DNA of 64,000 nucleotides from Bacilli bacterium (GCA_022652945.1 JALCRV010000011.1:6297-70296), one strand, 5' to 3'. Shown: positions 1 through 64,000, counted from the first letter of the stretch. Program-made: numbers and translations. Notes: a model not told the origin generated them from the letters alone.

Positions 1-1
1 C

Positions 2-691
2 TTCGGCGGCTCGCCGGCCGAAGTCCTCTTCGACAACATGAAGACGGTGGCGGACCGCTCGCAGGGCGAGTTCGGGCAAGGAAAGGTCAACTCCGCCTTC
101 GCGGCGTTCGCGAAGGACTGCCTCTTCGAGCCGATGCTTTGCAAGGCCATGCATCCCTACACCAAGGGGAAGGCTGAGGACCTCGCGAAGCTGATGGAGA
201 GGCTCCGCCCGTACGACGGCGAGTTCTCTTCGCTCGAGGAGCTCAACTCCATCGTCCGCCGGCTGCTGGAGGGGCTTAACTCCGAGGCCTCTCAGGCCAC
301 CGGCAGGAAGCCTTCCGAGGCACTCCTCGCGGAGAGGCCGCTCCTGAGGATGCCAGACGCCGATGCCGCAAGGAGGCACCATCTGGACGTGCCTGCCATG
401 AGGAAGGTGTCGCGCGAGGCCCTGGTGACGTTCGAGGGATGCAAGTACTCTGTGATGCCGAAGATGATAGGCAAGACCGTCGAGCTGACGGCCAGGGACG
501 GGACGCTAACGATCTCGCTCGGGAATGAGATCGTCTCGACCCACCGCATCACAGGCAAGAGATGGAACTTCGACAAGCAGGACTACATCGCGATCATGAA
601 GTCGAAGGCCTACAGGGACGTGCCGGACGACCAGGTCGAGAGGGTGGCCGAGAGCAACCTCAGGATCTACGACCAGCTGGGGGCGATGTGA
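2..691 (+). CDS. istA: IS21 transposase IstA (5' truncated by window edge)
   Basis: Frame open from position 2: FGGSPAEVLFDNMKT, then TKGKAE and a C-terminal YSV beta-barrel region typical of IstA. Confidence 0.92.
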   Translation, partial: FGGSPAEVLFDNMKTVADRSQGEFGQGKVNSAFAAFAKDCLFEPMLCKAMHPYTKGKAEDLAKLMERLRPYDGEFSSLEELNSIVRRLLEGLNSEASQATGRKPSEALLAERPLLRMPDADAARRHHLDVPAMRKVSREALVTFEGCKYSVMPKMIGKTVELTARDGTLTISLGNEIVSTHRITGKRWNFDKQDYIAIMKSKAYRDVPDDQVERVAESNLRIYDQLGAM

Positions 692-692
692 T

Positions 693-1502
693 ATGGCTGA
701 TATGACGGAATACCAGAGGCTCCGCGAGAACCTCAGGAAGCTCAAGCTGACGAAGAACGACGAGTACCTGCCCGGCTATGTGGACTCCGGCCAGGGGGAC
801 GGGAAGCCGCTGGTGACGGCGCTGAGGGAGCTCACCGACGAGGAGATCCGCTTCAGGGACGAGAGGACCGCCGACATGAACTTCAAGCTCTCCAACTTCC
901 CAGGCAGGAAGACGTTCGACGACTTCGACTTCGCGTACCAGCCGTCCGTCGACCGGGCGAGGATCATGGACCTGAGGACGCTCCGCTTCCTCGAGGAGGC
1001 GGAGAACGTGGTGTTCATCGGCTCGTCGGGGGTCGGCAAGACGCACCTGGCGACCGCGATCGGGATAGAGGCCTCCTCGAGCCACGTGGCCACATACTTC
1101 ATCACATTCAGGAGCCTCGTAGAGAGGCTGAGGAAGGCCGCCGCCGAGGGACGGGAGGAACAGACGATCAAGAACGTGTGCAAGTACGGCCTCCTCATCA
1201 TCGACGAGATAGGCTACTTCTCGGTGGACCGGGAGGTGGCTAACCTCTTCTTCCAGCTTGTCGCCGCGCGGTACGAGAGGCGCTCGATCGTGGTGACGAC
1301 CAACCAGCCTTTCTCCAAATGGGGCGAGGTCTTCGGCGATCCGGTGATAGCAAACGCCATCATCGACCGCCTGGTCCATCACTCGCAGATCTTCAAGATC
1401 ACCGGTAGGTCCTACCGGATCAAGGGGCTTATCGAGGAGGAAGAGCCGGCAGAGCCCCTAGGGGCTGCAAAGGAGGAAAACACACAGAAAAAGCAAGGAT
1501 GA
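693..1502 (+). CDS. istB: IS21 helper AAA+ ATPase IstB
   Basis: FDFAYQP, Walker A GSSGVGKT, Walker B LLIIDEIGY, TTN, AIIDRLVHH, GRSYR. Confidence 0.96.
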   Translation: MADMTEYQRLRENLRKLKLTKNDEYLPGYVDSGQGDGKPLVTALRELTDEEIRFRDERTADMNFKLSNFPGRKTFDDFDFAYQPSVDRARIMDLRTLRFLEEAENVVFIGSSGVGKTHLATAIGIEASSSHVATYFITFRSLVERLRKAAAEGREEQTIKNVCKYGLLIIDEIGYFSVDREVANLFFQLVAARYERRSIVVTTNQPFSKWGEVFGDPVIANAIIDRLVHHSQIFKITGRSYRIKGLIEEEEPAEPLGAAKEENTQKKQG

Positions 1503-1511
1503 ATACGACAT

Positions 1512-1560
1512 CCTACAAATTCAATTGTCAGAAACCGACAAATTTATATTGTCATTTACA
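1512..1560 (+). repeat. IS21 right end with two tandem transposase-binding repeats
   Basis: CCTACAAATTCAATTGTCA (1512-1530) and CCGACAAATTTATATTGTCA (1535-1554), followed by TTTACA; minus strand reads TGTAAATGACAAT... Confidence 0.85.
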
Positions 1561-1697
1561 CCTGACTTCAGCATCCCGAACGCCAGGTCCATCAGAAGCT
1601 TCCTCTTCGGGACGCCGAGTCCCCTGAACATGAAGCCCTCCATGAACGAGGTGAGCGAGGCTATGAAAGCGCGTGAAAAATTGCTAGAATCTGACAT
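1561..1697 (-). pseudogene. N-terminal fragment of an IS4-like transposase
   Basis: RBS AAAGGAGG, ATG at 1697, MSDSSNFSRAFIASLTSFMEGFMFRGLGVPKRKLLMDLAFGMLKSG, then the IS21 end. Confidence 0.6.
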
Positions 1698-1877
1698 GAA
1701 AACGGCCCTCCTTTCTCGGGCGTAGGCGGAAACTGGGGTTCCCGCTAATATCCTAATAGAAAAGAGGCCGTTTTCCTAACTATTTCAAAAAAACGCCGTA
1801 TTTTGCCGGGCGGAAAAAACACCCGATGTAAAAAACCTACAAACTCATATAAGTTATACGATTATTTGACATCAGTG
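1561..1877 (-). mobile_element. Left end of a second IS (probably IS4 family) interrupted by the IS21 element
   Basis: Transposase-like N-terminus cut exactly at the IS21 end; putative terminal IR (CA)CTGATGTCAAATAATCG at 1877/1875, resembling the IS10-type CTGATG end. Confidence 0.6.
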
Positions 1878-1895
1878 ATTCATAGCTTCTATAAT
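1866..1895 (+). promoter_or_regulatory. Consensus sigma-A promoter, probably hybrid (-35 within the IS end)
   Basis: TTGACA (1866-1871), 18 bp, TATAAT (1890-1895). Confidence 0.7.
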
Positions 1896-1937
1896 TTTTT
1901 TACTTGATAAATATGCTTTATAAAACCGGAGGCAAAA

Positions 1938-2033
1938 ATGTTAATTGAGCGAAGAAAAGCTAAAGGATTCCAGGAAATAATCGTTTCGCTTCACCAAGAT
2001 TCTTTCCGCCTCTATAGGTTTGAACATGCCTAA
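1938..2033 (+). CDS. 31-aa upstream ORF overlapping the TIR gene start
   Basis: GGAGG RBS 6 nt before ATG; MLIERRKAKGFQEIIVSLHQDSFRLYRFEHA; stop overlaps the ATG at 2026. Confidence 0.4.
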   Translation: MLIERRKAKGFQEIIVSLHQDSFRLYRFEHA

Positions 2034-2841
2034 AGCATTTGATCCACTTTCTTTAGCTCCTGAAGAAAGACCATGGATTTTCATCTCCTATTCCAACCAC
2101 GACATCCTGAAAGCCAGGGCCATACGCAACTACTTTGAAAAAGCGGGGGCCGAACCGATTCTCTTTTACCTTAAGGGCGAACAAAATTGTCCCCAAGAAG
2201 AGCTCTTGGCGTTAATTCAAAAAGAAATCAGTGCCCGCGAATATTTTATTTACCTCGATTCGCCTTTTGCTCGCGTGTCCCCTTATGTTCAACAAGAACT
2301 TTCTGACCTCAAAGCTTGTCGTAAGGAAATTTTTTTGAAAATCGCTATGGAGAATCTCACGCTTGATCCCTCGGGATTACTCCCGGGAAAAAAGGAGAGT
2401 GAAGACTTAGCCCACCACCTCGATTCGCTCTTTAAACTTGACCGGATTTTTATATCTGCACCTCACCTACTGGACCATATAGAGCGAAAAATCAAAGATC
2501 TTCTCCTTAAGCATGGCTTCCATCCCCAAGAAGAGGACCCTTTAGCTGGGGATAATTGGACTGAAAACGTTGAAGATACCATCGATGCGTCAGACTTCAT
2601 TTTGGCGTTGGTGGATAAGAATTCGCTCTGCTCCAACTATTGGAAATTTGAAATCGATCACGCCATAGTCGAAAACAAAACAATCATCCCCCTATTCATA
2701 AACGAAATTCCCCCAATGGTCTATTCGAGCACGGAAGGGTTGTCTTTAATCGAACGGCAGGGTCTCATTTTTTATCCGGAAAAAGACCCCAACGGGGTGG
2801 AACTAATCAGAAGTCTAATTTGTTATTTCCGCAGCTTATAA
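2026..2841 (+). CDS. Tandem TIR-domain protein (two TIR_2-like domains)
   Basis: IFISYSNHD...SPYVQQEL and IFISAPH...IDASDFILALV...SNYWKFEIDHAIVENKTIIPLF. Confidence 0.85.
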   Translation: MPKAFDPLSLAPEERPWIFISYSNHDILKARAIRNYFEKAGAEPILFYLKGEQNCPQEELLALIQKEISAREYFIYLDSPFARVSPYVQQELSDLKACRKEIFLKIAMENLTLDPSGLLPGKKESEDLAHHLDSLFKLDRIFISAPHLLDHIERKIKDLLLKHGFHPQEEDPLAGDNWTENVEDTIDASDFILALVDKNSLCSNYWKFEIDHAIVENKTIIPLFINEIPPMVYSSTEGLSLIERQGLIFYPEKDPNGVELIRSLICYFRSL

Positions 2842-3019
2842 GACTTTAGATCTCAAAGCTCCATCTTCGACTTGTCGCCCAACAATATGGCTGAACTGAT
2901 GGTTTTTTACGAGAATGTGGCCTCCACATATCCGGGAACGACCTACGTAGGGGACTGGAAAAATGTGGACGGCATCCACGTGGCCGTGCCGAACAAATCG
3001 ATTTAGGAGGGAGGGTCAT

Positions 3020-3799
3020 ATGAATAAAAACACAACTGAAAAAGAATTACGTTCTTTATTTCAGGTCTTAGAGAAGAACGCTAAAGCTTTGTGGACAGAA
3101 GCGACGAAAGAGGATTACTTGACGACATTCCGATCATTCGCGCCGACAAAAACCCTCTGCGGTCCTTTTCCCAAACACGATTGCTGTCCTAGTTTAGGTT
3201 ATTGCACGAGAAATCCGATCGTTTTGGCAGCGAACGGTGAAAAAATCGCTGTGCCGACGATGAGAAAATACTCGAATAATCATCTCGAATATATTTATGA
3301 CGAAGGGGGGAGAATCCGCTATGTCAAAAGCGTCTGCGGGCTTGATGGCCATCTTTTTGGTGTCTTCCTCGTTTTAGAAGGGCGGGCGGATTTTTTCGAT
3401 GAGGAGGGAAAACTCCAGGAAATCGTCCTCTGGGGCGAGGAGGATGGGCTTTCTTTCGAGACTGAGATTTCTTTTCGTTACCTCTCTCAGGTGGTGAAGC
3501 GGATCATGCTTGATAAGGCCCATTTCCTTTCATTCCAATCGGGGCCGACCGCGCGGGAAGTGACGCTCTTCCGGCTCGAGGGGAAGGACCTCTACGAGTG
3601 TGTAAAACTTTTCCGCGAGGACAAAGCGGATAACGAAATCGAGGGAAACGGCGTGGTCGGCAGAGAGTGGCTCATCGATGTCAGGGATACTATCAAAACA
3701 GAGACTTCAAAACTAGGAAAGCATCCTTCGGAGGACGAGGTCGGCGCGGCTTTAGAGTCCGTTTTTAAGAAACTAATCCCCGGGCAAGGGCGGGATTAA
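3020..3799 (+). CDS. Hypothetical protein
   Basis: ORF with strong RBS (AGGAGGGAGGG) before ATG 3020; no family recognised. Confidence 0.7.
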   Translation: MNKNTTEKELRSLFQVLEKNAKALWTEATKEDYLTTFRSFAPTKTLCGPFPKHDCCPSLGYCTRNPIVLAANGEKIAVPTMRKYSNNHLEYIYDEGGRIRYVKSVCGLDGHLFGVFLVLEGRADFFDEEGKLQEIVLWGEEDGLSFETEISFRYLSQVVKRIMLDKAHFLSFQSGPTAREVTLFRLEGKDLYECVKLFREDKADNEIEGNGVVGREWLIDVRDTIKTETSKLGKHPSEDEVGAALESVFKKLIPGQGRD

Positions 3800-3960
3800 A
3801 TATTTGTCGGAATAGATTTTTTTAAATGGTGGTCCTAACCATAATCCTGATAATTTATTAAATCGAATTAAGGAAGCCCATCGGAATTATGGTAAAATAA
3901 AATTAGAAACAACTTTCTTGATGTATTAGGGGGAGAAACTAAGTTGGATGTTTTTAAAAA

Positions 3961-6558
3961 ATGATTAAAGCTGATAACCTGACGAAAATATATAGAACCA
4001 AAAAGAAAGAAGAAACTAAAGCTTTAGATTCCTTGTCTTTTGTCTTGCCTGAAAAGGGAATGATTTATATAGTTGGCAAATCAGGCAGCGGTAAATCGAC
4101 ATTGCTGAACTTGATTGGGGGTCTAGATAATATTACCTCTGGTGAAATAGTTAGCTTTGGCAATAAATTATCCCAAATGTCTAGCAGTGATTTGGAAAAT
4201 TATCGGAACACACTTATCGGCTTTATTTTCCAAGACTTTTATTTACTCGATGATCTTACGATTTTCGAGAATATTAAATTAACTTTGAATCTTCAGAATC
4301 TAAGTGATGATAATGAGGTCTATCAAGTATTAAGGAAGGTGGATTTAGAAGGGTATGCTAATAGATATCCTAAAGAATTATCTGGTGGGCAAAAGCAAAG
4401 AGTTGCGATAGCCCGCGCCTTAGTCAAAAAGCCTAAGATCATACTGGCAGATGAACCGACGGGGAATTTAGATGATAAGACAACAAAGCAAATCACCGAA
4501 TTACTTAAAGTAATTTCCCAAGACACCTTAGTCATCATTGTTTCCCATAATTTAAATGATGCCTATGAAAACGCCGATAGGATTATTGAATTAAGTGAGG
4601 GACGTATTATCAATGACATGGTTCATAACGATAAGCACGCCAGCAATGTTGTAGTTAAAAATGATGTTTTATATATTCCGCTTCAGAAGAAATTGAGCGA
4701 AGAAGAATTAGAGAATATCAGGGTTGCCTGCGAAGAAAAGAAAATCAAAAAAATAATCCAAGAAAATAATCAATTTAAGACGACTCCAAAAATTGACTAT
4801 GTGGAAAACAAAACGAAACTAAACGATCAATCAATGTCGTTTTCTGAGCGGCTTAAATTGTGTGGGAAATTTAGCAAATCAGGGATTATCAAAATGATAA
4901 TTTCTAGCATCATTGCAGCCTTTCTTGTTGTTATTTTAGCATTATCGCAAACAATATCATCCTTTGATAAATATGAAGCCTTGGAAAAGAATATGGTCGC
5001 CTCTGACGAGAGCTCATTATTGATTGCAAAAAGCGATTACCTGACAACGGAAGAAGGATTGAATGCTTTTATACCCATCACAGAGGAGGAAATTAATGGA
5101 TATTATCAATCTGGCTACTCTTTTAAAATCAATAGGGTAATCAATTTAGGTCTTCCTTTGGGTGTGAATTATCCATATGGCACCCAGATTTATAATACCA
5201 ATCCTTTGACAGGCTTTTATATTATGGAAACCTTAGGGACAATGATAACTAATGAGAGATTTCTAGTGAATAAGTATGGTGTAAATAATAGTTTATCCAT
5301 AGATACTTATGGTGCTGATTATAAGAAATCCGGTGTCTATATTACGGATTATTTCGCTGATTGCATTATTTACCATGCAAATAAAAAATATAAGAAATAT
5401 GAGGATATTGTTAAGGAATTCTGCCCTTATACAAATCATGGACACATCTATATTAATGGAATAATCCAAACAAATTATAAAGAAAGATATAAAGAAATTC
5501 TGGGAAAATCAGAAACGGAAACCACCTTATCCGAATTAGAAAAAGATCCTGAATATCGAAAATTCTACGATGAAGTAGTTCAATATTTGGCTTTGGACTA
5601 CACTTATAACGAAAACATCATTGACGATATCATTAGTGAAAAAACAAGGACGTTTGCTAACGCTTTATCTGTTACGGTTAACAGAGAAAAAAAGCTCGAT
5701 ACTTATGATGATGTTTCAACGGCGAGCTTCTACAATATGGAATTAGAAGAAAATGAGATAGTCATGGACTATCGAACCTACAACGCTTGTTTCAATGCTA
5801 ATTATTCGCCTAATGACTTAGGAAATTTTGCCCCAATCGAGACCACTCTGCAATTTTATAATAGATCAGATATCTTAAAGAAGAATCCTATTGTGTCGTA
5901 TAACGTCAAAATCAAAAAGATAGCTCAAATTCCTTCATCCATTAAAATTATTATGAGCAATGCCAATTTTGGCGATTATTTTAAGAAATCTATTGTAAAT
6001 TACGGCTTGTGTTTTGATAACCTTGACCAATTGCATCTTGTGCTTTCAAAGGCGGAAGACAATCATTGTCTGCCTTTGTCTATTTTAACAAGATCAATAA
6101 TGACGATGGCCCAAGCTGTAGAAGCGTTTAACAAGTTTTTTAAGTTGATCTTTGCTGTCATTGCTACAGCCTGCATTCTTATCATCATCCGTTTCGGCTT
6201 GAGGATAGTAAAGGACAGGGTATTTGAGATAGGGGTCATGAAAGCTTTAGGAGCAAAAAGCGAAGATTTGCTATCGATATTTGTTATTCAGATTATTTGC
6301 TTGGGATTATCCATCTGTCTCTTGTCTAGTGTGGGGATGTATTTCTTCATCGGCTTAGCGAATGATGTCTTAGTCAAATCTCTCTGTCAGCTAGCTCAAT
6401 CAAGTATTATGATCGATATCAAATTGCTGTCCTTCAAACCTAAAATCATTGGAATAGATTCCTTGGCAGTGATGATCTTATCCTTGGTTTCCACTATTGT
6501 TCCATTATTTGCAATGCGCATGATTAAGCCAATCAATATCATCAAAGCAAAAGAATAA
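3961..6558 (+). CDS. MacB/FtsX-type ABC transporter, fused ATPase + permease
   Basis: GKSGSGKS, LSGGQKQR, LADEPTGNLD; one TM, large extracellular loop, C-terminal EIGVMKALGA FtsX domain; AT-rich. Confidence 0.92.
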   Translation: MIKADNLTKIYRTKKKEETKALDSLSFVLPEKGMIYIVGKSGSGKSTLLNLIGGLDNITSGEIVSFGNKLSQMSSSDLENYRNTLIGFIFQDFYLLDDLTIFENIKLTLNLQNLSDDNEVYQVLRKVDLEGYANRYPKELSGGQKQRVAIARALVKKPKIILADEPTGNLDDKTTKQITELLKVISQDTLVIIVSHNLNDAYENADRIIELSEGRIINDMVHNDKHASNVVVKNDVLYIPLQKKLSEEELENIRVACEEKKIKKIIQENNQFKTTPKIDYVENKTKLNDQSMSFSERLKLCGKFSKSGIIKMIISSIIAAFLVVILALSQTISSFDKYEALEKNMVASDESSLLIAKSDYLTTEEGLNAFIPITEEEINGYYQSGYSFKINRVINLGLPLGVNYPYGTQIYNTNPLTGFYIMETLGTMITNERFLVNKYGVNNSLSIDTYGADYKKSGVYITDYFADCIIYHANKKYKKYEDIVKEFCPYTNHGHIYINGIIQTNYKERYKEILGKSETETTLSELEKDPEYRKFYDEVVQYLALDYTYNENIIDDIISEKTRTFANALSVTVNREKKLDTYDDVSTASFYNMELEENEIVMDYRTYNACFNANYSPNDLGNFAPIETTLQFYNRSDILKKNPIVSYNVKIKKIAQIPSSIKIIMSNANFGDYFKKSIVNYGLCFDNLDQLHLVLSKAEDNHCLPLSILTRSIMTMAQAVEAFNKFFKLIFAVIATACILIIIRFGLRIVKDRVFEIGVMKALGAKSEDLLSIFVIQIICLGLSICLLSSVGMYFFIGLANDVLVKSLCQLAQSSIMIDIKLLSFKPKIIGIDSLAVMILSLVSTIVPLFAMRMIKPINIIKAKE

Positions 6559-6638
6559 TCTAAAGCAATCAGTATTTTATCAGCCCTCTTTTTTCCACCA
6601 AGAAGAGAAAAGAAGGCTTTGTACTTCCGAACGGGTGT

Positions 6639-6694
6639 TAAGGCTTAGGATCTGATGGTAACACATCGAAGTTCGATTCTTCTTAACCACACCA
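6639..6694 (+). pseudogene. Degenerate 3' half of tRNA-Leu(TAG), possible att site
   Basis: Anticodon loop CTTAGGA (TAG 6646-6648), long variable region, T-arm GAAG-TTCGATT-CTTC, 7-nt acceptor strand + A + CCA; no matching 5' acceptor strand or D-arm. Confidence 0.6.
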
Positions 6695-6791
6695 AGATTA
6701 AAGATTGGCTCAGCAAATTCTTCACTTTATTGACTGATTTTTTAAAAAAGAAGGTCGGGAATTCTTAGTAAGAAAATAAATCTTAGTCCAT

Positions 6792-6836
6792 AAAAAAGAC
6801 CGCTTCTATAAAAGGGAGGTACTTAATAGAAGCGGC
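6792..6836 (-). terminator. Rho-independent terminator of the phosphorylase-ATPase operon
   Basis: CCGCTTCTAT...ATAGAAGCGG stem with U-tract on the minus strand. Confidence 0.7.
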
Positions 6837-6862
6837 CTAAAGTAAGGAGAATGACAGCAAGA

Positions 6863-8749
6863 TTAAGCGAGGATGATAGAAATAGTGTGGTCAATGATGA
6901 AAGTCTTAGCCATGTTCAGGCTGAAATTAACAGTCCCGTTGATAGTTAGATCTTCACCCTTGACGATAAGGGAATTGCCGCTCGGGAGGAGGACTTTAGC
7001 AAATTTCTTGCCTTTACCGAAATCATATAAAGCGGTTACGGTGCCTTTAAAATCTTTCCCGGTCATATCCAGATCATAAGCGGAAGTCTTAAAATCCAGA
7101 GGTGTCTTTAAAATGACTTTGCCCTTGGCAGAGAAGAGCTTCTGGCACTGTTCCTGGCTAATCGGAAGCTTGACGCCTTCGACTTCGTAGATATAGGTCT
7201 TATATTCTTTGCTCTTCACTAATTTGCCGCTTAAGACATCGGTAGTATTAAAGGCTTCAATAGACTTGCCGTTCTGATGGAAAGAGAGTCGCGACTGATC
7301 GATGGCGATTTTGATTTCTTCGCCGTCTTTATAATCGACGCTGGGCTCAGCTAAGGCAAAGACCAGGTTGCCATCGACATCTAATTCATAAAGTTTCTTA
7401 TCCGAAACGACTTCTGAATGGCGGACTTTAGCTTTGACATCGCCGGTCCCGAAGGAAATCGCATCGGAAGGAATAAACATCTGAGCTGCGCCTTCTTCAA
7501 CCTCAGAGGAAACACCTTTTTCCAGCTTTAAAGCCACCTTGTTCATCTTGGCTTCCTGGCTGTTAATTGTGATATTGACCGTCGACTCGGACGGAATCTT
7601 CTGGATCAGGCTCTTTTCCGTAAGTGCATCGAAAACGTGGATCTTGTGTAGATCGATAGCTAGATCAATATCGTCCCCAGAACGGACATCCACATCGTGA
7701 GTTGTCTTAACGCGGATAGATTTCTCCGTATAGACGTTTCCGTTTTTGTCGCGCAGATAGCCGTAGATGATGGTTTCTCCGCCTAAGACTTCCACGATAT
7801 CAACGTTCAGCTTGACCCTGGCCAGATAAGGGAATTTATCAGCATCCATCCACTCTTCATGGACTAAGAAATTATCCGGACGGATACCTAAGCAAATCTT
7901 CTTAGCACCATCCATATAGGAAGTCGAGATCCGATCGACTAGACCATACGGGCAGGTAAACTCCACACCGTTATCTAAAGAGAAGAGAACATCTTCGCCG
8001 TCTTTTTTCATCGTTCCGTCAAAGAAATCCATCTGCGGAGTGCCGATAAAGCCAGCGACGAACTTATTAGCGGGGTAATTATAAACATTCTTCGGCGTAT
8101 CGAACTGCTGGACATATCCGCCTTTCATGACGACGATACGCGTTCCCATCGTCATAGCTTCAGTCTGGTCATGAGTAACATAGATAAAGGTCGTGCCTAA
8201 GCGGTTATGCAGTTTGGAGATTTCCGAACGCATATCGCCTCTGAGTTTGGCATCGAGGTTAGAAAGCGGCTCATCAAGAAGGAAGACTTTAGGCGAACGC
8301 ACGATAGCGCGCCCTAAGGCGACTCTCTGTCTTTGACCACCGGAAAGAGCCTTAGGCTTGCGATCAAGGTACTCCTCGATACCTAAGATTTTGGCGGCTT
8401 CATGGACTTTCTTATCGATTTCATCTTTCGGGACACGGGAAATCCGAAGCCCGTAAGCGATGTTCTCATAAACAGTCATATGCGGATACAGAGCGTAATT
8501 TTGGAAGACCATGGCTATGTTGCGGTCTTTCGGTGTCAGATCATTGACGATGCGCCCGTCGATTCTCAGTTCGCCGGCGGAGATTTCCTCCAGGCCTGCG
8601 ATCATTCTTAAAGTTGTGGATTTTCCGCAGCCCGAAGGCCCGACAAAGACGATGAACTCCTTATCGTTAATGCTCAGCGTCATGTCGTTAACCGCCTTGA
8701 CGCCTCCCTGATAGACTTTGTAGATGTGGTTTAATTCAACGCTGGCCAT
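6863..8749 (-). CDS. msmX: MalK/MsmX-type sugar ABC ATPase with long C-terminal extension
   Basis: GPSGCGKST, VFQNYALYPH, LSGGQRQR, LLDEPLSNLD, YVTHDQ; about 250 extra aa of TOBE-like repeats. Confidence 0.9.
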   Translation of the reverse strand: MASVELNHIYKVYQGGVKAVNDMTLSINDKEFIVFVGPSGCGKSTTLRMIAGLEEISAGELRIDGRIVNDLTPKDRNIAMVFQNYALYPHMTVYENIAYGLRISRVPKDEIDKKVHEAAKILGIEEYLDRKPKALSGGQRQRVALGRAIVRSPKVFLLDEPLSNLDAKLRGDMRSEISKLHNRLGTTFIYVTHDQTEAMTMGTRIVVMKGGYVQQFDTPKNVYNYPANKFVAGFIGTPQMDFFDGTMKKDGEDVLFSLDNGVEFTCPYGLVDRISTSYMDGAKKICLGIRPDNFLVHEEWMDADKFPYLARVKLNVDIVEVLGGETIIYGYLRDKNGNVYTEKSIRVKTTHDVDVRSGDDIDLAIDLHKIHVFDALTEKSLIQKIPSESTVNITINSQEAKMNKVALKLEKGVSSEVEEGAAQMFIPSDAISFGTGDVKAKVRHSEVVSDKKLYELDVDGNLVFALAEPSVDYKDGEEIKIAIDQSRLSFHQNGKSIEAFNTTDVLSGKLVKSKEYKTYIYEVEGVKLPISQEQCQKLFSAKGKVILKTPLDFKTSAYDLDMTGKDFKGTVTALYDFGKGKKFAKVLLPSGNSLIVKGEDLTINGTVNFSLNMAKTFIIDHTISIILA

Positions 8750-8765
8750 CTTAGTTTCCTCCTTT

Positions 8766-11189
8766 TTATATAATTTCCACTTGAATCGAATACGTATGAT
8801 TGCCTTCGACCTTCTTAACTAACTTGCCTTCGACTTTCTTGGAGTCGACAGTCAGGCTGTACTTCCCATTTTTGGAATGAGTTACTTTAATGTTATAAGT
8901 CTGTCCACGGTACTTTCTTACTAGCTCCACATCACCTAAATCTTTAGGTAGATGGGGATCGATAACTAGGCCATTAAGACTCGGGACTAAGCCTAATAAC
9001 GATTGGCTGACGGCGACCATGGACCAGGAAGCGGTGCCCGTAAGCCAGGAGTTTTTGCCTTCACCGTAGCTAGGTGCTTCTCTTCCGGCAATCGTTTGGC
9101 AGTAAACATAAGGCTCGACTCTTCTGATGTCCGACTTGTCTTCGATGTAAGTAGGGCAGGATCTCTTATAAATATTGAAAGCTTCTTCGTAACGGCCCAC
9201 CGCGGTTTCAGCGATGATAATCCAAGGGTTGGTATGTGTGAAAACCGAGCCGTTTTCTTTATAACCCGGCGGATAGGAAGTGATTTCGCCAAGTTCGAGG
9301 TGATACTTATGGAAGCAAGGAGCTAATATCTCAACTCCATAATCATTCACCAAACGCTTTTCAACCGAAATCATAGCCTTTTCAGGCAGGCCTTTCTCCT
9401 CGCCGATTTTCGCCATCGTGCAAAAACCCTGCGGTTCGATAAAAATCTGCGCTTCTTCGTTCTCGTGGGAGCCGACCTTCTTTTCAAAGGCATCGTACGC
9501 TCTCAAATACCACTCACCGTCCCAGCCAAAATCAACCACGGCTTTCTCAAATTCCTCAGTTTCTTTTAGCAGCTTATCAGCTAAGGCATCATCTTTTACT
9601 GCCTTAGCGATATCGATCATTTCTTTGCCGTATTTTACAAACATGCCGGCGATGAAAACGGATTCAGCTTTGCCTGACTCAAAATTTGAAACTGTCTGGA
9701 AAGCCTCGCCCGGCGTCTTAGAGAAACAGTTCAAATTAAGACAGTCGTTCCAGTCAGCGCGGCCGATTAAAGGAAGCCCATGGGGGCCTTTATGCGTGAC
9801 TGTAAAGTTGACGGATGCTTTCAAATGATCGTAAAGAGTCGCTTCAGGCTTTTTGCCATCGAACGGGACTTTTTCATTAAGGATAGAGAAATCTCCGGTT
9901 TCCTTAAGATAAGCGGAAGTGCAGGCGATAAGCCAAAGAGGGTCATCGTTAAACCCACCTCCGATATCGGCGTTGCCTTTTTTCGTCAGCGGTTGGTATT
10001 GGTGATATGTCGATCCGTCTTCCGACTGGATGGCTGCCAAGTCCAAAATACGCTGACGTGATTTTTCTGGGATAAAATGGACAAAGCCCAAGATATCCTG
10101 GCAGGAATCTCTAAAGCCCATGCCGCGGCCGATGCCTGATTCATAATAAGAAGTTGAACGGGACATCAGGAACGTTGTCATGCACTGATACTGGTTCCAG
10201 ATATTGACAGCTCTGTCAAATTTATCTTCGGATGAATGGACGTGGATGATAGAAAGGAGGTTATCCCAGTAAGTTCTGAGCTTAGCCATCTCTTTATCGA
10301 CGTCTTTCTCATCTTTGATTTCCTTAAAGGCCTCTTCAGCTCTGGAAAGATTAACGGAGCCGTCGTTATTGAATTTTTCTTCATCCGGATTGATGATAAA
10401 ACCAAGAGTGTAAATCAAAGTCACGCTTTCGCCCGGATTAAGGACGATGTCGCTTCTTAAAGCGGCGATCGGTGACCAACCATGAGCAACTGAAGAGAAT
10501 GATTTACCTTCTTTTATCGCTTTAGGCATGCTCCAGCTTCCGCCTTGACCGATAAATGTATCTAAATCAGTATCGAAACCATCGGCCTTTCGATTCAAAT
10601 GGAAATAAGCAAAGTGATTTCTTCTTTCGCGGTATTCAGTAACGTGATAAACAGTGTCGTCTTTGACGATGACTTCACCAGTGTTGTAATTTCTTTGAAA
10701 GTTATTAGAATCATCGACCGCGTTATATAAGCACCATTCACAGGTTCCGTAAACTTTCAGATTCTTTTTTTCCTTCGATTCGTTGGTAATGACCAATTCA
10801 TGGACTTCTTCATTCTTATTAAGAGGGATAAAGCAGGTCAACTTCGTCCTGATCTGGTTTTTAACGCCTTCAAAGGTAGAGTAAGAAAGACCATGACGGC
10901 ATTCATATGAATCAAGTTCCGTTTGAGTAGGCATGAAACCAGGGTTGAAAATCGTCTCGCCATCTTTAATGTAATAATAGCGACCGCCGAAATCGCGGGG
11001 AATATTGTTATAGCGGTAGCGAGTGATTCTTAAAAGCTTTGCATCCTTATAAAAACAATAACCGCCCGCCGTATTGGAAATAATGCCGAACATATCGTTC
11101 TGGCCCAGATAATTGATCCATGGAAGCGGTGTATGTGGTGTAGAGATCACATATTCGCGTTTTTTATCATCAAAATGTCCGTATTTCAT
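8766..11189 (-). CDS. cbpA: Cellobiose phosphorylase (GH94)
   Basis: MKYGHFDD..REYVI..P.TP.PWINYLG, GRGMGFRDS, ADWNDCLNL, YPPGYKENG, NSWLTGTA. Confidence 0.95.
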   Translation of the reverse strand: MKYGHFDDKKREYVISTPHTPLPWINYLGQNDMFGIISNTAGGYCFYKDAKLLRITRYRYNNIPRDFGGRYYYIKDGETIFNPGFMPTQTELDSYECRHGLSYSTFEGVKNQIRTKLTCFIPLNKNEEVHELVITNESKEKKNLKVYGTCEWCLYNAVDDSNNFQRNYNTGEVIVKDDTVYHVTEYRERRNHFAYFHLNRKADGFDTDLDTFIGQGGSWSMPKAIKEGKSFSSVAHGWSPIAALRSDIVLNPGESVTLIYTLGFIINPDEEKFNNDGSVNLSRAEEAFKEIKDEKDVDKEMAKLRTYWDNLLSIIHVHSSEDKFDRAVNIWNQYQCMTTFLMSRSTSYYESGIGRGMGFRDSCQDILGFVHFIPEKSRQRILDLAAIQSEDGSTYHQYQPLTKKGNADIGGGFNDDPLWLIACTSAYLKETGDFSILNEKVPFDGKKPEATLYDHLKASVNFTVTHKGPHGLPLIGRADWNDCLNLNCFSKTPGEAFQTVSNFESGKAESVFIAGMFVKYGKEMIDIAKAVKDDALADKLLKETEEFEKAVVDFGWDGEWYLRAYDAFEKKVGSHENEEAQIFIEPQGFCTMAKIGEEKGLPEKAMISVEKRLVNDYGVEILAPCFHKYHLELGEITSYPPGYKENGSVFTHTNPWIIIAETAVGRYEEAFNIYKRSCPTYIEDKSDIRRVEPYVYCQTIAGREAPSYGEGKNSWLTGTASWSMVAVSQSLLGLVPSLNGLVIDPHLPKDLGDVELVRKYRGQTYNIKVTHSKNGKYSLTVDSKKVEGKLVKKVEGNHTYSIQVEII

Positions 11190-11212
11190 TGATTTTTGGC
11201 CTTTCAGCGTAA

Positions 11213-11279
11213 GGAAAGCGCTACCGAAAACGTTTTCCTACATCAAGGCTATTATATAAAGAAGAAATCGCGAATGCAA
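11213..11279 (-). promoter_or_regulatory. cbpA promoter with two overlapping LacI/CcpA-type operators
   Basis: Minus strand TTGCAT-17-TATAAT (11279-11251); palindromes CGAAAACGTTTTCC (11225-11238) and GGAAAGCGCTACCG (11213-11226). Confidence 0.75.
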
Positions 11280-11446
11280 TTATTATTTATTTCATTTTTC
11301 AAAAAAGCTGTTGTTTTTGTAAACATCTCATAATTAGCAAAAGTGGCTTAAATACTGAAGATATATAGAATAAAGCACACTTTGAAAAAGCACGCTTTTT
11401 AATAATTTTTTAACGTGCGTAACAAAAGGTTTTTTTATTTTGAATG

Positions 11447-11509
11447 TTGACAAGGCAAAAAACAGGTGATATCTTCTAGTTAGCGAAAACGATTTCGGAA
11501 GCGATTACA
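11447..11509 (+). promoter_or_regulatory. lacI-ABC operon promoter with two overlapping LacI/CcpA-type operators
   Basis: TTGACA-17-(TG)TATCTT; CGAAAACGATTTCG (11484-11497) and CGGAAGCGATTACA (11496-11509). Confidence 0.75.
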
Positions 11510-11552
11510 TTCTCCATGATTGTCTTCGCCAAGATAGAAAGGGTTCCCAAGG

Positions 11553-12566
11553 ATGACCAAGATAAAAGATATTGCAAAAGCTTGTGGCGTATCTGTATCC
11601 ACCGTATCTAAAGCCCTCAATGGGAACTCGGATTTATCGGAAGAAACGGCTGCTCGTGTTCGGAAGGCAGCCAAAGAATTAGGCTACATTCCGAATTCCA
11701 ATGCGCGAGTTCTGAAGACTAACAGGTCTCATAACATCGGCGTCATCTTTGAGGATCCGACCTCATCCGGCTTGAAGCATGAGTACTTCTCTGGAATTCT
11801 GAATTCCATCAAAGACGAGGCGGAATCTTGCGGTTACGATGTGACGTTTATTTCTAACCACTTGGCCTCCATTAGCAATTCCTATTACGAGCACGCCCGG
11901 TTCCGGGGCTGCGATGGGGTGATTGTTGCTTCGGCTGATTTCCACAGCCCCAAAGTTGTCGAATTGATTGAATCGGAGATTCCTTCGGTGACTATCGATT
12001 ATGTCTTCGACAACCGTTCAGCCATTATGTCTGATAACTACGCCGGTCTCCACGATATCGTTCAGTACTTGTATATGAACGGTCATCGTAAGATAGCCTT
12101 CATCCACGGTGAAATGACTGCTGTCTGCCAGAAGAGACTCTCTAGTTATTACAAGACGATGGAAGGGTTTGGCTTAAAGGTTCCTGATGAATATGTTAAG
12201 CAAGCATTCTTCCATTTACCTAAGGCTAGCGGGGAAGCTACCAAGGAATTGTTAGCTCTTACCGATCGGCCAGATTGCATTATCTACCCTGATGATTACT
12301 CGATGTTAGGCGGAATCACCGCTTTAGAAGAAGCGGGGCTAGAGATTCCCGATGACATTAGCATCGTCGGTTACGATGGCATTCAGCTTTCACGCTTTAT
12401 GAGGCCGGTATTTACGACCTACGTTCAGGACAGTGAGAAAATCGGTAAATCCGCTGCCCATAAGTTAATTGAGACGATCGAGAGCCCTCGCACGTCCCAA
12501 GTTGAGCAGATAACCATAAAAGGTTGGCTGCAAGAGGGCAAAACGGTTAAGGCTTTAATTCGCTAA
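11553..12566 (+). CDS. LacI-family transcriptional regulator
   Basis: IKDIAKACGVSVSTVSKALN HTH, YIPN hinge, IPDDISIVGYD. Confidence 0.96.
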   Translation: MTKIKDIAKACGVSVSTVSKALNGNSDLSEETAARVRKAAKELGYIPNSNARVLKTNRSHNIGVIFEDPTSSGLKHEYFSGILNSIKDEAESCGYDVTFISNHLASISNSYYEHARFRGCDGVIVASADFHSPKVVELIESEIPSVTIDYVFDNRSAIMSDNYAGLHDIVQYLYMNGHRKIAFIHGEMTAVCQKRLSSYYKTMEGFGLKVPDEYVKQAFFHLPKASGEATKELLALTDRPDCIIYPDDYSMLGGITALEEAGLEIPDDISIVGYDGIQLSRFMRPVFTTYVQDSEKIGKSAAHKLIETIESPRTSQVEQITIKGWLQEGKTVKALIR

Positions 12567-12611
12567 TAGCGATTAAAGAAATAGTGTATTCACATAGAAA
12601 GGAAACTATTT

Positions 12612-14015
12612 ATGAAAAAGAAACTGTTTAGCTTAGTGATGGTCGTCGCTGCTGTTGGTCTTTTAGGGAGCTGCTCGGGTAACACTTCATCCAGTACGAA
12701 CGCCACCGATGGTGGAAAAGTTCTGAACATTGAATGCTGGAACACAGAATTTGAAGGCAGATTCCGTCATTATTGCAAGGATATGCTTTCTAACGCGACT
12801 GAAGATGATCCTTTATATGCTAATTCCACCGCTACTGATAAGAAGTGGGCTGTCCCTGATGCAGATGGCAACTTCACGATGAAAGATGGCACCAAGGTTG
12901 TCTTCAAGATCACTGATAACAAGAACAATGGTTATCAGAATGCTCTGGATGTCGATTTATTCAACCAGGATCAGGCTGAAGCTGATAACAAGGTTGATAT
13001 GTTCATGGTTGAAGCCGATTACGCTCTTAAGTATGTTAAATCCAATTCCACCTGCGATGTCATTAAAGATATCGGTCTGACCGAAGCTGATATGGCTGAT
13101 CAGTACCAGTACACCAAAGATATCGTCAAGGATGCCAGTGGCAACATTAAAGGCACCACTTGGCAGGCTTGCCCGGGACTTTATGCTTATCGTCGTGATA
13201 TTGCTAAAGATGTCTTAGGCTCGGATGATCCGGCGACTGTTCAGGCTGCGTTAGCTGATTGGACGAAGTTCAATTCCGTCGCTGCCTCCGCTAAAGCCAA
13301 AGGCTACTACATGGTTTCCGGCTACGATGATGCTTATCGTCCTTTCTCGAACAATGTTTCCGCTCCGTGGGTCGATGCGAACAAGAAGATCGTCGTTGAT
13401 CAGAAAATCAAGGATTGGATCTCCCAGACCAAGACTTTCTCCGAAAAGGGCTATAACCATGGCACTTCTCTCTGGAACAGCGACTGGACTGCTGATCAGA
13501 CAATGGCTGGCAAGGTCTTCGGCTTCTTCTATTCTACTTGGGGTATCAACTTCACTCTTAAAGACAATGCTGGTGATGCTGGCTTCGGCAAATGGGCTGT
13601 CTGCCAGGGACCTGCTTCCTACTATTGGGGTGGCTCTTGGATCAGCGCTGCTAAAGGCACCGATAACAAGTCTCAGATTGCTAAGATCATGAAGAGAATG
13701 ACCTGCGATAAGGCTACTTTGAAGCAGATTACCCTCGACACTCTTGATTACACCAACAATAAGTCTGCTATGAACGAAATCGCTGCTGATAAAACTTATG
13801 GCGCTGCGTTCTTAGGCGGTCAGAACCATATCGCTCTGTTTGCCAAGGCCGCTGAAACTATCAACATGAGCAATATCTCCGCTTATGATCAGGGCCTCAA
13901 TGAAGGACTTCAGGAAGCTATGAAGGATTACTTCCTTGGCACAATAAGTGAAGATAAGGCTTGGGAAAACTTCTACAAAGCTATCGCTGTCAAGTATCCG
14001 TCTCTTTCTCATTAA
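12612..14015 (+). CDS. Carbohydrate ABC substrate-binding lipoprotein (cellodextrin, by context)
   Basis: Lipobox LLGSC, CUT1 SBP features (YYWGGSW), context. Confidence 0.88.
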   Translation: MKKKLFSLVMVVAAVGLLGSCSGNTSSSTNATDGGKVLNIECWNTEFEGRFRHYCKDMLSNATEDDPLYANSTATDKKWAVPDADGNFTMKDGTKVVFKITDNKNNGYQNALDVDLFNQDQAEADNKVDMFMVEADYALKYVKSNSTCDVIKDIGLTEADMADQYQYTKDIVKDASGNIKGTTWQACPGLYAYRRDIAKDVLGSDDPATVQAALADWTKFNSVAASAKAKGYYMVSGYDDAYRPFSNNVSAPWVDANKKIVVDQKIKDWISQTKTFSEKGYNHGTSLWNSDWTADQTMAGKVFGFFYSTWGINFTLKDNAGDAGFGKWAVCQGPASYYWGGSWISAAKGTDNKSQIAKIMKRMTCDKATLKQITLDTLDYTNNKSAMNEIAADKTYGAAFLGGQNHIALFAKAAETINMSNISAYDQGLNEGLQEAMKDYFLGTISEDKAWENFYKAIAVKYPSLSH

Positions 14016-14027
14016 TCAGTTAAGCTT

Positions 14028-14078
14028 GGCAGAACTAGGACTGGATGGAACCAATCTTCCATCCAGCCCGTCTCTGCC
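14028..14078 (+). terminator. Intergenic stem-loop after SBP gene (mRNA stabiliser or partial terminator)
   Basis: GGCAGA..CTGGATGGAA / TTCCATCCAG..TCTGCC followed by TATTTTT. Confidence 0.65.
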
Positions 14079-14101
14079 TATTTTTATCGGAGGTTAGAAG
14101 G

Positions 14102-15130
14102 ATGCAAAATGAAGCTGTCATAACTGACTCCCGTTTTAAGCCATTCAAGGTTAGAACGAAAAAGAGAGCCATATCTTACGCAAAATGGGGATATATTTTC
14201 CTCATACCTTTTTTCGCTACATTTCTTTTCTTTTCGCTGATACCTCTATTGGAAACCTTCCATTATTCTTTCTATGAATATTGGCGCGATGGCTTGGACG
14301 TTATCGGCCCTAATTGGGTAGGCTTTAAAAACTATGGCGATATCCTAACTAATTCTTTCGGTGAGTTCTGGAAGGATTTAGGGAACACGATGATTATCTG
14401 GGTTATGGGCTTTGTCCCGCAGATAATTATCTCGTTGGTTCTTGCTATAATCTTTACTTCTGTGCGTCTTAAAGTACACGGAGCGCAGTTTTTCAAGACT
14501 GTCTTCTATATGCCTAACCTGGTTATGGCGGCGGCGATGGGACTATTGTTTTCTCAGCTTCTTTCCCAGTCTGGGCCAATTATGAGCATGCTTTTCGATG
14601 CCGGGATCATTCAAGAAAAATTCAATATGCTTAACCGCGTCTGGGATACTAGAGCAATCATTGGCTTTATTGATTTCCTGATGTGGTTTGGTAACACGAT
14701 GCTCCTTTTGATGTCTGGTGTGATGGGCATCGATGCTTCGATTTATGAAGCGGCTGCAATCGATGGATCTTCGGCCTGGAAGACTTTCTGGCATATTACG
14801 ATGCCTTTATTGATGCCGATTTTCATCTATGTTTTCATTACTTCTATGATCGGTGGCATCCAACTATACGATGCCGCCACGATCTTCACCCAGGGCAACG
14901 GCGGTGCGGAGAGAAGTTCTTATACGCTGATGATGTTCTTGTTCAATGTCGTAACCGGCGGTTCTCATGACTTAGGCCACGGCGGAGCCTTATCGGTTCT
15001 GATGTTTATTATCACGGGTCTCCTTTCGTTCTCAGTCTTTATTCTTACAGTCCCGAAAGAAGAAAGATTCCATTTTAAGAGCCGTAAGAAAAAACTTCAA
15101 AAGGAAGTTCAAGGAGGTATCTCAAGATGA
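14102..15130 (+). CDS. Carbohydrate ABC permease (MalF-like)
   Basis: WVGFKNY, EAA motif IYEAAAIDGSSAWKTFWHITMP; RBS GGAGG before ATG 14102. Confidence 0.93.
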   Translation: MQNEAVITDSRFKPFKVRTKKRAISYAKWGYIFLIPFFATFLFFSLIPLLETFHYSFYEYWRDGLDVIGPNWVGFKNYGDILTNSFGEFWKDLGNTMIIWVMGFVPQIIISLVLAIIFTSVRLKVHGAQFFKTVFYMPNLVMAAAMGLLFSQLLSQSGPIMSMLFDAGIIQEKFNMLNRVWDTRAIIGFIDFLMWFGNTMLLLMSGVMGIDASIYEAAAIDGSSAWKTFWHITMPLLMPIFIYVFITSMIGGIQLYDAATIFTQGNGGAERSSYTLMMFLFNVVTGGSHDLGHGGALSVLMFIITGLLSFSVFILTVPKEERFHFKSRKKKLQKEVQGGISR

Positions 15131-16047
15131 GTGAAGCTGCGATTATGAGATATGCTCAATTCTCAATCAAAACTGATAAAAAAGAGCTAAAGACTAAAGT
15201 CTATACCACCATCGAAAAAGTTCTAGTCTATCTGTTGATGGCAGTATTGACCTTCTTATGCATCTTCCCGTTCTATGTCATGATCATCAATTCGACTAGA
15301 AATTCTAGCGAGATTGCCGAAGGTATGGCTTGGTGGTTCTCATCGAGCCTTGCCGAAAACTGGCAAAAGGTATTCAAGACCCTGGAAGCTAATTACCCCA
15401 TGGTCCGCGCTATGGGTAATTCGTTGCTGATTTCTATAAGCTCTTCGCTTTTAACGGTATATTTCTCAGCTATGACCGCTTATGCCTTCCATCAGTACAA
15501 CTTCGTAGGGAAGAAGTTACTTTATTCCTTCATTCTTGTCATTATGATGATCCCGAGCCAAGTTTCGGCTATGGGTTTCATCAATCTGTGCAACCGTTTG
15601 AACATGATGAACACTTACTGGCCTCTGATCATTCCTTCGATTGCTTCGCCAGTCGTGGTCTTCTATATGAAGCAGTATCTGGATTCCGTTCTTCCTAATG
15701 AAATCGTCGAAGCAGCCCGTGTGGACGGTGCCGGAGAAATCCGCATCTTCCATCAGATTGTTCTTCCGGTCCTTAAACCGGCTTTGGCGGTTCAGATGAT
15801 CTTCGCCTTCGTCGGCAGCTGGAATAGTCTATTTATGCCTCAGATGATTATCAGCAAGCGCAATCTGCTGACCTTGCCACTAGTTATTCAGTCCTTATCT
15901 AACCTTTCGAATAACGATGCTTTCAAACTTGGCACGGGTGGGATGTATCTGATGATGACGGTCGCGGTCGTTCCGCTCCTTATCATCTATCTGGTTTTCT
16001 CTAGATTCATTGTTAAAGGCGTGACCTTGGGCTCCGTCAAAGGTTAA
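15127..16047 (+). CDS. Carbohydrate ABC permease (MalG-like)
   Basis: EIVEAARVDGAGE EAA motif, C-terminal GSVKG. Confidence 0.93.
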   Translation: MSEAAIMRYAQFSIKTDKKELKTKVYTTIEKVLVYLLMAVLTFLCIFPFYVMIINSTRNSSEIAEGMAWWFSSSLAENWQKVFKTLEANYPMVRAMGNSLLISISSSLLTVYFSAMTAYAFHQYNFVGKKLLYSFILVIMMIPSQVSAMGFINLCNRLNMMNTYWPLIIPSIASPVVVFYMKQYLDSVLPNEIVEAARVDGAGEIRIFHQIVLPVLKPALAVQMIFAFVGSWNSLFMPQMIISKRNLLTLPLVIQSLSNLSNNDAFKLGTGGMYLMMTVAVVPLLIIYLVFSRFIVKGVTLGSVKG

Positions 16048-16161
16048 ACTCAAATTCGCATCCTCCTTTTAACAAGGCGGTTGTCGCTTGATCAACGCAG
16101 CCGTCTTTTTGTTAGGCTTCTACCTATGTTTTCTTTATAATAATCTTAAGGAGCAGTTAAC

Positions 16162-17559
16162 ATGGATTCAGGTGATTTTTTCTGGGGAAGTGCTACTTCG
16201 GCCTATCAGATTGAAGGTGGCTTTAATGAAAACGGAAAAGGGGAGTCCATTTGGGATCGTTACGCTTCTGTTCCTAAAAATATCAAAGACGGGAAAGACG
16301 GAAAAAAAGCTTGCGATTCTTATCATAAGATGGATCAGGATATCGCTCTTTTAAAAGAACTGGGCGTTAACGCTTACCGCTTTTCTATCGCCTGGACCCG
16401 GGTTATTCCTGATGGAAAAGGCAAAGTCAATGAAGCTGGTCTTGATTATTATTCTCGCTTAGTTGATGAACTATTGAAGAATAACATTACGCCTTTTGTT
16501 ACTTTGTACCACTGGGATTTGCCCGAGCCTTTATTAGAAGAGGGGGGATTTTACGACAGGAATCTTCCGACTTATTTTGCTGCTTATGTTACTGCGGTCG
16601 TTAAGAAATTGGGCGATCGAGTTAAGCATTGGATTACGATCAATGAGCCAGAATGTATCATCGGCAACGGCTACGTCAATGGCACCCACGCTCCGGGGTA
16701 CAAAGAGACGGACACTAAAAAGATCCTATTAGCTATTCATAATCTTCTGAGGATGCATGGAGAAGGGGTGAAAGCTATTAGAGATAATTGCTCCGACGCT
16801 AAAGTAGGCTTTGTCGGAACTGATCGGGCTTTAATTCCACAAGATAAGGACGATGCCCATTTGGAAGAAGAATGCTATAAGCATTTCTTCAAAATCCAGA
16901 AGGACAGCCCCGCTTGGTCGGGAGCAATCTATTATGACCCTATATATTTAGGCGATTATCCTAAAGAGTATTATAAGATGTTCGCCGATGATTTGCCGTC
17001 AATTTCGAAGGAAGATCTAGAACTTATCCATCAGCCCCTTGATTTTATCGGCGAGAATAATTACGCTTCGGACTACTGTTTTTTAGCTGAACCTAGTACC
17101 TCCACTAAAAAAGGGAAAAGAGTCTTTACCATCAAAGACCCGAAGACGATGCCGTGCGCTGATATCTGGTGGGAGCAGATTACCCCTGAAGGGGTGTATT
17201 ATCTAGCAAAATATCTGACAAAACGCTATCATTTGCCACTGATTTTCACCGAGAACGGCATGTGCGATAACACTGAACCTTCTTCTGATCACCTGATTCA
17301 CGACACTCGTCGTTCAGACTACATTAAGAGTTATGTTGATTACGTCTTAAAGGCGAAGCGAGATGGAATTGATATTAGAGGATATTTCTACTGGTCCTTA
17401 TTAGATAATTTCGAATGGGGCGAAGGCTATAAGCCTCGCTTTGGATTAGTTTATCTGCCTTTCCCAGATACCACGCGAGTTAAAAAAGATTCTTTTGAGA
17501 CATATAAGAATCTGATAAAAGAGCAGATGGCGAAGGAAAAGGAAGGGAAGAAGGCTTAA
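16162..17559 (+). CDS. GH1 beta-glucosidase
   Basis: FFWGSATSAYQIEG, TLYHWDLP, acid/base INEP, nucleophile TENG, WSLLDNFEW. Confidence 0.96.
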   Translation: MDSGDFFWGSATSAYQIEGGFNENGKGESIWDRYASVPKNIKDGKDGKKACDSYHKMDQDIALLKELGVNAYRFSIAWTRVIPDGKGKVNEAGLDYYSRLVDELLKNNITPFVTLYHWDLPEPLLEEGGFYDRNLPTYFAAYVTAVVKKLGDRVKHWITINEPECIIGNGYVNGTHAPGYKETDTKKILLAIHNLLRMHGEGVKAIRDNCSDAKVGFVGTDRALIPQDKDDAHLEEECYKHFFKIQKDSPAWSGAIYYDPIYLGDYPKEYYKMFADDLPSISKEDLELIHQPLDFIGENNYASDYCFLAEPSTSTKKGKRVFTIKDPKTMPCADIWWEQITPEGVYYLAKYLTKRYHLPLIFTENGMCDNTEPSSDHLIHDTRRSDYIKSYVDYVLKAKRDGIDIRGYFYWSLLDNFEWGEGYKPRFGLVYLPFPDTTRVKKDSFETYKNLIKEQMAKEKEGKKA

Positions 17560-17628
17560 CTATTCTCCTTCCGTTTTCATAAGGCTTAATTTTAAAAAAA
17601 TAGAGTCTATAAGCTAAATAGGAATCGT

Positions 17629-18831
17629 TTAAGCGATTGTTTTATCTTTTAAGGAACACTGAGAAGGTGAAGATAACTCACCGTTTCCTAAATGAAGTCT
17701 TAAACGGCTATCTAAGCATTCTTCTTTAGGCCAAAGTTGAGCTTTAGTAGTGCTCCGGCCTTGAACCAAATAGTGGGGTTTTAGGCCATCTTTTTCTTCC
17801 TTTAGGGCTTTTTCCTTCAGCTTCTGGAGTTCTAAACAGCGTTGTCCTCGGTTAAATATCAAAATGAGTCTCGCTTCTTCAAAAGAGGAAAGGAAGGAAT
17901 AATCTCCATCGGAATCTCCCGCCATGAAGATGGGGGCTTTACCATAAAGAGAAAGTATTTTTTCTGAAATAGCCTTTTTCTTTCCTTCGTTAACAGTTGG
18001 AGGGTGCCCAATAAAGTCATATTCTTCGCAATATCGGCCTTTTTGATCTAAAAGAAGGTTCTCCGTGAAGATTCCTTTAAAGGGCGGGAAATGGAAAAAT
18101 GGGTTTTCGAGAGCTGCTCTGATGGTGTCTTCCTGAGAAGAAGAGATGCAATATAAATCGACACCTTTCTTACTTAGAGATTGCAAAAGTTCGAGCATTT
18201 CATCGACGATTATGAAGCCTTCATCGAGTTCGATAGAGATGACACCGGTTCGACTGGGTATTTCTTTAGGGGAAAACTGGATGGCATGTCTAATTCCTTT
18301 TTGCCTGGTCTTCTTGCAGGCTTCTGTATGGACTTCTTGAGCTAAAGCGTAGACTTCTTCTTTCGTTAGATGAACAAAGGGATACTGAATAAAGCGACAA
18401 GCCGCATCCACTGAAAGAAAAGATTCGACTTGGCTAAGGAGAAAAAGCATCTTGGTCAGAAACTCTTGTTTTTCAAGGGGATAATTATTGGAATCGATTT
18501 TAGTTTTAAAGCCGACTTCACCCGCTTTGAATAAAAAACGGTAGGAACTAACGATATCTTCGATTACATCCTGAAAGGTAAAAGAGAAAGAAGGTACTTT
18601 AAGAGCGATTTCTTCTTTTGTGAATTCTTTACTTAAAAGCGCATGGAATTCTTCGGGGCTTAATTTATAAGCCAACCTCTCAGCTTGACCAATGAAAAGT
18701 GTCCACTGGCTATCTCCCATCGAAAGGGTATTATCAAAATCGAAAATGGCGTAATCATTATCGAAGGAAGAAGATAAAAATTCTTCTAACGCCTGGCGGT
18801 TTCGTGGATACCAGTTAGCTGATATTGTCAT
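17629..18831 (-). CDS. HAD-superfamily phosphatase
   Basis: Motif I FDFDNT, motif II ISSS, motif IV AGDSDGD. Confidence 0.85.
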   Translation of the reverse strand: MTISANWYPRNRQALEEFLSSSFDNDYAIFDFDNTLSMGDSQWTLFIGQAERLAYKLSPEEFHALLSKEFTKEEIALKVPSFSFTFQDVIEDIVSSYRFLFKAGEVGFKTKIDSNNYPLEKQEFLTKMLFLLSQVESFLSVDAACRFIQYPFVHLTKEEVYALAQEVHTEACKKTRQKGIRHAIQFSPKEIPSRTGVISIELDEGFIIVDEMLELLQSLSKKGVDLYCISSSQEDTIRAALENPFFHFPPFKGIFTENLLLDQKGRYCEEYDFIGHPPTVNEGKKKAISEKILSLYGKAPIFMAGDSDGDYSFLSSFEEARLILIFNRGQRCLELQKLKEKALKEEKDGLKPHYLVQGRSTTKAQLWPKEECLDSRLRLHLGNGELSSPSQCSLKDKTIA

Positions 18832-18959
18832 TATTCCTTTTCTTTCTTTTTTATGCCTTAAGTATTTCTTCTTCTTAGTTTGCCTTCATTTGAAAAAGAA
18901 GGATTATTTGAGACTGATTGTATTATACATTGTTAACATTGCTTTTTGCTTTAAAAGGC

Positions 18960-20459
18960 CTATTTTGCCGATTCTTTCTTCGCTTTTTTCCGTCTGATAA
19001 AATAGAAGATCAGCCACATCAAGAGGGTAGAAAAAGCAAAGCCGGCAAAATCAGTGCCGATATCTTCCCAGGTCATGTAACGCCCCGGGACAAAATATTG
19101 GATTAGTTCGGAAGTTAAGGCTAAAAAGAAACCGTATAAAAGACAACTTAGTCCGATAACCCAGTCCTTCTTCTCAGGGAGAAAAACAAAGCTGAAGGAA
19201 AGGAATCCGAAAATCCCAGTCACCATAAATAAAGCAAAATGACCAATGAGTTTTCTAAAAAGAAGTTGGAAATCCGCGAAATTAAGCTTTCCATTATTAT
19301 CAATGGTGAGTTCTTTGCTGGCGGAGATTTTATCATCACCTGTCCAAGTAACCGTCACAGTAACTTTTCCGTCTTTATATCCTGTTAAAAACATTCCATT
19401 AAATGAAGCAACGGTCTCATCAGAGGACGTAAATGTAAAGACTGTATTGTCCGGAATCCGATTGAGTGGATAGGAAACCAATGTCAAAGCTAACGAGGTA
19501 GCTTGGTAAGCGGGAACTTTTTCAGTTGCGATTTCTAATGAAGTGATAATTACAGGAGCGATAGTCAGATCAAAAGAGACAGCAATTGAAGAATCCACAT
19601 AGGAAGCGATAGTGATTTTGACGGTCCCCGATTTTTTGGCTGAATAGTTTCCGTGGGGATTAAGATCAATATATGAATTGTCAGAGCAGGTGCAAAAATA
19701 GTTTATATCGTCAGTTGCAGAATCAAAAACCGGCTCGAAAACTCCAGCATCTTGGTTATAAATTTTCTTCTGTCCTTCATATCTGATGTTTGTGGGTTTG
19801 TTAAAAACACCCTCCGTGACTTTTAAAGTCACTTGGGTAGTAATCGAAGAGGAATAAGAAGGACAGGAAACGGAAAAAGTCACCTCACCCATCTTTAAAG
19901 TCTTGATATAACCATATTTATCAACCTTGGCGATAGTATCATCGCTTGATAGGTATGTAAATTCATCTTGGCTGAGGGGAAGATTGGGAAAACAGGTGAG
20001 GTAACAGGTCTCACCTTGCACTACTGATTCTTTGCTTAATTGAACCTTCAGTTCAGTTAGTGTATCTCTTTTAACTGTAATCTTTTTTGTAGCTTCAATT
20101 TGAGCGTTGACAACTGAGGTCGCTTTTAAAGTTACCTTTCCAGAAGCTAAAGCGGTTAAGTTACCTAGACCATCGATTTCCGCTACGCTAGGATCTGAAA
20201 TATTCCAAACAACATTTTTATTAGTGCAATTGGCCGGTAGAACTTCAGCTGTATAGGTGGTTTTTTGGTCCTCTACGATTTCATCTGGACCCTTAATCGT
20301 TATGCTTGTGGGATCCGTGATTTTTTTGCCGGAATAGAAAATCTGGGCTAAGCCGATGCTTTGCTCACCCGAGGCCTTCCCTGGGACACAGGCTTCACCA
20401 ATGATAAAAAGTGAAAGGAGAGCAAAGAAGATTACAAAAAATAAATTCACCTTTTTCAT
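18960..20459 (-). CDS. VanZ-family membrane protein with inserted Ig-like (Big_2) repeats
   Basis: N-terminal TM + SGEQS, repeats such as VVWNISDPSVAEID and SSDDTIAKVD, C-terminal RKLIGHFALF...SELIQYFVPGR...DIGTD. Confidence 0.85.
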   Translation of the reverse strand: MKKVNLFFVIFFALLSLFIIGEACVPGKASGEQSIGLAQIFYSGKKITDPTSITIKGPDEIVEDQKTTYTAEVLPANCTNKNVVWNISDPSVAEIDGLGNLTALASGKVTLKATSVVNAQIEATKKITVKRDTLTELKVQLSKESVVQGETCYLTCFPNLPLSQDEFTYLSSDDTIAKVDKYGYIKTLKMGEVTFSVSCPSYSSSITTQVTLKVTEGVFNKPTNIRYEGQKKIYNQDAGVFEPVFDSATDDINYFCTCSDNSYIDLNPHGNYSAKKSGTVKITIASYVDSSIAVSFDLTIAPVIITSLEIATEKVPAYQATSLALTLVSYPLNRIPDNTVFTFTSSDETVASFNGMFLTGYKDGKVTVTVTWTGDDKISASKELTIDNNGKLNFADFQLLFRKLIGHFALFMVTGIFGFLSFSFVFLPEKKDWVIGLSCLLYGFFLALTSELIQYFVPGRYMTWEDIGTDFAGFAFSTLLMWLIFYFIRRKKAKKESAK

Positions 20460-20640
20460 ATAAGGATATTCTATCACCGAAAATGGGCTCATATGGGAGG
20501 AAAAAGATGTAATTTAAATTTCCAATGCAGGACATTGTTTAATATGAGTGAATTTAAAAAACCGAATCCAAAAAAACAAAAACGTTAGCACTCAAACCTT
20601 CTGCTAAATAAGCAAATTAATGTAATCAGTTTTTTTCTCT

Positions 20641-21564
20641 TTATAAATACGTTTGGTTGATAACCGTAAGCTGGATAGAAGAATTATCGATAGCGAAAGT
20701 CAGGTAATAATTCTTGAACTGATTAAAACCAGTCGTCGAATCTCCTTCGCCGACAACTTCAGGGATGGTGTAGTTCAATAATGCACCACCAGTGGTCTTA
20801 ACCTGGAAGATTAAAGTGTACCGATGTCCGACAAAATAGGTGAAATCTATGTCTTTTTTCTTTGTCGTTTCATCTTTCAACTCAATCTGCCAGAAATCTT
20901 GATATTCTTTGGCTGTATCGGTGATATTTGGATTCTTTAAGCCATACTGGAAATCCTTATCAGCAAGCTGGAAGATAATGGACTGGACATTGTCAACAGG
21001 GACTTTAGTCCAATCAAGCTTAACAGTTTCGTGATAGACCGGGGCTTCGACTTCTCCGAAAGGAACGACTGTCAGTTTCTTAATGATCGTGCCTTCGCTG
21101 GAGACGTTATCGGATTTAAGATGAATCTTTATATAAACAACTCCGGTCTTTAAGACATTCTTTAGCTGGATTCTCACATCAAGGTCGATCGCCAGCCCGG
21201 TTTTTCGACTGTTCTCGTAAGTGAAGCTTAAAGCCTCCTGAGGGATGATGCTTGTATCCGAGGACTCTAATTCTCTTAGGCTCACTTGGGTCGTATTTTG
21301 CCAGTCGTAGTTGATCTTGATATCAAAGTATGGATTATATTCATAGCCAGTCTGATAAAGGCTTAATTGGTCAGGGCAGTTGATGGTTAGTCCACCATCG
21401 GAAAGCTGTTCGTTCCAAACCACTTCGGAACTGGAAGTGTTGGCTAGAGCAACGGAACTTGAATCCTTAGAAGAGGAAGTCGCTGTGGCTAGTGAAGAGG
21501 AAGAGTTATTGCAGCCCGCTAAGAGAAGAAGAGATAAAGCCATGACACCAAATATTTTTTTCAT
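20641..21564 (-). CDS. Hypothetical lipoprotein
   Basis: Lipobox LLAGC then Ser-rich linker; RBS AAGGAG. Confidence 0.8.
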   Translation of the reverse strand: MKKIFGVMALSLLLLAGCNNSSSSLATATSSSKDSSSVALANTSSSEVVWNEQLSDGGLTINCPDQLSLYQTGYEYNPYFDIKINYDWQNTTQVSLRELESSDTSIIPQEALSFTYENSRKTGLAIDLDVRIQLKNVLKTGVVYIKIHLKSDNVSSEGTIIKKLTVVPFGEVEAPVYHETVKLDWTKVPVDNVQSIIFQLADKDFQYGLKNPNITDTAKEYQDFWQIELKDETTKKKDIDFTYFVGHRYTLIFQVKTTGGALLNYTIPEVVGEGDSTTGFNQFKNYYLTFAIDNSSIQLTVINQTYL

Positions 21565-21983
21565 CTTAAGACTCCTTACGGTTAAAATTATACCACCAAT
21601 AAAAGAACAACTTAATTTTTATTAATGCCAAAAAGTAAAAGTGACAGAAATGTAAAAAGCTAACAATGCTGCTTTAATAGTAAATATACGAATTTAATTG
21701 ATACTTAGCTACGGTATCCATATGTTTCTATTAATTAGTCTTTACCTAGGGCCACTCATTTTGTTGTTTCGGGTTTAGCTTATTTAGATAAAGATCTAGG
21801 TTTGGAAAATTGGTTAATTAAATATGTCTAGTATAAGGATTGCTATCAGTAAATTGGCTTTTAAATAAAAAACGACATTTAGTTATGTGAATCTTTTTTT
21901 GATACAGTCCATTCCTATACTTGGTTTTAAAGTTAAATAACCTTTTGGATATTAAACTTAAGAAAGGATTAAAGAATACTGAT

Positions 21984-22472
21984 ATGAAAATGAAAAGGCT
22001 GATTTTGGTTCCTCTGATGGCCGTTTGCTTATTCGGGATGACAAGTTGCGGAAAAACGGAAGTAGAAACCGTTTCGAAAATCATTTCTTATCTGAAGACG
22101 CAGTCTAACAATTCCTTGAAGGTAGATTCTATTACGACAGTTACTTATGAAGTTGAATCCACTAATAAAGAGGAATTAATCAGGATGAAAGAAGAAAAGA
22201 AACTCTTCAGCAGTAAACTAACCGTATCCGCTGGTTGGTGGTTGGATGGGGGAGAATCGGGTTATATTATGTACTTCGTTGGTACCGATGCGACTGCCAC
22301 GCATTTCAAAGATCCTGTTTCCCAATATAGAAAGACTGGCTCGGTCACGGGGAGCGGAGATGATGCTGAGTATGGTCATGCTGACGCTGGTGACTGCCAG
22401 CGTATGACTGATTTACTTGTTTCCTGCGATGAGGCCATTAAGAAGGCTTGCGGGATTTCCCTTAGAGACTGA
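21984..22472 (+). CDS. Hypothetical lipoprotein
   Basis: MKMKRLILVPLMAVCLFGMTSC lipobox; hairpin + U-tract downstream. Confidence 0.75.
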   Translation: MKMKRLILVPLMAVCLFGMTSCGKTEVETVSKIISYLKTQSNNSLKVDSITTVTYEVESTNKEELIRMKEEKKLFSSKLTVSAGWWLDGGESGYIMYFVGTDATATHFKDPVSQYRKTGSVTGSGDDAEYGHADAGDCQRMTDLLVSCDEAIKKACGISLRD

Positions 22473-22759
22473 TATCAATTAAAAAAAACAAGTTTTACTG
22501 TAAGTTTCCTTATAGATCGCTAGGAAAAAATCCGGCGATCTTTTTTAATCTTGATTTTAGTGCACTTGAAATTTACGTTGCTGATCAAGACATACTAATC
22601 GGGAAGTGAAGTTCTGATATCTAAATCAAGTCAGATACTGCCATGCCTTCTCAGGTTGAGAGATCAAAATCATCCTTAGAATATTATTGTGCAGGAAGGA
22701 AATTCTATGAACAAAACCTAAGTCGGTTTGCTATACTAGAAAACGATAGGAGAAGAAAA

Positions 22760-23311
22760 ATGGAAAACGAAAAAAGCGCTGATCAAAAAGCCGTGGAAGA
22801 GCAAACTGATACTACCCAGAAGGAATGTTCTTTTTCTTATAAGAAACAGGATTCGTTGAAATGCTTTCCTAAATACTTCTTCTTAAGACACTATTTCCTG
22901 CTGATTATCGGTTTGGTCTTAGCGGTAATAGGTGGGCTTTGCTTTTTGCCCGGTTTTGCTTCAAAAGACCCTTCTTGGCAATCAGCGGTTTCCGTCTTTA
23001 TTTTCTCCGCTGTTATTTTTATTCTTTATTTCGCACTCCTGATTCGCGATCGCTCAATGGTTAGACGTTCCTTGATCGGCACTCCTGATACCGCTTCGGT
23101 CGTGCTAAGCAGTAAAAACCATCTGACGATTCAAATCAATGGCAAGACAGCTTTTGAGAACGTGGTCGAAGGTGAAGAAGGGTATTCTTTAGTTAAAGAT
23201 AAAGAATGGTACTTCATCACAATCCGTAAACTTTACTATATGCCTATCCCGCGTAACGAAATAACTAAAGCAGTTCTTCTCGCTTCCGGAATCAGCGGCA
23301 AAAAGCTTTAA
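22760..23311 (+). CDS. Two-TM membrane protein, YcxB-like architecture
   Basis: RBS AGGAG; two hydrophobic helices then a beta-rich soluble domain ending YYMPIPR. Confidence 0.65.
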   Translation: MENEKSADQKAVEEQTDTTQKECSFSYKKQDSLKCFPKYFFLRHYFLLIIGLVLAVIGGLCFLPGFASKDPSWQSAVSVFIFSAVIFILYFALLIRDRSMVRRSLIGTPDTASVVLSSKNHLTIQINGKTAFENVVEGEEGYSLVKDKEWYFITIRKLYYMPIPRNEITKAVLLASGISGKKL

Positions 23312-23473
23312 TCAATTTAGTGGAAAAGACTTTCAAGAAGGAAGACTTTTTCTTTGTGCTTTAATAGACCTAAAGAAAGCCAATCATTATTCAAAGACAT
23401 CTGGAAAAAATGAGAAAAAAGTTGATGGGTTCTTTTGCTTTTGCCTTACAATAGAAGGCGGAGGTTTTTATAT

Positions 23474-24403
23474 ATGGCTTCATCCTTTGAGGATTTAAGA
23501 ATCGTCGATAATTTTTACCAGACATCGGCTTTTTATCCGATGCCGACGATTTTAATCGGAACCGTCAATGACGACGGAACGACAAATTTGGGCGCTTACT
23601 CTCTCTGCTTTCCTTACTACATCGCTGGGAAGGAGTATTATGCGATGGTCTTAGAATGTCGTAATTCTTCTCATACTGCTCAAAATCTTTTGAGAAATGG
23701 CCATTGCTCACTTAATTTTCTTGAAGATAAGAGAAAAGATTTTGCGGAGACTGTTAAACTTGGCTTCCCAGGGGAAGAAAGCAAGGACAAGATGAAACGT
23801 TGTCCCTTCGTTTTAGAAAAAGGTCAAGCGGAAGGAGAAGATAGGCCCTTAGTTATTCAGAAGGCTTACCAAGTCTTCGAATGCACTTGGGACGATCAGT
23901 TAGAGAAGGCATATGAAGATAAGGCCAAAAGAGGACAACTGGAAGGTGTGGAAGGTCCTTACCATGATTTTAATGGCATCACCAGTAAGTTTGGTTGTCA
24001 CTTTATCTTGAAAATCGATAAAATCCTGATGAAGAAGAAATTTAAGGACACGATCATCAATGGGGTTAAAGCCCGTGGATTCCCGAAAGTCCCTGTGGAT
24101 TACGGGTATCGTGATTCCTTGTATTTCTGGTACGAGCCTTTTAGAAGACCGATTAAAAATCCTATTCCTGCAGGAAAGGAAGCGGATATTCAATCAGTTA
24201 TGTACGCCGCTAACCGCATGGATGACAAGATTAAGTTCTCTAAAGATGCTTGCCAGATGTTGGTTAGAGTCCCACGTATTTTCTTAAAAGCAGCTTTACA
24301 AGGTTGTGTCGATTGGGCTAAAGAAAACCATGTGACTTTAATCACACCCGTAGAAATGAAAATTATTAATGACAAACGTGCGCAAGAGAAAAAGGAACGC
24401 TAG
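23474..24403 (+). CDS. Flavin reductase-like (FMN split-barrel) protein with C-terminal PCP_red-like domain
   Basis: YPMPTILIGTV..DGTTNLGAYS, SHTAQNL..NGHCSLNF; C-terminus FSKDACQMLVRVPRIFLKAAL..WAKENHVTLIT. Confidence 0.75.
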   Translation: MASSFEDLRIVDNFYQTSAFYPMPTILIGTVNDDGTTNLGAYSLCFPYYIAGKEYYAMVLECRNSSHTAQNLLRNGHCSLNFLEDKRKDFAETVKLGFPGEESKDKMKRCPFVLEKGQAEGEDRPLVIQKAYQVFECTWDDQLEKAYEDKAKRGQLEGVEGPYHDFNGITSKFGCHFILKIDKILMKKKFKDTIINGVKARGFPKVPVDYGYRDSLYFWYEPFRRPIKNPIPAGKEADIQSVMYAANRMDDKIKFSKDACQMLVRVPRIFLKAALQGCVDWAKENHVTLITPVEMKIINDKRAQEKKER

Positions 24404-24465
24404 ACGTTCCTTTTTCATTGAGCTTCTGTCAGCGATTTTGCTTTGGTTTATCTAATTTCCGGGTT

Positions 24466-26865
24466 TTACTCATAGCAGGAAATAGTCAGCTTCCCGTAAT
24501 TGGAAGTATAAGTCTTTTCGCCATAAATCCAAGAGATTTGATAATAGCAATCGACATTCCGTCCATTAGGCATGACTTTTCCGTTCCATTGACTAACATC
24601 GTTAGCGACGGGGACTAAATAATCAAAACCGGTAAGCTCCACATAAGTTTCCTCGACTTTGGAAAAATAATGGAAAGTCTGATTTAGATAATTCTTCCAC
24701 TGGTGGAAAGAAACCGGCAGGGGAGCAAAAGCCAGAGGGAGCTCATAAACTCCGAAAGTCTGAATGCTTAAAGGGCCGGCGTTCAAACTAGCAAAATGGC
24801 CATCGTAGCCGTTCTCCAAAGAAGTTTTAACTTGATTAACTTGGACTGTGAGGAAGATAGCTTCATAAGTCGATTCGACATTTGAGTAACCGACAAAGTA
24901 ACCATAGGCCTGATAGGAAGCGTAAGAATCAGTAAAAACTCCTTCCAGAGGATCGGTCTTTTCAACATCGGGGTAGAAGAAACCGACAGGACTCCATTCA
25001 TTTTTTTGCATCATCAGGTAAGACTTGTCATAACAGAGGCATTCGTCGAATTTAACTAACGGTGCTTGGTTAGGATTTAAAGAAGCTAAATTGGTAAACT
25101 TCTCAATGGAGGTCGACTGGCTTAAATCAACATCTTCCACCGTCGGGATGTTCTCACTTAATTTTGTTAAAGAGGAAAGGACGAAGACGTTAAGATCAGT
25201 TTTTTGAGCAGAACCTTTTCCCAAGGTGCCGAGGAAACGGTAATACTCTCCGGCTTTGACTTGACTGGTGTGGCTTCCGTAATCGTCGAAGACAACAAGC
25301 TTATTTGTCCCATCCGTGATAATTAGATAAGGGGAGCAATTGACCACTACAACCCCTTTAAGGGCGGCCTTTGTACCGATTTCCAGCTCGCTAAACCCTT
25401 TAAGATCTGTAGTGACTATTGAAGAAAATTTAGTAAAATCTGCAGAGCAGTAGATAAAGTTAGCTGCCGAGGCATTTCCGCCGATAAAGTATCCGCTGAT
25501 ATTCGCCCCATCTTGAATATCTGCTTCCTGACGGTTATAGACGATAACAGAATAAGTGACATCCTCATATTTAACGTTGATGTAGATGGAATTTGTCTCC
25601 CATCTAGTGACGTTAACACTGCTCAAGGTGACTTTAACGGAAGGAAGTTTCTTAGTAGAGTCCGATTGATAAACACTGAAATATTCATTTAGTTTTGCTT
25701 TGTCATTTAATGCGAGTGAGGTTTGATCAATCGTCGGACGTTTTAACTCAAAATTCACATAATCCATCCTGATTGCTTGAAGTGAGCCATCTTTTTGGAC
25801 GGCGGCAGCTACCTCAAGATAATCACCGACCGCATAAGTCCCATGGACTTCCTTGAAGAAATCGGAGACTAGAACCCTTTCTTCGCCATCATCGAGGAGG
25901 TAGTTACTGAAATAACTGCCTAAAACGACGCCCTTAAAAGAGACGAGTTTTCCAGCTTGCTCATTCCTTACTTCTTTTAAGGTTTTTGCTGCGAATGGAG
26001 TAACTGATTTCTCATAATCAGAAATAATAGTATTTAAGGTTCCGTAGTCGGAACTGATAACATAAAAACTCAATGAATAAAGATCTTCGTTCGTGTAATT
26101 GGCTTTTTCCTCCGTTTCGAAATTGCCGGAGAATTCCTTTTGATCATAACCAGGGAGATAGAAAGAACCGTTCATGTATTCTGAATAATATCTGACGATT
26201 ACATCATCAACTTTATAGGTCAACGAAGCGGGGGCTGTATTTCTTCCTTTTAGACCCATATCGCCTGAATTGCTTTCGTTAGCGAGTTTAAATAACTCTT
26301 CATACGAAATAGAAACGGCGGGTTTTAAACTTGGCTTAGTTTCCTGGGGAAGTTTAGTAAACGTAAAACCTTCAGCAATGACCACGGAAGTGGAAGTCCC
26401 ATCCCCGTTTTGGGTTGTACCTTTGATATTCAAATAATCACCGATAGAAATTGAGGATAAGGTATTATTTTCCTTTTTGATCCTGCCTTTTGCTGGCAAT
26501 GAAGTATTTTCTTTCAGACAGAAAATGACATTATTTCCGTCATCGATTAAAAAGCCCTGATGAGTAATGGCTGTAACGACTCCGTTAAACTCCACCTTCT
26601 TATCTACGCCCGAAGTGTAAATCTCATCTACCGTTATCCCGGTGGTAAGACTAGAAGAAACCGAACTGGTTGTACTTGCTTGTGATGAGACACTGTTTGA
26701 TACATTATTAGAAGAAGAGCCATTAAGGGAATTTGCCAAGCTTACAGCGCTGCTTTGATTTGATGAGACTAGGGAATTAGCCGAGGAAGTATTGCCTTGG
26801 CAACCGGTTAAAGAAACCAAAGCGGTTAAAAGAAAGGAGGCGAGGATTAAATTCTTTTTGCTCAT
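24466..26865 (-). CDS. Large lipoprotein with repeated OB-fold-like modules
   Basis: Lipobox LTGC, Ser-rich linker, three GVV...(L/I)DDG/TDG...V..GDY repeats. Confidence 0.8.
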   Translation of the reverse strand: MSKKNLILASFLLTALVSLTGCQGNTSSANSLVSSNQSSAVSLANSLNGSSSNNVSNSVSSQASTTSSVSSSLTTGITVDEIYTSGVDKKVEFNGVVTAITHQGFLIDDGNNVIFCLKENTSLPAKGRIKKENNTLSSISIGDYLNIKGTTQNGDGTSTSVVIAEGFTFTKLPQETKPSLKPAVSISYEELFKLANESNSGDMGLKGRNTAPASLTYKVDDVIVRYYSEYMNGSFYLPGYDQKEFSGNFETEEKANYTNEDLYSLSFYVISSDYGTLNTIISDYEKSVTPFAAKTLKEVRNEQAGKLVSFKGVVLGSYFSNYLLDDGEERVLVSDFFKEVHGTYAVGDYLEVAAAVQKDGSLQAIRMDYVNFELKRPTIDQTSLALNDKAKLNEYFSVYQSDSTKKLPSVKVTLSSVNVTRWETNSIYINVKYEDVTYSVIVYNRQEADIQDGANISGYFIGGNASAANFIYCSADFTKFSSIVTTDLKGFSELEIGTKAALKGVVVVNCSPYLIITDGTNKLVVFDDYGSHTSQVKAGEYYRFLGTLGKGSAQKTDLNVFVLSSLTKLSENIPTVEDVDLSQSTSIEKFTNLASLNPNQAPLVKFDECLCYDKSYLMMQKNEWSPVGFFYPDVEKTDPLEGVFTDSYASYQAYGYFVGYSNVESTYEAIFLTVQVNQVKTSLENGYDGHFASLNAGPLSIQTFGVYELPLAFAPLPVSFHQWKNYLNQTFHYFSKVEETYVELTGFDYLVPVANDVSQWNGKVMPNGRNVDCYYQISWIYGEKTYTSNYGKLTISCYE

Positions 26866-27602
26866 AAGTTGGTTTTCTCCTGCAGTGATAAATTAATAAA
26901 TAACGTATCTAATAATATTTTACCGTGCCAAAGAATTTAAAATTAAAAAAGCGCGATTTAAAGGAATATTTACCCTTTAAGGCAAAAAAGGCAAAAAAAT
27001 AACACCCGAAAGGATGAAAACAAGTCTAACCTTTAGTTCTCACCGTTTTTTTAATGGGCGCTTGGGAAGCCCTAAATGGAAATATCCAGCGTTACTTAAG
27101 CGTCTTCCCTTGAAAAGGTCGTTACATTGCTGCTTACCAACTGGATGTGGATTATTTTGCTTCTTTGATTTCCTCTTCTTCCTCTTCCTCTTCGGCCTCC
27201 TCTTAATTCTTCTTATTGTTAAAAAGGCGCTTTTTGTCTGATCTTAGTGTGATCTATTAAAAGGTTGACTTTTATGGATATTTTCAAGACTCATGGTAAG
27301 ATTATCTATAGCCTAACTGATTTTAGAAAAGAGTATGTATTTTGACATTATGAAAGACGGTATTTTTTGTCCTTACTAGTCAAGACCAACTATCAGATAA
27401 TAAGTGAAATCGGTTATGCTGATACTGCTAAGGTTTAAGGTCACGAGTCGAAGTCGTTATGGAGGCCACTCTTAGTTCTGATTCATCTACTTACGCCTGC
27501 AAGAAGATCTTCGTCTTAATCATTCAGGCTATTTTTAAGCCCCTAGGTTAATCAGAAAATAAGCATGTTTATGTTTATTAAAATAAGGAAGGGAGTCAAG
27601 AT

Positions 27603-28550
27603 ATGGAAGCTATTGGAATTGATATCGGCGGAACTTCCTTTAAGATTGGCTTAGTTGATGGAAAGGGAAAACTTCTGGACTCTTTTTCTTATCCGGTCGA
27701 TCATCTTAAGAACCAGGAAGACCAGATTAACGAACTCGGGGAGAAAATTAACGATTTTCTTCAGAAAAAGGAAATCGGGAAATCCGAAATTATCGGGATT
27801 GGCATCGGCTGCCCGGGCTCGATTGATTCCTCGACGGGCTTTTGTGATTACTCGAATAATTTAAAATGGTCGCATCTTAATGTCTGCGGGATTTTGGCAA
27901 GGATTACAAGTATCAAATGCCGAATCTCTAACGATGCGAATGTCGCCTGCCTCGGGGAAGTGAAGTTTGGTGTAGCAAGAAAATATAAAAATGTCGTGAT
28001 GCTGACCCTCGGGACCGGGATTGGGTCCGGGATTGTCATCGATGGCAAACTTTATGAAGGAAACCAAGGCAAGGGAGCAGAATGTGGGCACGAAGTTATC
28101 AAGATGAACGGAAGAAAGTGCACCTGCGGACGAAGAGGCTGCTTTGAAGCCTATGCTTCCGCGACCGCTTTAATTAAAGACACGAAAGCTAAGATGCGTA
28201 AGCATAAGGATTCCTTAATGTGGGATTACGTCAAACAGGATATTGAATCAGTCGGTGGCAAAACCGCTTTTGAATGTGCAAAAAAAGGCGATAAGGCTGC
28301 CATTGAAGTCCGAGATAGATATTGCTTCTATTTAGCGGAAGGTATTTTAAATATCTGCAGCATATTCCGCCCGGAATGTATCATTTTGGGAGGTGGAGTC
28401 TCGAATCAAAAAGAGTATCTGCTAAATAACCTGGTGCCTTTATTGGAAAAGGCTAACTATGGATTTGGCTTAGGGCCTAAAGTCGAAATACTTATCGCTG
28501 AACTTGGGAATCAGGCAGGGATGATTGGAGCGGCCTCGTTGTTGTTTTAA
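27603..28550 (+). CDS. glk: ROK-family glucokinase
   Basis: IGIDIGGT, NDAN, LGTGIGSG, GH...CTCGRRGCFEAYAS, AGMIGAA. Confidence 0.92.
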   Translation: MEAIGIDIGGTSFKIGLVDGKGKLLDSFSYPVDHLKNQEDQINELGEKINDFLQKKEIGKSEIIGIGIGCPGSIDSSTGFCDYSNNLKWSHLNVCGILARITSIKCRISNDANVACLGEVKFGVARKYKNVVMLTLGTGIGSGIVIDGKLYEGNQGKGAECGHEVIKMNGRKCTCGRRGCFEAYASATALIKDTKAKMRKHKDSLMWDYVKQDIESVGGKTAFECAKKGDKAAIEVRDRYCFYLAEGILNICSIFRPECIILGGGVSNQKEYLLNNLVPLLEKANYGFGLGPKVEILIAELGNQAGMIGAASLLF

Positions 28551-28708
28551 TCTTAATGCTCTCTTAAACTGTTTGCGAATATTGACTGAAGATTTGCAGG
28601 AACTTTTGGTTGATTTATTCTTTTCAACAGATGGTAAAGAGTGTCTTAAACCTACTAGACGGAAAATCCATTAATCGGGTATCTTAAAAGACGAAAGAGT
28701 GGATTTTT

Positions 28709-29647
28709 ATGAAAAAAGCTTTGCTGGCTCTGATTATCGGTCTGTCGGTCATCGCCTGTCCTATCCTCTATTTCCTCGTCGGGCCCGCTTTAGATCAAAA
28801 GGAACTGGGTATCCTTTATATTATTCTGATCATCGCTGGGGCTAGCGCCCTTTATTGCTTCGTAGCCGGAGAGTTAGCTCATAATAACTCCCAGATGGAT
28901 AAACTCTGGAGTTTGCTTCCGGAGACTTATCTCTGGATTATCGCTCTTAAAGGCGGAATGAGCCCCAGGCTTATTGTGATGGCCTCCTTAGCGACTCTTT
29001 GGGGCTTACGCTTAACCTTTAACTTTGCTCGTAAAGGTGCTTACCATTGGAAATTCTGGACCGGGAAGGAAGACTACCGTTGGCAAGTCCTCCGTTCCAG
29101 AAAGGAATTCCAACCTCATTGGAAATGGTTGGTCTTCAATCTGCTTTTTATCTCCATCTATCAGAACCTTCTGATCGTGATGATTACGCTTCCGGCCTTA
29201 GTCTCTATCGATTCGACTTTAGCCTTCGGTTGGATTGATTATCTCGCTGCTGGTTTGATGTTCTTCTTTATCGTTTATGAAACTATTGCCGATGAACAGC
29301 AATGGGCCTTCCAAACCAAGAAATGGAATATGCTGAAGGAAGGGAAAAAGTTAGAAGAACTGCCGAGTCCTTATAATAAAGGCTTTAATACCACGGGCTT
29401 ATGGGGAAGAAGCCGCCATCCTAATTATCTAGCTGAACAAGCTATTTGGATCGCTTTCTATGTCTTCAGCATCGGGGCGGGGATCGGCATCTTTAACTGG
29501 AGCATCATCGGAGCACTTTTATTGGTCGTTCTCTTCCTCGGGTCTTCTTCTTTCGCGGAAGAAATCAGTTCCTCTAAGTATCCTGAATATGCCTCTTATA
29601 AGAAAAAAGTCTCGAAATTCTTCCCGTGGAAGAAGTATCAGGACTGA
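28709..29647 (+). CDS. DUF1295 (steroid 5-alpha-reductase-like) membrane protein
   Basis: SQMDKLWS, WGLRL, EDYRW, ETIADEQQW.F, GLWGRSRHPNY.AE. Confidence 0.9.
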   Translation: MKKALLALIIGLSVIACPILYFLVGPALDQKELGILYIILIIAGASALYCFVAGELAHNNSQMDKLWSLLPETYLWIIALKGGMSPRLIVMASLATLWGLRLTFNFARKGAYHWKFWTGKEDYRWQVLRSRKEFQPHWKWLVFNLLFISIYQNLLIVMITLPALVSIDSTLAFGWIDYLAAGLMFFFIVYETIADEQQWAFQTKKWNMLKEGKKLEELPSPYNKGFNTTGLWGRSRHPNYLAEQAIWIAFYVFSIGAGIGIFNWSIIGALLLVVLFLGSSSFAEEISSSKYPEYASYKKKVSKFFPWKKYQD

Positions 29648-29825
29648 TTAGGTTAATCAAGTTTGATTAAATCCTTTCAAAAATTGATATACATCATCGA
29701 TTATGAACGTGGTTAAGGACTTTGAAAACAATTAAGTTCTTAAATTGTGATTTAAATGTGCCTTTTAGGTTATTGTCAATTCGCTTACATTGGCCTAAAA
29801 TAAATTAAGAAAAGGGGGACATCTT

Positions 29826-30164
29826 ATGGAAAATGCCTCGAAAGTCATGTATAAGATTGCGAATGTGTTTAACTGGATTATTGCGGTCTTAGGTATCTTA
29901 GTTATCGTTTTGTCGATTCTTGGTGGGACAGGGGTTATTCAGCAGACGGAGCAAAATAATGCTGGCTGGAATACTTTGTGGCTTGGTATTTATCTGCTCG
30001 TTTTTGCGATTGTCTTGATTGTCTTAACCAGGATGGCTTATAAGAAAAACTCCGGCCAAGGTTGGGATATCCTCTTCATCGTCTTCGGTTTCTTTGAAGG
30101 AAATATCTTCTATCTGCTCGGTGGAATCTTCGGTTTAGTTGCCGCTTCGGAAAGAAAACAATAA
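29826..30164 (+). CDS. Small multi-TM membrane protein
   Basis: 112 aa, 3-4 hydrophobic helices, RBS AAAGGGGG. Confidence 0.8.
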   Translation: MENASKVMYKIANVFNWIIAVLGILVIVLSILGGTGVIQQTEQNNAGWNTLWLGIYLLVFAIVLIVLTRMAYKKNSGQGWDILFIVFGFFEGNIFYLLGGIFGLVAASERKQ

Positions 30165-30257
30165 CAATTTAAGAGCGCTGAGGGGGAATCGATTGATTCT
30201 CTCTTTTTATTTGTTATTTTTGATTGTTGTTTTATTTCTTGATTGATTAAAAGCCAT

Positions 30258-30920
30258 TTACTTTAAGAGAAACTTATTCTTCTTATATTCTATAAGTCCT
30301 TCTTTCGCCATGGAACTTAAAAGGCGCGATAAAGAAGAACGGTCGCAGCACAGAAAAGAAGCCATTTCCTCCCTTGAAAAAGGAATCGAAAAATATTCAT
30401 TCTTTTTTCCATGGGCTAAACTGAAAAGGAAAGAAAGGACTTTACCTTTCAGACCTTTTTCAGCTAAAACATTAAGCTTATCTTTCATTAACAGATCCTT
30501 ATCCGCCAAGAGAATCACTAAGCGAGTAATGACCATTTGACTATATTTACAATCAAGCTTTTTTAAAACTGCTTTTAAATTCAAAGCCAAGGCGGAGCCG
30601 TCTTCTTTAACTAAGGCGCTAACTCCATAATTCATCTTTTCTTTGATAGCGTACGCTTCTCCTAATGAATCCCCAGGCTTAAAGCTCTCGAGAATATTCA
30701 AATCACCTTTTGAAGAATACCTGACTAAATCGATCTTGCCTTCTAGTAAAAGAAAAGCCAGCTCGGCTTTTTCTCCTTCCTCGAAAAGAAAAGTATCCTT
30801 TTTTAAAAGAAGCTTTTTGGCATTAAGACACGAAAGAGCCTTATTAAGGTCAAGAAGAGAAAAGCCTTGGAATAAGGGATTCAAGAGAAGTATCTTCAAC
30901 TCCGAAGCAGTGAAATCCAT
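30258..30920 (-). CDS. Crp/Fnr-family regulator (HcpR-like by context)
   Basis: cNMP domain (LLEG.I.L, GDSLGE) and HTH SREEMASFLCCDRSSLSRLLS.M.KEGLI. Confidence 0.92.
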   Translation of the reverse strand: MDFTASELKILLLNPLFQGFSLLDLNKALSCLNAKKLLLKKDTFLFEEGEKAELAFLLLEGKIDLVRYSSKGDLNILESFKPGDSLGEAYAIKEKMNYGVSALVKEDGSALALNLKAVLKKLDCKYSQMVITRLVILLADKDLLMKDKLNVLAEKGLKGKVLSFLFSLAHGKKNEYFSIPFSREEMASFLCCDRSSLSRLLSSMAKEGLIEYKKNKFLLK

Positions 30921-30936
30921 GTTGCAATTGCAACAT
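30919..30936. promoter_or_regulatory. Perfect 18-bp palindrome, probable Crp/Fnr operator
   Basis: ATGTTGCAATTGCAACAT between the divergent regulator and DUF488/cupin genes. Confidence 0.8.
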
Positions 30937-30982
30937 ACATTCTATCACCTTTGACTTATCTTAAATAAAAGGAGGTCAGAAC

Positions 30983-31396
30983 GTGCTTATTAGTTTACTT
31001 TCCGCCTACCAGATCAGCGCGGAAGAATTCTTTGAGAAGATTAACTTAGCAAAGGCCGACCTGGTCTTAGATGTCCGCCTCTCAAATAAAAACCAGTTGG
31101 CCGGATTTACTAAGGAAGATACCTTAGCTTATTTGGTCCCGCGTTTAAGTAAGGCTTCTTACATTTACGATCCGTTTTTCGCCCCGGAGAAGGGACTGCT
31201 ATCAGATTATTTAGCGGGAAAGATCGATTTTGCTCAATTTAGTAAGTCCTATCTAAAAGCCCTGGATCAAAAAGGTGGAAAGCAGATCTTTAAAGAAAGA
31301 TACTCTTCTTATAATTCGATAGTCCTCATCGGGGCCATGACTAAAAAAAGACATTCGCATGTTGAAGCCTTAAAGGCTTACTTGGAGGAAAAATAA
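30983..31396 (+). CDS. DUF488-family protein
   Basis: SAEEFF..I......VLDVRL.N..QLAGFTK..L.Y, FAP; GTG start with AGGAGG. Confidence 0.75.
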   Translation: MLISLLSAYQISAEEFFEKINLAKADLVLDVRLSNKNQLAGFTKEDTLAYLVPRLSKASYIYDPFFAPEKGLLSDYLAGKIDFAQFSKSYLKALDQKGGKQIFKERYSSYNSIVLIGAMTKKRHSHVEALKAYLEEK

Positions 31397-31397
31397 C

Positions 31398-31739
31398 ATG
31401 AAAGAAACGAAAATTATTCAAAATATGGAAGAAAAGAAAGCCCAGTCTTTAAAAGACTTGATTACCGTGCAAGCTGGTTCGATCGTTAGCAAAATCCTAT
31501 TTCAAAACGAGGCTGTCTCTTTAACCTTGTTCTCCTTTGGAGAAGGGCAGGAAATCTCCACCCATCAGTCCGATGGGGATGCCTTAGTTCAAGTTTTAGA
31601 AGGGGAAGGTGTATTTACCATCGACGGGGAAAGACATATCGTAAAAGAAGGGGAAAGCATTCTGATGCCCCATAACCATCCTCACGCTTTAAAAGCCGAA
31701 AAGGATTTCAAGATGCTACTGACCGTGGTCTTCGCATAG
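31398..31739 (+). CDS. Cupin-domain protein
   Basis: LFSFGEGQEISTH..GDALVQVLEG, MPHNHPHAL.A..FKMLL. Confidence 0.9.
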   Translation: MKETKIIQNMEEKKAQSLKDLITVQAGSIVSKILFQNEAVSLTLFSFGEGQEISTHQSDGDALVQVLEGEGVFTIDGERHIVKEGESILMPHNHPHALKAEKDFKMLLTVVFA

Positions 31740-31789
31740 GTAAGATATTTCCCGCTTCATTATCTTTCGAATCTTAAAGGACTTTTAAG

Positions 31790-31805
31790 TGATAAGCGCT
31801 TTTCA
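31790..31805. promoter_or_regulatory. LacI/CcpA-like palindrome upstream of the tocopherol-cyclase-like gene
   Basis: TGATAAGCGCTTTTCA. Confidence 0.4.
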
Positions 31806-31850
31806 ATGAAGAAGATTTTGATTTATATTTAAGTGAAGAAGGAAAAGAAC

Positions 31851-32987
31851 ATGAATCAAGGAAGCGATATCTCTAGAGATGCCTTTATGTTAAAAGGGGT
31901 GCTAAGCAAAGAAGGCTACGACTGGTGGTGGCATTCTTTCACCGCCCATAACAAAAAGACGGGAGAAGAAAAAGCTTTCTTTATCGAATTCTTCTTAATC
32001 AATCCCGCTCTAGGTGGGGATAAGCCTCTTTTTGGCCTGGTTGACGGGAAAGAGGGACACTCTCCCTCCTATCTGATGGTCAATGTCGGGACCTGGGGCG
32101 AAAAAGCCCTGCAGCTTCACCGTTTCTTCGGCTGGTCTAAAGTCAAGGTTGCCAAAGGAGTCCCTTTTCAAATCGAAGCTGATGATTGCTTCTTAAATGA
32201 AGAAGAAACCCGTGGTAGAGTGGAGGTCGATGAGAAAGAAAATAAAAAGCATCCGGAATGGTTCTCCGATTCAGGTACCCTTATCTGGGATTTAAAGATC
32301 CATAAGCTGATTCCTTATAACGTCGGCTACGGAGCCTCGAAGCTTTTAAGGGATGCGGCAGCCTTCCAGATGTACTGGCATGCGGAAGGGATGAAAACTG
32401 AATTCGAAGGAACCCTTAAACTTGATGGGGAAGAATACGTAGTCGAAAGAAAAAACAGCTACGGATACGCCGATAAAAACTGGGGCAAGGATTTCACCTC
32501 TCCGTGGCTTTGGCTAGCCTCCTCTCATCTAATCAGCAAAAAGACCGGTAAGGAACTGACCTCCTCCGCTTTTGATATCGGTGGAGGACGCCCGAAGATC
32601 GGGACGATCGCCTTAGATCGTAAACTGCTCGGGATGTTTAACTATGAAGGCAAGGAATACGAATTCAATTTCTCCAAGTTCTGGACGCACACCAAGACCA
32701 AATTCTCCTTTAGGGAGACAAACGAGGAAGCTATCTGGCATGTCGAACAGGAAAACCTGCTTTCGAAAATGGTGAGCGATATCGTCTGCCTAAAAAAAGG
32801 AATGATCTTAATAAGATATGAATCTCCGGATGGGAAAATGCTCCATAAGCATCTGAATAACGGGGGAAATGGGAAAGGTACTATTAAGCTATATCAGAAG
32901 AAAGTCGGTAAACTTATCCTCATTGATGAAATCACCGCCTTAAATGTGGGCTGCGAATACGGGGAATACGAAGAAGAGAAGAAATAA
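31851..32987 (+). CDS. Tocopherol cyclase-family (lipocalin/CrtC-like) protein
   Basis: GYDWWWHSF, FQMYWHAEGM, YGYADKNWGKDF.SPW.W, GCEYGEY. Confidence 0.8.
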   Translation: MNQGSDISRDAFMLKGVLSKEGYDWWWHSFTAHNKKTGEEKAFFIEFFLINPALGGDKPLFGLVDGKEGHSPSYLMVNVGTWGEKALQLHRFFGWSKVKVAKGVPFQIEADDCFLNEEETRGRVEVDEKENKKHPEWFSDSGTLIWDLKIHKLIPYNVGYGASKLLRDAAAFQMYWHAEGMKTEFEGTLKLDGEEYVVERKNSYGYADKNWGKDFTSPWLWLASSHLISKKTGKELTSSAFDIGGGRPKIGTIALDRKLLGMFNYEGKEYEFNFSKFWTHTKTKFSFRETNEEAIWHVEQENLLSKMVSDIVCLKKGMILIRYESPDGKMLHKHLNNGGNGKGTIKLYQKKVGKLILIDEITALNVGCEYGEYEEEKK

Positions 32988-33100
32988 AAGAGTATGGTTT
33001 GTTTTTCGTAATTTTGTTAGAGATTAAAACGAATCTTGGGTGAAATATCGTCTTACCGAAATCCTCATGTTAAAATGGAAAGCGGAAGGAAAAATAAAAA

Positions 33101-33778
33101 ATGGACAAATTCCGTGTAATTGAAGTTAAAGAAAGCGTTTTAGCCGATAACGACAAAACAGCTGCCCAAGTAAGAAAAGCCCTAAAAGAGAAAAATGTCT
33201 TCCTCATCAATCTGATGTCCTCCCCGGGAAGCGGGAAGACAACTTTGCTCGTGGCCTTACTTAATCTTTTAAAGAGCAAATTAAAGATCGGCGTGATGGA
33301 AGCCGATATCGACGCCACGGTCGATGCTAAAACCATCGAAGAAAAAACCGGAGTCAAGACTATTCAGCTTCACACCTGCGGAGAATGTCACTTGGATGCC
33401 AAGATGACTAAAGAAGGCCTTGAAGGCTTCGGGGTGGAAGGCTTGGATCTGGTGATTCTGGAAAATGTCGGTAACCTCGTCTGCCCGGCGGAATTCGATA
33501 TCGGAGCTAGCCTTCCGATGACGATTCTTTCCGTCCCCGAAGGCGATGATAAACCTTTAAAGTATCCTTTGATGTTTAAAGTCTCCCATTGCTTCGTCTT
33601 TTCCAAAATCGATGCGGCTTCCTACTTTAATTTCGATATCAAGAAAGCTGAAGAAAGTATTTTAAGACTTAATAAAGATGCCGTCTTCTTCCCTTTGTCA
33701 GCTAAAACTGGGGAAGGGGTGGAGGCCTTAGCTGATTATATTTATTCGGAAGTGAAGAAATATCAGGCTCATAAATAG
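33101..33778 (+). CDS. hypB: Nickel-insertion GTPase HypB
   Basis: SSPGSGKTT, metal-binding CHLDA, ENVGNLVCPAEFD, EGDDKPLKYP, SAKTGEG. Confidence 0.95.
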   Translation: MDKFRVIEVKESVLADNDKTAAQVRKALKEKNVFLINLMSSPGSGKTTLLVALLNLLKSKLKIGVMEADIDATVDAKTIEEKTGVKTIQLHTCGECHLDAKMTKEGLEGFGVEGLDLVILENVGNLVCPAEFDIGASLPMTILSVPEGDDKPLKYPLMFKVSHCFVFSKIDAASYFNFDIKKAEESILRLNKDAVFFPLSAKTGEGVEALADYIYSEVKKYQAHK

Positions 33779-33795
33779 AAAGGACCTGCAAAAAT

Positions 33796-36648
33796 ATGTC
33801 AGATGAGAAATTAAGAACGGATGATCAGCATTTCGCGGAGGCTAAATACGCTTCTGGGAAAAAGAAGAACTCATTGCCCGAGGGAGAAAAACCCCGCAAA
33901 TGGATTTTAAAGGTCTGCAACCATATCCAGGATCTTCCCGGCGTCCACGTTATACCCGGAGATCCGGAATATAACGCTTTAGCTTCCTGCATCGAAGATG
34001 AGGAATGCAAAGTCGTCTTGAAGATGAAGCTTATGAAGCATTACTCTTTAGGGACTTTGATGAAAATGACCAAGCTTCAGGCAGATAAATTACAAGAGAT
34101 GCTGAAGCATATGTGCTACGTCGGTCTTTTATGCTTCGATCCAGTCGATCCGGAAGTGGAGCTGGGAGGAGACGGGAAAAAGCAAGCTGGCTACTGGTAT
34201 ACCATTTTTGTCCCTGGCATTTTAGAGGCGATGGTCAACAATGTCGCTAACGTTGAAAAACATCCGATTATCGCTCAGTCCTTCTCTGAATACACGATTA
34301 AAAGAATCATCCCTTTAGCCGGTAATCTTCCGACTGGAAGAGGTGTTATGCGTGTCATCCCGATTGAGTCGGCGATTAAAGATGACCCGAAGCATACTAA
34401 GGCCGAAGAGATTTCCCATTACGTTGATTCCGCTACCGATATCTCGGTTGCGGCTTGCTCCTGCCGTGTTTCTAGAAGATTGATGAATGAAGGCTGCGGA
34501 CATCTTGAGCAGGATATGTGCCTGCAGTTTAATGAAGCGGCCAGAGATTTTATCGAGACGGGCAGGGGAAGAAGAATCAGCAAGGAAGAGGCCAATGCGA
34601 TTATCAAAAAGGCCGAAGATAATGGTCTGATGCACGAAACCCCGAATATCGATGGGGACGGGAAGACCCACGCGCTTTGTAACTGCTGCGGTTGTTCCTG
34701 CTTCTCTTTAAGAACCGGGGAGTATTTCCACACTTCGACTTTAATCCGCAGCAACTACATTTCTCATGTCGACCCTGAAAAATGCGTGGCTTGCGGGGAG
34801 TGCGTCGAAGTCTGCCCGATGAACGCTTTACGCTTAGGGGAAAGGCTGGAAAATAAAAAGCCGGTCATGGTTAAAGTCCCTCAGTCCGCTTACGATTATA
34901 AATGGGGTCCGGAGAAATGGAATCCGGATTTCCGTTTCAACCGTAAATACGTCATGGAAGAAAGCGGTACGGCGCCTTGTAAGGTCGCTTGCCCGGCTCA
35001 TATCGCGATCGAAGGTTATATCGCTTTAGCTAAAGAAGGACGCTATGAAGAGGCTCTAGAACTGATTAAGAAAAAGAACCCGTTCCCGGCGGTTTGCGGG
35101 CGTGTATGCAATAAACGCTGCGAGGATGCCTGCACCCGTTGCACCCTCGGGGATAAGCTTCCGGTCTCAATCGACGAAATCAAAAAGTTCGTCGCGGAAC
35201 TGGATATGGATAAGTCTAAACGTCCCTTACCTAAGATACAGCATCCGGAATATGCCTCTCATAAGATGGCGATTATCGGGGCGGGGCCGGCGGGACTTTC
35301 CTGCGCTTACTATCTGGCGGTTATGGGTTATAAGGTCACGGCCTTTGAAAAAGAGAAGATGCTTGGCGGCATGCTGACGATGGGCATCCCTTCTTTCCGT
35401 CTCTCTAAAGAAGTTGTCAATGCGGAAATCGATGTCTTAAAAGATCTCGGAGTGGAGTTTAAGACCGGTATCGAAGTCGGTAAGGACGTGACGATTGAAC
35501 AGTTAAGAAAAGAAGGCTACGAAGCCTTCTATGTCGCCATCGGCGCCCAGGGCGGAAGAAAACTTATGGTCCCGGGTGAGGAGGCGGAAGGTGTGATTTC
35601 CGGTATTGATTTCTTAAGGGAAGTCAATCTAGGAAAGGCGAAGAAACTGAAGGGCCACGTCGTTTTGATGGGCGGAGGAAATGTCGCGATTGATGTAGCG
35701 AGAACCGCTGTTAGATGGGGTGGAGAAAAAGTCGATCTGTACTGCTTAGAGACCCCGGAGATTATGACCGCGGGGAAAGAAGAAATCGAAGAAGCCAAGA
35801 AGGAAGGCATCTCGATCAATAACGGCTGGGGTGTTAAAGAATTCCACGCCAAAGACGGAAAATTGTTCGAGGTTGTCCTGAAGAAATGCACTTCGGTCTT
35901 TGATCAAGACCATAAATTCAATCCGACTTACGATGAAAGCCAGACTCAGACTGTGCAATGCGATTACTTCCTCTCCGCAATCGGCCAGTCCTTCCTCTGG
36001 GGCGATTTGCTTAAAGGGACGAAGGCTGTGGTCAGCCATGGAAGATTAGAGGCTGATCCTCTGACTTACCAGACCGGGGAGAAAGATATCTTCACCGGCG
36101 GAGATTGTTATCATGGGACCAGGTTTGCGATCGATGCGATCGCCACGGGGCAGGAAGGAGCAGAATCCATGCACCGTTACGTCCATAAAGGACAGTCTTT
36201 ACTGATCGGACGTGTCCAGAATCCGTATTTAGCTAAGTACGAACTTGATAAAGATAACATCATCGTCGAAGGCTGGGATAATACTCCTCGTCAGGAACCT
36301 GAAAGGATGAAAGTCAAAAACCCGATGACTGATGATCGGGTCATCTTCTCAGAAGAGCAGATTAAGAAAGAATGTTCACGCTGCTTAAGATGCGGAAGAA
36401 CTTACGTCGATGAGACCATGTGCGTCGGCTGCGGGCTTTGCACCACCCGCTGCAAGTTCGATGCGATCCATCTCGAACGCCGCTTCGAGGCGAAGGGGAC
36501 TAATTATAAGAACATTTCTTCCTCTTCGATTCCGCATATCCTGACCCGTAACCTGAAGATTGTCTTCACGGGGAAAGGAAAGCAGAAATACATCGCGAAA
36601 GACGAGATTGTTAAGCACGAAGAAGAAAAGAAAGAGACCATCAAGTAA
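33796..36648 (+). CDS. Multi-Fe-S, FAD-dependent NAD(P)H oxidoreductase (GltD/DPD-like core plus Cys-rich N-terminal domain)
   Basis: CSCR, CNCCGCSC, CxxCxxCxxxCP, APC..ACP, CGRVC...CE..C, GAGPAG, GGGNVA.D, C-terminal CLRC and CxxCxxCxxxC. Confidence 0.9.
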   Translation: MSDEKLRTDDQHFAEAKYASGKKKNSLPEGEKPRKWILKVCNHIQDLPGVHVIPGDPEYNALASCIEDEECKVVLKMKLMKHYSLGTLMKMTKLQADKLQEMLKHMCYVGLLCFDPVDPEVELGGDGKKQAGYWYTIFVPGILEAMVNNVANVEKHPIIAQSFSEYTIKRIIPLAGNLPTGRGVMRVIPIESAIKDDPKHTKAEEISHYVDSATDISVAACSCRVSRRLMNEGCGHLEQDMCLQFNEAARDFIETGRGRRISKEEANAIIKKAEDNGLMHETPNIDGDGKTHALCNCCGCSCFSLRTGEYFHTSTLIRSNYISHVDPEKCVACGECVEVCPMNALRLGERLENKKPVMVKVPQSAYDYKWGPEKWNPDFRFNRKYVMEESGTAPCKVACPAHIAIEGYIALAKEGRYEEALELIKKKNPFPAVCGRVCNKRCEDACTRCTLGDKLPVSIDEIKKFVAELDMDKSKRPLPKIQHPEYASHKMAIIGAGPAGLSCAYYLAVMGYKVTAFEKEKMLGGMLTMGIPSFRLSKEVVNAEIDVLKDLGVEFKTGIEVGKDVTIEQLRKEGYEAFYVAIGAQGGRKLMVPGEEAEGVISGIDFLREVNLGKAKKLKGHVVLMGGGNVAIDVARTAVRWGGEKVDLYCLETPEIMTAGKEEIEEAKKEGISINNGWGVKEFHAKDGKLFEVVLKKCTSVFDQDHKFNPTYDESQTQTVQCDYFLSAIGQSFLWGDLLKGTKAVVSHGRLEADPLTYQTGEKDIFTGGDCYHGTRFAIDAIATGQEGAESMHRYVHKGQSLLIGRVQNPYLAKYELDKDNIIVEGWDNTPRQEPERMKVKNPMTDDRVIFSEEQIKKECSRCLRCGRTYVDETMCVGCGLCTTRCKFDAIHLERRFEAKGTNYKNISSSSIPHILTRNLKIVFTGKGKQKYIAKDEIVKHEEEKKETIK

Positions 36649-36653
36649 CTCTT

Positions 36654-36998
36654 ATGCATGAGATGGGCATCGTCTTTTCTCTGATGGATACTCTCCGTTC
36701 CGTGATGAAAGACAATAACGTAACGGAGTTGAAATCCGTGACTTTAGAAGTCGGGGAAGCTTCTTTAGTGGTCCCCAGGTTCATGGAAGAATGCTGGGAT
36801 GCTGCCAAAAGAAAAAGCGAATTCGCTGCTACCGACTTAAAAATCGTCATCGTCAAGGCGGAAGGAAGATGCAACCGCTGCGGAAAAATATTCCTGATTT
36901 CCGATAATAAAAGAATCTGCCCGCACTGCGGGGCGGCGGATGAATTCGTAACCGTGAGCGGCACGGAACTGAATATTAAGGAAATCGAAGCGGCTTAG
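36654..36998 (+). CDS. hypA: Nickel metallochaperone HypA
   Basis: N-terminal MHE Ni motif, CNRC and CPHC Zn motifs, G.EL.IKEIE. Confidence 0.95.
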   Translation: MHEMGIVFSLMDTLRSVMKDNNVTELKSVTLEVGEASLVVPRFMEECWDAAKRKSEFAATDLKIVIVKAEGRCNRCGKIFLISDNKRICPHCGAADEFVTVSGTELNIKEIEAA

Positions 36999-37012
36999 TT
37001 ATTATTGAGACT

Positions 37013-37041
37013 GAGAAGCGAGTTCCATCTCGCTTCTTTTT
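37013..37041 (+). terminator. Rho-independent terminator after hypA
   Basis: AGAAGCGAG-TTCCAT-CTCGCTTCT followed by T-tract. Confidence 0.8.
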
Positions 37042-37189
37042 ATTGGACTGATTTCCTTAAATTTAATGGGGAGGGAAGACATCATTCCTATTTTGGGATT
37101 TTAGGACATAAAAGATGGAAACCTCGTTAAAAGGCTGAAGAAGAGAAAAAGCATCTTCATTTTTCCCGATTTCGGATATAATGATTTCA

Positions 37190-37897
37190 ATGAATAACGA
37201 GTACTGCATTTATTCGATTGAGGATGACGCGGAAATCGCGGATATTATCTGCCTCGCTTTACGTGGGCAGGGTTTTGACGTAACTAATTTCCCGACCGGG
37301 GAAGATTTCTTGAAAGCCATGGAGGGAAGTAAGAAACCTAACATGATCCTTCTTGATCTGATGCTTCCGGGAATCCAGGGGAGAGATATCTTAAAAGCCC
37401 TCCGCTCTAATCCGCAGAATCAGAATATCGTCATTATCATCGTCTCCGCTAAGTCCTTAGTCGGGGATAAGATCGATGTGCTGAATCTCGGAGCTGATGA
37501 TTATATTCCTAAGCCTTTTGATATCAATGAATTCATCTCGAGGATCAATGCCCATTACCGTAGACATATCCAGGCGGAGAATAAGACCGTCACCTTGCAG
37601 ATAGGTGAATTCCTGATTGACTTAGATAATAAGACTTTGAAAAAAGATGATGTCCTGCTGGATCTTACCCCGAGTGAATACGAGATTGCGGAGATGCTTT
37701 TCACCTCGAAAGGCTCCATCGTCCCCAAAAGCGCCATCGCCGAAAAACTTTACGGGAAGACTATATCCCCGGAAAAACAGAAAAAACAATTCCGGACGAT
37801 CGATATGCATGTTAAAGATCTCCGCCAGAAACTTGGGGAGAGCGGAAAAGGCTTGATTAAAACCGTCTTTGGCAACGGTTATACGATTGAAGGATGA
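37190..37897 (+). CDS. OmpR/PhoB-family response regulator
   Basis: IEDD, LLDLMLPG, GADDYIPKPF, winged helix RTIDMHV.DLRQKL, TVFGNGY. Confidence 0.93.
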   Translation: MNNEYCIYSIEDDAEIADIICLALRGQGFDVTNFPTGEDFLKAMEGSKKPNMILLDLMLPGIQGRDILKALRSNPQNQNIVIIIVSAKSLVGDKIDVLNLGADDYIPKPFDINEFISRINAHYRRHIQAENKTVTLQIGEFLIDLDNKTLKKDDVLLDLTPSEYEIAEMLFTSKGSIVPKSAIAEKLYGKTISPEKQKKQFRTIDMHVKDLRQKLGESGKGLIKTVFGNGYTIEG

Positions 37898-39585
37898 ATA
37901 GGAAAAAAGTCCTGCTGAGGAATTTTCTGCTCGCCTTGGTCGGGTTCCTGATTTATTTTGGAACCTGCCTGGCCTTTTTTCTTTTTAGCAAAAACGAGGA
38001 ATTATCCATCGAAGAGACATACGCAACTCGTCTAGTTGCCAATTTAGAAAGCGGGAAGAGCAGCGTCGATGAAGTTAATCGTATCGCTTATAAAGATCAG
38101 GTTTTTCACCTTTCCTTTTACGATCTGAACAATCCGATTCCGACTCTTGATAACCAGGATTACTACCTTAACAATAACGGGTATATCCCTCAGCAGACCG
38201 AATATTCGAAGATTGTCTTTTCTTACGATGAATATTTTAAAGCGGACTGTCTGACTTCCACTTACTATCTTAAAGCCCAGAATGTATATTTAAGAGTCAA
38301 TAAGAAACTTTCACCTTCGTATCTGACATCAAAAGCTCTTTTTATTTACGGGACCCTCGCTTTTCTAGGCTTGGATATCGTGTTTTATATCCTGGCTTAT
38401 TATTTCTTCAAACGCTCCTTAAGGCCTTTAAAATTACAGGTCGAGAAACTTCAAGACGTCGTCAAGAAAAACCACGACATCGAATTCGAGGATGACTTAG
38501 ACTATCTCACGGCGATGATCAGGGACTCCCGCCACGCCTTAAAGCACGAACTGGAAGAAAATCAAATCGGCAGTCAGAAAATTGAGTTTATCCTTGATTC
38601 CTTCTCCGAAGGACTGATTGTCATCGACTCTACTTACAGGGTCATTATCCTTAATAAAAAGACTTTGAGCATCTTTAAAAAAGAGAGGAGCGACATCGAA
38701 CAAAGATACCTGAATACTTTAGGTGTCTCCCATGAACTGGAAGTCAATTTCTCGATGGTCATCCACACGAAAAAACAGATTACTTTCATCGAAAAAATCG
38801 ATGGGAGAGTTTACCAGTGCGATATTAACCCGATCGATTACGCTTGGACAAGGGATGAAGCGACTAATCAGCAAGTCGGAGCTTCCTTATTGATGATCGA
38901 TATCACCGATGAATACAATTCCGGAGAAATGAAAAAAGAATTCTTCGCTAACGCTTCCCACGAATTAAAATCTCCTTTGACCTCAATCCTCGGTTATCTT
39001 CAACTGATCGAAAACGGAACCATCAAAGAAAAAGATACTCCTTTAGCTATTCAGAAGTGCATCGACGATGCCAACCGTATGAATAAGATTATCTCGGATA
39101 TGCTCTCCCTCTCCTCCTTAGAAAGGGAATCTTTACGCCCGATTGAGGAAATCTCTCTTCCTTCCGCCTTGCAGTCTATCTTGTCTTCTTTGAAACTGCA
39201 GTGTGAAATCAAGAAGATTACCGTCCAGACTAAGCTTTCACCGATGATCGTTAAGATGAATCCGGATGATTTTGATAAGATGGTCCGTAACTTAATCGAT
39301 AACGGCATCAAATACAATAAAGAAGGCGGAAAGCTCATTGTCAGCAATGATAATAAACTAAGGACCCTGACTATCGAGGATAATGGTATCGGTATCGCTG
39401 AAGAAAATGTCCCTAGGGTTTTTGAACGCTTTTTCAGAGTCGATAAAGCCCGTTCGCGAAGAAACGGCGGGACGGGACTAGGGCTAGCGATCGTTAAACA
39501 TATCTGCAACTATTATGAATTAGAAATCACCCTCGATTCCACCTTGGGCAAGGGAAGCCGCTTTACGATTCATTTCCCGGAATAA
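37894..39585 (+). CDS. PhoR-like sensor histidine kinase
   Basis: Two TMs, PAS, H-box FANASHELKSPL, NLIDNGIKY, FERFFRVDKARSR, GGTGLGLAI. Confidence 0.93.
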   Translation: MNRKKVLLRNFLLALVGFLIYFGTCLAFFLFSKNEELSIEETYATRLVANLESGKSSVDEVNRIAYKDQVFHLSFYDLNNPIPTLDNQDYYLNNNGYIPQQTEYSKIVFSYDEYFKADCLTSTYYLKAQNVYLRVNKKLSPSYLTSKALFIYGTLAFLGLDIVFYILAYYFFKRSLRPLKLQVEKLQDVVKKNHDIEFEDDLDYLTAMIRDSRHALKHELEENQIGSQKIEFILDSFSEGLIVIDSTYRVIILNKKTLSIFKKERSDIEQRYLNTLGVSHELEVNFSMVIHTKKQITFIEKIDGRVYQCDINPIDYAWTRDEATNQQVGASLLMIDITDEYNSGEMKKEFFANASHELKSPLTSILGYLQLIENGTIKEKDTPLAIQKCIDDANRMNKIISDMLSLSSLERESLRPIEEISLPSALQSILSSLKLQCEIKKITVQTKLSPMIVKMNPDDFDKMVRNLIDNGIKYNKEGGKLIVSNDNKLRTLTIEDNGIGIAEENVPRVFERFFRVDKARSRRNGGTGLGLAIVKHICNYYELEITLDSTLGKGSRFTIHFPE

Positions 39586-39694
39586 TCGATTAAAAAAGCG
39601 AAGATGCAAAGAAAAACATCTCATTTCTTATACGCTAAAAAGCCCTTCACTAAAGGATTTTTCTTAGGCTTAAAACTTAAATGTAAAGTTTTTC

Positions 39695-39723
39695 TTGACT
39701 TGTAAACGCTTTCACCTTACAAT
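39695..39723 (+). promoter_or_regulatory. Promoter with cre-like operator in the spacer
   Basis: TTGACT-17-TACAAT with TGTAAACGCTTTCA (39701-39714) between the boxes. Confidence 0.8.
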
Positions 39724-39770
39724 TAAGGCAGCAAAGAAATTTACTTTGCGTTTCAATAGGAGGAATTGAA

Positions 39771-41210
39771 ATGAAGAAAAGAATTCTGATGCTTAGCTTA
39801 GTTGCTTTTGCTGCTTTAGGGCTGACCGGCTGCGGTACACCCGCTGTTTCGTCTGTCGCTGCGTCTTCAGCCACTGCCTCTTCGGCTGCTGCTTCTTCAG
39901 CTGTCCCTGAGACCGCTGTCCAGAAGGCTGTTAAAGAGGCCATGACTTTATCCCGCGACGAACTCATGAAGAAAGCCGCTGCGGAATTAGGTGAAAAAGG
40001 CAAGTTGAAAGTCTTAGCTGTCACTTCCCGTGGCGGCAAGGATGCTCCGAAAAATAAGTTTAAGGCACTGTTAGCTGCGGCTGGCTCCACCAACACCGAT
40101 CCGGTCGGATACGATTCGACTGTCGATGGCAAGATCTACACCACTCTCTGCGGTGAAATCGAAGCGGGCGTCACCGATGGTTATTCTGGCGCTATTCTCC
40201 AGGATGGCTATCAGCTGCAGAAGAAGTTCATCGATACTGGTTACCAGACTAACTACATCCCTAAGGAATGGAAAGATGATGCTTCAACCATCAAGGAAGG
40301 GAACGATGATCCTTTCACTCTCCAGTACAACTTCAAGACTTGGATGGTCAACAACAAGAATAAAGATACGACCATCGATAATGTCTGGGATATTACCGCT
40401 GATAAGTATAAGGGCAAGCTGTTCACCATGGATCCGGCGAATGAAAACGTCAACATGGACTGGCTCATCATGCTCACTTCCGATAAATGGGCTGCTGATC
40501 TGAAGACCTCTTTCGAAGCTGCCAGCAACGATAACAAAGGTCTTGATCTTACTCCGTATGAGAAGTATGGAACTGCTAAATATTCCTATGCTTTCATCGC
40601 TAAATACCTTGAGAACGCTGTCTTCTACGGTGATGATGGCAAGGCTGTCGATGCCTTGGCTTCCACTCCGGGTTCCATCGGCTGGATTGTCTATTCCAAG
40701 ATTCAGAACATCAAGGAAACTGCTGAAAAATCCAAGAAGAACATCGTGATCTCCGCTTTAGGCGAGGCCAATAGCGATGGCAAGACTATCGCCAACTCCG
40801 CGATGACTGGCTTTGGTGGATTCATGTATAAGCACTATATGTCCATCATGCCTAATGCTCAGTATCCGTATGCGACTTGCGCTTTCTTCAATGTCCTTTC
40901 GACCACTCCGGAAGGCTATACTGCCTGGGCTGCTGATGTCGGCGATTATCCGACTATGCAGTCGATTAACAAAGACAGAACCGTCAACGGCCATGGCACT
41001 TTAGCCACCACCGCTGGTGAAGATGGCACCTTCGCTTGGACTCAGGATGCAACTAAGGAAAACGTCTTCCCTTGCTTGAACGATCCTTCCGCCACTTGGT
41101 GGAATGATGCTAGCAAAGGTGATGCTGTCGTTGAGACTCCTTCCTACATTGGAACTAAGTACAATGCGGTCAAGCACTTCATCGATGTCTGCATCGCTGC
41201 CAAGGCTTAA
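39771..41210 (+). CDS. ABC substrate-binding lipoprotein (Fbp/Afu-like system)
   Basis: Lipobox LTGC, Ala/Ser linker, first gene of the ABC operon. Confidence 0.8.
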   Translation: MKKRILMLSLVAFAALGLTGCGTPAVSSVAASSATASSAAASSAVPETAVQKAVKEAMTLSRDELMKKAAAELGEKGKLKVLAVTSRGGKDAPKNKFKALLAAAGSTNTDPVGYDSTVDGKIYTTLCGEIEAGVTDGYSGAILQDGYQLQKKFIDTGYQTNYIPKEWKDDASTIKEGNDDPFTLQYNFKTWMVNNKNKDTTIDNVWDITADKYKGKLFTMDPANENVNMDWLIMLTSDKWAADLKTSFEAASNDNKGLDLTPYEKYGTAKYSYAFIAKYLENAVFYGDDGKAVDALASTPGSIGWIVYSKIQNIKETAEKSKKNIVISALGEANSDGKTIANSAMTGFGGFMYKHYMSIMPNAQYPYATCAFFNVLSTTPEGYTAWAADVGDYPTMQSINKDRTVNGHGTLATTAGEDGTFAWTQDATKENVFPCLNDPSATWWNDASKGDAVVETPSYIGTKYNAVKHFIDVCIAAKA

Positions 41211-41230
41211 TAGTTGATTCAGTCTTAATT

Positions 41231-41265
41231 GAAAGCAAGCTGGGCTTTAAGCCTGGCTTGCTTTC
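41231..41265 (+). terminator. Stem-loop after SBP gene
   Basis: GAAAGCAAGCTGGGC-TTTAA-GCCTGGCTTGCTTTC followed by a pyrimidine tract. Confidence 0.7.
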
Positions 41266-41303
41266 TCTCTTTTTAGAAGTCTACGATCGAAAGGGGAATA
41301 AAA

Positions 41304-43208
41304 ATGGAAAAGGGAAATCCCGGATCTAACGGTCCAAGTTCCAAGACACCTGGCTCGACCAGGCTTGATCCGATGAACCGTAATTTCAATCGTCAGGTGG
41401 TGCGCGGCTTCAATAACGTCAAAACGTATTTTTCGAATCCCGCCAACACCTTGCTTTGTATTTTTTTGGTGATTCTTCTGATTTTAAATGTCGCTCCGAT
41501 GATTTCGGTCGTAAAAGATGCTTTTACTTTCCATGTTGGGGAAACGGATGCTTTATACAATGATACCGACCCGGGATCTTTTACCACTTATCACTGGGTA
41601 GAGGTTTTTGCCTCCGATACCTCCACGGGCTACTTCTGGAAACCTTTAGGTCATTCATTGTTGGTTTCCACCCTCGCCTGCGCTTTCGCCATTATTTTCG
41701 GCGGTTTAGCAGCCTATTTTATCTGCCGGACCAATATGAAATTGAAAAAGTTCATTTCGGCGGTCTTTATTTTCCCTTACATCATGCCGCAATGGACTTT
41801 AGCTCTGTTCTGGAAAAACTTCTTTATCTCAACTGAATGCGGAAAATTAGGCTACGTTGGGGAACTCCAGGCTTTAACTGGCATCGCTAGCCCTCTATGG
41901 TTCGTCTTCGGGGCTTTCCCGATTTCGGTCGTTCTGGGTCTGCATTACGCTCCGTTTGCCTATATCCTTATCGGTGGCGTCTTAAGAAACATGGATGCTA
42001 ACTTAGAAGAAGCCGCGACCATTTTGAACATTCCGAAATGGAAGACGTTCTTCAAAGTCACTATTCCGATGCTTAAACCCGCCATTCTCTCCACGATTCT
42101 TCTCGTCTTCTCCGCCGCGATGTCCTCTTACCCGGTCGCTCAGACTTTGGGCACACCTGTTAACTATTTCGTCTTGGCGGTCAAGATGAAGGGGATGATC
42201 GAAGGTTCCTCCGGTGCTAAAATCGGGCAGGGCGCCATCGTCTCAATCGTCTTGATTCTCTTCGGCTTTGCGATCTTGGCTATGAACCAGATCGCTACGG
42301 GCTCCAGAAAACAATTCACTACTGTTTCCGGTAAATCCGGTCAGGTAACGAAGATTGATCTTGGCAAAGTCGGAAAGTGGATCGCCGGAATCGTCTTCAC
42401 CATCTTAGTTGTCTTCTTCTGCATCGGCCCGATGATTTCCTTCTTAATCGAATCGTTAGTTCCTAACCCCGGCGATTATTCTTCCGGTTTAACCTTCTAT
42501 TACTGGACCACTTCAAATATCATCCGCAACGATTACCACGGTGTATTTAATGAACCGAAGATCTGGGAAGCCTTAAAAGGCTCGGTGATCCTAGCGATCT
42601 CCTGCTCCTTGATCGCTGGCACCTGCGGCTTATTGATCGGTTATGCCGTCGCGAAAAAGAGGAAGAGCAAGCTGGCTCAGTTCGTCAATGGTCTGGCTTT
42701 CTTCCCGTATTTGCTCCCGTCCGTTTCCTTATCCGCCGTCTTTATGCTCCTCGCCTTAAGTCTTTCTAAAGACCATATCACTTACTTCTATAAGAACCCG
42801 ATGGTGGTCTGCATCATCCTCGGCTCCTTGAAATACATACCTTTCGCTTCACGTTCCTCCTTGAACGCCATGATGCAATTAAGCGGGGAAATCGAAGAAG
42901 CTGGTGTCATTCAAAATGTCCACTGGTGGAAGAGAATGACCAGGATCGTCTTCCCGATTCAAAAGAGCGCTTTCCTCTCAGGTTATCTGCTGCCGTTTAT
43001 CTCCTGCATGAGAGAGCTTAACCTCTTCATCTTCATCGGTTCGGATACGATGATTCTCACTAAATTCATGTACTTGCTAGAAGATACGGGTGTCGCCGCT
43101 TTGGAAAATGCGGCCAACCTGATCTTGGTCGTTATCATTCTTGTCGTCAACTGGGGAGTCAATCTCCTCACCGGCGCTTCGATCGATAAAGGTATAGGAG
43201 GAAAATAA
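41304..43208 (+). CDS. FbpB/AfuB-type double-domain ABC permease
   Basis: About 12 TMs; two EAA motifs (LEEAATILN, EIEEAGVIQN). Confidence 0.9.
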   Translation: MEKGNPGSNGPSSKTPGSTRLDPMNRNFNRQVVRGFNNVKTYFSNPANTLLCIFLVILLILNVAPMISVVKDAFTFHVGETDALYNDTDPGSFTTYHWVEVFASDTSTGYFWKPLGHSLLVSTLACAFAIIFGGLAAYFICRTNMKLKKFISAVFIFPYIMPQWTLALFWKNFFISTECGKLGYVGELQALTGIASPLWFVFGAFPISVVLGLHYAPFAYILIGGVLRNMDANLEEAATILNIPKWKTFFKVTIPMLKPAILSTILLVFSAAMSSYPVAQTLGTPVNYFVLAVKMKGMIEGSSGAKIGQGAIVSIVLILFGFAILAMNQIATGSRKQFTTVSGKSGQVTKIDLGKVGKWIAGIVFTILVVFFCIGPMISFLIESLVPNPGDYSSGLTFYYWTTSNIIRNDYHGVFNEPKIWEALKGSVILAISCSLIAGTCGLLIGYAVAKKRKSKLAQFVNGLAFFPYLLPSVSLSAVFMLLALSLSKDHITYFYKNPMVVCIILGSLKYIPFASRSSLNAMMQLSGEIEEAGVIQNVHWWKRMTRIVFPIQKSAFLSGYLLPFISCMRELNLFIFIGSDTMILTKFMYLLEDTGVAALENAANLILVVIILVVNWGVNLLTGASIDKGIGGK

Positions 43209-43211
43209 ACC

Positions 43212-44861
43212 ATGCCAGAGATTATCTTAAAAAATGTAACCAAAAGATACGGTGACTTCTACGCTGTCGAAAATATTAACCTGACGATCCCGGATGATTC
43301 GTTTATCACCTTACTAGGGCCTTCCGGCTGCGGCAAGACCACGACCTTAAGAATGATCGCGGGTCTGGAGACTCCGACTACGGGAAAGATCACCATCAAC
43401 GGGGAAACTGTCTTTGATTCGGATGCCGGCATCAACGTCTCCGCCAATAAACGCCATGTGGGCTTCCTTTTCCAGAACTACGCCCTCTGGCCGCATATGA
43501 CTGTTTATAAGAACATTCAGTTCGGCTTAGCTAACGTCGATCAAGTGATGCCTGTCCACGCTTCCGAATATGAAAGACTCTTAAGGATGCAAAAAGTCGT
43601 CGTCGAGAAAGAAAAACTCGCCGGCTGCTTTAAATCCTCCCTGGATAAAAAAGGCAAGATCGAACCCAAAAAGGCCTTACTGAATCTGATCGATACTTTC
43701 GAGATTTCCATGTATTCAGCTAAAGAGCTCTTCCAAGCTTTAGCCAATAAGAACGTCGCTGTCTGGCAACCGATATTGGATCAACTCGGCGATGAATATA
43801 AGAAAATGGCTGAAGAGAATCTCCAAAAGCTTGAATCCAAAGGTTTCGAGGTCAACGACAAATTCGACCTGGTCCAGAATAAACAAGTCGTCGCTAAGAA
43901 GAGACATCTGGATAAAGAAGAAATCGATCTTAGAATCCGCAGGGTAGCGAGAATTGTCAAAGTCGGGGAATTCATGGACCGTTATCCTAATGAGCTCTCC
44001 GGTGGCCAACAGCAAAGAGTCGCCATCGCCCGTACTTTAGCTCCGGGTCCGAAAGTCCTCTTCATGGATGAGCCGCTTTCTAACCTCGATGCTAAATTAA
44101 GGTTGGAAATGAGATCGGAATTAAAAAGACTCCATCACGATACCGGGGCGACTTTTATCTACGTCACCCACGATCAGTTGGAGGCTATGACCTTAGCCAC
44201 CAGGATCTGCCTCATCAATAACGGTGTGGTCCAGCAATACGATGCTCCTCTTGATGTCTATAAACATCCGAATAACTTATTCGTTGCTGACTTTGTCGGC
44301 AATCCGGCGATTAACCTGATTGAAGCCAAGGCCAAGCAGGATAAGGAGGGGATTCATCTTTCTTTATTCGGCTCCCAAGTCAAAGCGACCTTCATCCCGA
44401 ATACTTATGTTGATCTAGCTCAGTTCCGCAAGGAAATGGATCAGGAAACCCAGGCCAAGAAAGCTGAATACGAAAAGAAACTGAAACAGAAGTCCTTCGT
44501 TGTCAAAGGCAATGCGGATAAGCCGTTTAACTTCCACATTCTGACTATCAACGGTAATTTGGATTCCAAAGACGAGAAAGACATTCAGAACGATGATTAT
44601 GTTATCGGCATTCGCCCGGAGTTTATGAGAATCGAAGATGACGGGAAGTTGGAGACCGATGTCTATTCCGCTATGCCTTCTGGCATGGAAACAACCGTCA
44701 AGCTCAGAGTCGGGGAATTCATTATCACCTCGGTGGTCTTCGGCGGCGTTGACTATAAAGTCAACGCGAAGGCCAAGGTCAATATCATCGGGAAGGAAAT
44801 TCTCCTCTTCGATCGCAAGACTCAAAAGTTGATTGCGGCTGGTGAATTGAAATTAGAATAA
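43212..44861 (+). CDS. ABC ATPase (FbpC/MalK-like) with large helical insertion
   Basis: GPSGCGKTT, FQNYALWPH, about 130-aa insert, LSGGQQQR, MDEPLSNLD, TOBE domain. Confidence 0.92.
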   Translation: MPEIILKNVTKRYGDFYAVENINLTIPDDSFITLLGPSGCGKTTTLRMIAGLETPTTGKITINGETVFDSDAGINVSANKRHVGFLFQNYALWPHMTVYKNIQFGLANVDQVMPVHASEYERLLRMQKVVVEKEKLAGCFKSSLDKKGKIEPKKALLNLIDTFEISMYSAKELFQALANKNVAVWQPILDQLGDEYKKMAEENLQKLESKGFEVNDKFDLVQNKQVVAKKRHLDKEEIDLRIRRVARIVKVGEFMDRYPNELSGGQQQRVAIARTLAPGPKVLFMDEPLSNLDAKLRLEMRSELKRLHHDTGATFIYVTHDQLEAMTLATRICLINNGVVQQYDAPLDVYKHPNNLFVADFVGNPAINLIEAKAKQDKEGIHLSLFGSQVKATFIPNTYVDLAQFRKEMDQETQAKKAEYEKKLKQKSFVVKGNADKPFNFHILTINGNLDSKDEKDIQNDDYVIGIRPEFMRIEDDGKLETDVYSAMPSGMETTVKLRVGEFIITSVVFGGVDYKVNAKAKVNIIGKEILLFDRKTQKLIAAGELKLE

Positions 44862-44889
44862 AAGCTGTTTTCTTTCGTTTAACTGTTTC

Positions 44890-44917
44890 GGGGGAGATTT
44901 TTTCTCCCCCTTTTTTT
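44890..44917 (+). terminator. Rho-independent terminator
   Basis: GGGGGAGA-TTTTT-TCTCCCCC followed by T7. Confidence 0.85.
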
Positions 44918-45105
44918 GTTAAAGAATAATGTTTTATAAAGTTTTTTGATAAAAAATGTTGCATTAAGCCCAAAAGACTAAAAATTGACCTATAATAAAA
45001 TAGATGGATATCTTAATGGGTGGATTACTCTTAGGTTGAGGAAAAGAGCTGCTTTTTTTCAACAAGAAAGCTGAATTGCATCCTTATTGGTCTAAGGAGA
45101 AAGGA

Positions 45106-48100
45106 ATGGAACTTCACACCTATCCGTTGACTGAGGAAGAAAGGCAGACGATTAAGGCCAATCCTCTGGCCTTCGCCGCCTTTCGAGTTAATATGGATAA
45201 GTTGGAATTGGTGGAAGGCTCCGAAGCATTTTTAAAGATATTCCCTTTACCTTATGAAATTTTAAAGAAGGATTTTTATGCCGCGGTCAAGGATTTGACC
45301 TTAAAAGAAGACAGGGATCAAGTCTTTGCTGATTTTCAGCTAGCGGAGTATAACCACGAAGGCATATTAAAGAGTTCTTTCCGCTTGAAAGGAGCAGAAG
45401 GGGATTACACTCTCTTTTCGATAAATGGCCAGCTCTTCCGCTTAAAAGATGAAACGGTACTTATTTATTGCTTTATAAGCCAAGAAGATGAAAAGACCAA
45501 GGATCAAAAAAACCTTCAAGCGGATAATGAAAGAAAGGACATCCTCTTTGAAAGGATTCTTTCGACAACTAAAACCGCGATTTTCTGGAAGGATTCTGAA
45601 CGCCGTTTCTTAGGGGCGAACAGAGCCTTCTTGGATTATTACGGCTTTAAAGATGAGAAATCTATCATCGGGAAAAATGATGAGGACATGGGCTGGCATA
45701 GCGATCCAGATCCTTTTATGAACGATGAGATTCGCGTTTTAAAAGAAGGCGTATCGACTTATCGGGTGGAAGGGAAATGCTTTGCCCGTGGTAAAGAAAG
45801 AAATATCGTGGCTTCGAAAAGCCCGATTATCGTCCAGGGAAAAATCCTCGGATTGGTGGGCAGCTTTGAAGATGTCACTTTAGAAAAAGGGCAGGAGAAG
45901 CAAATCTCTGACTTAAATGAGAAACTTAAGCAAGCGGTTATCCAACATGAACGGTTGATGGAAGTCTTTAATGTCATCATCGTTAAAATATCCTTGAAAG
46001 ATTTTTCCTTCGTGGAGAATGGCGAAGCCATGCTTAACATGCTGGGCCTCAGCCAAAAAGAATTCTTAGAAAAATACGACGGGAAATTCTCCGCTTTGTT
46101 TCAAGGCGAATATCAGGAAGAATTCACTCATCTCCAAACAAGCATCTCCTCCGCTTTAGCTGATAAAAGGGCAAGCTTAAATTTTAATATGAAGGTCCCG
46201 GCTGTTTACGGACCTATTTGGATCAGCGGTGCCCTCTCTTTTAGCGATTATCTTCTTTTGGAAAATAAGCCCGCTTCGTTTATTATGGTTTGTCGCGATG
46301 TCTCCCAGCTTGTCTTAGTCCAGAAAAAATTAGCGGTTGCCGAAATTGAGGCTCATAAAGCCCAGGTCTTAGAAAGACAAAGCCACGAACAGTCGATGTT
46401 TATCGATGAGGTGCCGTCCGGCCTAGGAGCCCTACTTATCAAAAACGGTCAGGCTGAAGAGCGAATCAGAATCAATAAGTTCCTAGCGAAAAGGATCGCT
46501 TTAGATGAAAAGGCCGGTAATATTGTTCCCTTAGAGGACTTCGTGGAGTGCATCCATCCGGATGAAAGGGAATCCTTTATGGATAATCTTCATCAGACTA
46601 TCAACCTTAAAGGAGCAATCAGCAGCCAATATCGGCTTTTAAGCAAAGCTGGCACTTATTTTTATAACGCGGTCCGTTTCTCATATTCCAGCCATGCCTC
46701 GGAACAGGAAGTAGTCTATTTCGCTTTCAGCGACATTACCGAAATCAAAGAAGCTGAAAGCAAAGTCTTGGAAAGTCAGCATTTTTATCGTGAAGTAGTA
46801 AGGGCCGCGAAATTGTCGACTTGGGTTTACGACATTAAAACCCATAGCGTGGAAGTCGATGAAGAAGCTTCACCTTTACTTGAAAGCCTGAATACGGGAG
46901 GCGGCCTATGCGTTTCTAATCTTCCTGACTCCTTACTTCCTTATATCGAGCCTAAGGACCGTGAACGTCTAATTGAGATATATAAGAAAATCGAACGCGG
47001 GGAAGATGCTACAGGTGAGTTCTGGCTTAAGTCTGACCAATTCCAAGGCTCCAGATGCGAAAGAATCAACTATATCGTTGAAAAAGATGAAGATGGTAAA
47101 CCTATTAGAGCGATTGGTTTAGGTCAAGACGTCACGAGAGAAAAGAATAACGAGGAGCGTTATAAAAGAGAAATCAGGATTCTTAAGGAAATCGATGAAG
47201 GATCTTTATTGTCTAAAGGCCATTTTAACCTGACTAAGAACCTCGTCTTGGAGTATGTTTCGAAAGATAACGATGTCTTTAAGGCCCGTCCTTTCGGCTC
47301 TTATAATGAAGCGATTAAGGCGTTCACTGACCTTTTAGAAAACGAGAACGAAAAAAAGAAGGTCTTAGAAAAGATCGATCCTTTAAACTTAATGCTCGCT
47401 TATCAAAACGGGGAAATGACCTCCAACATTGTCTACCACTGCCGCATCGATGGCCAGCTTCCATCTTTTATCTCCTTAAACCTTCATACGTATCTGATCC
47501 CGGAGACGGGGGATTTGGAACTGTTCACCTATGCTTACGATATTACCGATAAGGTCGAGAATGACCGGATTATGTCCTTGATCTCCGAAAGAGACTTCGA
47601 CTATATCGGCTTGATATTCTCTAAAGAAAACAAGTTTGAGTTCATTAAAAAAACACAGGCGATTCTTTTTCCTGAGGTCCGTCAGTTGACCGATTATTCC
47701 ACCTGCTGCTCTTACGTCAAGAAGAATTTTGTGAACGATGATGAAATCGAACAGTTCGAAAAAGCTACTTCGCTTTCGGAGATCTTGGAGGGCTTAAAAG
47801 AAAACGGCCACCACGTAGCGAATTATCACCGTACTGAAAGCGGAAAAGTATTAGCTAAACAGCTGGACTATTTCTGGCTGGAAAAGGAGTATGGGATTAT
47901 CTTGGTAGTCCGAGCGGATATCACCGCTTCCTTTAAACGAGATCAGGAACAGATGAAGACGATTCAGAAAGCCAAGTTGGAGGCCGATAAGGCCAACGAA
48001 GCCAAATCCGCTTTCCTTTCCAGCATGTCCCACGATTTAAGGACACCTTTAAACGGGGTGCTCGGTTTTACTAAGCTCGCTTTAAAGGAAAAAGACCCGG

Positions 48101-49122
48101 AGAAGAAAGAAGAACTGATGAGAAAGGTCGACCTCTCCGGAAAATTGCTTCTCGATCTGATAAACGATACTTTAGAGCTTTCGAGAATCGAAAGCGGGAA
48201 GAGCGCCAACGAGCCGGAAATCTGTACGCCAAATGAACTTCTTCCTGCTGTGATTACCGCCTTAAGGCCTTCGGCGGAATTAAAGCAAATTAACCTTGAA
48301 GTCGATATGACAAACTATCCGACTGCTCCTTTATGGTGCGATCGGCTGAAGATTCAGAAAATCTTCCTTAATCTGCTCTCAAACGCCATTAAATATACCC
48401 AGCAAGGCGGGAAAGTAAGCGTCTGTTTTAAAAAATCTTCCGCTGAGAAAAAACATCTGATCTTCCTTATTAAGGATAACGGGATCGGAATGAGCGAAGA
48501 ATTTATGAAGATCATGTACGAGCCCTTCTCCCAGGAGAACCGTTCGGAAGTCTTGAAAGTCTCCGGGACGGGGTTAGGGCTTTCCTTAGTTAAACGTCTA
48601 GTCGATCTTTTAGGCGGAAGGATCAGCTGCCAAAGTGAACTCCATAAGGGAACCTCCTTTGAAGTTGACTTGCCATATGAGGAAATAAAAGGGAAAAAGA
48701 TCACCTCCAAAGAAGCGGAAGAGAAGGATTATGATTTAACTAACAAAAGAGTTCTCCTCTGTGAAGATAATCAGATGAATCAAGAGATCGCCACGATGCT
48801 TTTAAACGAAAAAGGCGCAATCGTCGATTGGGCGGTAGATGGTCAGGAAGGTGTGAAGAAGTTCACTTCTAGCCCGGATGGTTTTTATAGTTTGATTTTG
48901 ATGGATATGCGGATGCCGCATCTTGATGGTCTGCAAGCGACTAAGGCAATAAGGGCCCTTGAACGATTCGATGCTAAACTCATCCCGATAATTGCCATGA
49001 CCGCCGATGCTTTTGAAGAAAGCGTCAAAGCCGCTAAGGAAGCCGGCATGAACGGGTATCTTACTAAGCCGATTATCCCGGAGAAAATGTTCGCTTTGAT
49101 CGGAAAACTTTGCTCTAAGTAA
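45106..49122 (+). CDS. Soluble multi-PAS hybrid histidine kinase with receiver domain
   Basis: PAS motifs (IFWKD..RRFLGAN, IHPDER), FLSSMSHDLRTPL, NLLSNAIKY, DNGIG, GTGLGL, receiver LMDMRMP..DG...KP. Confidence 0.93.
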   Translation: MELHTYPLTEEERQTIKANPLAFAAFRVNMDKLELVEGSEAFLKIFPLPYEILKKDFYAAVKDLTLKEDRDQVFADFQLAEYNHEGILKSSFRLKGAEGDYTLFSINGQLFRLKDETVLIYCFISQEDEKTKDQKNLQADNERKDILFERILSTTKTAIFWKDSERRFLGANRAFLDYYGFKDEKSIIGKNDEDMGWHSDPDPFMNDEIRVLKEGVSTYRVEGKCFARGKERNIVASKSPIIVQGKILGLVGSFEDVTLEKGQEKQISDLNEKLKQAVIQHERLMEVFNVIIVKISLKDFSFVENGEAMLNMLGLSQKEFLEKYDGKFSALFQGEYQEEFTHLQTSISSALADKRASLNFNMKVPAVYGPIWISGALSFSDYLLLENKPASFIMVCRDVSQLVLVQKKLAVAEIEAHKAQVLERQSHEQSMFIDEVPSGLGALLIKNGQAEERIRINKFLAKRIALDEKAGNIVPLEDFVECIHPDERESFMDNLHQTINLKGAISSQYRLLSKAGTYFYNAVRFSYSSHASEQEVVYFAFSDITEIKEAESKVLESQHFYREVVRAAKLSTWVYDIKTHSVEVDEEASPLLESLNTGGGLCVSNLPDSLLPYIEPKDRERLIEIYKKIERGEDATGEFWLKSDQFQGSRCERINYIVEKDEDGKPIRAIGLGQDVTREKNNEERYKREIRILKEIDEGSLLSKGHFNLTKNLVLEYVSKDNDVFKARPFGSYNEAIKAFTDLLENENEKKKVLEKIDPLNLMLAYQNGEMTSNIVYHCRIDGQLPSFISLNLHTYLIPETGDLELFTYAYDITDKVENDRIMSLISERDFDYIGLIFSKENKFEFIKKTQAILFPEVRQLTDYSTCCSYVKKNFVNDDEIEQFEKATSLSEILEGLKENGHHVANYHRTESGKVLAKQLDYFWLEKEYGIILVVRADITASFKRDQEQMKTIQKAKLEADKANEAKSAFLSSMSHDLRTPLNGVLGFTKLALKEKDPEKKEELMRKVDLSGKLLLDLINDTLELSRIESGKSANEPEICTPNELLPAVITALRPSAELKQINLEVDMTNYPTAPLWCDRLKIQKIFLNLLSNAIKYTQQGGKVSVCFKKSSAEKKHLIFLIKDNGIGMSEEFMKIMYEPFSQENRSEVLKVSGTGLGLSLVKRLVDLLGGRISCQSELHKGTSFEVDLPYEEIKGKKITSKEAEEKDYDLTNKRVLLCEDNQMNQEIATMLLNEKGAIVDWAVDGQEGVKKFTSSPDGFYSLILMDMRMPHLDGLQATKAIRALERFDAKLIPIIAMTADAFEESVKAAKEAGMNGYLTKPIIPEKMFALIGKLCSK

Positions 49123-49265
49123 ACCGAGTTTTTCTTCCGCCGAATTGGCTTTTTTTTTGCTTAAAAAGATCTTATTTTCCTCTCCGAATTACTTTTTTCA
49201 AAAATTGGGGAAAAGAAGTCTTAAAAAGGGGTGTATCTCTCTTTTTGTTTATGCTATTATCAATG

Positions 49266-49279
49266 TGTAAGCGGTTTCA
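49266..49279 (+). promoter_or_regulatory. cre-like site upstream of the EF-G paralog
   Basis: TGTAAGCGGTTTCA between an extended -10 (TGCTATTAT) and the RBS AAAGGAGG. Confidence 0.7.
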
Positions 49280-49297
49280 CGAAAGGAGGAAATCATT

Positions 49298-51352
49298 GTG
49301 TTATACGGTCCTGATAAGATACGCAACATCGCCGTTGTCGGCCATCAGGGAAGCGGCAAGACGAGCCTAGTCGAGTCGATGGCCTTTAAATCCGGCCTGA
49401 TTCCGGAAAAAGGCACGATTTTAGCGAAGAACACTATCTCCGATTTCATGAAAGAAGAAAAACAGAGACAAGTATCCTTAGCCTCAGCGGTCGTACCTAT
49501 TGAACATAATGGGTGCAAATTGAATCTTATCGATCTCCCCGGGAATGACGATTTCATTTTCGAGACGATCGGCATCACGAGGATCGTTAAAGGCGCCATC
49601 CTGGTGATCGATGCCTACAAAGGCGTAGAAGCGGGGACCATTAAGCATTTCAAGATGCTTAAGAAGAGAGGGGTCCCTATTTTAATTTTCATCAATAAGA
49701 TGGATAAAGAGAATATCGACTTTACCGCTCTCTTATCCGAAATCTATCGCAAGCTTGATTCCAAGCACTGCGTTCCGTTCTCCTATCCGATGGGCCATAA
49801 AGACGGTTTTGATGGCTTCGTCAATGTCGTTGAGCTGAAAGCCCGTAAATACGATGGCAAGACCTGCCATGATGATGTAATCTACGAAGATAAGAAACAA
49901 CTCGTTTTCGCTCTGCATAATAGACTATGTGAAGCGGTCGCTACCACCAACGACGAAATGCTGGAAAGATTCTTCTCCGGCCAGCCTCTGACTAACGAAG
50001 AAATCCGCACCGGTTTACGCCATGCGGTCCTCGACGGGGAACTGTATCCGATCTTAGTCGGAGCCGCCGAGAAAGATATCGGCATCGAGACTTTGATGGA
50101 TAAACTGGTCGAATACTTGCCTTCGCCTTTGGATCTGAAGCCGATTCCGGCTGTCGATCAAGACGGCAAGGAATACGATGTCAAGACCAGCATCGATGAG
50201 CCGACGTCCTTAATTGTCTTTAAGAACAACTATAACGCCTACCAGGGCTTGATTTCCTATTTCAAAGTCCAGTCTGGCGTTGTTAAGCTCGGCGATGAAA
50301 TGATCTGCCCGAATAACGGACAGACCTACAAGATCATGACGTTATTTGAAGTCTGCGGTGAAAAGATGACTCCGGTCAAGGAAATCGGAGCGGGCGATAT
50401 CGGCGCCACCACACGTTTAGCCGATATGAAGCTCTCCTTCACCCTTTGCGATCCGAATCATAAAGTCACCTTTAAGGAAATCAAATATCCGACTCCGACT
50501 TACTTTAATGCGATCGTCCCGGAGACGAAAAAAGATTCCGATAAGCTCTTCCAGGCGGTTGATAAGCTGATGGTCGGCGATCCGACAATCGGCCTAAAGA
50601 AGGAAGAAACCACCGGACAGATTCTGATTGGCGGTGTTTCCCAGACCCATCTTTCTTATATCTTGAAGAGACTTACTGATGATTACGGCCTCGCCTTCCA
50701 TACTGAACCGGTGAAGATTTCTTATCGAGAGACCATCACCCAGGCGGCGGAAGCGGAGGGAAGATATGTTAAGCAGACGGGCGGTGCGGGTTTCTACGGC
50801 ATCGTCAATATGAAATTCGAGCCGGCAAATGAGACCTCCTTCCAGTCCACGGTCTTCGGCGGACATATCGATAAAGGATACTTCCCGGCGGTTGAAAAAG
50901 GCTTCAGGGAAGCTTTGCTGGCGGGCGGGTTGATTAAGGCCCCGGTCATCAATGTCAAAGCGACCTTGTTAGATGGTAAACAGCACGCGGTCGATTCAAA
51001 CGAAATGGCCTTTAAGAACGCAGGAATGCTGGCTTTCCGCAACGCTTATAACGATTGCAAGCCGATCCTGTTGGAGCCTTTCGATAAACTGACCGTGAAC
51101 GTTCCGATCGATTATCTGGGCGCGGTCTTGACGGATCTGACTAAGCGCAGAGCGAGAATCCTTTCCACCGAGGATTCCGGTGACAATAACATGGATGTTA
51201 TCGCCATTGTCCCGGAGAGCGAGATCTTGGAGTACACTAACGAGTTGAAGTCTATTTCTAAAGGAACCGCCTTCTTTAACCTAACCTTCGAGGATTACGA
51301 AAGAGTCCCTGATCAGCTGGCTAAGGATATCATCCTGAAAGCCAACAGCTAA
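49298..51352 (+). CDS. fusA2: Elongation factor G paralog (EF-G2-like)
   Basis: IRNIAVVGHQGSGKT, DLPG, INKMD, YRETI, KQTGG.G.YG, HAVDS.EMAF, LLEP; standalone, not in an str operon. Confidence 0.88.
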   Translation: MLYGPDKIRNIAVVGHQGSGKTSLVESMAFKSGLIPEKGTILAKNTISDFMKEEKQRQVSLASAVVPIEHNGCKLNLIDLPGNDDFIFETIGITRIVKGAILVIDAYKGVEAGTIKHFKMLKKRGVPILIFINKMDKENIDFTALLSEIYRKLDSKHCVPFSYPMGHKDGFDGFVNVVELKARKYDGKTCHDDVIYEDKKQLVFALHNRLCEAVATTNDEMLERFFSGQPLTNEEIRTGLRHAVLDGELYPILVGAAEKDIGIETLMDKLVEYLPSPLDLKPIPAVDQDGKEYDVKTSIDEPTSLIVFKNNYNAYQGLISYFKVQSGVVKLGDEMICPNNGQTYKIMTLFEVCGEKMTPVKEIGAGDIGATTRLADMKLSFTLCDPNHKVTFKEIKYPTPTYFNAIVPETKKDSDKLFQAVDKLMVGDPTIGLKKEETTGQILIGGVSQTHLSYILKRLTDDYGLAFHTEPVKISYRETITQAAEAEGRYVKQTGGAGFYGIVNMKFEPANETSFQSTVFGGHIDKGYFPAVEKGFREALLAGGLIKAPVINVKATLLDGKQHAVDSNEMAFKNAGMLAFRNAYNDCKPILLEPFDKLTVNVPIDYLGAVLTDLTKRRARILSTEDSGDNNMDVIAIVPESEILEYTNELKSISKGTAFFNLTFEDYERVPDQLAKDIILKANS

Positions 51353-51377
51353 TAAGACGGCTTTGATCAGCTAACTT

Positions 51378-51417
51378 GAAAAGCCTGCGGAGAAGTTTTT
51401 CCGCAGGTTTTTCTTTT
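51378..51417 (+). terminator. Rho-independent terminator
   Basis: CCTGCGGAGA-AG-TTTTTCCGCAGG followed by T-tract. Confidence 0.8.
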
Positions 51418-51475
51418 GAGGCAAAATTTTTGAAGTACAATATTATTAATCTACATATTAATCTTGGGAGGTTTT

Positions 51476-51970
51476 ATGGGACTTTGCATTAAGGAAAAAG
51501 TCTTTTCTTGGAGCGAGGCGTACGACGTCTACGACGAAAATGGCAACGTCAAATATACCGTAAAAGGAGAAGTCTTCTCCTTGGGGCATAAAATCCATAT
51601 TTATGATTTAGAAGGCAAAGAAGTCGCTTCGGTCATTGAGAAAGTCTGGAGCTTTCTCAAGAATTTCCGCATCTTTATCAACGGGGAAGAGAAAGGCGCC
51701 ATCAAGGAAAAGTTCTCGTTTTTCCATCCTAAATACAATGTTGATTTCCTCGATCTGGAAGTGGAAGGGGATATCTTCGATTGGAATTATCAGATGACTA
51801 AAGGCGGGACTATCGTGGCGACGATGCAAAGAAAGGTCTTCAGCTGGGCGAGCACGTTTTATCTCGATTGTGCCTTAAAAACGGATGAAGTCAGTTACTT
51901 AGCTTTAGCGATTGCTATCGATGCCGCGCATAATGATGACGAGATGGCTCTGATTGCATCCGGAATGTAA
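51476..51970 (+). CDS. LURP-one-related / scramblase-like (Tubby C-terminal fold) protein
   Basis: IKEKVFSW...YDVYDENG...Y.VKG, VEGDIFDWNY, LAIAID. Confidence 0.85.
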   Translation: MGLCIKEKVFSWSEAYDVYDENGNVKYTVKGEVFSLGHKIHIYDLEGKEVASVIEKVWSFLKNFRIFINGEEKGAIKEKFSFFHPKYNVDFLDLEVEGDIFDWNYQMTKGGTIVATMQRKVFSWASTFYLDCALKTDEVSYLALAIAIDAAHNDDEMALIASGM

Positions 51971-52116
51971 TTAGTTTCTTCATTTGCTTTTTCTCTGAAT
52001 TTACCAAAACGGGGATTGCTTTAATTTTAAAAATCCCCGTTTCCTTTTTGCTTTTTAATGTATATCAAGAACCGATACAGGACAATGTTATCATATTTTT
52101 TAGAGAGGTAATCAAT

Positions 52117-52194
52117 ATGAGCAGCGGAATCGGTTTCTGGGGCGTAGTCGGTGCGGTGATTGTGGCCGCGATTATCTTAGCGGTCCTCGGCTAG
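52117..52194 (+). CDS. 25-aa single-TM small protein
   Basis: RBS GAGG; MSSGIGFWGVVGAVIVAAIILAVLG; flanked by hairpin/T-tract elements. Confidence 0.7.
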   Translation: MSSGIGFWGVVGAVIVAAIILAVLG

Positions 52195-52287
52195 TCTTAT
52201 TCTTGCGGCTTTTTTACTGAAAAAAGTCTTTTTATAAAGGCTTTTTTATTTTACTGAAAATGCATAGATGCTTACTAGGAGGGACAG

Positions 52288-52746
52288 ATGGAAGTCATCC
52301 ATATCGATTATCCATATAAAAGAAAAAAGAATCTCTGGATCAATCTAGTTTTAATTATTGTAGTCCTCTCCTTATATTCCTTAAATAGTTTTTTTATAAA
52401 GCCGAGCCTGCCGGAAGAGAAGAACTTTTTCGAATATGTGATGGAGAACCATTTTAATGATTTTCTGTGTCCGATTTTAATTTGTGCTCTGCTGAATGTG
52501 ACCGCCCTCGGAGTAAAAAAACAACTCGTAGTCTTCTGGCTAATCTATCTTCTTCTTTTTATCTTTTCCTCATTTATGTGGGAATACGTTAGACCTTATA
52601 TTCTTCAAGTCTTCAATCCTTTACATAAAACTCCTCATTTTCTCTGGGGAGATATCCTCGCTTATTTTCTCGGATATCTAAGTTATTATGTCTTTTATAT
52701 CTGCCTGTACGATAAAAGAAAGAACCTGAAAGAGACAGGGAAGTGA
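52288..52746 (+). CDS. Membrane protein (distant VanZ-like)
   Basis: Four TMs, HFNDFL, WEY.RP, GDILAY..G. Confidence 0.75.
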   Translation: MEVIHIDYPYKRKKNLWINLVLIIVVLSLYSLNSFFIKPSLPEEKNFFEYVMENHFNDFLCPILICALLNVTALGVKKQLVVFWLIYLLLFIFSSFMWEYVRPYILQVFNPLHKTPHFLWGDILAYFLGYLSYYVFYICLYDKRKNLKETGK

Positions 52747-52764
52747 AATATTAGAAAATTAGGC

Positions 52765-55275
52765 TTATTCTAGGGATTTTTTAGTAATCTTCAGCATTCT
52801 GATCTCATGGGGCTGCAAAGTCACTTCATATTTAAGAACTCCGTCTTTACCGACCTCCGCTTCATGGAGGCGGTAAGAAGGATGGCATTCGACTTTTAAC
52901 ATCCTTTCGCTTTCTTGATCAGGCAGCTCCAATCCGTTAGTCATCTTCATCCATTGATCGAAAACTGAGCCGTGAGTCCGGTTAACGTATTCCTCTTCCA
53001 GACGGTAAGTCCCTTGAGGCATATTGGTAAAGCGGATAAAGACATCCTTAGAGGTCTGAGCTTGGAAGGCATCGTAACGCTTCTCATTAGGCAAAGTGGA
53101 AAGCTGTCCTTCAGCGAAGAGATCGTTCACATGGATATAATTCGACATCACGGCGACCAGATTATCTTCTTCCCCTTCCGTCACTATCAACTCATCTCCT
53201 TTAAAGACGAGCTCATCTTTCAGCTGAGCGAGGAAATACATTCCATAATAAGGCGGCTTCTTGATGCCGTTACGGGTAAATAAACCGTGTCCTCCATGGA
53301 ACAAAGCGGCGTACTCGGGAACTTCAAAGATCGTATCGGACATCGACCAGTAAGCGTAGCCATCTAACTCATCGTAACAGTCGATGAGGTTTTTAACGAT
53401 ATAGGCACCTTTATAGGCGGTATCATTAATCAAAGAGCGATGGGAGGTTGTCGAATTCCATTCGGTGATATAGATCGGCAGATGGATCCCGGTCAGGGAA
53501 GTGAAATACTCCTGCTTTTCTTTGATTCTCCCAACCTCTTTTTTCATCGCATCGGGATCGATATCCATCTTGATCCCGTCGCCTTCGATCGCATCTTTAA
53601 AAATCATCCCGAGCTGGGACATCGGATAATAATTTACATGGAGAAAATCCGGGACTCGGGGAGCCATCTCTTTAAGAAGGTCCTCAACAAAGGTGCCTTT
53701 AGTTAAAGTCCAAGAGACTAAGGAAGGTGAACCGAAGCGGATATCGGAATCGATAGATTTCACCGCATCGAAAGTAGCGATATAGAACTTATTAAAGGAA
53801 TGGAAATCGATAAAGCCGAACATCTTCGTATTCGTCTCCGGCTCATTCCATAAGGAGAAAAGCCAGGACTCTACTTCCTTCTTTCCGTAGCGGGTGAGGA
53901 CGTGAAGGGTGAATTTTTTAACTAACTCCACCCATTTATTCAAATCCTGCGGTTCCGAGGTGATTAAAGGAACATGGAAAACGGTCTTGTCCTTATATTT
54001 AGCGAGAGCTTCAGGCATAAAAGACAGCTGGACGAGAGGCTTTAAACCGATAGAGAGCAGAAAATCAAAAATCTTATCCAAAGAAGCAAAGTTAAAAATC
54101 TCTTTATGCTTATTATTAAAGGAATAGACGGATAAGGCATCATCGAAAAGACCGTGGAACTTAATATAATGGAATCCGATTTCCTTTTGCATTTCCTTCA
54201 GCATCGATTGGATATCTTCCCTTAAAAGGTCAGAAGCCCTCCCGACGGCGCAGAAGTTTTTAAAAGTGTGTTTTAACAGGCCGAGCCGCGCCTGAAAATC
54301 AACTTCGAAGGTCTTTGATACGGTGCCGGCGTGAGATAAAGAAGAAGTCGAGATAGGTGCGTTTTCCAGCATCTCGAAAAGCTTAGCTAAGTAAGAAGAC
54401 TTCTCGAAGTCCTGGTAAAAGGAAGAATTGTCGTTTTTCTCGTCATTGACCGGAGATGTAGACTTCTTTCTTGTCTTTGAAGGCAGTTCCTTATAAACCT
54501 TCTTATGCATGCTGACAAAAGAGCGGGTGTTATTAAACCCGGATTGCTCGGCGATCTCATCGATTGAAAGGGAAGAGTTATATAAGAGAGTCTCCGCATG
54601 GTAAAATCGCTGCTCCGAAAGATAATCCTTAAAAGTCATCCCGATGCTCTTATCAAAAAGGCGGGAAAGATAGGCCGGGGAGAAAGAAAACTTCTCCGCT
54701 AAGGAATTAAGAGAGATATCTTCTTTATAGTTCTCCTTAAGATAGGAAATTATTTCTTCAAACTTCGTCACTTGCTTTTCCGTAGGCAAACTTTGGATAG
54801 AGGAACGGAAATTAGTGATCAGTTCGAAATAAAGGCCCAAAGCCAAAGAGTGGATGCGGATTTCCGTATTGGCTGAATTCTCAGAATGGACCTTAACCAT
54901 CTCAGCCATGAGTTTTTTGATCCAAGAGTAATCCTTGCTATGGTCTTTAGAAGAATCGACTTGGAAGGAAGCGTTCGTCTCGATCGTCGGATCCAGTTCC
55001 TTAGTGAAATCAATCTGCAGAGCTAAGATCACCGCCGACTCTTTAGCGGAAATGGAATGCAAAGAATAAGGATTAATCAGGATCACATCATCCTCATTAA
55101 GCATCGAAGTCTTCCCATCGATGATGACCGAGCAGGAGTTCTCCAGGATATAGAGGATTTCATAGCAGGTCTGCCAATGGACGGGGAAGTATTTTGTCTT
55201 ATGTAAAAAAATCTTGAGATTCAAAGGACCTTTAAAGTCGATAATCTGGTAGGCATTCTCAGAAGGGTTATTCAT
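52765..55275 (-). CDS. AraC-family regulator fused to a GH39 glycosidase domain
   Basis: Cupin (HWQ..YEI), AraC HTH (YLSRLF, IAEQSGF), then GH39 (KFHGLF, WNEP, ITEWN, FHGGHGL). Confidence 0.9.
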   Translation of the reverse strand: MNNPSENAYQIIDFKGPLNLKIFLHKTKYFPVHWQTCYEILYILENSCSVIIDGKTSMLNEDDVILINPYSLHSISAKESAVILALQIDFTKELDPTIETNASFQVDSSKDHSKDYSWIKKLMAEMVKVHSENSANTEIRIHSLALGLYFELITNFRSSIQSLPTEKQVTKFEEIISYLKENYKEDISLNSLAEKFSFSPAYLSRLFDKSIGMTFKDYLSEQRFYHAETLLYNSSLSIDEIAEQSGFNNTRSFVSMHKKVYKELPSKTRKKSTSPVNDEKNDNSSFYQDFEKSSYLAKLFEMLENAPISTSSLSHAGTVSKTFEVDFQARLGLLKHTFKNFCAVGRASDLLREDIQSMLKEMQKEIGFHYIKFHGLFDDALSVYSFNNKHKEIFNFASLDKIFDFLLSIGLKPLVQLSFMPEALAKYKDKTVFHVPLITSEPQDLNKWVELVKKFTLHVLTRYGKKEVESWLFSLWNEPETNTKMFGFIDFHSFNKFYIATFDAVKSIDSDIRFGSPSLVSWTLTKGTFVEDLLKEMAPRVPDFLHVNYYPMSQLGMIFKDAIEGDGIKMDIDPDAMKKEVGRIKEKQEYFTSLTGIHLPIYITEWNSTTSHRSLINDTAYKGAYIVKNLIDCYDELDGYAYWSMSDTIFEVPEYAALFHGGHGLFTRNGIKKPPYYGMYFLAQLKDELVFKGDELIVTEGEEDNLVAVMSNYIHVNDLFAEGQLSTLPNEKRYDAFQAQTSKDVFIRFTNMPQGTYRLEEEYVNRTHGSVFDQWMKMTNGLELPDQESERMLKVECHPSYRLHEAEVGKDGVLKYEVTLQPHEIRMLKITKKSLE

Positions 55276-55631
55276 ATCTTTATTATAGGAAAGCCGAACT
55301 TAAAAGACAAATAAATGCACTTGATGAATACCCTTACAATCACTTATTAACGTTATAAAATGGCTAAAAATGTCCAAAAATTAGCCCGATGGACTTCTTT
55401 ATCTGAATTAATGATAAGCAGAAAACTCGCTTAAATAGGCCATTTATTTTAATTAATTTTAAAAAGTGCAAAAAATTGACCTAAAGAAAATATGGAAGCG
55501 CTTAAAAATGTCAAAAAGGGATAAGAAATTGCTCTCAAGTGGGTGACTTTCAGCCTTTCTCGCTTTCCAAGACTCGCTTAAAGTGATAGTAGTCCTAGCA
55601 GGTATGAGACTGAATGAAAGGAAGAGACCAC

Positions 55632-57167
55632 ATGGGAAATGAAATAGTCAGGATTGAAAAAGTGTGCAAGCGCTTTGGGCCCACTATCGCTTTGAATAAT
55701 GTCGATATCCAAGTCAACGGCGGAGAAATCCGCGGTCTGATCGGGGAAAACGGCTCGGGTAAATCCACTGTCTCTTCTATTTATGCCGGCATGCAGAAAG
55801 CTGATTCGGGAAAGATGTTTTATAAAGGCCAAGCCTGGAATCCTTCTTCGATGGTGGAAGCTTTGAATCACGGTGTCGGGATGATCCTTCAGGAAACCGG
55901 CACGATTCCGGGCATCACCATCGCGGAAAATATTTTCTTAGGCGAATCTGATGAATTCCGGATGATCAAAGGCAAGAACGGGAAGAAATACGGCCCGATT
56001 TCCTCAACTTTGATGAATAAAGCCGCTCAGAAGATCCTCGATTCCATCGGAGCTAGCCATATCCGTGCTTCCGCTTTGACCGCCGGGTATGATCTCCAAG
56101 ACCGTAAATTAGTTGAAATCGCTCACGTCATCTGCAAAAAGCCGGAGGTTCTGATCGTCGATGAAACGACCACCGCCCTCTCGCAAAAAGGCCGTGAGAT
56201 TATCTATAAGATCGTTAATCATATGAAAGAAGAAGGGAAATGCGTCATTTTTATTTCCCATGACTTAGACGAAATCATGAACGTCTGCAATGTCTTAACC
56301 GTCTTAAGAGATGGCAAGATCATCCGCACCTTCAGCAAAGAGCAATTCAACGCTAACGACATCAGAGCTGCCATGATCGGCCGTGAGATGAAAGGCGATT
56401 ATTATCGTTCGGACTTCGATCCGACCTGCTCTAAAGAAGTTTCCTTAAAAGCTGACCATATCAGCCTAGGAGATAAGATTCACGATGTCTCCATTGAATT
56501 CCACCGCGGGGAAATCATCGGCATCGGCGGGTTATCCGAGTGTGGCATGCATGACTTAGGAAAGATTCTCTTCGGCAATATCATTCCGACCTCCGGTGAA
56601 GTTCTCGTCAGTGAGAAGAATGACCAGACCGAAGTTGTTAAAGATGAAAAATTAGCGATGAAAAAGAAAATCGGGTACGTCGCTAAAGACCGCGACCTTG
56701 AATCGCTGAATATGCAAATGTCGATCCGCGATAATGTCGCCGTCGCTGGATTGAATCTGATTGCGACTAAACAAGGCTTGATCACGAACCGCAGAGAAAA
56801 AGCCTACGTCAAGACAAATATCGACGCTCTCTCAACAAAATGCTACTCGATTGACCAAGGGGTCAGACAACTCTCCGGCGGCAATAAGCAGAAAGTTGTC
56901 TTTGCCAAGTGGCTGGGCTGCAAATCGGACATCATGATCCTCGATTGCCCGACCCGTGGCATCGATGTCGGGGTCAAGCAGACCATGTATCAGCTGATCT
57001 ACAAGATGAAGAAGGAAGGGAAAACCATCATCATCATCTCCGAGGAATTAGCTGAATTGATCGGGATGTCGGATCGCCTGATCATCATGAAAGACGGGAA
57101 GATCAGCAAAGAATTCCTTCGTTCACCTAACCTTTCCGATAAAGACGTCATCAATTACATGATTTAA
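55632..57167 (+). CDS. CUT2 sugar ABC ATPase (RbsA/MglA-like, two NBDs)
   Basis: GENGSGKST, ISHDLDE, LSGGNKQKV, PTRGIDVG. Confidence 0.94.
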   Translation: MGNEIVRIEKVCKRFGPTIALNNVDIQVNGGEIRGLIGENGSGKSTVSSIYAGMQKADSGKMFYKGQAWNPSSMVEALNHGVGMILQETGTIPGITIAENIFLGESDEFRMIKGKNGKKYGPISSTLMNKAAQKILDSIGASHIRASALTAGYDLQDRKLVEIAHVICKKPEVLIVDETTTALSQKGREIIYKIVNHMKEEGKCVIFISHDLDEIMNVCNVLTVLRDGKIIRTFSKEQFNANDIRAAMIGREMKGDYYRSDFDPTCSKEVSLKADHISLGDKIHDVSIEFHRGEIIGIGGLSECGMHDLGKILFGNIIPTSGEVLVSEKNDQTEVVKDEKLAMKKKIGYVAKDRDLESLNMQMSIRDNVAVAGLNLIATKQGLITNRREKAYVKTNIDALSTKCYSIDQGVRQLSGGNKQKVVFAKWLGCKSDIMILDCPTRGIDVGVKQTMYQLIYKMKKEGKTIIIISEELAELIGMSDRLIIMKDGKISKEFLRSPNLSDKDVINYMI

Positions 57168-57173
57168 GGAGGA

Positions 57174-58217
57174 ATGAACATGGAATCAGCAAATGTCGAA
57201 TCCAGAGAAGAACTGGAAAAACAAAGTCGAATCAAAAAAGCCATCCTAAGGGATAACATCATCCGTTTCATCCCCCTCATCGGCTTACTTGTCTTAGCTT
57301 CAGTTTTCTTCCTAGTTGTCGAAATCACTCACGCGGAGATGCTTAAAAATCTCCAGGTAGTCATTCAAAAAGCCTTGATAGTCGGATTCCTGGCGACCGG
57401 AGCTTCCTTCATCTTCGCCATCGGATCCTTCGATCTCTCCTTAGGCGCTAACTTAGTAGTTTCTGCCGCCATCGGAGCCTGGCTATATACCTTGACCGGC
57501 TCTCTGACCTTAATGTTCATCAGTTGCCTGGTCGTCTCGATTGCCATTTCGTTATTTAACTCCACCTTAGCTTCTTTCTTCAAACTGCCGGTCTTCATTA
57601 TGACAATCGCCATGATGTCGCTCCTCTCCGCCTTGGCTTCCTTGATTATCTCGAAAGTCAACCCGCTTGGCATCGATACCAAACTATCCCGCGGCTCCAA
57701 CCCGGATAACGGAATCTACTTGGTACTTAACAACATCTGGTTCCAGTTAGCGATGCTGGTGCTCTTCGTCGGAATCTGTGTCTTGATCTTCGATTATCTT
57801 AAGCTCGGTCGTCAGCAAAAATTCCTCGGAGGTAACCCCGTCTGCGCTAAATTATCCGGAATCTCCAGTCTCAAGATGACCTTGATCTCCTTCACCCTCG
57901 CTGGTTTAGGAATCGGGTTAGCCGCCTTCTTCTCCATTATGCAGAACGTCAAAGTCACGACTTCGACGGCCTCGGGGATCGGCATGAACATGCTGATCGC
58001 CATCGTCTTCGGCGGAATGTCGTTAAATGGCGGCCCGGGGACTAAATCCTTAGCGGCCTTCATCGGTGGCTTCTCGATGGCATTTATGGATCAGTTCATG
58101 ACTCTGCTCTCGATTCCTAACGGAGACGCGGTTAAGCAGATCGTTAAAGCCGCTTTGTTCCTTGTCATCGTCACCTTGCTCGGTTTAACCGATCGTAAGG
58201 GACTGCTGAAGAGGTAG
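57174..58217 (+). CDS. CUT2 sugar ABC permease
   Basis: GSFDLSLG, GGNP..A.LSGI, AIVFGGMSL.GG. Confidence 0.9.
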   Translation: MNMESANVESREELEKQSRIKKAILRDNIIRFIPLIGLLVLASVFFLVVEITHAEMLKNLQVVIQKALIVGFLATGASFIFAIGSFDLSLGANLVVSAAIGAWLYTLTGSLTLMFISCLVVSIAISLFNSTLASFFKLPVFIMTIAMMSLLSALASLIISKVNPLGIDTKLSRGSNPDNGIYLVLNNIWFQLAMLVLFVGICVLIFDYLKLGRQQKFLGGNPVCAKLSGISSLKMTLISFTLAGLGIGLAAFFSIMQNVKVTTSTASGIGMNMLIAIVFGGMSLNGGPGTKSLAAFIGGFSMAFMDQFMTLLSIPNGDAVKQIVKAALFLVIVTLLGLTDRKGLLKR

Positions 58218-58296
58218 AAGTCGTTCAATTCGGTTTAAAGCCTTAAAGGCTTAAGCATATAATTTGTGCTTTCAATTAAAACAGGAGGGAAAACCT

Positions 58297-59607
58297 ATGA
58301 AAAAAAGCAAATTATTCCTACTCTTAGTCGCTGTTTCGACCGTTGCTTTGGCTTCTTGCGGCATCGTTACTACTTCTTCGGAGGCCGCCAATAATTCTTC
58401 TTCCGCTGCCGCCTCCTCTTCCGCTGTTGTTACCGGCTATGATGCCAGCTACAAAGGGAAGAAAGACTACGAGAGCATCGCTAAGCAGCTCTTAACCGAT
58501 AAGAACCTTTCCCTGGACGGCTTGGATTCAAAAAAATTCACCCTTACCGGCTATCAGCAAGGCTTCTCGACTGGTGATACCGCTTGGATCGCCGGCTTAA
58601 ACAACATGGCTAAATCCGGCGAGGAAGTATTGCTTTGCTGCGGTGCTTCCGATCTGGTCATGGGCATGACTCAACTCTCCGCCGATGATAAAGTCCAGGT
58701 TGGCGGTGTCGATTCCTTGACCGCTGGCTTCGCTCATTTCTTCGAAACGGGTGTCTATAAGTACGATGATGGCAAATTCGCTTCCATGCCTGGACCGATG
58801 ATTGCGGCTATCTTACGTGATCTGGAAGGCAATAAGCTGATGATCGATAACAAGGTTCCTTATCTGGATCAGGGAACTTGGCAAGCTAAATCTGGTGAAG
58901 AATTAGCAAGCATGATTGCTGCTGATAAGGCTGGAAACTACGTCTATAACGCCAATGTCATCTCCTATATGATGGGCGCTGATGCGGCCACCTTTAAGAC
59001 CATGACGGAAGTCAACGATTTCACCGCTGCTACCTCCTATCGTACCCAGTACGGCTCGACCGCCTTGGTCAGCTTAAAGAAAGCTTATAAGATCGGCGTT
59101 ATCAGAAACGATGGAACTTCCGATGAATCCGTCGCTTTCGAAAACTATCTTAAAGACTTAGCCTCCAAACTGAACTTCTCCATCGAATTTGTCACCACTA
59201 CTTCCGGTGATGCTTCCGCTGACTTAGCTCAGATTGATACCTGGGTCTCTCAGTCTTACGATGCGGTCATCTGCCTTTCTAACTCCGCTAACTACGATGG
59301 CATGAAGAAATGCGCCGATGCGCATATCAGATATGCGATGTTCGCTGGCCATCCTTACGAAAGCGATGAGAAGGATATGGAAGCTGACTTCGGCGATTAC
59401 TATGTCGGCTCGGTTGGCCCGACCAAACTCTCGGAAGCCAAAGTCGGCTATAAGATGGGCAAATACTTCGTCGATCAGAAGAACACCAAGTTCGCCATCT
59501 TCGGTGGCGCTGTCGCCTTCGGCTCGGAAATGCACGCTTACCGTGTTGCCGGCATGCTCGCGGCGATGGTTGAGAATGAATCCGGTGTTGCTTCAGTCTT
59601 AGCCTAA
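58297..59607 (+). CDS. Sugar-binding lipoprotein (class I PBP fold), apparently circularly permuted
   Basis: Lipobox LASC; the canonical N-terminal KIGV...IDTWVSQSYDAVI segment lies in the C-terminal half. Confidence 0.8.
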   Translation: MKKSKLFLLLVAVSTVALASCGIVTTSSEAANNSSSAAASSSAVVTGYDASYKGKKDYESIAKQLLTDKNLSLDGLDSKKFTLTGYQQGFSTGDTAWIAGLNNMAKSGEEVLLCCGASDLVMGMTQLSADDKVQVGGVDSLTAGFAHFFETGVYKYDDGKFASMPGPMIAAILRDLEGNKLMIDNKVPYLDQGTWQAKSGEELASMIAADKAGNYVYNANVISYMMGADAATFKTMTEVNDFTAATSYRTQYGSTALVSLKKAYKIGVIRNDGTSDESVAFENYLKDLASKLNFSIEFVTTTSGDASADLAQIDTWVSQSYDAVICLSNSANYDGMKKCADAHIRYAMFAGHPYESDEKDMEADFGDYYVGSVGPTKLSEAKVGYKMGKYFVDQKNTKFAIFGGAVAFGSEMHAYRVAGMLAAMVENESGVASVLA

Positions 59608-59627
59608 ATCTGAATTCTAAGTTTTGT

Positions 59628-59660
59628 TCTCGCCGGTTGACTATTAGCCTTCCGGCGAGA
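59628..59660 (+). terminator. Stem-loop after SBP gene
   Basis: TCTCGCCGG...CCGGCGAGA followed by GGTTTTT. Confidence 0.6.
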
Positions 59661-59678
59661 GGTTTTTAGGAGGGAAAT

Positions 59679-60752
59679 ATGGAAAGCTATAAACAAATCA
59701 TGCTTAAAAGAGCAGGGAGACATGCAATCGGAATCGGGATAATCCCGACCATCTCCATCGTCGTTTCCTTGATTATCTGCGCGGTGGCTGGAACTAAACT
59801 ATTCGTTTCTGAGGCCAGCTTACAGAATCTGGTCTACGGGATTTCATTTCTAGCCTTAATCGCCTTTGCGGTTTCCACTAACCTCCACTCCGGCCGTTTC
59901 GATTTCTCCATCGGCTCGATGTTGGTCTTCTGCTCGACAACCTTCCTGATCCTGGCGAGAGATTATATCCATAATCTGCCGCTTCTGGTGGTGATTACCG
60001 TTCTCTTAGGAGCCTTATGCGGACTCTTCTCAGGAATCTTATACGTCGTCCTACGCTTGCCTTCGATGATTATTTCCTTAGGTGTGGCTCTTCTTTATGA
60101 GGCCTTCGCCTACATCGTCACTTCGGGGATGTCACGTTCAGTTCTGACCGGACAGGACATTCAGGGCATCAGCGCAGAGATGAATAATTACGTTGGGAAT
60201 ACCAATAACTTCACCTGGATTATTATTCTGACTTTAACCGCGGTGCTTTTGATGGTCTTCCTCTTCAACTACACGAAATTCGGTTACGATTACCACGCCT
60301 TACAATCGGGGCAGAAGATCGGTGTCGATACAGGTATTAAAGAAGTCCCTAACGCCCTTTGGTGCTACGTGATCTCCGGAGCCTTAGTAGGCTTAGCGGC
60401 GACCTTCTTCGCCTGTAAGACTTCTTCCACCCGCCCTGACTCCATGCTTAACTTCGCTTCCGTCGGGGTGATGTTCGATGCCTTCTGCCCGCTTTTCTTC
60501 GCCGATTACATCCGCCGCTACTGCAAAAAGGAAGTGGCGATTCTGATCGGGGTTGTCTCTTATGAAGTCATCCAGTTAGCTTTCGGTAATATCAATTCGG
60601 TTCATACTGATTTCACTTCGACCGTCTACGGAATCATCAACTCTTTGATCCTCGTCACCTTCCTCATTTATCTGAACAATGAGAAAGTCGTCAACCACGC
60701 TCTTTCGTTTAAATGGCTGCGGAATGAGAAAAACCCAGCCAAAAATGCTTAA
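59679..60752 (+). CDS. CUT2 sugar ABC permease
   Basis: SGRFDFSIG, LPSMIISLG, YTKFGY; multiple TMs. Confidence 0.88.
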   Translation: MESYKQIMLKRAGRHAIGIGIIPTISIVVSLIICAVAGTKLFVSEASLQNLVYGISFLALIAFAVSTNLHSGRFDFSIGSMLVFCSTTFLILARDYIHNLPLLVVITVLLGALCGLFSGILYVVLRLPSMIISLGVALLYEAFAYIVTSGMSRSVLTGQDIQGISAEMNNYVGNTNNFTWIIILTLTAVLLMVFLFNYTKFGYDYHALQSGQKIGVDTGIKEVPNALWCYVISGALVGLAATFFACKTSSTRPDSMLNFASVGVMFDAFCPLFFADYIRRYCKKEVAILIGVVSYEVIQLAFGNINSVHTDFTSTVYGIINSLILVTFLIYLNNEKVVNHALSFKWLRNEKNPAKNA

Positions 60753-60779
60753 GGCCTAGAAAGAAAGGAAACTAGGTAT

Positions 60780-62498
60780 ATGAAAATCAATTTAAAAGCC
60801 GCTCCGTTCAATCTGAATGACAAACAGATCCAGTGGGTTGAACAGACGCTTTCTTCCTTAACTATTGAGAAGAAAATCGGCCAATTATTCCATCTTGTCA
60901 CCTATACTTCCGACCCGCATTACCTCGACTATTTAGTTAAGGACTTAGGTATCGGCGGTTGCATGATGCGAACCATGAGCTTAGAAGAACTAGCAAAGAC
61001 TGTTAACTATATGCAGGAGCAGGCTCCTATTCCTCTTCTGCTTTCCGCTAATATCGAAGCGGGCACCGAATCCGTTTGCTCTGAAGGGACCCGTTTTGGG
61101 ACCGAAATGGCTTCCGCCGCTTGCCACGATGTTAAGCTTTATGAAAAAGTCTGCCGTGCGATCGGGGAAGAAACCTCAGCTCTAGGGATCAACTACGCCT
61201 TTGCTCCGATTATCGATATTGACTATAACTGGGAAAATCCGATCACCAATACCCGTACTTATGGTTCCGACCCGAAAACGGTCAGCAAGTTAGGCGCGGT
61301 TTATGTTAAGGAAATGCAGTCTTTCGATCTGGTGACTTCGATTAAGCATTTCCCAGGCGATGGCTGCGATTCCCGCGATCAGCACCTGGTCGGCTCCATC
61401 AATACCAAATCAGCCGATGAATGGATGGATACTTACGGTCAGGCTTATAAGGCCGGAATTGAAGCCGGCGCATTAAGTGTCATGACCGGGCATATTCTTC
61501 AGCCGGCATGGTCGAAAAGACTCAATCCTTCTTTGAAAGATGAAGAGATCCTTCCGGGTCTGGCTTCTAAAGAACTGCTGAATGGTTTACTAAGAAAGAA
61601 ACTCGGCTTTAACGGGATGATCATCTCTGATTCTTCAACGATGGCTGGCTTAAATGTCCAACTGCCCCGTAAGATTGCCGTCCCTACGGTAATCGCTGCG
61701 GGGTGCGATATGTTCCTTTTCACGAAAAACCTCGAAGAAGATTTCCAATATATGAAAGAGGGCTTAGAAAGCGGAATCTTAACTAAAGAAAGACTCGATG
61801 AAGCTGTTATGAGGATTCTGGCAGTTAAAGCAAAGATCAAATTACCGGAAAAGAAAGCCGATGGTTCGATCTATGTCGATATTGCGAATGCTAGAAAGAT
61901 CATCTCTAACCCTGAGCATAAAGAACTCGCCCAAAGAGTAGCGGATGAATCGATTACTTTAGTGAAGGAAGAAAAAGGCGTCCTGCCTTTAGATAATAAG
62001 AAATATCCGCGCGTTTTAGTCTACGGGCTTAACGGGGCGGAGCCGAAGATCAACGTCTACCGCAATGTCGCCAAGATCGGCGAGACCGTGGTGGAAGAAT
62101 TCAATAAGCGCGGCTACAAGGCCAGCTTATTCTCTCCTAAACCTGGCTTTGAAGGGATGGTCGATCCGGTGACAGCCATCACGGATAATTATGATCTGAT
62201 TGTCTATGCGGCTTCCTACCAGACTAAATCCAACCAGACTACGGTCCGCATTGAATGGTCCGAACCGTTCGGCGCCAATGTCCCCGTCTATCTGCATTCA
62301 GTTCCGACGATTTTCATCTCCTTTGAAAATCCTTACCATTTAATCGATGTCCCTAGAGTCCGGACTTATATCAATACTTATGGGTTCTCTAAGGCCGTCT
62401 TGGAATCCTTATTTGAAAAGCTGGAAGGGAAAGCTAGTTTCCAAGGTGTTTCCCCGGTTGATGCTTTCTGCGGTCGATGGGATACTCATCTTAGTTAA
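60780..62498 (+). CDS. GH3 glycosidase (Nag3/BglP-like, possibly glycoside phosphorylase)
   Basis: FAPIIDID, NPI..TR.YG, KHFPGDG..RDQH, LRKKLGFNG.IISD. Confidence 0.9.
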   Translation: MKINLKAAPFNLNDKQIQWVEQTLSSLTIEKKIGQLFHLVTYTSDPHYLDYLVKDLGIGGCMMRTMSLEELAKTVNYMQEQAPIPLLLSANIEAGTESVCSEGTRFGTEMASAACHDVKLYEKVCRAIGEETSALGINYAFAPIIDIDYNWENPITNTRTYGSDPKTVSKLGAVYVKEMQSFDLVTSIKHFPGDGCDSRDQHLVGSINTKSADEWMDTYGQAYKAGIEAGALSVMTGHILQPAWSKRLNPSLKDEEILPGLASKELLNGLLRKKLGFNGMIISDSSTMAGLNVQLPRKIAVPTVIAAGCDMFLFTKNLEEDFQYMKEGLESGILTKERLDEAVMRILAVKAKIKLPEKKADGSIYVDIANARKIISNPEHKELAQRVADESITLVKEEKGVLPLDNKKYPRVLVYGLNGAEPKINVYRNVAKIGETVVEEFNKRGYKASLFSPKPGFEGMVDPVTAITDNYDLIVYAASYQTKSNQTTVRIEWSEPFGANVPVYLHSVPTIFISFENPYHLIDVPRVRTYINTYGFSKAVLESLFEKLEGKASFQGVSPVDAFCGRWDTHLS

Positions 62499-62524
62499 TA
62501 ATCTTAAGCATAAGGAATTTAAAA

Positions 62525-62977
62525 ATGAAAACACGTCTTCTCGTGGCGGCTTTGATGTCTTTTATCATGGGTTTGGCGATGACTTTGACAGCTAGCCTCC
62601 TCCATCAGGAGTGGGGGATAGAAACCTTATATGATTTCCTTTTTGCTTTAGGTGTCGGGCTTATCTTTAGCTTTCTAATCCCGCTTGATAAAATCTCTTC
62701 CTGGTTTTGCTCTTTATTTAAAATCGGGAAGGAGAAACCTTTTATTGCAGCAGCCGTCGGGGGAATCGCGACTAACTTAGTTATTACAACTTTGATGGCT
62801 TTAGCGATGACCGCTTTTGCTTTAAGAAATCATATCTCGATTTTCTTCCAAGCTTTTATCCAGGATTACTGGGTCATGCTTTTAGTCGGCTATGTCTTTA
62901 CGGTCCTCGGGACTTTTTTAGTCGGTCTGCTTTTCTTTAAAAAACCCAAGGAAGAAATCAAGGAGGAAAATCAATAA
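62525..62977 (+). CDS. Four-TM hypothetical membrane protein
   Basis: Hydrophobic 150-aa ORF inside the operon. Confidence 0.75.
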   Translation: MKTRLLVAALMSFIMGLAMTLTASLLHQEWGIETLYDFLFALGVGLIFSFLIPLDKISSWFCSLFKIGKEKPFIAAAVGGIATNLVITTLMALAMTAFALRNHISIFFQAFIQDYWVMLLVGYVFTVLGTFLVGLLFFKKPKEEIKEENQ

Positions 62978-64000
62978 TGGAGAATAACCAAGTGAAGACG
63001 ACCTCGGGGCGAATAATTGGCCTTTTAAAGGATGGAATCGATATTTATTACGGCATCCCGTACGCTAAAAAACCAATCGGAAATTTGAGATTCAAAAGAA
63101 GCGAACTTTTTAAATCCGCTAAAGTCCTTAAATGCGATAAGCCCAAAGGTTCTTCGTATCAGTTTGGGCCTAATTTTGATGGTGATACGACCCCTAATGA
63201 ATCCTTAGACTGCTTATACCTGAATGTTTTTACCAAAGACGATAAGAAAGAAAAGAAACCGGTCTTTATCTGGATCCACGGCGGTGGGTTTTTAACCGGG
63301 TGCTCTTATTATCCGATGTACGACGGGAGTTATTTTGCAAGCCAAGGGGTGGTTTTTGTCTCGATCAATTACCGCTTGGGTTGTTTTGGTTATCTTGATC
63401 TTTCACCTTTAGGGAAAGATTTTGATTCAAATTGCGGATTATCCGATCAGATTAATGCCTTAAAATGGGTTAAAGAAAATATCGCTAGTTTCGGCGGGGA
63501 TATTAATAACATCACAGTCGGCGGGGAATCCGCCGGGGGAATCAGCCTTTGGGCTTTATTATCTACGCCGCAGACTGAGGGCCTTTTCCAGAAGGCGGCT
63601 TTTGAAAGCTCTTTGCCTTATTGTTTCTTAAATGAAAAGTACGAGGCTTCTTATCGGGATAATTTCCTTAAATCTTTGGGCTTGAAAAAGGAAGAAAGCG
63701 GTAAGCTTTTAACTATGAGTCCTGCCTTATTGGTTAAAGGCCTGAAAAGTGGCTTAGAAAAGGTCAAGGAAGAAAGAATCGGGGCGATGACCTTAGCGCC
63801 GGTTAAAGATGATTTACTGCCTTACGATACCATTGAAGCTTCAATTAGGGGCATCAATAAGGATGTGAAGATATTAATCGGGACTAATAAAGATGAAGGT
63901 ACCATTTTCGCTAATCAGTTCTTCAAGGGTGAGCAACCTTTCGGCTGGGAACTGAATGAAAAGATGTTCAAGGAAAATGGGTTAAGTGAACTATTCATGC
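62977..64000 (+). CDS. Type-B carboxylesterase/lipase (3' truncated by window edge; absent from ORF track)
   Basis: ATG overlaps the upstream TAA (TAATG), RBS AGGAGG; GIPYA..PIG.LRF, DCLYLNVF, WIHGGGF, INYRLG, FGGD..NIT, catalytic GESAGG. Confidence 0.93.
   Translation, partial: MENNQVKTTSGRIIGLLKDGIDIYYGIPYAKKPIGNLRFKRSELFKSAKVLKCDKPKGSSYQFGPNFDGDTTPNESLDCLYLNVFTKDDKKEKKPVFIWIHGGGFLTGCSYYPMYDGSYFASQGVVFVSINYRLGCFGYLDLSPLGKDFDSNCGLSDQINALKWVKENIASFGGDINNITVGGESAGGISLWALLSTPQTEGLFQKAAFESSLPYCFLNEKYEASYRDNFLKSLGLKKEESGKLLTMSPALLVKGLKSGLEKVKEERIGAMTLAPVKDDLLPYDTIEASIRGINKDVKILIGTNKDEGTIFANQFFKGEQPFGWELNEKMFKENGLSELFM

Follow-up and report, generated by a model that had tools for sequence, protein, structure and literature searches.

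A hypB–oxidoreductase–hypA gene cluster of the IsrA-like 'clade 9' family in a Bacilli bacterium, with a probable role for HypA and HypB in nickel insertion

The window analyzed here is a 64,000-nucleotide stretch of a Bacilli bacterium genome (GCA_022652945.1). On its plus strand, three open reading frames follow one another closely: hypB (33101–33778, 225 aa), coding for a nickel-delivering GTPase; the gene of an IsrA-like ('clade 9') Fe–S flavoprotein oxidoreductase (33796–36648, 950 aa), the presumed client of HypA and HypB; and hypA (36654–36998, 114 aa), coding for a nickel metallochaperone. ORF calling places 17 bp between hypB and the oxidoreductase gene and 5 bp between the latter and hypA. 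A terminator-like hairpin on the same strand (37013–37038), with a 10-bp stem containing 5 GC pairs and followed by TTTATT, begins 15 bp past the hypA stop codon. The layout is the one given by a first-pass annotation, three tightly spaced genes ending at one terminator, and the hairpin fits the end of an operon; a scan of the region returned 9 such sites against 5.4 expected, which makes a single site weak evidence. No sigma-70-like promoter was found upstream of hypB in a scan of the region, and three same-strand upstream genes (30983–32987) could therefore share the hypB transcript.

HypB passes at the equivalog level, with 225.9 bits against TIGR00073 where 121.2 are required, and also matches PF02492. 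Its translation contains the P-loop GSGKT and the motifs ECHLDA and ENVGNLVCP, with the CH...C nickel site of the G domain kept; the protein is of the short type, lacking a His-rich or CxxCGC N-terminus. HypA matches PF01155 with 98.8 bits (cut-off 28.9) and reaches 63.1 against the TIGR00100 equivalog, below the cut-off of 88.1, so that it is a divergent HypA, the metal of which could differ. Its residues M1-H2-E3 and C73/C76/C89/C92, the latter forming the two CxxC motifs of the zinc site, are invariant in all 44 HypA proteins linked to this enzyme family, which bears out the earlier reading that both maturases retain their metal ligands. Profile searches of the genome found a single copy of HypA, and the HypB of the window is its sole match to the cobW/HypB family. 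HypA and HypB insert nickel into [NiFe]-hydrogenase and, in Helicobacter, into urease. The chaperones of those systems likewise pair a HypB with a G-domain nickel site and P-loop with a HypA carrying MHE and a zinc ribbon; here, in contrast, the putative client is a flavo-Fe–S enzyme, and the genome has no matches for a hydrogenase large subunit, HypD, or urease.

Among the 45 window ORFs of at least 90 aa, Pfam searches revealed no hydrogenase, hypCDEF, or urease family, as the first-pass annotation had stated. A search of the genome (2.09 Mb in 20 contigs) for five families, with HypD standing for hypCDEF, gave 0 matches each for the large subunit of [NiFe]-hydrogenase (PF00374), CODH/prismane (PF03063), urease alpha (PF00449), HypD (PF01924), and LarA (PF09861). 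A [NiFe]-hydrogenase system was rejected since PF00374 and HypD both had 0 matches in the genome, and membership of the CODH/hybrid-cluster (prismane) family since PF03063 matched neither the oxidoreductase nor the genome. A NiFe hydrogenase or urease elsewhere in the genome, without hypAB of its own, had been named as evidence that would speak against a dedicated client; neither was found, although at a completeness of 92.73% the absent portion of the genome may still encode a nickel enzyme of a known kind. Transporters of the CbiM/NikM, NicO, and DUF5692 families, the three sought as possible routes of nickel uptake, were likewise not found in the genome.

The central and C-terminal parts of the oxidoreductase consist of familiar modules. 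A first ferredoxin motif, C330/C333/C336/C340 (34768–34830, plus strand; PF00037 at residues 325–345), is invariant in 20 sequences and in 11 relatives. It is followed on the same strand by a Fer4_20 domain of the two-[4Fe–4S] GltD/NfnB/DPD type (34969–35214; PF14691, residues 392–473, 72.8 bits against a cut-off of 25.8) and by an FAD/NAD(P)H-binding module (35263–36150; Pyr_redox_2, PF07992, residues 490–785, 86.3 bits against 26.1), in which GAGPAG and GGGNVAIDVAR are conserved among relatives. Near the C-terminus, C863, C866, C876, C879, C882, and C886 (36382–36477, plus strand) are all invariant among the aligned relatives, with weak Fer4_15/Fer4_21 matches at residues 870–894; after the published model of IsrA, this stretch and the first motif would together make up a split ferredoxin-like pair. 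The GltD/dihydropyrimidine-dehydrogenase-like module and the ferredoxin motifs had already been read from the sequence in the first-pass annotation. Solved relatives of the Fer4_20/FAD part include NfnB (5jca_L, E 5e-62), GltD (6s6s_G), and DPD (1gt8_A), with E values ranging from 5e-62 to 5e-47. NfnB, GltD, and the N-terminal module of dihydropyrimidine dehydrogenase resemble the window enzyme in their Fer4_20 domain, with its two [4Fe–4S] clusters, and in their FAD/NAD(P)H fold, and hand electrons to a partner subunit or an FMN domain; in the window enzyme, unlike in these proteins, a Cys/His-rich domain that has no known relatives is fused to the module. A glutamate synthase small subunit or NfnB proper was rejected, as every NCBIfam equivalog cut-off was missed (NF009410 came closest, with 430 against 516; TIGR01316 gave 260 against 472).

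No Pfam family matched residues 1–320 of the oxidoreductase. The motifs CSCR, GCGH, DMC, and HALCNCCGCSC, to which attention had been drawn earlier, are all present in the translation. An AF2 model of residues 45–328 (pLDDT 89.5) contains a winged-helix subdomain at residues ~60–140 (33964–34215, plus strand), for which VIA-align gave Z scores of 8–9.8 to folds of the MarR/ArsR/Z-alpha type over model residues ~19–95, a Z range that the tool calls common. The Cys/His-rich subdomain that follows (residues 168–328; 34297–34779, plus strand), modeled with a pLDDT of 80.6, is the candidate metal, possibly nickel, active site. In an alignment of 67 sequences, its invariant core comprises C221, C223, R224, C242, H280, C295, N296, C297, and C302, the six Cys being present in 67/67. 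The site type of the window adds three Cys and a His (C234, H236, C298, and C300, as in CNCCGCSC), which are lacking in a second site type that nonetheless keeps hypA; the triplet C298-G299-C300 is missing in 19 of the 67 sequences, 14 of which retain hypA. The variants, Cys9His2 and Cys6–7His1, often occur together within one small genome, and several paralogs are found per genome. Since hypA stays linked in variants without C298, C300, and H236, the universal residues C221, C223, C242, C295, C297, C302, and H280 are more likely than the additional Cys3His to bind any nickel that the enzyme contains. For residues 168–328, comparison with solved structures gave a best VIA Z of 3.5 (rmsd 4.0, 88 residues aligned) and a best Foldseek E of 0.94, and a profile of the subdomain had 0 matches at E ≤ 10 among PDB sequences, a result that does not prove a new fold.

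The N-terminal part alone, used as a query, returned 2185 relatives in a protein search at E ≤ 1e-3, and a genome scan gave at least 600 matched stretches; 583 of the 600 listed encode relatives, and the best 80 loci were kept. Of these, 64 have hypA and 46 have hypB at a distance of no more than 2 kb; one or both are there in 69, and neither in 11. DUF5692 is found upstream in 40. The picture is the same for the 64 of these loci with at least 1.5 kb of sequence on both sides (hypA 54, hypB 41, at least one 56). PF00374 matches occur in 36 of the 80 genomes and HypD in 38, whereas 41 have neither; HypA is encoded somewhere in 79 of the 80 and in 40 of those 41. In 33 of the 41, hypA or hypB adjoins the enzyme gene, and both do in 24, so that the linkage is conserved also in genomes with no match to the hydrogenase large subunit or HypD, as far as hydrogenase is concerned the outcome that a neighborhood survey had been proposed to look for.

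A second sample, 41 close relatives including the genome of the window, gives the same indication at shorter evolutionary range. The enzyme occurs in 13 of these genomes and the [NiFe] large subunit in 0/41; the genomes with an intact hypA are these same 13, one further HypA above the cut-off being a fragment with two in-frame stops. Copy numbers run in parallel (2 and 2 in G086, G089, and G090), and in the 12 regions available from this lineage, hypA adjoins the enzyme gene in all 12 and hypB in 9. The adjacency might in principle be functionally meaningless, with HypA and HypB serving some other nickel enzyme whose gene falls in the 7% of the genome that is not assembled, and the completeness of 92.73% leaves room for this; however, given the recurrence of the gene order in Bacillota, Spirochaetota, Chloroflexota, and Actinomycetota records among the best 80 loci, and the exact coincidence of intact hypA with the enzyme in a lineage where the large subunit has no match, we hold it to be very unlikely, indeed barely credible. 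Comparative genomics strongly backs the view that the oxidoreductase is a dedicated client of HypA and HypB. The first-pass annotation had proposed just this, and the linkage across phyla, the retention of HypA, and the coupling within the lineage sustain it; its companion proposal, a nickel site in the Cys-rich domain, stays conjectural.

The family itself has been described. Kronen et al. 2023 (mSystems, PMC10134865) delineated it as the 'clade 9' homologs of IsrA, a putative isoprene reductase of Acetobacterium wieringae ISORED-2, from which, according to that account, hydrogenase genes are absent. They reported HypA near 73% and HypB near 56% of 988 homologs, with DUF5692 at 0.4, frequencies similar to the linkage of hypA, hypB, and DUF5692 in our best 80 loci, and suggested that six residues of the Cys cluster (Cys6) hold nickel. 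'Clade 9' and the homologs collected here span the same range of phyla, 'Tenericutes' included. IsrA has 901 aa, its N-terminal ~270 aa lacking a known domain (PMC10134865). Compared by its published description, it agrees with the window enzyme in overall length (~900–950 aa), in an N-domain of ~270–320 aa of no known family with two equally spaced CxC pairs, in the split ferredoxin pair, in the Fer4_20 and FAD/NAD(P)H module, and in the adjoining hypA/hypB genes in hosts without [NiFe]-hydrogenase genes. The CxC pairs at 180/182 and 254/256 of IsrA correspond to 221/223 and 295/297 here, at a constant offset of 41, as does its ferredoxin motif (289–300 against 330–340), and the window enzyme has an additional N-terminal extension of ~40 aa. 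In architecture, CxC/Cys6 spacing, and hypA/hypB adjacency, the window enzyme agrees with 'clade 9'; on these features we take its operon as a further member of that family and not a first sighting, the basic idea being that of Kronen et al. 2023 (PMC10134865). What is new relative to the 2023 paper is the core of Cys6 with one His, an Arg, and an Asn, the two site variants, and the absence of a solved match for the Cys-rich subdomain. The first-pass statement that no characterized enzyme of this type is known is right insofar as we found no nickel measurement or biochemistry for any family member in the literature searched; as a claim of novelty it falls, since the family, the HypAB link, and the nickel proposal are all in PMC10134865.

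Whether the window enzyme shares the substrate of IsrA is another matter. [quoted passage not shown] The shared architecture and chaperone genes would suit a functional IsrA orthologue converting isoprene to methylbutenes. However, the isr operon has five genes, among them an additional hypA and one for a ferredoxin with a copy of the N-domain, both of which are missing from the three-gene operon of the window; homologs in other Acetobacterium species that are 47–49% identical to IsrA confer no isoprene reduction (PMC10134865), because of which the substrate of IsrA cannot simply be transferred; the enzyme copies of same-genus relatives are only 42–48% identical to that of the window; and at least two active-site variants together with several paralogs per genome point to different substrates. 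An isoprene reductase is thus rather improbable here, and the substrate probably differs from that of IsrA.

The Cys-rich site also invites comparison with nickel–iron–sulfur chemistry on small molecules. The closely spaced Cys (CxC, CC, Cys-Gly-Cys) are reminiscent of the ACS A-cluster and of the non-cubane clusters of HdrB (CCG domain), and C298-G299-C300 may be likened to the ACS nickel site. The similarity is one of motif style alone, as the domain has no sequence or fold match to either. Kronen et al. 2023 (PMC10134865) had already compared IsrA with ACS. A new NAD(P)H-linked enzyme converting H2, CO, or CO2, rather than an alkene, would be in line with this triplet, with the nickel–iron–sulfur sites known from CODH and ACS, and with the 0/41 [NiFe]-hydrogenase matches in the lineage. 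We nevertheless give it little credence: of the 19 sequences that lack the triplet, 14 still have hypA; the enzyme resembles CODH, ACS, or hydrogenases neither in sequence nor in fold; HypD had no match in the genome, and hypCDEF, without which the CN and CO ligands cannot be made, had none in the window; and the sole physiological evidence for the family, as published, is the link to isoprene.

A more serious alternative, although still an unlikely one, is that the N-domain holds only Fe–S clusters, for example non-cubane or double clusters at a Cys6–9 site, and that HypA and HypB deliver zinc, cobalt, or iron, or assist in assembly or folding. Nine invariant Cys suffice for two Fe–S clusters, CxC motifs occur in Fe–S proteins (PMC10134865), the HypA of the window is under the equivalog cut-off, and no CbiM/NikM, NicO, or DUF5692 transporter was found in the genome. 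The chaperones themselves argue against it, with the nickel ligands M1-H2-E3 invariant in 44/44 family-linked HypA proteins and a HypB that scores at the equivalog level and has the CH...C nickel site preserved. Moreover, to our knowledge every client of a HypA/HypB pair is a nickel enzyme. On balance, we consider it probable that hypB, the isrA-like oxidoreductase gene, and hypA constitute a three-gene operon of the published 'clade 9' family in which nickel is inserted by HypA and HypB.

For such an enzyme, a plausible path of electrons can be drawn. By homology, NAD(P)H would reduce FAD in the GltD/NfnB-like module, from which electrons would pass through the two [4Fe–4S] clusters of the Fer4_20 domain and then, judging by the motifs and the published IsrA model, via the ferredoxin-like pair (330–340 and 876–886) to the metal site in residues 168–328, where the substrate would be reduced. 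During maturation, the GTPase HypB together with HypA would insert nickel into this Cys/His-rich site, as suggested by gene linkage and phyletic coupling. By analogy with IsrA, the enzyme probably acts on a C=C bond, unactivated or conjugated, in some compound from plants or the diet, the reduction of which could provide an electron sink for a fermentative Bacillota organism with a small genome.

Taken further, this would amount to a new class of nickel enzyme, in which a Ni or Ni–Fe–S center built by HypA and HypB on the Cys6–His core, in a domain whose fold has yet to be solved, and fed by NAD(P)H via FAD and four [4Fe–4S] clusters, hydrogenates inert C=C bonds or other hard substrates, the site variants being substrate-tuned paralogs; we put this forward tentatively, as a reading that falls just short of probable. 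Few classes of nickel enzymes are known; one in which a nickel site wired through flavin and Fe–S clusters reduces unactivated alkenes would add to them and would matter to bioinorganic chemistry as well as to biocatalysis. For mutagenesis and metal analysis, concrete targets are offered by the pair of active-site variants and by the strict coupling to hypA, in a family that is widespread in anaerobes (at least 583 encoding stretches and 2185 protein relatives). That bacteria with genomes of ~1–2 Mb and no hydrogenase keep the enzyme along with its own chaperones speaks for its being important to redox balance; if the proposal is true, gut or rumen Bacillota with reduced genomes would gain a nickel-dependent electron sink.

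Three genes, hypB (33101-33778), a 950-aa ORF encoding an oxidoreductase (33796-36648) and hypA (36654-36998), lie on the forward strand separated by 17 and 5 bp, just as the first-pass annotation had placed them, and are followed 3′ of hypA by a hairpin with a T tail (37013-37038). HypB scores above the equivalog cut-off of its NCBIfam model TIGR00073 (225.9 versus 121.2 bits), and in its sequence the P-loop is retained, as is the CH...C nickel site. HypA exceeds its Pfam cut-off (98.8 versus 28.9 bits) but falls below the stricter one of TIGR00100 (63.1 versus 88.1) and is, judged by its sequence, a divergent member. In the middle protein, domain searches located a Fer4 motif (residues 325-345), a Fer4_20 domain (392-473), a Pyr_redox_2 domain (490-785) and a weak Fer4-like stretch near residues 870-894; a Pfam search with residues 1-320 returned no family. 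Its C-terminal two thirds resemble solved chains of NfnB, GltD and dihydropyrimidine dehydrogenase, with E values of 5e-62 to 5e-47.

A described relative exists in IsrA, a 901-aa, isoprene-induced oxidoreductase of Acetobacterium wieringae ISORED-2, which, according to Kronen et al. (2023, mSystems, PMC10134865), is encoded with two hypA genes, one hypB and one ferredoxin in a genome lacking [NiFe]-hydrogenase genes and hypCDEF. That paper gives IsrA two CxC motifs at 180/182 and 254/256 and a ferredoxin motif at 289-300, and both CxC pairs and the ferredoxin motif lie exactly 41 residues earlier than in the window enzyme. On the strength of this constant offset we file the window protein in the IsrA family, the comparison being with IsrA by its published description. 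Its authors further define a “clade 9” whose full-length members are found in Firmicutes, Spirochaetes, Tenericutes, Actinobacteria, Chloroflexi and others. For 988 homologs they report that HypA adjoins in 73% and HypB in 56%, with DUF5692 at 0.4, and they place a proposed nickel at “cluster V”, a Cys6 site close to a predicted substrate tunnel. Two 2026 Pelotomaculum preprints repeat the idea, and the second gives an induction with isoprene of about 373-fold for hypA and about 585-fold for hypB. Our literature search found no biochemical study of any family member.

With the N-terminal 330 residues as query, 2185 proteins were retrieved at E ≤ 1e-3, the most precise name among them being “FAD-dependent oxidoreductase”. 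Scanning a single genome for each species gave at least 600 matched stretches, at least 583 of them encoding relatives, from which the best 80 loci were kept; these come from Bacillota, Treponema, Sphaerochaeta, Leptospirales, Anaerolineae, Collinsella and other records. When their flanks were searched by phmmer with the window HypA and HypB, 64 of these best 80 loci had hypA within 2 kb of the enzyme and 46 had hypB; one or the other was there in 69 and the pair in 41, leaving 11 with neither chaperone gene nearby. Restricting the count to the 64 loci whose flanks each reach 1.5 kb or more gave 54 for hypA, 41 for hypB and 56 for either. Chaperone genes are duplicated beside the enzyme in some records (loci L030:12651-19762, L063:12679-13376 and L105:7940-9280): in one Clostridium record hypA occurs three times within 7 kb, in identical copies, a second record has two tandem hypA genes, as in the isr operon, and in a relative of the same genus two hypB genes stand in tandem. 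Conserved neighbors gave no further clue to the substrate: beyond hypA and hypB, a GntR regulator (21 of the 80 loci) and a DUF5692 gene upstream of hypB (40 loci, e.g., L024:8030-9094, 396.5 bits), no gene was widespread. The DUF5692 family has no known function; its members could transport nickel or the substrate. Shorter or split forms (91 matches inspected) were for the most part fragments at contig ends. Four proteins with a Fer4 dicluster (P0203-P0206; 334-418 aa, 32-41% identity) may be stand-alone N-domain ferredoxins like that of the isr operon.

The linkage appears independent of hydrogenase. PF00374 matched 22 of 50 and 14 of 30 of the homolog-bearing genomes, and HypD matched 38 of 80, but the linkage is conserved also in genomes without hydrogenase markers. 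Neither marker was found in 41 of the 80 genomes, many of them MAGs in which absence is unproven, and here hypA or hypB stands beside the enzyme in 33 and both do in 24, with HypA present somewhere in 40 of the 41 (79 of 80 overall). Where hydrogenase markers are present, the enzyme often has hypA as its only adjoining chaperone gene (18 of 39 genomes, e.g., Collinsella records), which would fit a dedicated HypA working with a HypB that the hyp operon also uses.

The host genome itself offers no other client among those searched for. The first-pass annotation had noted the lack of a hydrogenase or urease in the window, and this extends to the whole assembly (2.09 Mb in 20 contigs, 92.73% complete, 7% unassembled), which gave no match for the [NiFe]-hydrogenase large subunit, urease alpha, HypD, the CODH/prismane family or LarA. 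It encodes one HypA and one cobW/HypB-family gene. Searches of it for nickel transporters of the CbiM, NicO and DUF5692 types were negative, and for DUF5692 the control genomes gave nothing either.

Within the window's own lineage (41 genomes, the host's and those of 40 relatives of 0.9-2.0 Mb), a profile of the N-domain, the N-terminal part of the enzyme, matches 13 genomes, and HypA scores above the cut-off in the same 13; the hydrogenase large subunit is found in none of the 41. The one further HypA hit, in an enzyme-free genome, is a fragment with two in-frame TAA stops (G118:C1:57449-57751), which looks like a decayed remnant left after loss of the enzyme. Copy numbers also follow each other, with two enzymes and two HypA proteins in genomes G086, G089 and G090, and in 12 regions fetched from relatives hypA adjoins the enzyme in all 12 and hypB in 9. 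Because kin are not independent, this co-occurrence is a pattern rather than a statistic, though a cleaner one could hardly be expected. One of the two enzyme copies in G090 (L104 on contig C6, about 9067-11689, reverse strand) falls into three tblastn pieces with an in-frame TAA and is possibly a pseudogene; hypA is adjacent to it. The window enzyme shares only 42-48% identity with the relatives' copies.

We aligned the N-domain of 67 sequences, those of the window and 66 loci, leaving out 7 loci whose alignment stops short of the beginning of the domain and 7 Collinsella loci that are near-duplicates. All 67 share nine invariant residues: C221, C223, R224, C242, H280, C295, N296, C297 and C302. 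A first variant of the site (48 of 67, the window included) adds C234-G-H236 and C298-x-C300 (CNCCGCSC), whereas the second (19 of 67) lacks C298 and C300 and carries Asp, Glu or Gln at position 236. The window's lineage has both variants, at times within a single genome; of 11 copies from relatives, 8 are of the second type and 3 of the first. Since hypA is still adjacent in 14 of the 19 loci of the second variant, nickel, if bound, is likelier to sit at the shared core than at the extra Cys3His group, which in the window's type may hold a further metal or cluster.

Residues 45-328 gave a confident AlphaFold2 model (pLDDT 89.5). Its first part resembles a winged helix (Z 8-9.8), and a fold search with the whole N-domain model gave matches through this part only. 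The Cys-rich part modeled alone (pLDDT 80.6) found no convincing match among solved structures (best Z 3.5, best Foldseek E 0.94), which is not proof of a new fold; searches of the PDB gave one chance-level match by sequence and none by profile, and an atlas look-up gave only unnamed or Fer4-labeled fragment clusters with scores of at most 0.90. Complex prediction of the N-domain with HypA, run without controls, scored 0.01 and 0.00, where 0.32 is the mark. The nine-residue invariant set, the two site variants and the structure models of the N-domain are new here.

No promoter-like site was seen upstream of hypB, so the preceding same-strand genes (30983-32987) may be co-transcribed: the DUF488 and cupin genes (30983-31739), which run in the operon's direction with short gaps, and that of a 384-aa protein (31833-32987) directly upstream of hypB may be part of the operon transcript. 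A divergent Crp/Fnr-family regulator (30258-30920, reverse strand) may control the operon, but its position next to the enzyme is not conserved in relatives. The 384-aa protein matches tocopherol cyclase weakly (PF14249, 28.8 bits versus a cut-off of 26.6) and no NCBIfam family, and it might bear on an isoprenoid-like substrate; it recurs, however, in only 1 of 12 related regions, as a 58%-identical copy (L103:11723-12781, reverse strand) about 3 kb from the enzyme-hypA pair, and this copy is the sole exception to the absence of the window's upstream genes beside the enzyme in those regions. A DUF1295 membrane protein (143.6 bits) is encoded 3.5 kb upstream (28709-29647, forward strand). The other ORFs of the window encode sugar-use enzymes, transporters, regulators and one IS element. 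The last is an IS21-type pair, a Mu-transposase C-terminal domain protein and an IstB ATPase (38-1502 and 2020-2841, forward strand), followed by a TIR-domain protein; GC is 0.57 here and then 0.34 at 4-6 kb, and the stretch is probably a mobile or defense island. Genes for GH94 (cellobiose/cellodextrin phosphorylase type), GH1, GH39 and GH3 proteins, a LacI regulator and sugar ABC transporters (8766-17559, 52765-55275 and 60780-62498) are also present, and plant glycans appear to sustain the organism.

Homology shows an NAD(P)H/FAD module carrying a pair of [4Fe-4S] clusters, through which electrons would enter; the motifs and the published model suggest that a ferredoxin-like pair (residues 330-340 and 876-886) would lead on to the Cys/His site, into which, as the linkage implies, HypB and HypA would load nickel. 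Isoprene itself is an unlikely substrate because the enzymes are divergent, paralogs occur, and PMC10134865 reports negative results for isoprene with homologs 47-49% identical to IsrA; our best guess is a C=C bond, conjugated or unactivated, in a compound of plant origin. Against nickel stand the lack of CbiM, NicO and DUF5692 in the genome, its unassembled 7%, the divergent HypA, the 11 loci with neither chaperone gene nearby, and a literature in which we found no nickel measurement for family members. The proposal of the first-pass annotation that the enzyme is a HypAB client is well supported by the conserved linkage and the lineage pattern, and the Cys-rich domain is a candidate nickel site; the novelty of the proposal did not stand, the idea having been anticipated in PMC10134865. 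The finding is real, a further member of a known, biochemically uncharacterized family, and its interest would be high if the nickel center were proven.
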